Numbered from the stretch's first letter, positions 1-50,917 are shown. The stretch: 50,917 nt of DNA from Nemertoderma westbladi (GCA_032718475.1 JAUCBJ010006738.1:1-50917), one strand, 5' to 3'. The notes: generated from the sequence alone by a model not told the origin. Program-made: numbers and translations.

Positions 1-552
1 TATCAAGGTGAGATGAGTATGATTATCAAGTTAAATTAGTTCGTTAAGTTAGGTAACAGTTTATACTTTCGATAATTCAAGCAGTTTACGGTACAGCAGT
101 ATCTATCCAAAAATGCCGGTGTTTCTGGCTTAGACAGCAATAACAACAAAGTAACAACTCTAAAACAGTAAGACAGAACACTCTCCTTATGATCGGCAGG
201 AAAGCTACACGTCGACAGGAAAAACCGCCCTGATTGGCCCAAGCCAAACAAAGAACCACGCGGCCAATGGCTGTTTCCATGTCAGCAACCAGCTGCTAGA
301 TGTCGTAATATGAATCATTACGGCTAAGCTGTGAAAGGTGGTTGGTGCATTACAAGTTTTTGTCTTACCATGTCCGCTAAAACACGTATATAGCAGAATT
401 ACTTTTATGTCCGTTAAAACACCTGTAAAGGTACCTTGCGGGCGAGGGGAATATATATACAGTTAGAAAACCTTTTTTAGAGTATTCCAGCGCCGGGGGG
501 GGAACTGGCCAGCAAAGGCAAACGTATCAGTTATCCCACAAAAGCTTTTACA
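1..552 (-). mobile_element. Partial LTR of a BEL/Pao element related to, but distinct from, the 11716-27335 element (runs off the window start)
   Basis: Ends CAAAAGCTTTTACA at 552, matching the CAAAAGCCTTTACA end of the LTRs at 12914 and 27335. Collinear shared blocks: GCCGGTGTT..GGCTTAGA, AAAACCGCyCTGATTGG, CAGCTG.TAGATGTCGT, ATGTCCGCTAAA, TTTTATGTCCGTTAAAACA, TAC.TTGCGGG. The sequence between these blocks has diverged. Confidence 0.8.
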
Positions 553-1177
553 GATAAGGATGGAACGCGTAAACTCCCTCGTAGGCGCGTCCAGGGTAAT
601 AGCGATGGCGTGACTCACAATGCAAATCCGCGTTCGCTTCCCAAGCTCGGATGTAGCGCAGGGTAATCATCTCATCTACGCTTTCCAAATCGCGGTTAAA
701 AGGGCAATTAAAACTGGCATGTCCTTTAAGTTGACAGTGGTGGCATTGAGTCATAAATTGGGGGCAGACTGCAAAAATGTGCGAGTTATTAAGTCTGCAA
801 TACGCACAATAGATCTCCATCATCGGTTGTTCATGGAAATAGGAGCAGGGTACGTCTGAGTCCATAGGGGTGAAATGATCTCTCGATGCGCATAATCGGC
901 AACGTTTTCGAGAAACATAGTTGGCGTGTCGATAATCGTATGCGGTGAGACATTGTGGACCTTGATACCACTCCAAGACGTAATCGTTATCGCTGCTCCG
1001 GGGCGCTGTAGGCTGGATCGCTTCAGACTCTAAGCATATTGGTTCGTCTTCCAATTGCATAGCTGAGATAGGTGTGGCTGTCTCCGCAAGCGAACCCACT
1101 GTCTGAACTTCCACGACAGAATACCCGTGGGTATTCGAGGTCTTTGTATAACAGATGAATGTAAGTCCTGTATACAA
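548..1177 (-). pseudogene. Zinc-knuckle part of the accessory ORF, copy 1, truncated at its 3' end by the adjoining LTR
   Basis: Identical to the first 209 aa of 12993..14198. Its stop codon is supplied by the LTR end at 548-550. Confidence 0.75.
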
Positions 1178-1359
1178 ACGTCCTTGAAAAGGGCGAATCC
1201 CGCGCTATCTAACTTCTCCGCAGCTGAGTCTCTTAGGCTGAGTTTGGTCAGAGCGCGGTCCTTGAACTGACTATCAACGTTACGGAACGGAGTCAGAAAG
1301 CGCCTGAAACATTCGAAGCGGATGAATTTATTGTGTTCATCTAGCTTGGCGAGTTTAGT

Positions 1360-3348
1360 TCAAAGTATTAAGGGATGGGCGTGTATGGTACGACTGCACA
1401 CATCGGCTAGCCAACCGGCAAGTATGGCGTTTTCAAAGATCATGTATATAGCTAAGGAGGGACGAAGTGGAACACTCATAAAGCTGTACACGGCGCCAGG
1501 TGCGGTCAATGGTCCGTCAAAGTATAATCGAGAATAATGATCTCCATATACTTGTTGGTAGTTGATAGGATTTCCAACCTTGAAATTCCATCCGTATTCT
1601 TGAAAGGCAAGATGTCCGATGGAGGTTCGTTGTACTTTAGTGATGCCGCTAGGTGTATTTGCATACATAGTGCGGAAGAAACCTCGGCCTTCTGCCCAGG
1701 GAGCAATCAGCTGAGTATCGACGAAAGTGTATGGAATGTTTTCCATGTTCCGAAAGTCGTTTTGGATATCTCCATAAACAGCTGAGCCGATTTTAAGGAT
1801 TCTTTCGTTAAACAACATCTCGAGCACGGGCTGGGGTAACATCGATCCATCGATACCCATGGCCGGTTTGCGCTCGGTGTCGGTGACGTAACGCTGCGCG
1901 AGTTCGAATTGTCCATGTCGGAGTTTCTTTTGTGTCTCGGTAAGGGTCTCAAAAGAATAATCAATCACATCGGAACACGCTCGAGTAAATACGTGGGTAG
2001 AACCAGCTAGTCCTCGTATGTGTATCATTCCCGTAGTTCCCAGTTCTCCAATCGGAACGCTACCTTCGTTATCGTAAGTGACAACTCCATACATCTCGAT
2101 AACGTTAAGAGTCTCATTCCACTCTTTAGTGGCATTTTCTAGAGTCATTCCCACTGGATGCCACAAGGTAGCGCATTCGCTAGCATTAGGTAGATCTCTA
2201 TACTTTAAATATTGCGTATTATATGTCTCTACATCTCCATATCTTTGTATTCTTTCCTCCTTGAATAACACGTCGAGATTCCAGTGTACTAATCGAGTTT
2301 TGATGAATCCATCAAGATTATACGGAGGTATTGTCTCTTTCTCTATCCTGGAAACATTATAGGGTTTTCGAAATGAGTTTACTTTAACTAACTGATCAAG
2401 ATGTTTCTGCAGTTGTTCGAGTTCGACAAGATCGAGAGGATTTATTAGTGGTAGAAACCTCAGACTATGTGTAGGATCTTCCGGTTTTACCATGTAATAT
2501 TGCGTTAGATTGACGTAATAAGGGTGATCTTTGATCCCATAAAACGAGTTCGGTAAAGGTCTAGCGCGTATGTTAACATCGTGTACCATACGACAGACAA
2601 GATCCGCTCTATTGTCCGGAGGTTCAACGAGTATACCATCGACACGAGCGGCCTCGATTGGCAGACGTTGTAACATGGGAGTGTCAGCGATAAGATCTCG
2701 AGATCTTAGGTTGATATCAACCGGTTGAGGCTGTGCCGTGGCGAAGAGTTTGTCTCCGAAATGGGGAACCATCGAAGGATGGATGATGGTTTTAGAATAG
2801 AGATCCGTCATCAGAATTTGAGCTTCTGGCTGGGCTAAAGCTGCTTCTTCTCTCTCATCCATTTCTATGTGTTTCTCCTCGAGCTGATTTTCCTCCGCTT
2901 GTTGTTGTAAACGCTCGTCTAGGAACTCTTGTAAAGAATAGGTTCGTCCACGTTCGATGTCTTCCTCGAGATCCTGGATTTCTCTATTGAACTGGGGTAA
3001 AGCTAATTCTTTCACCGCTTGGACTTGTTGCTGCAATTTGCGTTTCTCTAAACAATCGTAAGCTCCTTTTCCGATTTTCTGCCGAATAGCGTCTAATGCG
3101 TTTCGTACAACGCTCTCTTTGACTTCAGTAACGGGTTGTATCGGGGTTAAGCCTGAATGGTTGTACGGGTTAAACGGCGATATTAGATGACCGCGTCCTA
3201 ATCCGGCTAGGTAGGGTTGGCGAATATCTAGTGAGCCCACTACCGGAGTGCCACCGATCAACTGTTCGGGTAACACAAGATCTTTAAATAGTGAGTACAG
3301 TTCAGGGGGATCCGTTATACTATTAGGATCAAGCGTTTGAGGTCTCAC
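1360..3348 (-). CDS. Accessory ORF segment with DEDDy 3'-5' exonuclease domain, copy 1
   Basis: 662 aa, identical to 14381..16369. Motifs VVTYDNEG, LPQPVLEMLFNERILKIGSAVYGD, FVDTQLIA, SIGHLAFQEYGWNFK, PLRPSLAIYMIFE. Confidence 0.75.
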   Translation of the reverse strand: MRPQTLDPNSITDPPELYSLFKDLVLPEQLIGGTPVVGSLDIRQPYLAGLGRGHLISPFNPYNHSGLTPIQPVTEVKESVVRNALDAIRQKIGKGAYDCLEKRKLQQQVQAVKELALPQFNREIQDLEEDIERGRTYSLQEFLDERLQQQAEENQLEEKHIEMDEREEAALAQPEAQILMTDLYSKTIIHPSMVPHFGDKLFATAQPQPVDINLRSRDLIADTPMLQRLPIEAARVDGILVEPPDNRADLVCRMVHDVNIRARPLPNSFYGIKDHPYYVNLTQYYMVKPEDPTHSLRFLPLINPLDLVELEQLQKHLDQLVKVNSFRKPYNVSRIEKETIPPYNLDGFIKTRLVHWNLDVLFKEERIQRYGDVETYNTQYLKYRDLPNASECATLWHPVGMTLENATKEWNETLNVIEMYGVVTYDNEGSVPIGELGTTGMIHIRGLAGSTHVFTRACSDVIDYSFETLTETQKKLRHGQFELAQRYVTDTERKPAMGIDGSMLPQPVLEMLFNERILKIGSAVYGDIQNDFRNMENIPYTFVDTQLIAPWAEGRGFFRTMYANTPSGITKVQRTSIGHLAFQEYGWNFKVGNPINYQQVYGDHYSRLYFDGPLTAPGAVYSFMSVPLRPSLAIYMIFENAILAGWLADVCSRTIHAHPLIL

Positions 3349-3408
3349 TTAGGAATGAGGAGGTCTGACCGAGTATTCCGGAACTCTGATCATGGGTTTA
3401 TTCAAGGA

Positions 3409-4225
3409 TCATTTTAGTCGAGCGAGCGTAGGTGATACGTCGAACAGGTTTCGCTCGAAACTCCCATAAGTATATCGTGTAAAACTGTGTTTAGCGCAAC
3501 GTCTCCGCGGGTGTTTATGTCTTTCCGTTTGCTGATTGGGTCTAGGGCATTCGTCGCAGTAATACCAAAGACCCACGTCCTGCAGGGGAAACGCGGGTGA
3601 TCGTTCTCCAGTTTTACAATATTCCTCCATCTGTTCGAAGCTATCTGGGACGACAGGTAGCGGTCGATCGGCGGTAAGATACATCATAGTGAAATAGAGT
3701 CGTTTGAGTTCTATCATAGGGTCATGATGTATACCTTGAGGATATCGAGTTTCTAGATTTTTTTTGACTGGCAATATTGAGATATGTTTCTCTCAGGAAT
3801 TCCAGATAATCGTTGAAGTCGCTGCGTTTATCCGGCTCTTCAACGTCTTCCCTTTCGAGTCTGTTTCGAATAGAATTCTCGTGTTCTATTCTCGGTTTAT
3901 CGTTCCGACTCTGCTGGGTATGATATTTAAATAAAACCATTTCCCTTTCGGTGTCTACATCGTCCGTATCGTGTAAATCGATAGGATGGCCAGTAGTTAA
4001 GAAGTCCATATACGTACCATTACGATGCGTATAGCGAGTGGTGAATTTTCTATAGTCCAATTCACGCGTAAGTTGCTCCTGGGACATTGGCGGTTCGATA
4101 TAACGACCATCGTCCTCCGTAGTAGTTGGACCAGCGTCGCCGCGTATCAAGCTATCGACAAACGCTTGTAAAGTTAGAGTATATCGCTCCCTGATACCAA
4201 GATCATCTTCTATCAACTCAGTCAT
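3409..4225 (-). pseudogene. N-terminal part of the accessory ORF, copy 1 (167 aa and 121 aa pieces split by a frameshift)
   Basis: Same as 16430..17246. The two ORFs overlap across an A8 run. Confidence 0.6.
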
Positions 4226-5875
4226 ATCTGCTACATGAGTTTATCAATATTATAATGAGTTTATATTTAGGCTAGCGGGCGTCGCTGCGTACCCCTCTCT
4301 GCCCCCGGACAGTGCAAGATCCTCAGTGCCGATGTACTGTCGTCGCTGTGTTTTCGCCAACGTAGTAGCTACACAACGACAACGATAACCGGCACAAGTC
4401 ACTCCACTGTCCGTCCCAAAGGCTTAGATTTACTTCAGGTTCTTGCTGCAGAGTTAGGGCTACTTTCACAATTGCGACTCGCTACTGTAAACACACTTTA
4501 GTAGTAACATTCACCTATAAACGCACAAATTCCACACAACTGTCACAAATTGTACACATTCGGGCCATTTGTCCGTTAGTCAAGTGCCTTCCAAAATGCC
4601 ACGTTATTATTATGTATCCTTGGATACTAGCAGTGCGCTATTTATTCCCTATGCTATTCAATGGGGCAAGCCTTCTATTGTTCTTTAACTCACTTCTAAT
4701 TCTAGCGTGGTTGTTGCCATGGTGACATTATGGAAAGCTAGCAGTAGAATTAGGGTAATTCTCATGCATACAGATCTGGGATGCTATTTAATAGTAATTC
4801 TTTAATTGTCAATATCCCCTTTATACATGATTTTATAAATTTTATCGGCTATTGACCATATGTTGGAGATTCTCGCACACTAATACACTTAATAGGGTGA
4901 ATCTCCGCTCCCATGATCTATTAATTAATGGAATTTTGGGAATGTTATAAATTGTATAAAAATGACAATTTATCAAATTCATTAAAATATGAATTTAAAT
5001 TTATTCCCGTAAATTTTATTATTTAATATTAAATGGACACAATTTTATTCCAGAGCATGTCTGGGGACTGGGATCCTTGAATCTAAGAAATTGGTCTTTT
5101 TAAGAATATCGGTAAGTGCTACGATATCTTAATAGACTAGAATTTTAAAGGATCTGAATTTGACAGACTTTATAAATATTAATAATTAATATTTAAGATG
5201 GGCACCGGTTTATTCCAGAACTTGTCTGGGGACGTTAACCACTGATTCTAGAATTTTGTCTTTCAAGTATATCGGTGGGTGCCGCGATATCTTAATCGAC
5301 TAGAATTACAGATGGTCAAAGGTTTTAACAGATTTATTTTGCGGTATACGCTACTGTTAAAGGGACATCACGCTACTATATGTATTATTTAATATACGGT
5401 ATGAGAGCAATATCGCACGAAGCAATGTCAGTGAGAAGAGGCAAGTCGTTTCCAAGGTCTACCCAGAGCTTGGTTTAGCCGAGACACGAGGATCTGAATT
5501 TTGCATTCCTAATACTCTACTTACCAATAATACTTGAATATAGTAGGAGCTTTATTGTACTTTAATAAGTACTGATATTTCATCTTACTGTAGTCACGTA
5601 TTTATAATGTAATACGGACAAGAGGAAAGGAAAGAGTAAGGAAAGAGAAAAAGAATTATTTCTCGCCGTCGCACTAAATATATAATATATAAGTAATTAA
5701 GTAATAAACACTAATATATATTGCACTAATCTACTAAATAATCGCTAAAATAACATTCTACTAAATAAAATTAAAGAAAACGATTATAATAAAATTACAT
5801 AATAATACATACATAAATATAAAATAATAAAAACAAATATAAAATAATATGGTCACACACCCACTCCAGACGCTG

Positions 5876-6720
5876 TTACGTTGGGGAGTCCCTAGATGTT
5901 TGTTGGATTAGGGAGGTGGTCGTGGGAAGAGTATCTTGCCTTCCATAGTTTCCAGACAGTTCTCGGTCTCTTTCCAGTAAACATAAATGACCAACTGGGC
6001 GATTGAGTTGTTGTGTTTCGAATACAGTTCCAGGTTTCCTCTTCGTCCTGGAATAGTGACGATAGAAACATCGCTTCAAATACACGACGGCCTTACAAAG
6101 CCGATTCCAGGATCTATAGTGGTCCATCGCTCCCGGCAGGAGAGGTGAGAGTCCCGGCGAGACGTCTGGTGTTCCAGATCTCCAGTCACTCTCTCTGATC
6201 TCCACAACAGATCGGTTCGCGGTGGGGAAGTTTAGATCCGCAGCGTCGTCCCTGGCAATGTGTAGTACAGACAGATCTATCACGGGTTTAAATAACCTTG
6301 ATTTACTCGTCCGGGTTTTAGGTTTGACTTTCTCCGCTCCCTTGGCTTGTCTAATCTCAGCCGTGGTAAGATGGGGAGGCCATTCATCTTCTTTACTTAG
6401 GAAGTCGGGTCCACCTAACCAGTCTGGAGTATCTGTCAGTTCTTGAGGAGTTGCTCCTCTGGAAGCGATGTCGGCTAGATTAATCGTCTCGGGGCAATAT
6501 CTCCATTGATCTACATTGGAGTTAATATCGTCATTATCTGAGGAGTATGGTGTTCCCTCAGTTGGGTCGTCTACCTCACTGCTCTCCGCTTCCCATTCAC
6601 TTACTTGGTATACCTTTTCTTTTGGTAACCTTTCCATGAGAGTTCTACGGGAAGGGCCAGTAAAGTACCAACCTACTCTAGTTCTTCCCGCATAGGCTTG
6701 TAGTGGTTGCGGTTGTTATA
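5876..6720 (-). pseudogene. pol: Internally deleted BEL/Pao pol remnant, copy 1
   Basis: Same as 18897..19741. Confidence 0.85.
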
Positions 6721-6722
6721 TT

Positions 6723-9700
6723 TTATTGCGGCCGTTTCTCCAATGTCTCAAGCGCCTCATGCGCATTTTGGCCGATGAGTATTTGCACTCCAGGGTAGTC
6801 TGTGTTGAATCTAGGTATCTTAAGCTGCTGGGTGAAATCGTCCTCATCCCAGTTATAAGGTTCTACTTGGCTGGTAGCGAAGTTCTTTATCGCCTCCATT
6901 TTTACTGACCTTATACTGTGTTCTCCTAGTTCATCCTGGGGGGTGGACAACGCACCTACATAATAATCTGCTATTACTGTAGATTTCCAAACCTGCATAA
7001 TTCCTGACATGTTTAACTTAGTTCGGAACTTGGGTTGTCCAGCAAAGATGTCTTCGGCTAGTTCTTTGTCGATGAATGTTCCTGTGCTACCGGAGTCCAG
7101 GAGGGCGTTCACTATATAACTCCTTTCAGGTCCGTGGACCCTCAACTGCACTACGGGAAATTCTCGGATTCCTACATTGGAAGTTGGTGCTTTCCAAGAT
7201 GGTTGTCGGTCAGAAGTAGTTAGGGGGAGCTCGCTGTCGGTGTCCTTTTCATACGTAAGTGCTCGATACACTGTGGTATTTATCAGGTAACAGGATTCGT
7301 TTTCGTCGGAGAATTCGTCCGTATAGAATCCTTCCATCTCAGAACTTTGGTCAGTGTCGTTCACATCACTGAATTGCACATGTAGTTCGGACTCACTTAC
7401 CTGACTCGGGCTGTTTCGTTCGAATTCAGTGTGCAACAAGATATGATGTTTTGCGCCGCACTTCGCACACCTTGCGTCGGAGTAACAGGTTCGCCGTTGG
7501 TGTCCTTGTCTGAGGCAATTATAACACAACCGCTTATCCCACATGACTTCCCGTCTATCCTTTAATGATTTCTTTAGGAATTCATCACACGCACTTAAAC
7601 GGTGGGGCCCGTCGCACAGCACACATTTTGGTTTGATGTTACTTACCTTACTTTGGGTAACGTTATGCACACTCGTTCTTTCCTCGGGCTTTCTTACATG
7701 AATTCTCTTAGGAGACGTAGGAGGAGTTTTTCTTACCTGTTCTCTCCTGTCATTGGTTCGAGACTTGAATTTATTTACGTCCTTAGGCGCTTTGTTGTCA
7801 TAGTAAGATCTTTCAGTGTCTTTCCCGCTGTCTTCCTCTTGAGAAGCCTGGCTTTCGCCGTCGTCTGTATAACACACTGGTATTACCTTTCTCATAGAAA
7901 CGGGTTTCTCACTTACCTTATTTTCCAGTGTCTTCTCCCTGGACTGCTTTAGGAGCTGTAATTTTACCTCTCCATCTAAGAATGACATGAGATCAGCCAT
8001 GGTAGGATCTCTTTGTTGTTGTTCCATCATATATAACACTTTCTTGTCACAGCGTGTACCTACTCCACCCTTGGGCAAAGTAGATGCTAAGGCTCCTACA
8101 ACCATAGAATTCTGGTATTCATGAGACTTACCTAACCAATCTAGTTGTCTACAGATCTCCTGAATCTCGTCGGAAAACTCTATAATCCCGCTGCTAAGAA
8201 ACTTTCGGGGCGTCATTAATTTCGCATATAAATACCTAGCTATGTTAGTCCTATTACCATACCTGATGTTTAGTGTATCCCAAACTTGTCTTAATCCATC
8301 TGGATGTCCAATAAACTTTAACGCCATTAACTTGGGAGATCCTTCCAAGCACTCGATGAGGAATATAAGTTTCTCTCCGTTAGATAGCACAGAGTTCTGT
8401 ATGTTATCTTTGTAATATTCATTAAAAGGTAACCATTTCATCTCATCTCCATTGAACTTGACGATCTCTCCCACCTTTACTGCTTGACGGGCTTCGGTTC
8501 TAGCCATTTGACGCGTAAAACATTCTTGGGCCATCGTGTTATTTAATATTGAGTTATCGGTATATAAATTTCTCGGATTATGATCAGGTCTATATGGAAT
8601 ATCATTGTCAACAGGTTTATAATTACCCTTAATAGGGTTTACTATAGGAGTTTCCACTTCACTAGCAGTATAGATGCGTGTAGGCTCCACACCTTGCGTA
8701 TGAAATACTTCAGACCTAACAGATTGACACATTGCTACAGGGGGTGGTGGTATACCCCTTTGTGTATTTACTAATTTATCGCGTTCTAACACGATACTTT
8801 GCTGCACTTCTTGCAACTCTAACCTACTTTCCCTTACTGTTCCCTTAAACTGATGAACAGTCTCCTGCATCTGCCCGAGCAGGAGATTCATCCCCCGCCG
8901 CCCCTCATCCACCCACTCGACCGCTGAAGCGGGAGCTGCCAACATAGTAGCGGGCAGATGAGGGACAACGGGCGACAAATCATTGATATTTCGCTCGGAG
9001 TCCAGGACAGGAACTATCTCAGGGGTTGTTCTGTGGGGCACAGGTAGTTTAGTGCTGTGCAAAGGGAATTTAGAGGTAGGTTCTGGGAGTACAGGTGTCT
9101 CTATCACTGAAGGGGTGGCTTCGAGAACAGGCCTAATTATTTCAGGGTCATCTACTATAGTAGGGAGTCTTTCTATTTTAATTATTTGGTCTGTGGGTTC
9201 TGTACTACCTAAGTCTGTGTTAGTTAGTTGCCTTCTAACAGCTGGGGGCAAATCAGGCAATTTCTGACGGTGGGACATTCTTCTACGTCTGCTTAGACGA
9301 GATCTATTTCCTCCGCCTTCAGGATCGGTGGTATCGCCTTCATCAGAGGATGTAAATCCCTGTCGTTTGGGAGTAGATTGTCTCATCATCTGCATTTGAC
9401 TAGCTGTTAACTGTTTATTGAAGTTGTCTTGCCTCTCTTGAAGATTTTCCAACTCTAGTTGGGTTGTCTCTTCAGATGCCCTCCGTTCTGCTTCTGCCAC
9501 TGCCGCTTTTCTTTCTGCTTCTGCTGCTTTTCTTTCCGCTTCTGCCGCTGCCACTGCCGCTTTTCTTTCCACTTCGGCCGCTTTTCTTTCCGCTTCTGCC
9601 TCTGCCGCTGCTGCTGTCTTTCTGTCTTCTATACGTTTTTTCTTTACTTGTTCTTCTTGAGCCTTAGCGATGCGGATGCTTTCATCAAATTTAGCTTGGT

Positions 9701-9818
9701 TCGCAGCCAACATTTCCGCATCTATTGCGTCCAGCACAAACTTGGCTCCTTCACTATTAGGACGAAGTCCATCCAGCCTTCTCCTCAACTCTTCATCCCC
9801 TACAAATCGTTGATAGTC
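6723..9818 (-). pseudogene. gag: 5'-truncated BEL/Pao Gag-protease, copy 1
   Basis: Matches the C-terminal ~1020 aa of 19744..23817. The N-terminal ~330 codons and the promoter LTR are missing. Confidence 0.9.
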
Positions 9819-10060
9819 CCCTCAGTTTAAATATAATATTAATTTAATTTATTAATTCAATTTCATTTGTAATTTGAGTAACTTACTTTAGAACTATGTT
9901 TTTATCATAATAATTCTTAATGGCGGATTTTCTAAATTACTCATCTTTACTGGGGGGGGGGGGGGGGGGGGGCTTTACTGGGGGAATGAACATGTACTGG
10001 TGCGCATTACTCAGAATGAGTAGTATACCGACTAATGTACTACAGGCTACAGCACAGGTT

Positions 10061-10387
10061 GGGTGCAACCTTCGCCCGCGTCCAATATTCGCCCGCGTCC
10101 ACACTTCACCCCGGGGAAAACCTTCGCCCGCAAGGCAATCTTCCACCGCGAACAACCTTCGCCCAATAAGATTTGTGTTAGTAACCATTTTAGTTACCAA
10201 TTAAGGGAAAGGAGCAGGTTACAGAGACGGCTTCTTCTAACCAAAACAATAAAAACTATGTTGTTACCAATTTAAGGTAAGGAGCAGGTTATAGAAACGG
10301 CTTTTTCTAACCAAAACAATAATTGTTTAGTTGGCGATGGTTGCTCGCGGGAGAAGATTGTCTGCGGGCGAAGTTTGCTGCGTACCC
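10061..10387. mobile_element. MITE-like element with long imperfect inverted arms
   Basis: Left arm CCTTCGCCCGCAAGGCAATCTTCCACCGCGAACAACCTTCGCCCAA pairs imperfectly with right arm TTGGCGATGGTTGCTCGCGGGAGAAGATTGTCTGCGGGCGAAG. Ends are GGGT..ACCC. The internal AAGGAGCAGGTTA..TTCTAACCAAAACAATAAA block is duplicated and recurs near 33620-33670. Confidence 0.6.
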
Positions 10388-10515
10388 TACTAAACATTAC
10401 ACATCACGTGTGGCGGGCATTTTGTTAAAATTCCAAACAATCACACCTGGACTACGCTGGGGGGGGGGGCTCTTCCCCCACACCTACCGTGGGAAATTCC
10501 TGGCTACGCGGCTGA

Positions 10516-11070
10516 TCCCTAGTTATTATTATTATAAAGATCGTCAGCCTGCGTTTAAGAAATAAATTTAAATACAAAACAGGACGAGCACAACGAGACT
10601 TATAATGAAGACGAGTACTGCGTTGACTATTATTATTATATAAACCACCTGGCTTCACATTGAACGCATCCCTAGTTATTATTATCATAAAGATCGTCAG
10701 CCTGCGTTTAAGAAATATATTTAAATACAAAACAGGACGAACGCAACGAGGCTTATAATGAAGACGAGTACTGCGTTTATTATATTCCTATAAACCACAT
10801 GGCTTTGCATATTGAACGTGCGATTGGAAATAAGTTCGTGCTACCCTTCCGCCCCGTGGGTGGTAGATGTCGCGGTTATGTAATGGTGGGTGGGAAGGGT
10901 GGGGGGGGGGGGTGCAGATTAAAAGGTCTGAACACGTACTGTCCCTCTTTCTTTGATTGATTGGCGGTGTGGTTAAATTTCTCAAATACTGATTTTGTGA
11001 TACAGTCCCTCAATTTTAATTTGTATCTCATAACTGGGCCTCGTGCTGCGCGAAGGCCCCACGTACGTGT
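10516..11070. repeat. Dispersed repeat containing a ~153 bp tandem duplication; homologous to 27692-28290
   Basis: ATAAAGATCGTCAG..AAAACAGGACGA..TAATGAAGACGAGTACTGCGT occurs twice here and again near 27695-27790. The poly-G plus TGCAGATTAAAAGG..ATAACTGrGCCTCGT.CTGCGCGA block recurs near 27870 and 28085. Confidence 0.8.
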
Positions 11071-11340
11071 TGGTCTGTTGTTCTGTTTATCTGTTGTTCT
11101 GTCGATCTGTTGTGTCCAATTTTAAACGTTAATAACTCAGCCAAATGTTCATGAAATTTAACCAAACTTGCTACACATGTAGTCTAGCAAAAGTTTAGAA
11201 ATTTTCCAAGTTGAATTTTCGCGTGGCCTTCGAGAAGCAAAGATAATAGCAGTTAATTAGCTATTAATTAAGTTGATTAGGGTAAAAACATCAATTTCAA
11301 CCTGCCTCTTTAAAGGATATTAATTATTTTCTAGTATAAG
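11031..11340. mobile_element. Possible non-autonomous Helentron/DINE-1-like or Crypton-like repeat
   Basis: Short hairpin GGGCCTCG..CGAAGGCCC, then a TCTGTTGT microsatellite, then AATAACTC..ATGAAATTTAACCAAACTTG. This layout is typical of such repeats, but the family is not established. Confidence 0.35.
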
Positions 11341-11715
11341 ATTTAAATAATTATACTTAAAAAAGTTATACAGCTGTAATCCCCATACAACATTCCATTA
11401 TAGTTTTTAATTAGTTCAAGTGATTTACTTTAATAAATGTGTCTTTAATTGATCTAAACGTAATTAAAGCGGCACAATCATTGAGTACAAATTTAATCCT
11501 GCCCATTATTGGTCAACATAGTCTCTGCGGGGGTGTAGAGCTGCTAGCTGGCTGGGAGATGTTTGTGTAGCCTTGCCAGAGGGGAATTGTACTGTAATAG
11601 GCAGCCAGTAGTATTGCTATAGCAACCCAGACATAACACCAACCACACACAGCACTGCCAGTATTTCAATTCCTGTTGCCTCTACTATAAATGTTCTATT
11701 ATTTACTATCTCAGG

Positions 11716-12914
11716 TGTTCGCGCTTTCAGACCTTTAGCAGTTTAACCTGCCAAATTTAGATGTCTTCTAGATTATAAATCGACTTTAGCATATGACGAG
11801 TATTTGATACACTACATTAGCCGAAGCCAGTCTATGCGCGACCATTCACCAGCTGGATATACCCGGGAGACTGGATTCGGAAGCTTTGACCTTATTGCGG
11901 TGTAGGCCTACTGTATTATTCGACTGATCGTTAATATATAATTTCTGACAAATATTATTCACTTTCGGGAAATATCAACAGTTCCTTTAGGACGTGGCGC
12001 TCTAAATATGTAAACAGAGTTATGACTTACACTAGACACAACGGGATGGCTATGGATTCACGTATAAAGCGCATTCTTTAGGAGATGCTTTGTTATCAGT
12101 CACAATCATGCACACTACCGCACAATGCTGCACACCGATCTGCCGACCTTCACTAATTTTAGTCACATATAAAGAGAACAACAACCGACACATGTAGTGC
12201 CTATGAAATAGCATTAGATTCACTCCAAAACCACTTTAATGTAAGTCGCAATTGCTATATGTAACCGGTCTCTTACCTTCAGTATATCAAGAAGATAGGG
12301 GGTTTTATGATTATTTATCGATATTATCCAAATATAATAATATTCCATCAACTGATATAATTAATAACCGACAGTAGATAGCAGTAAAAATGCGGTGTTT
12401 GTAGATGACAATATGTTTTGGTTTGAGTTGACATGTAGTGTGGTTTGATTTGATTTGATAATGGTTATACGTTTCTATGACCAAAGCACACTAATGTTTT
12501 GCTAAAGTCTGAAACTTCCACAGAAGTACAGAAGAATCCTAAGCCGGTGTTCAGGGCTTAGAAATATACACACACACTGACTGAATTGCATGAGTTTCTG
12601 TATACAATCTCCAACACAGAGTGAAAACCGCTCTGATTGGTCGACCGAACAAAGAACGAACAAAGAACAAAGAAAAAGTTACACGTGGACACAGCTGATA
12701 GATGTCGTCATCGGAGTTCCGGTGTTTAGAGTATTTGGCTTATTGCGACATAAAATTGCTAGTTATGTCCGCTAAAGTACACATACAGAAGAAATGGCTT
12801 TTTATGTCCACTAAAACACCGGTACAGTAAGGAAACGGCTTTTTATGTCCGTTAAAACAACTACAGAGTACTTTGCGGGGAAAATAACCAGCTAATTCCG
12901 CAAAAGCCTTTACA
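11716..12914 (-). repeat. 3' LTR
   Basis: TGTTCGCGCTTTCAG...GCCTTTACA. About 11 substitutions against the other LTR, counted by eye. Confidence 0.97.
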
Positions 12915-12923
12915 CCGCTCCCA
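12915..12923 (-). other. Short polypurine-tract-like sequence
   Basis: Minus strand reads TGGGAGCGG immediately before the TGTAAAGG start of the 3' LTR. Confidence 0.5.
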
Positions 12924-12992
12924 GAAAATGGGATTTAATTCTATAAAATATAAAAAATCACAGTTTCTAAAATATAAAAATACTCGAAACAG

Positions 12993-14198
12993 TTAGTCCT
13001 TCTTACGCGGACGGCATTTACGCAGTTTTTTGAGGCTAGCAAGAATCCTTTTCTCTTTGGGGCGAGCCACTTTACTAGGAGGGCTATAACTCCTGGGTGA
13101 AGGGTGCAATACAATTGCATCAGAAGGTTTAGGATTACGATCGGTGTATCTGCCGGTCAAGGTACCTGGTTGATCGATATCAACTTCAGTGGAGCGAGGT
13201 CTAACGGCCTTTAGGGCGCGTCTTAGGACAGCAGCTCCTACTGGTCCCTGACAAGTCATCTGGACAATAGCGGTAGGTGGACCGTGAGTGGTGAGAAACT
13301 TCCTCGGTTTAATGGTTCTTTCCAGCTCGCGTTCTCTGGCTCGATATTCGTAGGGCCGTCGAGATACTTCCTGTAACTCAGGGTGCGAGTTGATAAATAA
13401 ATCGCTATACTCAGGGTCTTGACGGATGAAATTGATCAAATGGTATGAATTAATATCATTAGGATTGACGTTCCTGAGATATTTTCGAACAAATTTGGTG
13501 GAAATACACTCACCAACACGCTTCATTAGTTCGTAACTCGGTGTGCGTGTTTTTTGTTCAACAGACGCGAATAGATAAGGATGGAACGCGTAAACTCCCT
13601 CGTAGGCGCGTCCAGGGTAATAGCGATGGCGTGACTCACAATGCAAATCCGCGTTCGCTTCCCAAGCTCGGATGTAGCGCAGGGTAATCATCTCATCTAC
13701 GCTTTCCAAATCGCGGTTAAAAGGGCAATTAAAACTGGCATGTCCTTTAAGTTGACAGTGGTGGCATTGAGTCATAAATTGGGGGCAGACTGCAAAAATG
13801 TGCGAGTTATTAAGTCTGCAATACGCACAATAGATCTCCATCATCGGTTGTTCATGGAAATAGGAGCAGGGTACGTCTGAGTCCATAGGGGTGAAATGAT
13901 CTCTCGATGCGCATAATCGGCAACGTTTTCGAGAAACATAGTTGGCGTGTCGATAATCGTATGCGGTGAGACATTGTGGACCTTGATACCACTCCAAGAC
14001 GTAATCGTTATCGCTGCTCCGGGGCGCTGTAGGCTGGATCGCTTCAGACTCTAAGCATATTGGTTCGTCTTCCAATTGCATAGCTGAGATAGGTGTGGCT
14101 GTCTCCGCAAGCGAACCCACTGTCTGAACTTCCACGACAGAATACCCGTGGGTATTCGAGGTCTTTGTATAACAGATGAATGTAAGTCCTGTATACAA
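12993..14198 (-). CDS. Accessory ORF segment with three CCHC-type zinc knuckles and a basic C-terminus
   Basis: 401 aa: CRLCASRDH..C, CAYCRLNNSHIFAVC, CHHCQLKGHASFNC (CX2CX4HX4C), ending KKLRKCRPRKKD. The annotated start is TTG, so this is probably a frameshifted continuation of the upstream ORF. Confidence 0.7.
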   Translation of the reverse strand: MYTGLTFICYTKTSNTHGYSVVEVQTVGSLAETATPISAMQLEDEPICLESEAIQPTAPRSSDNDYVLEWYQGPQCLTAYDYRHANYVSRKRCRLCASRDHFTPMDSDVPCSYFHEQPMMEIYCAYCRLNNSHIFAVCPQFMTQCHHCQLKGHASFNCPFNRDLESVDEMITLRYIRAWEANADLHCESRHRYYPGRAYEGVYAFHPYLFASVEQKTRTPSYELMKRVGECISTKFVRKYLRNVNPNDINSYHLINFIRQDPEYSDLFINSHPELQEVSRRPYEYRARERELERTIKPRKFLTTHGPPTAIVQMTCQGPVGAAVLRRALKAVRPRSTEVDIDQPGTLTGRYTDRNPKPSDAIVLHPSPRSYSPPSKVARPKEKRILASLKKLRKCRPRKKD

Positions 14199-14380
14199 AC
14201 GTCCTTGAAAAGGGCGAATCCCGCGCTATCTAACTTCTCCGCAGCTGAGTCTCTTAGGCTGAGTTTGGTCAGAGCGCGGTCCTTGAACTGACTATCAACG
14301 TTACGGAACGGAGTCAGAAAGCGCCTGAAACATTCGAAGCGGATGAATTTATTGTGTTCATCTAGCTTGGCGAGTTTAGT

Positions 14381-16369
14381 TCAAAGTATTAAGGGATGGG
14401 CGTGTATGGTACGACTGCACACATCGGCTAGCCAACCGGCAAGTATGGCGTTTTCAAAGATCATGTATATAGCTAAGGAGGGACGAAGTGGAACACTCAT
14501 AAAGCTGTACACGGCGCCAGGTGCGGTCAATGGTCCGTCAAAGTATAATCGAGAATAATGATCTCCATATACTTGTTGGTAGTTGATAGGATTTCCAACC
14601 TTGAAATTCCATCCGTATTCTTGAAAGGCAAGATGTCCGATGGAGGTTCGTTGTACTTTAGTGATGCCGCTAGGTGTATTTGCATACATAGTGCGGAAGA
14701 AACCTCGGCCTTCTGCCCAGGGAGCAATCAGCTGAGTATCGACGAAAGTGTATGGAATGTTTTCCATGTTCCGAAAGTCGTTTTGGATATCTCCATAAAC
14801 AGCTGAGCCGATTTTAAGGATTCTTTCGTTAAACAACATCTCGAGCACGGGCTGGGGTAACATCGATCCATCGATACCCATGGCCGGTTTGCGCTCGGTG
14901 TCGGTGACGTAACGCTGCGCGAGTTCGAATTGTCCATGTCGGAGTTTCTTTTGTGTCTCGGTAAGGGTCTCAAAAGAATAATCAATCACATCGGAACACG
15001 CTCGAGTAAATACGTGGGTAGAACCAGCTAGTCCTCGTATGTGTATCATTCCCGTAGTTCCCAGTTCTCCAATCGGAACGCTACCTTCGTTATCGTAAGT
15101 GACAACTCCATACATCTCGATAACGTTAAGAGTCTCATTCCACTCTTTAGTGGCATTTTCTAGAGTCATTCCCACTGGATGCCACAAGGTAGCGCATTCG
15201 CTAGCATTAGGTAGATCTCTATACTTTAAATATTGCGTATTATATGTCTCTACATCTCCATATCTTTGTATTCTTTCCTCCTTGAATAACACGTCGAGAT
15301 TCCAGTGTACTAATCGAGTTTTGATGAATCCATCAAGATTATACGGAGGTATTGTCTCTTTCTCTATCCTGGAAACATTATAGGGTTTTCGAAATGAGTT
15401 TACTTTAACTAACTGATCAAGATGTTTCTGCAGTTGTTCGAGTTCGACAAGATCGAGAGGATTTATTAGTGGTAGAAACCTCAGACTATGTGTAGGATCT
15501 TCCGGTTTTACCATGTAATATTGCGTTAGATTGACGTAATAAGGGTGATCTTTGATCCCATAAAACGAGTTCGGTAAAGGTCTAGCGCGTATGTTAACAT
15601 CGTGTACCATACGACAGACAAGATCCGCTCTATTGTCCGGAGGTTCAACGAGTATACCATCGACACGAGCGGCCTCGATTGGCAGACGTTGTAACATGGG
15701 AGTGTCAGCGATAAGATCTCGAGATCTTAGGTTGATATCAACCGGTTGAGGCTGTGCCGTGGCGAAGAGTTTGTCTCCGAAATGGGGAACCATCGAAGGA
15801 TGGATGATGGTTTTAGAATAGAGATCCGTCATCAGAATTTGAGCTTCTGGCTGGGCTAAAGCTGCTTCTTCTCTCTCATCCATTTCTATGTGTTTCTCCT
15901 CGAGCTGATTTTCCTCCGCTTGTTGTTGTAAACGCTCGTCTAGGAACTCTTGTAAAGAATAGGTTCGTCCACGTTCGATGTCTTCCTCGAGATCCTGGAT
16001 TTCTCTATTGAACTGGGGTAAAGCTAATTCTTTCACCGCTTGGACTTGTTGCTGCAATTTGCGTTTCTCTAAACAATCGTAAGCTCCTTTTCCGATTTTC
16101 TGCCGAATAGCGTCTAATGCGTTTCGTACAACGCTCTCTTTGACTTCAGTAACGGGTTGTATCGGGGTTAAGCCTGAATGGTTGTACGGGTTAAACGGCG
16201 ATATTAGATGACCGCGTCCTAATCCGGCTAGGTAGGGTTGGCGAATATCTAGTGAGCCCACTACCGGAGTGCCACCGATCAACTGTTCGGGTAACACAAG
16301 ATCTTTAAATAGTGAGTACAGTTCAGGGGGATCCGTTATACTATTAGGATCAAGCGTTTGAGGTCTCAC
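14381..16369 (-). CDS. Accessory ORF segment with DEDDy 3'-5' exonuclease domain (WRN-exo/RNase D/Mut-7/EXD-like)
   Basis: ExoI-like VVTYDNEG (~15084-15107), ExoII-like LPQPVLEMLFNERILKIGSAVYGD (~14787-14858), FVDTQLIA, SIGHLAFQEYGWNFK and ExoIII-like PLRPSLAIYMIFE (~14454-14492), in the canonical order. An acidic/Gln-rich coiled-coil-like stretch lies N-terminal. The annotated start is a GTG directly after an in-frame TAA. Confidence 0.78.
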   Translation of the reverse strand: MRPQTLDPNSITDPPELYSLFKDLVLPEQLIGGTPVVGSLDIRQPYLAGLGRGHLISPFNPYNHSGLTPIQPVTEVKESVVRNALDAIRQKIGKGAYDCLEKRKLQQQVQAVKELALPQFNREIQDLEEDIERGRTYSLQEFLDERLQQQAEENQLEEKHIEMDEREEAALAQPEAQILMTDLYSKTIIHPSMVPHFGDKLFATAQPQPVDINLRSRDLIADTPMLQRLPIEAARVDGILVEPPDNRADLVCRMVHDVNIRARPLPNSFYGIKDHPYYVNLTQYYMVKPEDPTHSLRFLPLINPLDLVELEQLQKHLDQLVKVNSFRKPYNVSRIEKETIPPYNLDGFIKTRLVHWNLDVLFKEERIQRYGDVETYNTQYLKYRDLPNASECATLWHPVGMTLENATKEWNETLNVIEMYGVVTYDNEGSVPIGELGTTGMIHIRGLAGSTHVFTRACSDVIDYSFETLTETQKKLRHGQFELAQRYVTDTERKPAMGIDGSMLPQPVLEMLFNERILKIGSAVYGDIQNDFRNMENIPYTFVDTQLIAPWAEGRGFFRTMYANTPSGITKVQRTSIGHLAFQEYGWNFKVGNPINYQQVYGDHYSRLYFDGPLTAPGAVYSFMSVPLRPSLAIYMIFENAILAGWLADVCSRTIHAHPLIL

Positions 16370-16429
16370 TTAGGAATGAGGAGGTCTGACCGAGTATTCC
16401 GGAACTCTGATCATGGGTTTATTCAAGGA

Positions 16430-17246
16430 TCATTTTAGTCGAGCGAGCGTAGGTGATACGTCGAACAGGTTTCGCTCGAAACTCCCATAAGTATATCGTG
16501 TAAAACTGTGTTTAGCGCAACGTCTCCGCGGGTGTTTATGTCTTTCCGTTTGCTGATTGGGTCTAGGGCATTCGTCGCAGTAATACCAAAGACCCACGTC
16601 CTGCAGGGGAAACGCGGGTGATCGTTCTCCAGTTTTACAATATTCCTCCATCTGTTCGAAGCTATCTGGGACGACAGGTAGCGGTCGATCGGCGGTAAGA
16701 TACATCATAGTGAAATAGAGTCGTTTGAGTTCTATCATAGGGTCATGATGTATACCTTGAGGATATCGAGTTTCTAGATTTTTTTTGACTGGCAATATTG
16801 AGATATGTTTCTCTCAGGAATTCCAGATAATCGTTGAAGTCGCTGCGTTTATCCGGCTCTTCAACGTCTTCCCTTTCGAGTCTGTTTCGAATAGAATTCT
16901 CGTGTTCTATTCTCGGTTTATCGTTCCGACTCTGCTGGGTATGATATTTAAATAAAACCATTTCCCTTTCGGTGTCTACATCGTCCGTATCGTGTAAATC
17001 GATAGGATGGCCAGTAGTTAAGAAGTCCATATACGTACCATTACGATGCGTATAGCGAGTGGTGAATTTTCTATAGTCCAATTCACGCGTAAGTTGCTCC
17101 TGGGACATTGGCGGTTCGATATAACGACCATCGTCCTCCGTAGTAGTTGGACCAGCGTCGCCGCGTATCAAGCTATCGACAAACGCTTGTAAAGTTAGAG
17201 TATATCGCTCCCTGATACCAAGATCATCTTCTATCAACTCAGTCAT
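16430..17246 (-). pseudogene. N-terminal part of the accessory ORF (ATG at 17246; 167 aa and 121 aa pieces joined by a 1 nt frameshift)
   Basis: The ORFs overlap across an A8 run (T8 on plus, near 16779-16786). The 121 aa piece is in the same frame as the 662 aa ORF and has a Cys/His cluster CDEC..HKH..CAKH. Confidence 0.6.
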
Positions 17247-18896
17247 ATCTGCTACATGAGTTTATCAATATTATAATGAGTTTATATTTAGGCTAGCGGG
17301 CGTCGCTGCGTACCCCTCTCTGCCCCCGGACAGTGCAAGATCCTCAGTGCCGATGTACTGTCGTCGCTGTGTTTTCGCCAACGTAGTAGCTACACAACGA
17401 CAACGATAACCGGCACAAGTCACTCCACTGTCCGTCCCAAAGGCTTAGATTTACTTCAGGTTCTTGCTGCAGAGTTAGGGCTACTTTCACAATTGCGACT
17501 CGCTACTGTAAACACACTTTAGTAGTAACATTCACCTATAAACGCACAAATTCCACACAACTGTCACAAATTGTACACATTCGGGCCATTTGTCCGTTAG
17601 TCAAGTGCCTTCCAAAATGCCACGTTATTATTATGTATCCTTGGATACTAGCAGTGCGCTATTTATTCCCTATGCTATTCAATGGGGCAAGCCTTCTATT
17701 GTTCTTTAACTCACTTCTAATTCTAGCGTGGTTGTTGCCATGGTGACATTATGGAAAGCTAGCAGTAGAATTAGGGTAATTCTCATGCATACAGATCTGG
17801 GATGCTATTTAATAGTAATTCTTTAATTGTCAATATCCCCTTTATACATGATTTTATAAATTTTATCGGCTATTGACCATATGTTGGAGATTCTCGCACA
17901 CTAATACACTTAATAGGGTGAATCTCCGCTCCCATGATCTATTAATTAATGGAATTTTGGGAATGTTATAAATTGTATAAAAATGACAATTTATCAAATT
18001 CATTAAAATATGAATTTAAATTTATTCCCGTAAATTTTATTATTTAATATTAAATGGACACAATTTTATTCCAGAGCATGTCTGGGGACTGGGATCCTTG
18101 AATCTAAGAAATTGGTCTTTTTAAGAATATCGGTAAGTGCTACGATATCTTAATAGACTAGAATTTTAAAGGATCTGAATTTGACAGACTTTATAAATAT
18201 TAATAATTAATATTTAAGATGGGCACCGGTTTATTCCAGAACTTGTCTGGGGACGTTAACCACTGATTCTAGAATTTTGTCTTTCAAGTATATCGGTGGG
18301 TGCCGCGATATCTTAATCGACTAGAATTACAGATGGTCAAAGGTTTTAACAGATTTATTTTGCGGTATACGCTACTGTTAAAGGGACATCACGCTACTAT
18401 ATGTATTATTTAATATACGGTATGAGAGCAATATCGCACGAAGCAATGTCAGTGAGAAGAGGCAAGTCGTTTCCAAGGTCTACCCAGAGCTTGGTTTAGC
18501 CGAGACACGAGGATCTGAATTTTGCATTCCTAATACTCTACTTACCAATAATACTTGAATATAGTAGGAGCTTTATTGTACTTTAATAAGTACTGATATT
18601 TCATCTTACTGTAGTCACGTATTTATAATGTAATACGGACAAGAGGAAAGGAAAGAGTAAGGAAAGAGAAAAAGAATTATTTCTCGCCGTCGCACTAAAT
18701 ATATAATATATAAGTAATTAAGTAATAAACACTAATATATATTGCACTAATCTACTAAATAATCGCTAAAATAACATTCTACTAAATAAAATTAAAGAAA
18801 ACGATTATAATAAAATTACATAATAATACATACATAAATATAAAATAATAAAAACAAATATAAAATAATATGGTCACACACCCACTCCAGACGCTG

Positions 18897-19741
18897 TTAC
18901 GTTGGGGAGTCCCTAGATGTTTGTTGGATTAGGGAGGTGGTCGTGGGAAGAGTATCTTGCCTTCCATAGTTTCCAGACAGTTCTCGGTCTCTTTCCAGTA
19001 AACATAAATGACCAACTGGGCGATTGAGTTGTTGTGTTTCGAATACAGTTCCAGGTTTCCTCTTCGTCCTGGAATAGTGACGATAGAAACATCGCTTCAA
19101 ATACACGACGGCCTTACAAAGCCGATTCCAGGATCTATAGTGGTCCATCGCTCCCGGCAGGAGAGGTGAGAGTCCCGGCGAGACGTCTGGTGTTCCAGAT
19201 CTCCAGTCACTCTCTCTGATCTCCACAACAGATCGGTTCGCGGTGGGGAAGTTTAGATCCGCAGCGTCGTCCCTGGCAATGTGTAGTACAGACAGATCTA
19301 TCACGGGTTTAAATAACCTTGATTTACTCGTCCGGGTTTTAGGTTTGACTTTCTCCGCTCCCTTGGCTTGTCTAATCTCAGCCGTGGTAAGATGGGGAGG
19401 CCATTCATCTTCTTTACTTAGGAAGTCGGGTCCACCTAACCAGTCTGGAGTATCTGTCAGTTCTTGAGGAGTTGCTCCTCTGGAAGCGATGTCGGCTAGA
19501 TTAATCGTCTCGGGGCAATATCTCCATTGATCTACATTGGAGTTAATATCGTCATTATCTGAGGAGTATGGTGTTCCCTCAGTTGGGTCGTCTACCTCAC
19601 TGCTCTCCGCTTCCCATTCACTTACTTGGTATACCTTTTCTTTTGGTAACCTTTCCATGAGAGTTCTACGGGAAGGGCCAGTAAAGTACCAACCTACTCT
19701 AGTTCTTCCCGCATAGGCTTGTAGTGGTTGCGGTTGTTATA
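18897..19741 (-). pseudogene. pol: BEL/Pao pol remnant lacking RT, most of RNase H and the integrase core
   Basis: The frame extends upstream of the annotated Met as QAYAGRTRVGWYFTGP (BEL post-protease T.LGW..GP motif). It then jumps to WRYCPETINLADIASRG..WLGGPDFL..WP (end of the BEL RNase H region), continues to YRSWNRLCKAVVYLKR (pre-integrase linker), and jumps to LNRPVGHLCLL (integrase C-terminal RP..L motif). No YxDD motif or DDE core. Confidence 0.88.
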
Positions 19742-19743
19742 TT

Positions 19744-22700
19744 TTATTGCGGCCGTTTCTCCAATGTCTCAAGCGCCTCATGCGCATTTTGGCCGATGAG
19801 TATTTGCACTCCAGGGTAGTCTGTGTTGAATCTAGGTATCTTAAGCTGCTGGGTGAAATCGTCCTCATCCCAGTTATAAGGTTCTACTTGGCTGGTAGCG
19901 AAGTTCTTTATCGCCTCCATTTTTACTGACCTTATACTGTGTTCTCCTAGTTCATCCTGGGGGGTGGACAACGCACCTACATAATAATCTGCTATTACTG
20001 TAGATTTCCAAACCTGCATAATTCCTGACATGTTTAACTTAGTTCGGAACTTGGGTTGTCCAGCAAAGATGTCTTCGGCTAGTTCTTTGTCGATGAATGT
20101 TCCTGTGCTACCGGAGTCCAGGAGGGCGTTCACTATATAACTCCTTTCAGGTCCGTGGACCCTCAACTGCACTACGGGAAATTCTCGGATTCCTACATTG
20201 GAAGTTGGTGCTTTCCAAGATGGTTGTCGGTCAGAAGTAGTTAGGGGGAGCTCGCTGTCGGTGTCCTTTTCATACGTAAGTGCTCGATACACTGTGGTAT
20301 TTATCAGGTAACAGGATTCGTTTTCGTCGGAGAATTCGTCCGTATAGAATCCTTCCATCTCAGAACTTTGGTCAGTGTCGTTCACATCACTGAATTGCAC
20401 ATGTAGTTCGGACTCACTTACCTGACTCGGGCTGTTTCGTTCGAATTCAGTGTGCAACAAGATATGATGTTTTGCGCCGCACTTCGCACACCTTGCGTCG
20501 GAGTAACAGGTTCGCCGTTGGTGTCCTTGTCTGAGGCAATTATAACACAACCGCTTATCCCACATGACTTCCCGTCTATCCTTTAATGATTTCTTTAGGA
20601 ATTCATCACACGCACTTAAACGGTGGGGCCCGTCGCACAGCACACATTTTGGTTTGATGTTACTTACCTTACTTTGGGTAACGTTATGCACACTCGTTCT
20701 TTCCTCGGGCTTTCTTACATGAATTCTCTTAGGAGACGTAGGAGGAGTTTTTCTTACCTGTTCTCTCCTGTCATTGGTTCGAGACTTGAATTTATTTACG
20801 TCCTTAGGCGCTTTGTTGTCATAGTAAGATCTTTCAGTGTCTTTCCCGCTGTCTTCCTCTTGAGAAGCCTGGCTTTCGCCGTCGTCTGTATAACACACTG
20901 GTATTACCTTTCTCATAGAAACGGGTTTCTCACTTACCTTATTTTCCAGTGTCTTCTCCCTGGACTGCTTTAGGAGCTGTAATTTTACCTCTCCATCTAA
21001 GAATGACATGAGATCAGCCATGGTAGGATCTCTTTGTTGTTGTTCCATCATATATAACACTTTCTTGTCACAGCGTGTACCTACTCCACCCTTGGGCAAA
21101 GTAGATGCTAAGGCTCCTACAACCATAGAATTCTGGTATTCATGAGACTTACCTAACCAATCTAGTTGTCTACAGATCTCCTGAATCTCGTCGGAAAACT
21201 CTATAATCCCGCTGCTAAGAAACTTTCGGGGCGTCATTAATTTCGCATATAAATACCTAGCTATGTTAGTCCTATTACCATACCTGATGTTTAGTGTATC
21301 CCAAACTTGTCTTAATCCATCTGGATGTCCAATAAACTTTAACGCCATTAACTTGGGAGATCCTTCCAAGCACTCGATGAGGAATATAAGTTTCTCTCCG
21401 TTAGATAGCACAGAGTTCTGTATGTTATCTTTGTAATATTCATTAAAAGGTAACCATTTCATCTCATCTCCATTGAACTTGACGATCTCTCCCACCTTTA
21501 CTGCTTGACGGGCTTCGGTTCTAGCCATTTGACGCGTAAAACATTCTTGGGCCATCGTGTTATTTAATATTGAGTTATCGGTATATAAATTTCTCGGATT
21601 ATGATCAGGTCTATATGGAATATCATTGTCAACAGGTTTATAATTACCCTTAATAGGGTTTACTATAGGAGTTTCCACTTCACTAGCAGTATAGATGCGT
21701 GTAGGCTCCACACCTTGCGTATGAAATACTTCAGACCTAACAGATTGACACATTGCTACAGGGGGTGGTGGTATACCCCTTTGTGTATTTACTAATTTAT
21801 CGCGTTCTAACACGATACTTTGCTGCACTTCTTGCAACTCTAACCTACTTTCCCTTACTGTTCCCTTAAACTGATGAACAGTCTCCTGCATCTGCCCGAG
21901 CAGGAGATTCATCCCCCGCCGCCCCTCATCCACCCACTCGACCGCTGAAGCGGGAGCTGCCAACATAGTAGCGGGCAGATGAGGGACAACGGGCGACAAA
22001 TCATTGATATTTCGCTCGGAGTCCAGGACAGGAACTATCTCAGGGGTTGTTCTGTGGGGCACAGGTAGTTTAGTGCTGTGCAAAGGGAATTTAGAGGTAG
22101 GTTCTGGGAGTACAGGTGTCTCTATCACTGAAGGGGTGGCTTCGAGAACAGGCCTAATTATTTCAGGGTCATCTACTATAGTAGGGAGTCTTTCTATTTT
22201 AATTATTTGGTCTGTGGGTTCTGTACTACCTAAGTCTGTGTTAGTTAGTTGCCTTCTAACAGCTGGGGGCAAATCAGGCAATTTCTGACGGTGGGACATT
22301 CTTCTACGTCTGCTTAGACGAGATCTATTTCCTCCGCCTTCAGGATCGGTGGTATCGCCTTCATCAGAGGATGTAAATCCCTGTCGTTTGGGAGTAGATT
22401 GTCTCATCATCTGCATTTGACTAGCTGTTAACTGTTTATTGAAGTTGTCTTGCCTCTCTTGAAGATTTTCCAACTCTAGTTGGGTTGTCTCTTCAGATGC
22501 CCTCCGTTCTGCTTCTGCCACTGCCGCTTTTCTTTCTGCTTCTGCTGCTTTTCTTTCCGCTTCTGCCGCTGCCACTGCCGCTTTTCTTTCCACTTCGGCC
22601 GCTTTTCTTTCCGCTTCTGCCTCTGCCGCTGCTGCTGTCTTTCTGTCTTCTATACGTTTTTTCTTTACTTGTTCTTCTTGAGCCTTAGCGATGCGGATGC

Positions 22701-23817
22701 TTTCATCAAATTTAGCTTGGTTCGCAGCCAACATTTCCGCATCTATTGCGTCCAGCACAAACTTGGCTCCTTCACTATTAGGACGAAGTCCATCCAGCCT
22801 TCTCCTCAACTCTTCATCCCCTACAAATCGTTGATAGTCTGACAGATAGATGTCAATAGCGTCCCTCTCATGCGGTTTCTCTGCTGTCGCTTCACTTTCC
22901 ACTTGGGAAAATGTAGCGTCTGTTGATTCTCCATGGGTTGAGCGCTCAGCCAACTGAGATTTCCACGGGGCAGTTCCTTGAACTTTGAGACTCACCCGCT
23001 GAAACCAAGTCTTTACGGCAACTTGCAACGACGTGTCTTGTCTTCTTTTCGAAGCCTCCTCAAAGGCCGATAAGATTAGTCTGATTCTTAGAATTCTTTC
23101 TCTAACTTGATAAAGCAGTTCTCCCTGCTCTTGAGGTCCTTGGGGTTGTCGAAACAGTTGTTCCTCTAATCGCTCCATAGAGCTGAAGAATCCCTGTACG
23201 TATCCTGCTGCTGACCTCTTCCACACAGCCGGATTGCTGGTTTCTTTTGTCACTCCCATCCTGTGTATGTCTTCCCATGCAGCTTCCGATAAGTCAAACG
23301 GGAGTCCGGGTCCGGGGAAGTTCCATTGCGACTCGACAATAGACTTCAGTTCTTCCCTTGTGTATCCCGCATAACTATCCTTGGTCGATCGCTTACTTCT
23401 CGCCCAATCAATCTGGTGTTCCTCCACCGCAATCAATACCCTAGTGAGTACGGCTGCAGGAAGGATGAGAAGGGGATCCGAATAAACCGCATCTGCCATC
23501 TTAGCTCCGCGCTCGGGTGTCAGCTCTACAGTATCCGCACTACTGGAGCTGTCAGGCCTCTGAGAAATAAGTTCTCGGCTCGAGTGTTGCTGCTGTTTAA
23601 CAGCTGCTTCTTGGTCCCGCTTGACTTGAGCTCGAGTGCCTATGATAGACCTACGGTGTTGGACTAGCCTAGGATCTGATATTACTACTGGAGGGATGAT
23701 CTTTCTTACAGTAGGAGGTGAATTGAACTTCGGTCTCACACGTTCCACACTCCTGTCTGGGTCACAGATGGTTGTATCTAGGAGACTGTCTGACAGGTTT
23801 TGCTTTGTGTCAGACAT
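19744..23817 (-). CDS. gag: BEL/Pao Gag-aspartic protease polyprotein, 1357 aa
   Basis: DUF1759-type capsid region KFNGDEMKWLPF..LSNGEKLIFLIECLEG..WDTLNIRYG. Three knuckles CVLCDGPHRLSAC, CYNCLRQGHQRRTC, CAKCGAKHHILLH. Protease ALLDSGSTGTFI..ILIG. ATG start and no interruptions. Confidence 0.93.
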   Translation of the reverse strand: MSDTKQNLSDSLLDTTICDPDRSVERVRPKFNSPPTVRKIIPPVVISDPRLVQHRRSIIGTRAQVKRDQEAAVKQQQHSSRELISQRPDSSSSADTVELTPERGAKMADAVYSDPLLILPAAVLTRVLIAVEEHQIDWARSKRSTKDSYAGYTREELKSIVESQWNFPGPGLPFDLSEAAWEDIHRMGVTKETSNPAVWKRSAAGYVQGFFSSMERLEEQLFRQPQGPQEQGELLYQVRERILRIRLILSAFEEASKRRQDTSLQVAVKTWFQRVSLKVQGTAPWKSQLAERSTHGESTDATFSQVESEATAEKPHERDAIDIYLSDYQRFVGDEELRRRLDGLRPNSEGAKFVLDAIDAEMLAANQAKFDESIRIAKAQEEQVKKKRIEDRKTAAAAEAEAERKAAEVERKAAVAAAEAERKAAEAERKAAVAEAERRASEETTQLELENLQERQDNFNKQLTASQMQMMRQSTPKRQGFTSSDEGDTTDPEGGGNRSRLSRRRRMSHRQKLPDLPPAVRRQLTNTDLGSTEPTDQIIKIERLPTIVDDPEIIRPVLEATPSVIETPVLPEPTSKFPLHSTKLPVPHRTTPEIVPVLDSERNINDLSPVVPHLPATMLAAPASAVEWVDEGRRGMNLLLGQMQETVHQFKGTVRESRLELQEVQQSIVLERDKLVNTQRGIPPPPVAMCQSVRSEVFHTQGVEPTRIYTASEVETPIVNPIKGNYKPVDNDIPYRPDHNPRNLYTDNSILNNTMAQECFTRQMARTEARQAVKVGEIVKFNGDEMKWLPFNEYYKDNIQNSVLSNGEKLIFLIECLEGSPKLMALKFIGHPDGLRQVWDTLNIRYGNRTNIARYLYAKLMTPRKFLSSGIIEFSDEIQEICRQLDWLGKSHEYQNSMVVGALASTLPKGGVGTRCDKKVLYMMEQQQRDPTMADLMSFLDGEVKLQLLKQSREKTLENKVSEKPVSMRKVIPVCYTDDGESQASQEEDSGKDTERSYYDNKAPKDVNKFKSRTNDRREQVRKTPPTSPKRIHVRKPEERTSVHNVTQSKVSNIKPKCVLCDGPHRLSACDEFLKKSLKDRREVMWDKRLCYNCLRQGHQRRTCYSDARCAKCGAKHHILLHTEFERNSPSQVSESELHVQFSDVNDTDQSSEMEGFYTDEFSDENESCYLINTTVYRALTYEKDTDSELPLTTSDRQPSWKAPTSNVGIREFPVVQLRVHGPERSYIVNALLDSGSTGTFIDKELAEDIFAGQPKFRTKLNMSGIMQVWKSTVIADYYVGALSTPQDELGEHSIRSVKMEAIKNFATSQVEPYNWDEDDFTQQLKIPRFNTDYPGVQILIGQNAHEALETLEKRPQ

Positions 23818-23956
23818 GTTTGTTTGTACAGTTGAATGCCTACTGCTATATTACAGTTAAAGCAAGTCTAGTAATTCAGTATCAACTGTTAGCCTAGTAA
23901 TTAGTTACCGATACTGCTACTCAGTGTAGCGTGATATATATATATATAATATATTA

Positions 23957-24326
23957 GAATACCGGTATGCTTATAGTATATATAAGTATTATTATGGACT
24001 AGAATTAATTACAGAATACCGGTATATAATTTCAGCACAAATATATAGAAATATATAATAGGCTTATCGTGAATACCGGTATACAGCTTACACTTATAGT
24101 ATATACAAGTATAATTATAGACTAGAATTAATTACAGAATACCAGTATATAATTTCAGCACAAATATATAGAAATATATAATAGGCCTATCGCAAATACC
24201 GGTATACAGCTTACACTTATAGTATATAAGTATAATTATAGACTAGAATTAATTACAGAATACTGGTATATAATTTCAGCACAAATATATAGAAATATAT
24301 AATAGGCTTATCGTGAATACCGGTAT
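23957..24326. repeat. ~122 bp tandem repeat x3 in the element 5' leader
   Basis: AGAATTAATTACAGAATAC at ~24001, ~24124 and ~24245. Confidence 0.9.
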
Positions 24327-25279
24327 GTCAATTATTTTAGAATAATTGAATTTCTGAATTTTAGGGGTTACTTGTTTACTTTACTTTACTTGATTACCGT
24401 TATTTAAGCAGTAGTCCAACTGACATTAAGACCTAATTTATGTATGACAGGCCTACTATTTTATAAATCGGTTTGAGTTGATTTATAATATATGTGTACC
24501 CGTTTAATGGGTTTTGTCAATATTTGAAATAAATGTTATTATTTCTGGGAAAGAGTCACCGCACAGAAGCTGTACGCTCTCAGTGAAGTGCTACTTGTTG
24601 GACACTAAAACAAATAATTCTAATTTGCCTAAGTTACTTAACACTACAAATTACATACAATTCGGGGTGAGATTACAATCTCTAAACAAACACAAAAATT
24701 TAAGCGTACGAATTTTTTAGGGTAATTTTACAAGAAGTCTACAAACCAGCCTAACAAAGGGTTAGAATATCTGGTTATTACAAACAGACAGGATACTACG
24801 GTATTTGAAAATAACAAAGCAGTAGTAAATATACTGCGTTGTCCAGATAGGAAAAATACCACCGTCTGACGACTTATAGCCGTATCGCTATAAGTACTAC
24901 GTTATGTATCACGGAGTGTTCCTACCTAGAAGTTAATTACCGCGGTCTACCAGAACCAACGTGCCTATTAACCACTTTACAACACAAATATACTGCCTAC
25001 ACACTAATTACCTTCGGAAAGTATTGTACACTAAACCCTAAATTAGGTACAAGTACTTATACAACAAATAATCAGCAGTTAGAAATACTTGTACAGCTAA
25101 AGGAACCACGGTATCTGCTGGAGTGACCGGGGCACAAAATCACCAGTCTTTACCTACGCCAAGCAGCCCTGATGTAGTACCGGGGTTAAGTTAACTATAA
25201 CGGTATGTATAACAAGCACAATTACTGTAGGAATAAACTTGGGGTTGTGAATGTTGCAAATAATCGCATAAACTCTGAA

Positions 25280-25856
25280 TAATAAATATTACGCTACGCG
25301 TACAGACTACTCAAACAAAATCCAGACCAAACGCTGGCAGACTACTATCAAGCCCAAACAAACTACAGTATATGCAGACTCCGAAATGGTTAGTTAGTAT
25401 GCGTTCTAACCGAGTAGTACGACTTATTCTTTCAGGGGGATTTACCTTACAGCGCTGGAAGCCCCTACGTTCCTAACTAGTACTTTATCGGACATACACT
25501 CTACACACACCGCAATCTCTTCAGACCTAACAACAGCTAGGCAACAATCCAGCCTACAAATTATCTAAATAAGAAATATTATGCTACCCGTACAGACTAC
25601 ACAAACAAAATACAGACCAAACGCTGGCAGACTACTATCAAGCCTAAACAAACTACAGTATATGCAGACTCCGAAATGGTTAGTTAGTATGCGTTCTAAC
25701 CGAGTAGTACGACTTATTCTTTCAGGGGGATTTACCTCACAGCACTGGAAGCCCCTACGTTCCTAACTAGTACTTTATCGGACATACACTCTACACACAC
25801 CGCAATCTCTTCAGACCCAACAACAGTCAGACAACAGTCCAGCCTACAAATTATCT
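25280..25856. repeat. 290 bp tandem repeat x2 in the element 5' leader
   Basis: AyGCTAC.CGTACAGACTAC at 25291 and 25581. Both units end AGCCTACAAATTATCT. Confidence 0.9.
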
Positions 25857-26136
25857 GTACAATCTGAGCAGGCTTACACGTCTTCTGCTCAATATTAACT
25901 TACAGATAAATAAAACTGACAGAAATAAATAAGCTCCAAAAGAAACAAGGGGTGTACAGTCCCTAATCTCTTAAACAGCCTACCGGTATACAATATCACA
26001 ATCGAAATAATACTGGTGTACCTGTACTGCTGTAAGTACCGGTTCGGGTGGTTAGGTAGTTAGGCCTACTGGGTACCGGACGACCGGTACTTCAGCTTTA
26101 TTGCCTACGTTGCAATACAGAAGCAATAACCGTTAT

Positions 26137-27335
26137 TGCTCGCGCTTTCAGACCTTTAGCAGTTTAACCTGCCAAATTTAGATGTCTTCTAGATTATAAA
26201 TCGACTTTAGCATATGACGAGTATTTGATACACTACATTAGCCGAAGCCAGTCTATGCGCGACCATTCACCCGCTGGATATACCCGGGAGACTGGATTCG
26301 GAAGCTTTGACCTTATTGCGGTGTAGGCCTACTGTATTATTCGACTGATCGTTAATATATAATTTCTGACAAATATTATTCACTTTCGGGAAATATCAAC
26401 AGTTCCTTTAGGACGTGGCGCTCTAAATATGTAAACAGAGTTATGACTTACACTAGACACAACGGGATGGCTATGGATTCACGTATAAAGCGCATTCTTT
26501 AGGAGATGCTTTGTTATCAGTCACAATCATGCACACTACCGCACAATGCTGCACACCGATCTGCCGACCTTCACTAATTTTAGTCACATATAAAGAGAAC
26601 AACAACCGACACATGTAGTGCCTATGAAATAGCATTAGATTCACTCCTAAACCACTTTAATGTAAGTCGCAATTGCTATATGTAACCGGTCTCTTACCTT
26701 CAGTATATCAAGAAGATTGGGGGTTTTATGATTATTTATCGATATTATCCAAATATAATAATATTCCATCAACTGATATAATTAATAGCCGACAGTAGAT
26801 AGCAGTAAAAATGCGGTGTTTGTAGATGACAATATGTTTTGGTTTGAGTTGACATGCAGTGTGGTTTGATTTGATTTGATAACGGTTATACGTTTCTATG
26901 ACCAAAGCACACTAATGTTTTGCTAAAGTCTGAAACTTCCACAGAAGTACAGAAGCATCCTAAGCCGGTGTTCAGGGCTTAGAAAGATACACACACACTG
27001 ACTGAATTGCATGAGTTTCTGTATACAATCTCCAACACAGAGTGAAAACTGCTCTGATTGGTCGACCGAACAAAGAACGAACAAAGAACAAAGAAAAAGT
27101 TACACGTGGACACAGCTGATAGATGTCGTCATCGGAGTTCCGGTGTTTAGAGTATTTGGCTTATTGCGACATAAAATCGCTAGTTATGTCCGCTAAAGTA
27201 CACATACAGAAGAAATGGCTTTTTATGTCCACTAAAACACCGGTACAGTAAGGAAACGGCTTTTTATGTCCGTTAAAACAACTACAGAGTACTTTGCGGG
27301 GAAAATAACCAGCTAATTCCGCAAAAGCCTTTACA
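26137..27335 (-). repeat. 5' LTR
   Basis: TGCTCGCGCTTTCAG...GCCTTTACA followed by TSD TCAGG. The minus strand has a CCAAT near 27057-27061 and a TCAGT initiator-like motif near 27001-27005. Confidence 0.97.
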
Positions 27336-27691
27336 TCAGGTGACAGAAGATATAATGACATAAATACTACTGTATATCCATGGCATGGCTGTTGTGTAGG
27401 CTTATATCTGAAATAGTTTATTCCGCAATATATTTGTCTGGTTATTTTTTAATTGAATTTTTGCAAAGTAGTAAAATTAATGTTCTTAAAAATAATATTA
27501 TTATTTTATATGTAACCTAAGAAATTAGCTACATTTTTTCGCTGCAGCTTTAAGAGTGTACATTGATTTAATATTATTTCAATACCCATATTACTACATC
27601 GGCATACGATGCGTTGGCGTTGTATCACACATCTCCACATAGATGTATCAGCAGTTACTCGCACAGTTTCGAAACTTCGCATAGTTATAAC

Positions 27692-28290
27692 TGTATAAAG
27701 ATCGTCAGTCTTGGTTTAGGAAAAATATTTTAATGCAAAACAGGACGAGCGACGAGCGCAACGAGGTATGTAATGAAGACGAGTACTGCGTATACTTTAT
27801 TCCTATAAACCATACCTGGCTTCGCCTTTTGAAGGCATCGGTAGTTATAAAGTACTGGAGGGTGGGTGGGGGGGGGGGGGGGGGTGCAGATTAAAAGGGG
27901 TGAACACGTACGGGTCCCCTTTCTTTGATTGATTGGTGGTGTGGGTAAATTTCTCCAAACCTGATTTTGTGATACAGTCGCTCAATTTTAATCTGTATCT
28001 GATAACTGAGCCTCGTCCTGCGCGATGGCCCCACGAACGTGTTTTATCTGCCTTTCATTAATCCTTTCTGCTCCTTTGCGGTTGGGGTGGTGCAGATTTA
28101 AGAAGGCGGTTGAAGCAAGGGGGGAACTTTCCTCCCTTCTTTGATTTATTCTTATTGGCGTTTTGGTTAAATTTTCTTAATTATTTATTAAAATTTCTTA
28201 AGTACCGATTTTGGGATAGAATTTCTCAATTTTAATCTGTATCTAATAACTGAGCCTCGTCCTGCGCGATGCCTCCACGAACGTGTATTG
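27692..28290. repeat. Dispersed repeat homologous to 10516-11070, with its distal ~200 bp present twice
   Basis: Shares the blocks listed for 10516-11070. TCAATTTTAATCTGTATCT..ATAACTGAGCCTCGTCCTGCGCGATG occurs at ~27982 and ~28224. Confidence 0.8.
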
Positions 28291-28649
28291 AACAGCACAT
28301 GCATCACTTATCTGCTTATGCCCACAGTTGTCTTTCTGAATGAAATTTCTCTTATTTTACTCTATTTTGTTTCACTTTGTCATTGTACAATGTGAGACAG
28401 GGGGGGGGGGGGGGAGTATAGTAGAGAGAATATAGAATATGTAGAAAATATATTCATTATTGAATAGAAAATGAAGGTTATAATAAGTATTGAGTAGTCA
28501 TTACTGTTGGCGTTAATACCGTTGTCGTTACTGTCATACATTGTTGTATAAAGACCGGACTGTGGTACTATTGTACTGTGTTGTTTATATATGAATAACA
28601 TACTAGTATGATTAAAGAAGCACTGCATTGTTGCCCTAGCTACGTACGG

Positions 28650-28930
28650 GATAAACAAAATGTTCCAGAATATGATGTATTCATTAAATAGAATAGGAAG
28701 CAATAATATTTGCAACATTCGAATGGCCATATCTCAGCTATGACCCAACCAAATTTAAACATTTCTGGAATCTTTTCACGGTCAGCTTTCTATTTGTACC
28801 AACAAATCACTCACGATAAGATGCAAGAATAACTGCAGTGTAACTGGTGAAATATCACCGGGCGGAGACACCTTTTTCAAACGCTTGTACTGTAGATATA
28901 GATTCGAAATAAAAAATAAAAATTCTGGCT
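28650..28930. repeat. Dispersed repeat (likely a DNA-transposon relic) homologous to ~50337-50620
   Basis: Both sites share AAACAAAAT.TTCCAGAA..GTATT.ATTAAATAGAATA, ATATCTCAGCT, TGGAATC, GACAC.TTTTT.AAACGCTT and AAATAAAAATT. Confidence 0.65.
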
Positions 28931-30739
28931 CACCCACGGAGGAGGAGGGAGGTTAAGCTATTGGTTGGGAGGCTAATGTCATCCCGTAGGCCAAGAGTGA
29001 AGATCACAAATAACCCATGCAGTCATTACAGTTGTCCAAAAACTCATGTTGACAATCGTGAAAGTTAAGCTGGGTACATGTTTCGATGGCAACCAGTATA
29101 TTATTGTGAGATATTGGTATCTAAAACGCCTTAAACGTGATATTACTGAAGTTAACATGTTTTTGAATTATACACTGCATTGGAATACAACAACAGAGAA
29201 AATTTACTCATCGTAGATTTTTCTGTTTCCATGGCAACCGACCTAATATATATTAATTAGCTATAATTCATGCAATGTTTATTGTGCTTAATGCTTATAC
29301 ATAACTCAGTATGCAAAATTTGTATATTTTCATTATTTTTTGACCTACCAGTAACCATAGCAACCATTTTAAATATTGATAAGATACGAATAAATCAATT
29401 TTCTGTTCTTGATATCGTATAATATACTGTAGTGATGTCGCCCAAAATAAATTGATTAATTAATCATCGTTCATTTGTAATTATTCGAGAATAATTCATT
29501 GACTTATTTACATGGCAACGGTGGTAAATACTGTATGTTCACATTCAGTACTTAAGCGTTGAAATATGCAAAAATTAATTAATAATGCTGATAAAAATAA
29601 TTCACCTCAATGTCGAAATTGTTCATTAGTGCATCTACTTTATCACTGAGTTTATAAAGAGTAATAATAAATAAATAATTGTATGACCCATTAATTACAG
29701 TAGGCCCCCTATAGATTTAATCAGTTACATTATTTTCAATGTACTGTATTTACCTTATGTGCACTACAACAATATACTGTATGTAATATGCTACTGTATA
29801 TAAGTAGTTGGTACTTGGTATAAAAAAAAATGTAAGTAATGTAATCATCATGTTAAAGAACATACAAACAAAGATAAATTAGAAACATAAACAAAAAATA
29901 AACGAAACGATGATTAAGAAACAAGTTTACAAAAAAAGCACAATGAATGAAGGATAATATGATTAGTTATGGGACTTAAACAGTCTAAGAATCAATTTTA
30001 ATACAATAATGAAATAAATTAGTTTTACATGATGGTACAGTAACTACAGAACTAGAGAGCTTTATATCAACCTCCCTCGCTGCGCTCGCTCGAAACATAA
30101 ATACACTCGGGTCATAACGCTGCAAAGTGCTACTTTGCACACGTGTGCAAAGTCATTGTACAATCATTGTAGAATGATCGAATGATGCAAATACTGTAGT
30201 TCTTAGGAATCTACCATGCATGCCTGGTCAGCTTTCCTTCCATTATTGGTTTGGTACCGGTATCCGGTACCAATAAATCATCACTAATTGTTATAATATA
30301 AGGATGAATAGTACTGTAGGGTTGCTGCTGTCAAGCTGTGTACAGCTGTACAGGTGTAAGTACAGAAGTAAACTGCATTAAAAACTCAAATTTCGAAGAT
30401 TACAGGATTGGCAGATTGGTGAGGACTATCCATCCAGCTATCCTGCTATATTTCAGTATTTAAGAATTATTAGCCTTTTTATGTGTTTAAGTCTGCAGGT
30501 CTAGGCTGCTAGGTGCTAGGCGAGGCCTACTATTTTTTCATACAGGACAGACAGTCTTACTGTCTGACTGTCTTAGTTACTACCACTCTGCCACTCCCTG
30601 CAGGCTGCAGCCCTGCTTGCATTCAACCCAAAGACCCAACACCGAACAGCCGAAGTAGACAAGTTCTTCTTCTGTATAGAACATCAGAAGTACAGAAGTA
30701 GGACTACTGAAGTACCGGACCGGTCAGCCGGTAAGGGAC

Positions 30740-32461
30740 ATGTCTGGTGAGGTTAATAGGCCTAATGCGGTGACAAACAATCTGACACCGACAATAAATT
30801 TCACTCCTAGCCGGGGCTCGACAATGGACGAGACAGAAAATATCGCTAGCGAGCCGCGCGCTATTCCGGGTACGATAGAAATACCGGAAGATCAATTATC
30901 CGGAAACTCGCGAGGGGGCGTTGATGAGTTCTTTGACGCTGACGTCGATATTACCAGTAGTCCGACCTCGGACGAATATATCATGCCTTCGGAAACGCTG
31001 GCGAACAACCTGGTTTCTTTACCCGCGAACATCACGTTGGAATCGCTCGAAGCGAACGTGGCCACTGACAGTGATTCCTCCGCCGAAGCAAACATTCCGA
31101 GAACCGTGGACGAAGCGCGTCGCATGATGCAAACCCACGATGGGCGAACCTTCCTTGAGGCTATCCTCGCGCGAAACCGAACTGCACTCCCTGCCACCGC
31201 GGTAGTACACAAACACGGTGGCGTCTGGGAAATACTTAAAGATTGCGTGGGCAAGGAATTATCCAAGATTACAATGCCTGTATCTTTCAACGAGCCTTTA
31301 AGTTTGCTGCAACGATTTGCAGAATATATCGAATATGTTTATCTTCTCGAGAAAGCGAATAACACGTCGAATCCGGAGGAGCGGATGAAACTTGTTGTCG
31401 CTTTCGCGGTGAGTTACGCGAGTTCGAATCACCACCGTTCCGGTAAACCCTTCAACCCGCTGCTCGGCGAGACTTACGAGCTACGAGTCCCGGAGTTGGA
31501 CGTGAGTTTCTTGTCGGAGCAGGTCTCGCACCACCCCCCGGTCTCGGCGTTCTGTTGCGAGTCGCCGAGCTACACCTTCCGAGGCACTGTCCGTCCGCGA
31601 CTCGCCTTCTTTATGAGCTCGCAATGCGTGGAGGTGAAACCCGAGGGGGACGTATCGGTCTTCCTACCGCGCTACCAGGAGACTTACACCTGGGAGAACA
31701 TCACGTGCTGCGCGCATAACCTTGTTATCGGGACAATCTGGATCGAACACTACGGGAAACTGTCGGTGCAATGCGCGGAAAGTAAACTCTCATGTCAAGT
31801 CGAGTTTAAACCGAAGAAATGGTTCGGTTGGCGTTGGAAACACAAACTTCAGGGCTTTATATACGACGAATTCGGGCAGAAACTCACCTTTATCTTCGGT
31901 TGTTGGACTTCTTGGCTGCGGTGTCTTCCGATAAAAAGTTACGAGGAGGTTTGCAACGAATCCCCCGGGGGATCGTCGGCCCCGAGTCCCAAGAAAGGTC
32001 GCAAATACGCGGTCCCGAAACGCGGCAACGAGTTGAACAGCAGTTCCTCGGCGAGTCTCGTCGTTACCGGCGAACCGTACGGGGTGTACGCCGCCCACCC
32101 GCAGTGCCAGCTGCTCTGGGAGGCCTACCCCAGACCCTTCAACTCAAAACTCTATTACAATTTCACGAGTTTCGCTTTGGGTTTGAACCAGTCTGTTGAT
32201 TATCCCGTGGCGCCGACGGACTCCCGGTTCCGCCCGGATCTCCAGGCCTTGGAGGCGGGCGAGTTGTCCCGCGCGCGCAACGAGAAACTCCGACTGGAGG
32301 AGAAACAGCGCGCCGCTCGCCGAACCATGGAGGCCGAGGGCCAACAGTGGCAGCCGGTCTGGTTCACACTCACCACCAATAACTCCACTGGCAAACCCGA
32401 TTGGGTCTCGAACAATAAGTATTGGAGTCGAGTCTATTCTAGTTGCCCTAATATATATTAA
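30740..32461 (+). CDS. Oxysterol-binding protein-related protein, short ORP1/ORP2 (OSBPL1/OSBPL2)-type: FFAT motif plus OSBP domain
   Basis: 573 aa uninterrupted ORF. FFAT-like DEFFDA; WEILKDCVGKELSKITMPVSFNEPLSLLQR; KPFNPLLGETYE; OSBP signature EQVSHHPP; APTDSRFRPD; EKLRLEEKQR. AATAAA at 33053. Confidence 0.95.
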   Translation: MSGEVNRPNAVTNNLTPTINFTPSRGSTMDETENIASEPRAIPGTIEIPEDQLSGNSRGGVDEFFDADVDITSSPTSDEYIMPSETLANNLVSLPANITLESLEANVATDSDSSAEANIPRTVDEARRMMQTHDGRTFLEAILARNRTALPATAVVHKHGGVWEILKDCVGKELSKITMPVSFNEPLSLLQRFAEYIEYVYLLEKANNTSNPEERMKLVVAFAVSYASSNHHRSGKPFNPLLGETYELRVPELDVSFLSEQVSHHPPVSAFCCESPSYTFRGTVRPRLAFFMSSQCVEVKPEGDVSVFLPRYQETYTWENITCCAHNLVIGTIWIEHYGKLSVQCAESKLSCQVEFKPKKWFGWRWKHKLQGFIYDEFGQKLTFIFGCWTSWLRCLPIKSYEEVCNESPGGSSAPSPKKGRKYAVPKRGNELNSSSSASLVVTGEPYGVYAAHPQCQLLWEAYPRPFNSKLYYNFTSFALGLNQSVDYPVAPTDSRFRPDLQALEAGELSRARNEKLRLEEKQRAARRTMEAEGQQWQPVWFTLTTNNSTGKPDWVSNNKYWSRVYSSCPNIY

Positions 32462-33377
32462 ATCCACTGATTTCTGTAGATTATTATTTTACGATATAGA
32501 TTCACTTCGCTCGCTGCAATACATTTATTCCCTTATCTGGTTATTGGAAGTTGGGTAAAGTTTTCTTTCGGACCGCGAAGTATATTTGGCTAACCCTGTC
32601 GCGATTTATCTACAATAATATGGTGTTGGGTGACATCACTGGCATTTTTTATCCGCGTTTCATATATTAATTACATTATTAACTGGTTACGATAGTTAGT
32701 ACTCCATCCATGGGTCCTGATTGTTACTTGAGTTGGTATAGCAGCTGTAGTAATTACTTAACAGACGTTGTCTCCGGTTAGGTATATGTTGTGTTGCACT
32801 TCTTGCCTTAACTCCCCGCCCCACTGACCCACCCCGTCCTCAACAAAACAGTTTGCTCCTCATCTTATTGTCTTAAGAAATTGAGATTTTTACATATCTT
32901 TTTATTTTGCGATGGTGACTTAAACTGTTGGGCCGGTTGTTGTTAGTTGGAGTTGTTACTTAAAACTGAAAGTAAATATTTTATATTTATAAAGTTTATA
33001 TTTCTGTTTATTTTCTGTTTATATTTTATGGGCCGATTCGGTCTTTACTTGGAATAAAGTGCCAATTAATTAAGCCCCCCCGGCCCCCCTCACGCTCCCC
33101 CTGGAATGGTTGTACAGTAAATATACATTGGATAATGTATATTTATTATTAATATATATACCATTTTTTCCTCCAATGTGAAAATAAATAGCCACTTAGC
33201 GATGACATGTTTATTCGTATTTAATCTTATTACGTCAAATATTTAGTCTTAATTAACTTTTTTATTGTCATATTCACTCTACAAAATAAACACCTGACCA
33301 ACCCCCCCCCCCCCCCCCCCACCCCCCTCTCCTCCTCCCCGCTAGGTGCGGTACTTACAGTACCGGTACAAACGATT

Positions 33378-34020
33378 GGGTGTCGTTAGATCCCGGGGTC
33401 TTTAGTTCCCGTTCCACAAAGGATTTAATCCCCGAGAAACTTTGTTCTCACGGGATGACGAATTGTTAGTTTCTTTTTCATTCCCGCGCTTTTCTATTTG
33501 TTATATTTATAAAAGCGCAACATTTACAGCCACTAGAGTCAATGGCGCGAAATGACCGCAAACACAAAATTAATTTTAGTTGGTTTTAAAAATTAGTTTA
33601 ATTTAATTAAAAACATCAAGGGAAAGGAGCAGGTTACAGTGGCGCAGTTTTCTAACCAAAACAATAAACTGTACATTATTTCACCTGCGATTAATGAGCG
33701 CCACTATCTGAGCCACTAACTAAAAAGTTTAATGAGCTGTTGTTGTTCATCTACTTTATTAGGATCGTGAAGATCCAGATTTTAGATCCCGGTATAATTA
33801 CCTGTGAACTTGTTCTAGAACATACCACTGAGAATGTATGTTAGTATTTCTGTGGTAATAACTAATAAATATGGTCTGATCACCAACAAAATATGTAGCT
33901 GCCTATTATTGAAATTATCTGACGAACTAAATTAAATTAAATTCGGGAACTAAAGACTTTTTAGGAATTATTTACGCGCAGAATCTAAAAACCCAATGGA
34001 TCTAGAGTCCCACGGACTTG
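33378..34020. mobile_element. MITE-like element (boundaries approximate)
   Basis: Perfect inverted pair GTCTTTAGTTCCCG (33398-33411) and CGGGAACTAAAGAC (33944-33957). Its internal block is shared with the 10061-10387 element. Confidence 0.45.
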
Positions 34021-36476
34021 TCTACCTCTAGAGATTAATCCATTAAATTAGTATAAATCTCAATGCTATTAGTGCTATATTTATATTTTTAGTTAGAAAT
34101 TCTAAAACCAGTTTGTAAGTTTATCAAGCTGTTACTTTTAGGCCGTTTTATTTATTTGTTTGAAATTGTATTAACTTGCGTTGGTGCAGATTATTATTTT
34201 TTAATTACAACGCTGAATAATTTGTTATATTGTATGATAATTGCCACTATTTTCCATGTGTTCCATAATATGTTGTGCTTATTGTTATTAGAGAGTTACC
34301 CCGTATAGATAATTTCGATTTTTAATGTAATATCTTCCAAATTTGTTAGGTGGGTGATTGTTGTTGACCAAATGCGCATATAACCCTCAATTCGCCATAA
34401 GGGGGCGTTCATAAAGTGTGTCGCGCAAATTGTCCCGATTTTTGACGCCCCCGATTTGTTTATTTTTATAACTCGACGGTTTGGTTTATAAACCTTTCAG
34501 TTCAATGGGATGATACTTCGTATATAATCTGTGAAACTTCTTGAATTATTATATTTTCATCTTCCTCTCCTAATTAATTGGTATGTCAATTAAAATTTGT
34601 TTATATAGTGTTTGTGCTGGTGGCATCATTAACCGTTACCATGTGAACTTATTAGGGATATCCTTATTATACATTAATTTATTTAAAATTATTATTATAA
34701 ATTAACATTACGTGGCGAAGGCTTTACTTTTAGTAATTAGGAAGGTAAGATATGATCCCTGGAGTAGATGAACTACGCCCGTCGTAGACGTTTAACGTTA
34801 AATTCTAATTACCGAGTGAATTATGCGAGGCCACGGCTCGTTACTCATCTCATATTGTGCGCGTGTCCCCTCGCTAATTACCAATTCATGGTATCTTGTA
34901 TCCCTGGGTTATAGAAGAGAGATGGAGGTGCGTGATGCACATCCAATCTCACATATTAATTGATACCCGCAATGATTGACATCCGTCATTTATTTATTAG
35001 TCTTATTGTCTCCTATTTAAAACCAGCAGTCACCACATTATAGCCTACAGTATTAACCACTCAGTCAGTCGGTCACTGTTACACTAACCCCATCCCATCC
35101 TTCGAAGGCCAGGGCGAGTGTGAATAAAACTCACGATTAATCGCCACCGTACGATCAATTCTCTTGTAATATTTCTACGATTCATTGTTGCAACGATTAT
35201 TCGTATGTTTGATATGAATAAAATTGCACGTTGTCAAGATTGATCGTAGAAATGTGACGATTAATAATCGTGAAAAGGTTAATCGGATTGTCTGGCTTTC
35301 CGTCATATATTGTGACGGTCAGATTCTAGGCAGAGATTCCACGATTTCTCTAGAATAAATGATATATCTCTACTCAAGCCGTTTTCAGATTTGAAATACT
35401 CATTAAATTATACTCCATTGGTAAAATAAATAAACAAATATCTGAAACTTTGACCCTAGGGTGGCCACCCCCTTAATGAAAAATTAAAGTAATTATTTAT
35501 AACAGAATATAAGGGAAAAATATGTTTAAGTTCTTTTAACTCCTGATTTTCGGGTATATTCGAGCAAAAAAGTAAAATAACCTACTACATGTTACTTTAT
35601 TACTTAATTAAAAATGATGTTAATTTTATGATAATTTTATGGTCCAACAGATGCGCAAAAAATCATACTGCCACTCCGACTTGAAAATATTTTACAGACT
35701 TTTTAGTACTAAAAAATGCAGGTTTTTCAATTATCCAAAAAAGTTGATTGTATTCTGGGGGATGTATTTTGACATCTACTGGGTGTATTTCAACAAGTTA
35801 TAGCTCATTTTGAAGCTAAATAATAGAGGAATGCAATGGAATAACTTACAAATTGTTTTATTGATATCATATTTAAATAAAACAATAGATAATATACCCC
35901 TATTTTTGAAAATTACTTGTCACAAACGGTAACACCTGAATTCACCAAAAGGGTTTTAATGGGATTCTATAGACAAAATTCTTATTTGAAAGGAAAATCT
36001 TCGGGAAGTTGAACATTCAAGATTTTACAAAAAAAATGCAAAACACAACCGGAGATATGGCTGGTTTTATACGTGCGAGTCGATTATATCAATTAGTATT
36101 GTCCCATGTGTAACGCCAAGTGCATTGCTTTACCATGCTCTAGAATCAGTTCTAACAAACGTGATATGAAGATTCTAATATCAGCTGTTAGCCCAGATAT
36201 TGGTCTTTTGCGTGAGTAATCATTTGTGGCAACAATTGACTGTGGAATAGACTTTAGTTGCTTTTATCATATTTATCATATCATATAATTTACATTTATC
36301 AGTATGAGCTTTGTCACACCTGTAACAAAAGCCTGTAACACAAAAAATCGTTACATTGCGGGACGACCCACATGTAACATGTAATCGAATAAATTTGGGC
36401 TACAGAGTAGGACATGTCTCACCTGTAACACTTCAGTAGAACCGCAATAGGACTATTAATTGTATTTCTATTTAAT

Positions 36477-37020
36477 GAAGTTGCTAAGGCTAAGAATAAG
36501 AAAATCCGTTGGATATATTTGGAGGCTGGTCACGGAAGGGCCCAGCGGATGGAGTTGGTGGAACGATTAAGAGGACATTATTGGCATGCACATTGATGGC
36601 GTTACCCCTAGCTTCAATGACATAATTGCCGTGCTGAAACCTCGTATTAAAACCAAGATATTTTCATACTCGACTACTGATGTGGAACTGGTAAAGGATA
36701 CCATACCAAGTAACATAGGCCCCCTCCAGGGAATTGGAAAGGCCCACGAGATTATATATAACCATGGTGGCGATATCTATATTATAAATATTTCTTGTAA
36801 GAATATTCTGCATCGAGCATGGCGTGGCAATCCATGTGTCTCAGGCGGAAGGTGTCATTGAAACTATTGAAGACGATGAATCAGATGGAATGCTGGATGT
36901 TGATGATATAAGGAATGGAAAAGTGAGAGATATCGGTGGATGTGGCGAGGCAGGGGATAGCGGTAAAAGTGCAAGGGGAGGTGTTAGAGGTGGGCGGGCA
37001 GAATGTTACTGGATCAGTTA
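36477..37020 (+). pseudogene. Frameshifted DDE transposase remnant, Sola2-like
   Basis: Correcting a 1 nt deletion near 36537 gives KKIRWIYLEAGHG(K)GPADGVGGTIKRTL, a HGKG..DG.GG..KR motif. Downstream are LQGIGKAHEI and an acidic/Gly-rich tail. TGTAACA motifs at 36100-36430 face TGTTACA motifs at 47120-47260. Confidence 0.6.
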
Positions 37021-37165
37021 GAGGTGGGAGGGAAAAAGATAGAGGTGCAAGGGGAACAGTTGGAGGTCAGAGGGGAAAAGGTAGAGGTGCAAGGGGAACA
37101 GTTGGAGGTCAGAGGGGAAAAGGTAGAGGTGCGAGGTGAGTAGTTCGGCGTGCGGGAGGAGAAAC

Positions 37166-40100
37166 GAGTGGAGACGGAGTGGAAAGCTCAGGAGGATCTG
37201 TGGAGGGTGGGAAAGATGGAGTGGGAAGTACAAGAGGATCTGTAGAGGGTGTGGGAGACGGAGTGGGAAATACAGGAGGATCTGTAGAGGTGTGAGAGAC
37301 GGAGTGGGAAGTACAGGAGGATCTGTGGAGGGTGTGGGAGACAGGGTGAGAAGTAGAAAAGGATCTGCAGAGGGTGTGGGAGACGGAGTGGGAAGTACAG
37401 AAGGATCTGTGGAGGGTGGGAAAGACGGAGTGGGAAGTACAGGGGGATCTGTGGAGGGTGTGGGAGACGGAGTGGGAAGTACAGGAGGATCTGTGGAGGG
37501 TGTGGGAGACGGAGTAGGAAGTACAGAAGGATCTGTGGAGGTGTGGGAGACGGAGTAGGAAGTACAGAAGGATCTGTGGAGGGTGGGAAAGACGGAGTGG
37601 GAAGTACAGGGGGATCTGTGGAGGGTGTGGGAGACGGAGTGGGAAGTACAGGAGGATCTGTGGAGGGTGTGGGAGACGGAATGGGAAGTACAGAATGATC
37701 TGTGGAAGGTGTGGGAGACGGAGTAGGAAGTACAGAAGGATCTGTGGAGGGTGGGAAAGACGGAGTGGGAAGTACAGGGGGATCTGTGGAGGGTGTGGGA
37801 GACGGAGTGGGAAGTACAGGAGGATCTGTGGAGGGTGTGGGAGACGGAATGGGAAGTACAGAATGATCTGTGGAAGGTGTGGGAGACGGAGTAGGAAGTA
37901 CAGAAGGATCTGTGGAGGGTGGAAAAGACGGAGTGGGAAGTACAGGGGGATCTGTGGAGGGTGTGGGAGACGGAATGGGAAGTACAGAATGATCTGTGGA
38001 AGGTGTGGGAGACGGAGTAGGAAGTACAGAAGGATCTGTGGAGGGTGGGAAAGACGGAGTGGGAAGTACAGGGGGATCTGTGGAGGGTGTGGGAGACGGA
38101 GTGGGAAGTACAGGAGGATCTGTGGAGGGTGTGGGAGACGGAATGGGAAGTACAGAATGATCTGTGGAAGGTGTGGGAGACGGAGTAGGAAGTACAGAAG
38201 GATCTGTGGAGGGTGGGAAAGACGGAGTGGGAAGTACAGGGGGATCTGTGGAGGGTGTGGGAGACGGAATGGGAAGTACAGAATGATCTGTGGAAGGTGT
38301 GGGAGACGGAGTAGGAAGTACAGAAGGATCTGTGGAGGGTGGGAAAGACGGAGTGGGAAGTACAGGGGGATCTGTGGAGGGTGTGGGAGACGGAGTGGGA
38401 AGTACAGGAGGATCTGTGGAGGGTGTGGGAGACGGAGTAGGAAGTACAGAAGGATCTGTGGAGGTGTGGGAGACGGAGTGGGAAGTACAGGGGGATCTGT
38501 GGAGGGTGTGGCAGACGGAGTGGGAAATACAGGAAGGTCTGTGGAGGGTGTGAGAGACGGAGTGGGAAGTACAGAAGGATCTGTGGAGGTGTGGGAGACG
38601 GAGTGGGAAGTACAGGGGGATCTGTGGAGGGTGTGGCAGACGGAGTGGGAAATACAGGAAGGTCTGTGGAGGGTGTGAGAGACGGAGTGGGAAGTACAGA
38701 AGGATCTGTGGAGGGTGGGAAAGACGGAGTGGGAAGTACAGGGGGATCTGTGGAGGGTGTGGGAGACGGAGTGGGAAGTACAGGAGGATCTGTGGAGGGT
38801 GTGGGAGACGGAGTAGGAAGTACAGAAGGATCTGTGGAGGTGTGGGAGACGGAGTGGGAAGTACAGGGGGATCTGTGGAGGGTGTGGCAGACGGAGTGGG
38901 AAATACAGGAAGGTCTGTGGAGGGTGTGAGAGACGGAGTGGGAAGTACAGAAGGATCTGTGGAGGGTGGGAAAGATGGAGTGGGAAGTATGGGAGGATCT
39001 GTGGAGGGTGGGAAAGATGGAGTGGGAAGTATGGGAGGATCTGTGGAGGGTGGGAAAGACGGAGTGGGAAGGAAGTACAGGAGGATCTGTGGAGGGTGTG
39101 GGAGACGTAGTGGGAAGGAAGTACAGGAGGATCTGTGGAGGGTGTGGCAGACGGAGTGGGAAATACAAGAGGATCTGTGGAGGGTGTGGGAGACGGAGTG
39201 GGAAGTACAAGAGGATCTGTGGAGGGTGTGGGAGACGGAGTAGGAAGTACAGGAGGATCTGTAGAGGTGTGAGAGACGGAGTGGGAAGTACAGGAGGATC
39301 TGCGGAGGGTGTGGGAGACGGAGTGGGAAGTACAGGAGGATCTGTGGAGGGTGTGGGAGACGGAGTGGGAAGTACAGGAGGATCTGTGGAGGGTGTGGGA
39401 GGCGGAGTGGAAAGTACAGGAGGATCTGTGGACGGAGAGGGAGACGGAGAGGGAGACGGAGTGGGAAGTACAGGATGATCTGTGGAGGGTGTGGGAGACG
39501 GAATGGGAAGTACAGAATGATCTGTGGAAGGTGTGGGAGACGGAGTAGGAAGTACAGAAGGATCTGTGGAGGGTGGGAAAGATGGAGTGGGAAGTACAGG
39601 AGGATCTGCGGAGGGTGTGGGAGACGGAGTGGGAAGTACAGGATGATCTGTGGAGGGTGTGGGAGACGGAATGGGAAGTACAGAATGATCTGTGGAAGGT
39701 GTGGGAGACGGAGTAGGAAGTACAGAAGGATCTGTGGAGGGTGGGAAAGATGGAGTGGGAAGTACAGGAGGATCTGTAGAGGTGTGAGAGACGGAGTGGG
39801 AAGTACAGGAGGATCTGTAGAGGGTGTGGGAGACGGAGTGGGAAGTACAAGAGGATCTGTGGAGGGTGTGGGAGACGGAGTAGGAAGTACAGGAGGATCT
39901 GTGGAGGTGTGGGAGACGGAGTGGGAAGTACAGGAGGATCTGTGGACGGTGTGGAAGATGGAGTGGGAAGTATGGGAGGATCTGTGGAGGGTGGGAAAGA
40001 TGGAGTGGGAAGTATGGGAGGATCTGTGGAGGGTGGGAAAGATGGAGTGGGAAGTATGGGAGGATCTGTGGAGGGTGGGAAAGACGGAGTGGGAAATACA

Positions 40101-43100
40101 GGAGGATCTGTGGAGGGTGTGGGAGACGGAGTGGGAAGTACAGAAGGATCTGTGGACGGTGTGGAAGACGGAGTGGGAAGTACGGGAGGATCTGTGGACG
40201 GTGTGGGAGACGGAGTGGGAAGTACGGGAGGATCTGTGGAGGGTGTGGGAGACGGAGTGGGAAGTACAGGAGGATCTGTGGAGGGTGTGGGAGACGGAGT
40301 GGGAAGTACAGGAGGATCTGTGGAGGGTGTGGGAGACGGAGTGGGAAGTACAGGAGGATCAGTTGAGGATGTGAGAGACGGAGTGGAAAGCTTAGGAGGA
40401 TCTGTGGAGGGTGGGAAAGATGGAGTGGGAAGTACAGGAGGATCTGCGGAGGGTGTGGGAGACGGAGTGGGAAGTACAGAAGGATCTGTGGACGGTGTGG
40501 AAGATGGAGTGGGAAGTATGGGAGGATCTGTGGAGGGTGGGAAAGATGGAGTGGGAAGTATGGGAGGATCTGTGGAGGGTGTGGGAGACGGAGTGGGAAA
40601 TACAGGAGGATCTGTAGAGGTGTGGGAGACGGAGTGGGAAGTACAGGAGGATCTGTGGAGGTGTGGGAGACGGAGTGGGAAGTACAGGAGGATCTGTGGA
40701 GGGTGTGGGAGACGGAGTGGGAAGTACAGGAGGATCTGTGGAGGTGTGAGAGACGGAGTGGGAAGTACAGGAGGATCTGCGGAGGGTGTGGGAGACGGAG
40801 TGGGAAGTACAGGGGGATCTGTGGAGGGTGTGGGAGACGGAGTGGGAGGTACAGGGGGATCTGTAGGAGGGTGTGGGAGACGGAGTGGGAAGTACAGGAG
40901 GATCTGTGGAGGGTGTGGGAGACGGAGTGGGAAGTACAGGGGGATCTGTGGAGGGTGTGGGAGACGGAGTGGGAGGTACAGGAGGATCTGTGGAGGTGTG
41001 GGAGACGGAGTGGGAAGTACAGGAGGATCTGTAGGAGGGTGTGGGAGACGGAGTGGGAAGTACAGGAGGATCTGTGGAGGGTGTGGGAGACGGAGTGGGA
41101 AGTACAGGGGGATCTGTGGAGGGTGTGGGAGACGGAGTGGGAAGTACAGGAGGATCTGTGGAGGTGTGGGAGACGGAGTGGGAAGTACAGGAGGATCTGC
41201 AGAGGTGTGGGAGACGGAGTGGGAAGTACAGGAGGATCTGTGGAGGTGTGGGAGACGGAGTGGAAGTACAGGAGGATCTGTGGAGGGTGTGGGAGACGGA
41301 GTGGGAAGTACAGGAGGATCTGTGGAGGGTGTGGGAGACGGAGTGGGAAGTACAGGAGGATCTGTAGGAGGGTGTGGGAGACGGAGTGGGAAGTACAGGA
41401 GGATCTGTGGAGGTGTGGGAGACGGAGTGGGAAGTACAGGAGGATCTGTGGAGGGTGTGGGAGACGGAGTGGGAAGTACAGGAGGATATGTGGAGGTGTG
41501 GGAGACGGAGTGGAAGTACAGGAGGATCTGTGGAGGGTGTGGGAGACGGAGTGGGAAGTACAGGAGGATCTGTGGAGGGTGTGGGAGACGGAGTGGGAAG
41601 TACAGGAGGATCAGTTGAGGATGTGAGAGACGGAGTGGAAAGCTTAGGAGGATCTGTGGAGGGTGGGAAAGATGGAGTGGGAAGTACAGGAGGATATGTG
41701 GAGGTGTGGGAGACGGAGTAGGAAGTACAGAAGGATCTGTGGAGGGTGTGGGAGACGGAGTGGGAAGTACAGGAGGATCTGTGGAGGGTGTGGGAGACGG
41801 AGTGGGAAGTACAGGGGGATCTGTGGAGGGTGTGGGAGACGGAGTGGGAGGTACAGAAGGTTCTGTGGAGGTGTGAGAGACGGAGTGGGAAGTACAAAAG
41901 GATCTGCAGAGGGTGTGGGAGACGGAGTGGGAAATATGGGGGGATCTGTGGAGGGTGTGGGAGACGGAGTGGAGGTATGGGGGGATCTGTAGTGTGGAGG
42001 GTGTGGGAGACGGAGAGGGAAGTACGGGAGGATCTATGGAGGGTGTGGGAGACGGAGTGGGAAGTACAGGAGGATCTGTAGAGGTGTGGGAGACGGAGTG
42101 GGAAGTACAGGAGGATCTGTGGAGGGTGTGGGAGACGGAGTGGGAAGTACAGGAGGATATGTGGAGGTGTGGGAGACGGAGTGGGAAGTACAGAAGGATC
42201 TGTGGAGGGTGTGGGAGACGGAGTGGGAAGTACAGGAGGATCTGTGGAGGTGTGGGAGACGGAGTGGAAGTACAGGGGGATCTGTGGAGGGTGTGGGAGA
42301 CGGAGTGGGAAGTACAGGAGGATCTGTGGAGGGTGTGGGAGACGGAGTGGGAAGTACAGGAGGATCTGTGGAGGGTGTGGGAGACGGAGTGGGAAGTACA
42401 GGAGGATCTGTGGAGGTGTGGGAGACGGAGTGGAGGTATGGGGGGATCTGTAGTGTGGAGGGTGTGGGAGACGGAGTGGGAAGTACAGGAGGATCTGTGG
42501 AGGTGTGGGAGACGGAGTGGGAAGTACAGGAGGATCTGTGGAGGTGTGGGAGACGGAGTGGGAAGTACAGGAGGATCTGCGGAGGGTGTGGGAGACGGAG
42601 TGGGAAGTACAGGAGGATCTGTGGAGGTGTGGGAGACGGAGTGGGAAGTACAGGAGGATCTGTGGAGGGTGTGGGAGACGGAGTGGGAAGTACAGGAGGA
42701 TCTGTGGAGGGTGTGGGAGACGGAGTGGGAAGTACAGGAGGATCTGTGGAGGGTGTGAGAGACGGAGTGGGAAGTACAGGAGGATCTGTGGAGGGTGTGG
42801 GAGACGGAGTGGGAAGTACAGGAGGATCTGTGGAGGGTGTGGGAGACGGAGTGGGAAGTACAGGAGGATCTGTGGAGGGTGTGGGAGACGGAGTGGGAAG
42901 TACAGGAGGATCTGCGGAGGGTGTGGGAGACGGAGTGGGAAGTACAGGAGGATCTGTGGAGGTGTGGGAGACGGAGTGGGAAGTACAGGAGGATCTGCGG
43001 AGGGTGTGGGAGACGGAGTGGGAAGTACAAGAGGATCTGTGGAGGGTGTGGGAGACGGAGTGGGAAGTACAGGAGGATCTGCGGAGGGTGTGGGAGACGG

Positions 43101-46100
43101 AGTGGGAAGTACAGGAGGATCTGTGGAGGTGTGGGAGACGGAGTGGGAAGTACAGGAGGATCTGTGGAGGGTGTGGGAGACGGAGTGGGAAGTACAGGAG
43201 GATCTGCGGAGGGTGTGGGAGACGGAGTGGGAAGTACAAGAGGATCTGTGGAGGGTGTGGGAGACGGAGTGGGAAGTACAAGAGGATCTGCGGAGGGTGT
43301 GGGAGACGGAGTGGGAAGTACAGGAGGATCTGTGGAGGTGTGGGAGACGGAGTGGAAGTACGAGGATCTGTGGAGGTGTGGGAGACGGAGTGGGAAGTAC
43401 AGGAGGATCTGCGGAGGGTGTGGGAGACGGAGTGGGAAGTACAGGAGGATCTGTGGAGGTGTGAGAGACGGAGTGGGAAGTACAGGAGGATCTGTGGAGG
43501 GTGTGGGAGACGGAGTGGGAAGTACAGGAGGATCTGTGGAGGTGTGGGAGACGGAGTGGGAAGTACAGGAGGATCTGTGGAGGGTGTGGGAGACGGAGTG
43601 GGAAGTACAGGAGGATCTGCGGAGGGTGTGGGAGACGGAGTGGGAAGTACAGGAGGATCTGTGGAGGTGTGGGAGACGGAGTGGGAAGTACAGGAGGATC
43701 TGCGGAGGGTGTGGGAGACGGAGTGGGAAGTACAGGAGGATCTGTGGAGGGTGTGGGAGACGGAGTGGGAAGTACAGGAGGATCTGTGGAGGTGTGGGAG
43801 ACGGAGTGGGAAGTACAGGAGGATCTGCGGAGGGTGTGGGAGACGGAGTGGGAAGTACAGGAGGATCTGTGGAGGTGTGGGAGACGGAGTGGGAAGTACA
43901 GGAGGATCTGTGGAGGGTGTGGGAGACGGAGTGGGAAGTACAGGAGGATCTGCGGAGGGTGTGGGAGACGGAGTGGGAAGTACAGGAGGATCTGTGGAGG
44001 TGTGGGAGACGGAGTGGGAAGTACAGGAGGATCTGTGGAGGGTGTGGGAGACGGAGTGGGAAGTACAGGAGGATCTGTGGAGGTGTGGGAGACGGAGTGG
44101 GAAGTACAGGAGGATCTGCGGAGGGTGTGGGAGACGGAGTGGGAAGTACAGGAGGATCTGTGGAGGGTGTGGGAGACGGAGTGGGAAGTACAGGAGGATC
44201 TGTGGAGGTGTGGGAGACGGAGTGGGAAGTACAGGAGGATCTGCGGAGGGTGTGGGAGACGGAGTGGGAAGTACAGGAGGATCTGTGGAGGTGTGGGAGA
44301 CGGAGTGGGAAGTACAGGAGGATCTGTGGAGGGTGTGGGAGACGGAGTGGGAAGTACAGGAGGATCTGTGGAGGGTGTGGGAGACGGAGTGGGAAGTACA
44401 GGAGGATCTGTGGAGGTGTGGGAGACGGAGTGGGAAGTACAGGAGGATCTGTGGAGGTGTGGGAGACGGAGTGGGAAGTACAGGAGGATCTGTGGAGGTG
44501 TGGGAGACGGAGTGGGAAGTACAGGAGGATCTGCGGAGGGTGTGGGAGACGGAGTGGGAAGTACAGGAGGATCTGTGGAGGTGTGGGAGACGGAGTGGGA
44601 AGTACAGGAGGATCTGTGGAGGTGTGGGAGACGGAGTGGGAAGTACAGGAGGATCTGCGGAGGGTGTGGGAGACGGAGTGGGAAGTACAGGAGGATCTGT
44701 GGAGGTGTGGGAGACGGAGTGGGAAGTACAGGAGGATCTGTGGAGGTGTGGGAGACGGAGTGGGAAGTACAGGAGGATCTGTGGAGGTGTGAGAGACGGA
44801 GTGGGAAGTACAGGAGGATCTGTGGAGGTGTGAGAGACGGAGTGGGAAGTACAGGAGGATCTGCGGAGGTGTGGGAGACGGAGTGGGAAGTACAGGAGGA
44901 TCTGTGGAGGTGTGGGAGACGGAGTGGGAAGTACAGGAGGATCTGTGGAGGGTGTGGGAGACGGAGTGGGAAGTACAGGAGGATCTGTGGAGGTGTGGGA
45001 GACGGAGTGGGAAGTACAGGAGGATCTGTGGAGGGTGTGGGAGACGGAGTGGGAAGTACAGGAGGATCTGTGGAGGGTGTGGGAGACGGAGTGGGAAGTA
45101 CAGGAGGATCTGTGGAGGGTGTGGGAGACGGAGTGGGAAGTACAAGAGGATCTGTGGAGGGTGTGGGAGACGGAGTGGGAAGTACAGGAGGATCTGTGGA
45201 GGTGTGGGAGACGGAGTGGGAAGTACAGGAGGATCTGTGGAGGTGTGGGAGACGGAGTGGGAAGTACAGGAGGATCTGTGGAGGTGTGGGAGACGGAGTG
45301 GGAAGTACAGGAGGATCTGTGGAGGTGTGGGAGACGGAGTGGGAAGTACAGGAGGATCTGTGGAGGGTGTGGGAGACGGAGTGGGAAGTACAGGAGGATC
45401 TGCGGAGGTGTGGGAGACGGAGTGGGAAGTACAGGAGGATCTGTGGAGGGTGTGGGAGACGGAGTGGGAAGTACAGGAGGATCTGTGGAGGTGTGAGAGA
45501 CGGAGTGGGAAGTACAGGAGGATCTGTGGAGGGTGTGGGAGACGGAGTGGGAAGTACAGGAGGATCTGCGGAGGGTGTGGGAGACGGAGTGGGAAGTACA
45601 GGAGGATCTGTGGAGGTGTGGGAGACGGAGTGGGAAGTACAGGAGGATCTGTGGAGGTGTGGGAGACGGAGTGGGAAGTACAGGAGGATCTGTGGAGGGT
45701 GTGGGAGACGGAGTGGGAAGTACAGGAGGATCTGTGGAGGTGTGGGAGACGGAGTGGGAAGTACAGGAGGATCTGTGGAGGGTGTGGGAGACGGAGTGGG
45801 AAGTACAGGAGGATCTGTGGAGGTGTGGGAGACGGAGTGGGAAGTACAGGAGGATCTGTGGAGGTGTGGGAGACGGAGTGGGAAGTACAGGAGGATCTGT
45901 GGAGGTGTGGGAGACGGAGTGGGAAGTACAGGAGGATCTGTAGAGGGTGTGGGAGACGGAGTGGGAAGTACAGGAGGATCTGTGGAGGTGTGGGAGACGG
46001 AGTGGGAAGTACAGGAGGATCTGTGGAGGTGTGGGAGACGGAGTGGGAAGTACAGGAGGATCTGTGGAGGGTGTGGGAGACGGAGTGGGAAGTACAGGAG

Positions 46101-46849
46101 GATCTGTGGAGGTGTGGGAGACGGAGTGGGAAGTACAGGAGGATCTGTGGAGGGTGTGGGAGACGGAGTGGGAAGTACACGAGGATCTGTGGAGGTGTGG
46201 GAGACGGAGTGGGAAGTACAGGAGGATCTGTGGAGGGTGTGGGAGACGGAGTGGGAAGTACAGGAGGATCTGTAGGAGGGTGTGGGAGACGGAGTGGGAA
46301 GTACAGGAGGATCTGTGGAGGGTGTGGGAGACGGAGTGGGAAGTACAGGAGGATCTGTGGAGGGTGTGGGAGACGGAGTGGGAAGTACAGGAGGATCTGT
46401 GGAGGGTGTGGGAGACGGAGTGGGAAGTACAGGAGGATCTGTGGAGGGTGTGGGAGACGGAGTGGGAAGTACAGGAGGATCTGTGGAGGGTGTGGGAGAC
46501 GGAGTGGGAAGTACAGGAGGATCTGTGGAGGGTGTGGGAGACGGAGTGGGAAGTACAGGAGGATCTGTGGAGGGTGTGGGAGACGGAGTGGGAAGTACAG
46601 GAGGATCTGTAGGAGGGTGTGGGAGACGGAGTGGGAAGTACAGGAGGATCTGTGGAGGTGTGGGAGACGGAGTGGGAAGTACAGGAGGATCTGTGGAGGT
46701 GTGGGAGACGGAGTGGGAAGTACAGGAGGATCTGTGGAGGTTGGGGGGATCGTAGAGTGGAGGGTGTGGGAGACGGAGTGGGAAGTACAGGAGGATCTGT
46801 GGAGGTGTGGGAGACGGAGTGGGAAGTACAGGAGGATCTGTGGAGGGTG
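37166..46849. repeat. ~9.7 kb tandem satellite with a 42/41 bp G-rich unit (roughly 230 copies)
   Basis: Consensus GGAGGGTGTGGGAGACGGAGTGGGAAGTACAGGAGGATCTGT. The 41 bp variant lacks one G. Copy number is estimated as array length divided by unit length. Confidence 0.99.
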
Positions 46850-48204
46850 GAGATGAAACTGATGAAAAATTTACAGGTTTTGACTAACTGCTCGCCTGCT
46901 ATAGTGATATATAACAGTTATAAACTTAACAGTAAGCAGAAAGTCATAGTAATAAACAGTAATAGAGTAATAAACAGAAATAAGGACCATAAAGATTTCT
47001 TATGATTGATTATATTTTCAAATAACTTTATTGGGAGGTGGTACTGGGATCAGGATGACTGCATAGTCCCACTCTGAGACGAAATCTAGGTTAATTTAAC
47101 ATATCAGTGTAATTACACCTGGTGTTACATGGTGGGACAAATTGTTACAGGCATCGGAAATCACCATTCAAGGGCTCTTATTGGCTGATATCGGGAGTTA
47201 CATTGGGGGACAAGTGTTACAGGAATGGACATCTGTTTTTCTCAATTATTTGTTACCAGGAAGTCGGGGCTATTGGGAATTACCACCATTGAATTCAGCG
47301 CACCGAGAGCTTTCTGGTGATATATAATATTACATACTTTGGGAAACTTTTTTTCTACAAAAAAATTAATTTTTTGGCCACTTTTTGTGAGTTTGAGCCT
47401 AATTATCAATCAATTATTGTAGAATTTACCATAAAAAAATCTTAAAAAAGACAAAAATGGCCACGTTTTTAAAAAACATATTAATATTAGCCATTTACTT
47501 TGATTTAGTTAAGCTACGGCACAAAGGTGAGTTGCCGTAAATATACGAAGGATTTCTAATACGTACGATCTATATTTACGACAACGATCGTTCGTAAAAT
47601 TCTACTCACATCAGCTTATTTTAATTTTCGTCATAAAATACGATTAATCGCAAAATAGTACGAGTGATCGTAAATGCCTTTATTACAGGAGTATAGCTGT
47701 AGAACATATGATTACATATGGTCAAGGTATCAACCCCCCTATTCTCGCCTCGGACCTGTTTCAAACTTTTATCTAGCCAGTACCACACTCGGCTGATGAT
47801 AACCGGAAGTTTGAAACCTAGGTACCGAGTTCGAGCCCCAATAGGGGCGGTTGATATTTTTCACTATGGAGAGCATTATCATAATGTACTATAACATTTA
47901 TTTAATTCGCCGTCACCCTCCCCACAACAATTCATTTATAACAATATCGTTCGTAAATATATTTACGATTAATCTTAACATGCTACGATTAATCTTAAAG
48001 TTTTATTCACACTCGCCCAGGCAGCCTCTTATGGATTTTATTTCTTTATTTTTGTTTTGAAATATAGTCTAGCAGATATCATAAATACACCTTTATCTGG
48101 ATTATATCGTCAATTTCACCGATAATTTGGAAATTCAAACCAATTAACTGTATATTTCAAGACGTAATTCTATATAATTCTATTGTTATATTTTACTATT
48201 TATA

Positions 48205-48630
48205 AACTCGCGGACCTCCGGACTCTCGTCGTCTCCCGACTCCCTCTCCTCGACTCCCATCACGCCTTCTTCCTCCTGCGGTGCTCCTTCACCATTCCGC
48301 GACTGACGTACTTCCTCCGAACGGCTCCGTGTTTCGACTTCCCGGGGCTGCTGGAGGAGTACGATTCCATCCAGCGGAGCACCCTGCAGGAGATCTCCAA
48401 CGTCCACCTGGACGACTCCGCGTGGGCACAATCCTGTTTGCCTGCGCGTTGCGGGGGTCTAGGACTGACCTCGGCTGTGCAGCTCGCACCTTCCGCTTTT
48501 CTGGCTTCCGCGGCTGCCTGCTCTGGACTCTCCTACTCCCTCTTTGAGTCTCCGGTGGACGCCCCCTCCCCATCCCACAACCGTGCCCTCGCTGCGTGGT
48601 CAACGACTCTCGATCCTGTCGTGACCCCCG
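48205..48630 (+). pseudogene. Fragment of a CRE-like non-LTR retrotransposon reverse transcriptase (C-terminal/thumb region)
   Basis: HHAFFLLRCSFTIPRLTYFLRTAP..EEYDSIQRSTLQEISNVHL..WAQSCLPARCGGLGL..APSAFLAS, sitting as an abrupt GC-rich island in AT-rich flanks. Confidence 0.75.
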
Positions 48631-48639
48631 TTCCCCCGC

Positions 48640-48890
48640 CTCTAGCGCCACCATCCTTTACGCCACCGCCACCACACGCGACGCCACCGCCACCATCCGC
48701 GACACCACCGCCTCCACCACCCACGACGCCACAACCCACGACGCCACCGCCACCAGCCCTGACACCACCGCCTCCACCCACGACGACGCCACCACCCACT
48801 ACGCCACCGCTACCACCCGTGACATCACCGCCTCCACCCACGACGCTACCACCCACGACGCCACCGCCACCGTCCGCAACACCAACCACC
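48640..48890. repeat. C-rich degenerate minisatellite (ACGCCACCGCCACCA / CCACCCACGACG units)
   Basis: Visible tandem units; accounts for the Pro/Thr-rich tail of ORF 48183..48959. Confidence 0.8.
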
Positions 48891-49859
48891 CCAGCTGCTT
48901 TTCCGTCCGCGTGGCTAATTACAAAAAATGGTAAAATTTATCAAAATTCCATAAGATAACTTTTAAAGAGCTTCCAAAGCTCGTTCGAATGAGCCAAAAA
49001 CGAAAAAATTGGTTGAAAAATGACGGAGGAGTAGTAATTTGAAAATGAAAAATGACATTCCGAGAAAATGCCCTTCAAAGTTTAAACCTTCGCGCCACAA
49101 TTGGCTGTCTGTGTTCTGGTTGGTTAATTATTTCTGGTACGAAGGATGCAGACCAAAGATCTAAAATTTTTATTACTGGGGTTTTCGGGATTGCTGATTT
49201 CATTTACGATGTCAGATTTACTGTTTGGTGGAATCTAATCTGTTTGTCTGACTGTCTGTCAGTTTTCTGTCTTTCTTACAATTTGACGGACAGACCGTCA
49301 TACAGAAAAACAGTGATAAATCGAGAACTGAAAGAGATCACACTAAGCGGTTTTCAGATTTGTAATCCTCATTAAATTCTGCTCTGGATTAAATACTTAT
49401 AATATAATAAAACAGGTATTACCACCACTAAACACTCTCGTTTGGTTGTAATAGGTCTACACTGTCTTCTACTGTAACCTCTTAATTTGCATAATTGATA
49501 CACATTATAATTTTAGTAGGCCCTATAATACTAGTAACTGTATGTTATACTAGTGGCGTGCAAGCACGCGGGATGTAAATCTTTCATCTTCAGAACACTT
49601 CTATTAAGTAATTCTAATTAATATACTAATATTTAACTTTTTTACCCTATGAAGAATTTCAAGCTTGTAAGAGAGTGGAGTTTAGGCAGTAGGGCCTAAG
49701 CTAACAGTATGGGTGTACTAAGTACAACGCGATCTTGGCAACCTCATCGATTTATACTAAACCTGTAAAAAATAAGCCGTTTTTCAACATAAACACCTTC
49801 AAGCATGAACAACAAACTGGATGTTTTACCCCGATGACATTAATTATCAAGGTTTGTCG

Positions 49860-50917
49860 CAGGGACAGGATACGATACGATACGAAAACGGATTTTCGTA
49901 TTTCATATCGCAGTATATTATTCGTATTGAATTTCGTATCGTATCATAAAAATTGACTTCGTATCGTATAATACGATAAATATTTTTCGTATTTCGTATC
50001 GTATTTTCGTATCTTATTATTTTGTAAATATTAATGTTTTTAACAGTCAAACAAGAGATCACACCACTTATTTATTTACATTTTTTTTTCTCGAAATTGG
50101 TGTATAAATTAGACAGGAGGATTATTAATCACATTGTAATTAACTGTAGAATAATGATAAAAAAGACCACTGAAATATATTTGAATTACAGTTTAAATAA
50201 AGTTTTTAGGATAACTAATCGCGCCTACAAGGCATTGATGTTGTGAGAAAAGCATTAGTGAGAGAATAAAATAAATAAAACATTTGTTTTGAAATAAAAC
50301 ATAGATTTTTCTTGTATTGCGTAGCTATTCATACTTAAACAAAATATTCCAGAACATCGTGTATTTATTAAATAGAATAAATGGCCTGCAGCGAACGATA
50401 ATTCTTACAATCTTTGAACGCCTATATCTCAGCTGTTTCTCTACGAAATTTAGACATTGTTACATATTTGGAATCCTTGCAACGCAAGCTTTTTAATGAT
50501 ATGAAAAAATTACGACTAATGTGAAGAATGGCTACGATACAGAGGGTGCGATTTCGCAAAAGACACTTTTTTAAAACGCTTATAAAAAAATTTCAAGACA
50601 AAATAAAAATTTCCGGCTTCATGTGGTCATCGACGGTGAGTTGAACTAGTTGTGTTTCAAATTTCAAGCAATATGATAAAGATTTGTAGAAAAATCTGGG
50701 GGGGGGGGGGGGGGTCCGTGTCATCAGAAAATGGCACTATAATACGGGTCATGGTGTATATTATTATAGATTTATTCGATTTTCTGTGTTTAATACAAAA
50801 TACAATACATATATTTTTATTAATTCTTAGATAAAATACGTAATAAATTCGTAAAAATTACGAAACTTCTTTCGTATTTCGTATCGTATCTTGGATTTTT
50901 CGTATCGTATCGTATCC
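49860..50917. mobile_element. hAT-like MITE running just past the window end
   Basis: Starts CAGGGACAGGATACGATACGATACGAAAA. The window ends with the reverse complement TTTTCGTATCGTATCGTATCC. Many internal TTCGTA motifs, and it encloses the ~50337-50620 repeat. Confidence 0.7.

Follow-up and report, generated by a model that had tools for sequence, protein, structure and literature searches.

A remote DEDDy-like exonuclease domain and zinc knuckles in the envelope position of a BEL/Pao-type retrotransposon from Nemertoderma westbladi

Analysis of a 50,917-nt stretch of Nemertoderma westbladi DNA (GCA_032718475.1 JAUCBJ010006738.1:1-50917; hereafter the window, with coordinates counted from its start) points to a BEL/Pao-type retrotransposon that carries a DEDDy-like exonuclease domain in the position of an envelope gene, with three zinc knuckles encoded behind it. 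Profile, NCBIfam and block scores uphold this reading, which had been the core of an initial annotation, and contigs from all four DNA runs agree with its further claim that the family encodes the cargo, as opposed to a one-off captured fragment. DEDDy third genes are already published for rotifers; none was found reported for BEL/Pao in the literature searched. The search had most subscription journals and Repbase reports outside its scope, and an earlier mention of a DEDD exonuclease in BEL/Pao may exist; the main text of the two surveys among the BEL/Pao sources (PMC8742986, PMC3118150, PMC13524379) contains the word 'exonuclease' 0 times.

A BEL/Pao-type carrier without reverse transcriptase and integrase

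The carrier and its second copy comprise the following features:

11716-27335, minus strand: whole BEL/Pao-type element, ~15.6 kb
26137-27335, minus strand: 5' LTR, 1199 bp, TG...CA ends; CCTGA flank at 27336-27340
19744-23850, minus strand: gag-protease frame with 1368 codons from stop to stop and its first ATG at 23817
18897-19736, minus strand: pol remnant, 279 codons; RT, integrase and most of RNase H gone
11716-12914, minus strand: 3' LTR; CCTGA flank at 11715-11711
552-9818, minus strand: second copy, partial; its 9267 bp are 100% identical to 13573-22839

The element is young: the LTRs differ by 11 mismatches and 0 gaps in a pairwise comparison (identity 99.1%), and a target-site duplication, CCTGA, stands on both sides. 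A short purine-rich tract, GGGAGCGG, precedes the 3' LTR. The gag frame matches Pfam DUF1759 above the cut-off (E=1.2e-11) and has three Cys/His knuckles, while the protease part is represented by an LDSG motif and a Pfam match to Asp_protease_2 with E=0.036. A DUF1759 gag with three knuckles followed by a protease is a mark of BEL/Pao. The pol remnant is without a Pfam match and contains GWYFTGP, NLADIASRG and WLGGPDFL, which we take to be BEL post-protease and RNase H-end motifs. A motif scan of the element's coding strand revealed no YxDD or integrase-type motif. Since RT and integrase have been deleted from it, the examined copy is a non-autonomous BEL/Pao derivative and not a complete member. 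No TGG directly follows the 5' LTR in this copy; no tRNA gene was found within the window and no Rfam match within the element. The odd primer site may reflect decay of the examined copy. The partial copy at 552-9818 has the same broken accessory frames as the main one.

The likeness to BEL/Pao extends to LTR length, TG...CA ends, the DUF1759 gag with three knuckles, the protease, the purine tract and a third gene in the env slot, where some BEL/Pao elements have env-like genes (PMC8742986, PMC3118150, PMC13524379). In contrast, the element measures 15.6 kb, lacks RT, integrase and a TGG-type primer-binding site, and its third gene does not encode a glycoprotein; Belpaoviridae LTRs are 0.2-1.2 kb long and the usual element 4.2-10 kb (PMC8742986).

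The accessory region and its predicted domains

The cargo lies where it had been placed, on the gag strand, within a 4.3-kb accessory region that follows the pol remnant (18897-19736) and comes before the 3' LTR (11716-12914). Positions 12993-17246 span five frames and not a single ORF:

16743-17261, minus strand: accessory frame 1, 172 codons, ATG at 17246; no informative Pfam match
16430-16813, minus strand: accessory frame 2, 127 codons; putative CDEC..H..C..H zinc finger
14381-16369, minus strand: accessory frame 3, 662 codons, in which an acidic coiled-coil-like stretch precedes the DEDDy-like domain
14405-15157, minus strand: predicted DEDDy-like exonuclease domain, ~aa 405-655 of the 662-codon frame
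15094-15092, 15088-15086, 14791-14789, 14467-14465 and 14455-14453, minus strand: putative catalytic residues D426, E428, D527, Y635 and E639, respectively
14051-14380, minus strand: accessory frame 4, 109 codons without Met, continuing in register after the TGA that ends the 662-codon frame
12993-14225, minus strand: accessory frame 5, 410 codons, with the three knuckles and the basic tail
13922-13866, minus strand: knuckle 1, CX2CX4HX9C
13829-13785, minus strand: knuckle 2, CX2CX5HX4C
13766-13725, minus strand: knuckle 3, CX2CX4HX4C, the sole canonical one

The 662-codon frame greatly exceeds chance expectation: the longest run without a stop that 1000 shuffles produced was 228. Accessory frame 2 is in register with the 662-codon frame, with two stops between. 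Codon usage is coding-like through all five frames in turn, which suggests that they once formed one gene of ~1,400 codons. In the examined copy the region contains three internal stops and two frame switches, and the whole accessory protein is beyond its coding capacity. No introns are evident in the gene. We rejected an envelope reading because no transmembrane-like segment is present: the best 19-residue hydropathy across the five frames is 1.47, in the putative ExoIII helix.

All exonuclease motifs that had been noted occur in the 662-codon frame and in the same order: D426-N-E428-G, LP..VLEML..E.ILKIG..V..D527, VD544.Q546, S576...LA....G...K590 and PL.....Y635...E639. Their statistical standing is uneven, ExoII being significant, ExoI moderate and ExoIII not above chance. 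With a purpose-built 57-sequence profile, ExoII and the D.Q motif that follows scored 13.0 bits (P=3.6e-6, 0 of 2000 shuffles), which would equal about E=0.09 at Pfam size; the seven other window frames gave P of at least 0.028. We consider the predicted ExoII solid. Over the entire frame, ExoI is best placed at VVTYDNE (aa 422); ExoI-beta2-beta3 upstream of ExoII was reached by 20 of 2000 shuffles and ExoI alone by 161, and D426-N-E428-G appears moderately supported as ExoI. The downstream helix and ExoIII were matched by 789 and 586 of 2000 shuffles, respectively, and Y-x3-D does not occur in the stretch where ExoIII is expected. Three registers compete for the fourth catalytic position. The glutamate proposed initially holds in the best of them, Y635-x3-E639, and has rivals in Y621-x3-S625 and W587...D603; the tetrad is probably D-E-D-E. 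Taken as seven ordered blocks, the domain scored 53.6, a value that 0 of 400 shuffles attained (maximum 44.3).

The profile check advised at the outset gave no Pfam match for the 662-codon frame or its pieces, but beside our own profile an NCBIfam scan (18,950 families) returned RNase D, TIGR01388, as the best or only family (E=0.028 with a 103-aa piece and E=0.15 with the 259-aa domain). Among small bacterial subgroup profiles, RNase D reached 10.2 bits (0 of 2000 shuffles) and the EXD2-like set 2.3 bits (16 of 2000), while the NrnC-like profile reported no match. The Atlas placed the domain at 0.91 to the PF01612 cluster, a value also reached by 4-10 in 100 shuffled proteins; 25 of 30 matches belong to that set, and 156 of 256 features are shared, fewer than the 170 typical of true family members. 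Scores of hhalign against small alignments were weak (probability 15-30%, P 0.0018 and 0.00056). No Lsm or HRDC domain was detected. Atlas, NCBIfam and our own profile converge on the superfamily at the same residues, and we read the frame as holding a remote DEDDy-like domain with mixed subfamily features: K-I-G is shared with EXD2-like rows, D-T-Q with those of RNase D, and the ExoI-ExoII order with host DEDDy proteins. Compared with host EXD1, Egalitarian, EXD2/WRN and RNase D, it combines this mixture with appended knuckles.

In the suggested AlphaFold and Foldseek check, unsteered single-sequence folding gave pLDDT 29.5 and no usable fold. The alignment-steered model matched EXD2 with Z 10.4 and rmsd 3.3 over 117 aligned residues, a result that is circular for the core because the alignment steered the folding; Egalitarian was also among the matches (Z 9.5, rmsd 4.6, 126 aligned), with the top ranks within ~1 Z. 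With the steered model, neither PDB nor BFVD gave Foldseek a match at E<=0.001, and the top rows, all DEDD-family, are not independent. AlphaFold placed the Y635/E639 helix across the core (pLDDT ~50) without alignment rows over the C-terminal half, and several structural alignments bring this helix to the corresponding ExoIII helix in WRN, Egalitarian, Exd1 and Klenow. Identity to solved DEDDy members in structural alignments is ~5-18%.

Searches for homologues were negative. Phmmer with the domain-bearing protein gave 0 matches among 1.84 billion representatives; word-seeded searches yielded none among 377 longer-length and 7997 near-length candidates; 45 pattern matches in metagenome contigs included no confirmed homologue, and viral contigs and phages contained no homologue of the window protein. 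A PDB sequence search had 0 matches for the domain and one irrelevant match for each of two pieces (E 1.2-1.3).

The three knuckles and basic tail described behind the domain are real, but a different frame encodes them in the examined copy, and only one of the three knuckles is a canonical CCHC. What separates them from the exonuclease frame is the TGA at 14381-14383, the 109-codon frame and a change of reading frame near 14200-14160. The tail of accessory frame 5 has 15 K+R among its last 45 residues. The knuckle part matched zf-CCHC_3 with E=0.0017, under the Pfam cut-off, and its Atlas leads are all <0.9 (CCHC, Air2-like, DUF8363); an Rrp6/Air2-like reading is unsupported beyond these leads.

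Copies of the cargo in DNA runs

In 4 of 4 DNA runs, the contigs span the cargo in 30 of 30 bins, which supports it as a family trait and not a one-off capture. The family is many-copy and its copies have diverged. Ten listed pieces inside the 662-codon frame (2504 letters) show 327 differences (13%) and 0 gaps; four wholly non-coding listed pieces (1240 letters) contain 11 gap letters, and all 12 of the 195 indels that were listed are outside the accessory frames. The 14 listed variable places in these frames divide into 5 synonymous and 9 nonsynonymous, a split that gives no sign of protein-level selection. At one break of the accessory region nearly all contigs differ from the window, so this break looks private to the examined copy. 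Deletion derivatives without the exonuclease part exist as DNA, indicating that this part is not needed in cis. A splice reading of the two exonuclease-dropping joints was rejected: they are present in DNA runs and have no GT..AG ends.

Candidate roles of the third gene

The reading that we tentatively prefer is that the third gene specified one RNA-end-binding protein, which would hold or trim RNA 3' ends and so protect the element against small-RNA silencing. Its five frames would once have been one gene of ~1,400 codons, expressed from a start codon of its own (ATG at 17246) that follows an AT-rich spacer (17262-18896). D426, E428, D527 and E639 would form the catalytic pocket, while the knuckles and basic tail would hold single-stranded RNA; the targets, at a guess, would be piRNA precursors or slicer fragments. 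The examined copy would have been mobilised in trans. A Glu in the fourth place may mean weak catalysis or none, and we consider an active domain somewhat less probable than an inactive one. The same Glu ends the tetrad of mouse EXD1 (A-E-L-E), an inactive DEDD protein of the piRNA pathway that acts by binding alone (PMC4712191). The proposed counter-silencing role is drawn by analogy. A bolder version, which we regard as doubtful, is that a BEL/Pao lineage independently built an EXD1/Egalitarian-like DEDDy and knuckle protein, a piRNA-adaptor mimic that would sequester or over-trim piRNA intermediates in trans and let even RT-less derivatives reach very high copy number; such a protein would be a suppressor of piRNA silencing encoded by an animal retrotransposon itself.

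The precedent cited initially, DEDDy ORFs of bdelloid rotifers, is in the literature: Juno/Vesta LTR elements carry a DEDDy ORF3 from a pool common with Athena/Terminon, with end-processing as its proposed role and no clear link to copy number (PMC5408684). As here, this third gene lies between pol and the 3' LTR, has no transmembrane segment and shows an altered tetrad. Juno/Vesta, however, have a dUTPase, intact pol, low copy number and the tetrad DEED, with E as third acidic residue (PMC5408684), whereas the present family is BEL/Pao-type and many-copy, the examined copy is RT/IN-deleted and the tetrad is probably D-E-D-E, with D in that place; long insertions in the domain, a gene of probably ~1,400 codons and three knuckles behind set it further apart by description. 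In animals, the existence of retrotransposon-encoded counter-defences to small-RNA silencing is an open question, and the rotifer genes were never assayed in the describing paper (PMC5408684). A second, unrelated carrier with an RNA-binding module and a large copy pool, from which selection is measurable, makes the question testable. The case supports the view of repeated filling of the env slot by nucleases.

Next comes an active 3'-5' exonuclease that would aid replication inside the particle, trimming the element's own RNA, its tRNA primer or the 3' ends of its cDNA, while the knuckles would serve as a nucleocapsid-like clamp. We consider this unlikely, even though three acidic residues are in place with a fourth in the best register, RNase D scores highest among the families, end-processing was proposed for the rotifer ORF3s, and the missing TGG leaves priming from an intact tRNA CCA end not evident in the examined copy. 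Glu for Asp at the last position and an ExoIII without statistical support speak against it, the odd primer site may be decay, and most BEL/Pao elements replicate on gag and pol alone (PMC8742986).

It is more improbable that a captured host or foreign gene hitchhiked during amplification with no function for the element, which would make the case ordinary gene capture. The internal stops and frame switches, the lack of a synonymous excess (5 of 14 listed places) and the derivatives without the exonuclease fit such a passenger. Yet introns are not evident, 13% divergence without gaps and listed indels confined to non-coding parts are set against it, one break looks private to the examined copy, and the absence of a close host homologue among the 1.84 billion representatives points to long independent evolution.

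A slightly smaller probability still goes to an Egalitarian-like non-catalytic RNA adaptor that would replace env and convey the RNA of the element either to the germ line or into particles. DxEG and the 19-residue D527-Q546 spacing equal D561/E563/G564 and D621-Q640 of Egalitarian, the Gln equation being ours, and the catalytic residues of Egalitarian are dispensable for RNA binding (bioRxiv 10.1101/2025.08.03.668247). The structural match to Egalitarian and the acidic coiled-coil-like stretch read before the domain agree with this, but the structural ranking comes from a steered model and shows ties within ~1 Z, and the ExoII segment has G in place of the H of Egalitarian and RNase D-type proteins.

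Chance resemblance of the motifs in an unrelated fold, compatible with the empty Pfam, PDB-sequence and phmmer searches and the low unsteered pLDDT, is very improbable given the agreement of Atlas, our own profile and NCBIfam at the same residues and the kept motif order.

A DnaQ-family nuclease as accessory cargo is likewise found in KolobokD elements; these are DNA transposons, and their nuclease is DEDDh (TREX/ERI1/exuperantia-like), not DEDDy-like (PMC9587614).

The element and its accessory gene

Self-comparison of the window revealed two LTRs of 1199 bp each that differ by 11 mismatches and no gaps. Since the LTRs are near-identical, start with TG and end with CA on the minus strand, and have CCTGA at both outer flanks, 11716-27335 is a single young 15.6-kb LTR insertion. 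Its parts, all on the minus strand, are:

26137-27335, 5′ LTR
19744-23850, gag-protease frame of 1368 codons (DUF1759, E=1.2e-11; three Cys/His knuckles; LDSG protease motif)
18897-19736, pol remnant
16743-17261, accessory frame of 172 codons
16430-16813, accessory frame of 127 codons
14381-16369, accessory frame of 662 codons, with the DEDDy-like domain at about aa 405-655
14051-14380, accessory frame of 109 codons
12993-14225, accessory frame of 410 codons
11716-12914, 3′ LTR

We take the combination found in the gag-protease frame to be of the BEL/Pao gag type. The pol remnant retains only short motifs, presumably belonging to the post-protease part and the RNase H end of BEL pol. A motif scan found neither RT nor integrase motifs on the element's coding strand, so this copy is, judged by its motif content, non-autonomous. 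Despite the recent insertion, a TGG-type primer-binding site is absent directly after the 5′ LTR (26077-26136, minus strand). Tandem repeats occupy the long 5′ leader, the spacer ahead of the accessory gene and the LTR (23970-24326, 123 bp; 25274-25856, 290 bp; 18031-18328, 163 bp; 27184-27287, 39 bp).

The five stop-free accessory frames lie at 12993-17261, beyond an AT-rich spacer. The longest stop-free frame in 1000 shuffles had 228 codons, compared with the 662 observed. Scoring by codon usage, with gag and the 662-codon frame as training set, favours the 172-codon frame to ~16850, then the frame shared by the 127-, 662- and 109-codon segments to ~14200, then the 410-codon frame; two windows near 16535-16445 are ambiguous. 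Because codon usage runs through successive frames, we infer one former gene of ~1,400 codons starting from an ATG at 17246, although two genes are possible. In this copy the gene is no longer intact: three internal stops interrupt it and the frame switches twice. None of the five frames contains a transmembrane-like segment. A CDEC..H..C..H cluster in the 127-codon frame marks a possible additional zinc finger where the accessory gene begins.

Evidence for a DEDDy-like domain

The initial annotation proposed a DEDDy exonuclease followed by zinc knuckles and a basic tail. The knuckles (CX2CX4HX9C, CX2CX5HX4C and CX2CX4HX4C) and the tail (15 K+R in 45 residues) lie outside the exonuclease frame, in the 410-codon frame. 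The exonuclease likeness itself stood, with unequal support along the domain. The suggested Pfam check gave no match for the 662-codon frame, and PDB-sequence searches and phmmer over 1.84 billion representatives also missed the domain. Although these standard searches miss it, three weaker lines concur. The language-model Atlas placed 25 of 30 matches in the PF01612 set; the PF01612 cluster scored 0.91, rated near the tool's chance range and below two unnamed clusters (0.92 and 0.91). NCBIfam returned RNase D families only (E=0.028 for aa 498-600, 0.15 for the domain), with two of four pieces matching nothing. Finally, a profile built from 57 non-redundant EXD2-like and RNase D domains (out of 140, nearly all bacterial) aligned aa 504-549 at P=3.6e-6, with 0/2000 shuffles as good, and gave ≤0.3 bits on the other seven window frames.

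Block scoring identified VVTYDNE at aa 422 as the best ExoI site in the entire 662-codon frame. The seven-block chain outscored 400/400 shuffles, an outcome owed to ExoII. Within the stretch upstream of ExoII, 20/2000 shuffles equalled ExoI plus its two strands; over the whole frame 49/400 did. Blocks downstream of ExoII scored at chance level against shuffles. ExoIII candidates are two tandem 14-residue units with equal aromatic-P-L-Y spacing, ending in S625 and E639, while MAFFT gave a third register ending in D603. The originally proposed register (E639) is the best of the three.

The AlphaFold run was given homologue rows only across the N-terminal half; its core is confident but steered by these rows, and the helix at aa 630-655 is unsteered (pLDDT ~50). 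In several VIA structural alignments this helix reaches the end of the ExoIII helix. Counted back gap-free from the range ends, E639 falls on the catalytic Asp in WRN (2fbt, 2e6l) and Klenow (1d8y, 1kln), at what we take to be the residue numbers of these aspartates; in other VIA rows it is off by up to one turn. Overall, DEDDy ancestry of the domain is very probable, while exonuclease activity is somewhat doubtful.

Family distribution and candidate function

Six runs were found, none recorded as RNA, and four cover the stretch; they represent three studies of one organism, with X1 and X2 being one sample. Contigs placed on 11500-27500 numbered 128,382, 84,369, 37,125 and 1,154 per run, most of them 90-99% alike, although summed contig depth is not a copy number. 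The element family is plainly large and diverse. Contigs from all four runs cover the accessory region, with 30/30 bins of 11500-27500 filled, which supports a trait of the family over a one-off capture. Ten pieces in the 662-codon frame, among 32 listed from a set with 176,916 more, carry 327 differences and no gaps in 2504 letters, whereas three of the four wholly non-coding pieces are gapped (11 gap letters in 1240), AT-rich spacers being more prone to indels. All 12 indels among those listed (of 195) fall outside the frames. The gap-free pieces and the indel placement favour frame-preserving selection. Of 40 variable places listed (from 2559), 23 were classed in frames, 5/14 being synonymous in the accessory region and 5/9 in gag/pol, numbers too few and skewed toward changes private to this copy. 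Nearly all placed contigs differ at the stop closing the 127-codon frame and many depart from the window sequence at the gag-protease stop, so both breaks look private to this copy. Contig joints 14073-16879 and 13146/13155-15874/15883 represent DNA derivatives without the exonuclease part, and in run X4 the bins flanking the exonuclease are several-fold deeper than the exonuclease bins.

The pocket of a DEDDy domain accepts the 3′ end of a nucleic acid, and single-stranded RNA is gripped by arrays of knuckles with basic tails. EXD1, whose tetrad in mouse is A-E-L-E, is inactive and functions in piRNA biogenesis as an RNA adaptor (PMC4712191), and Egalitarian binds RNA without need for its catalytic residues (bioRxiv 10.1101/2025.08.03.668247). 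These host relatives show that binding can be the entire function. We tentatively favour a protein that would act in trans by gripping RNA ends and so might blunt small-RNA silencing. A replication helper that trims RNA, primer or cDNA of the element itself is less probable. That the gene is a passenger is unlikely, and an Egalitarian-like transport adaptor slightly more so. A false motif match is improbable.

Rotifer Juno and Vesta elements, like Athena retroelements, have DEDDy third genes, described without an assay (PMC5408684) and mentioned again in two reviews (PMC6338049, PMC6431247); among DNA transposons, a DEDDh nuclease is cargo of KolobokD (PMC9587614). The rotifer tetrad is DEED, whereas the putative residues here are D426, E428, D527 and E639. 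The ICTV profile of Belpaoviridae gives gag, pol and env-like genes only (PMC8742986), and the word 'exonuclease' is absent from the main text of PMC3118150 and PMC13524379. The literature searched yielded no BEL/Pao element with a DEDD exonuclease. The carrier (BEL/Pao), the domain combination and the abundance are new relative to the cases in this literature.

Second partial copy and neighbouring features

A partial copy at 552-9818 begins within gag, ends within the knuckle frame and is identical to 13573-22839 over 9267 bp. Its end coincides exactly with the start of a related but diverged LTR (1-552; TGTAAA start, shared blocks across ~340 bp). Two origins fit, an artefact of the assembly and a very recent duplication struck by a sister element; neither makes the copy independent evidence.

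In run X2, one contig bridges the whole element (11717-27395), suggesting an empty site or a target that is itself a repeat; in self-comparison, 10515-11071 and 27682-28286 have repeat pieces in common. An intronless 593-codon oxysterol-binding-protein frame lies at 30680-32461 on the plus strand (Pfam Oxysterol_BP, E=4e-120); its nearest solved relatives are ORP2/ORP1, and it could be a retrocopy or else a host gene with a single exon. Long open frames across 37170-46747 are a product of a purine-rich 42-bp satellite (229 copies, GC skew ~+0.75). A GC-rich, CCACCG-rich repeat with a 21-bp period at 48639-48892 has open frames on both strands.
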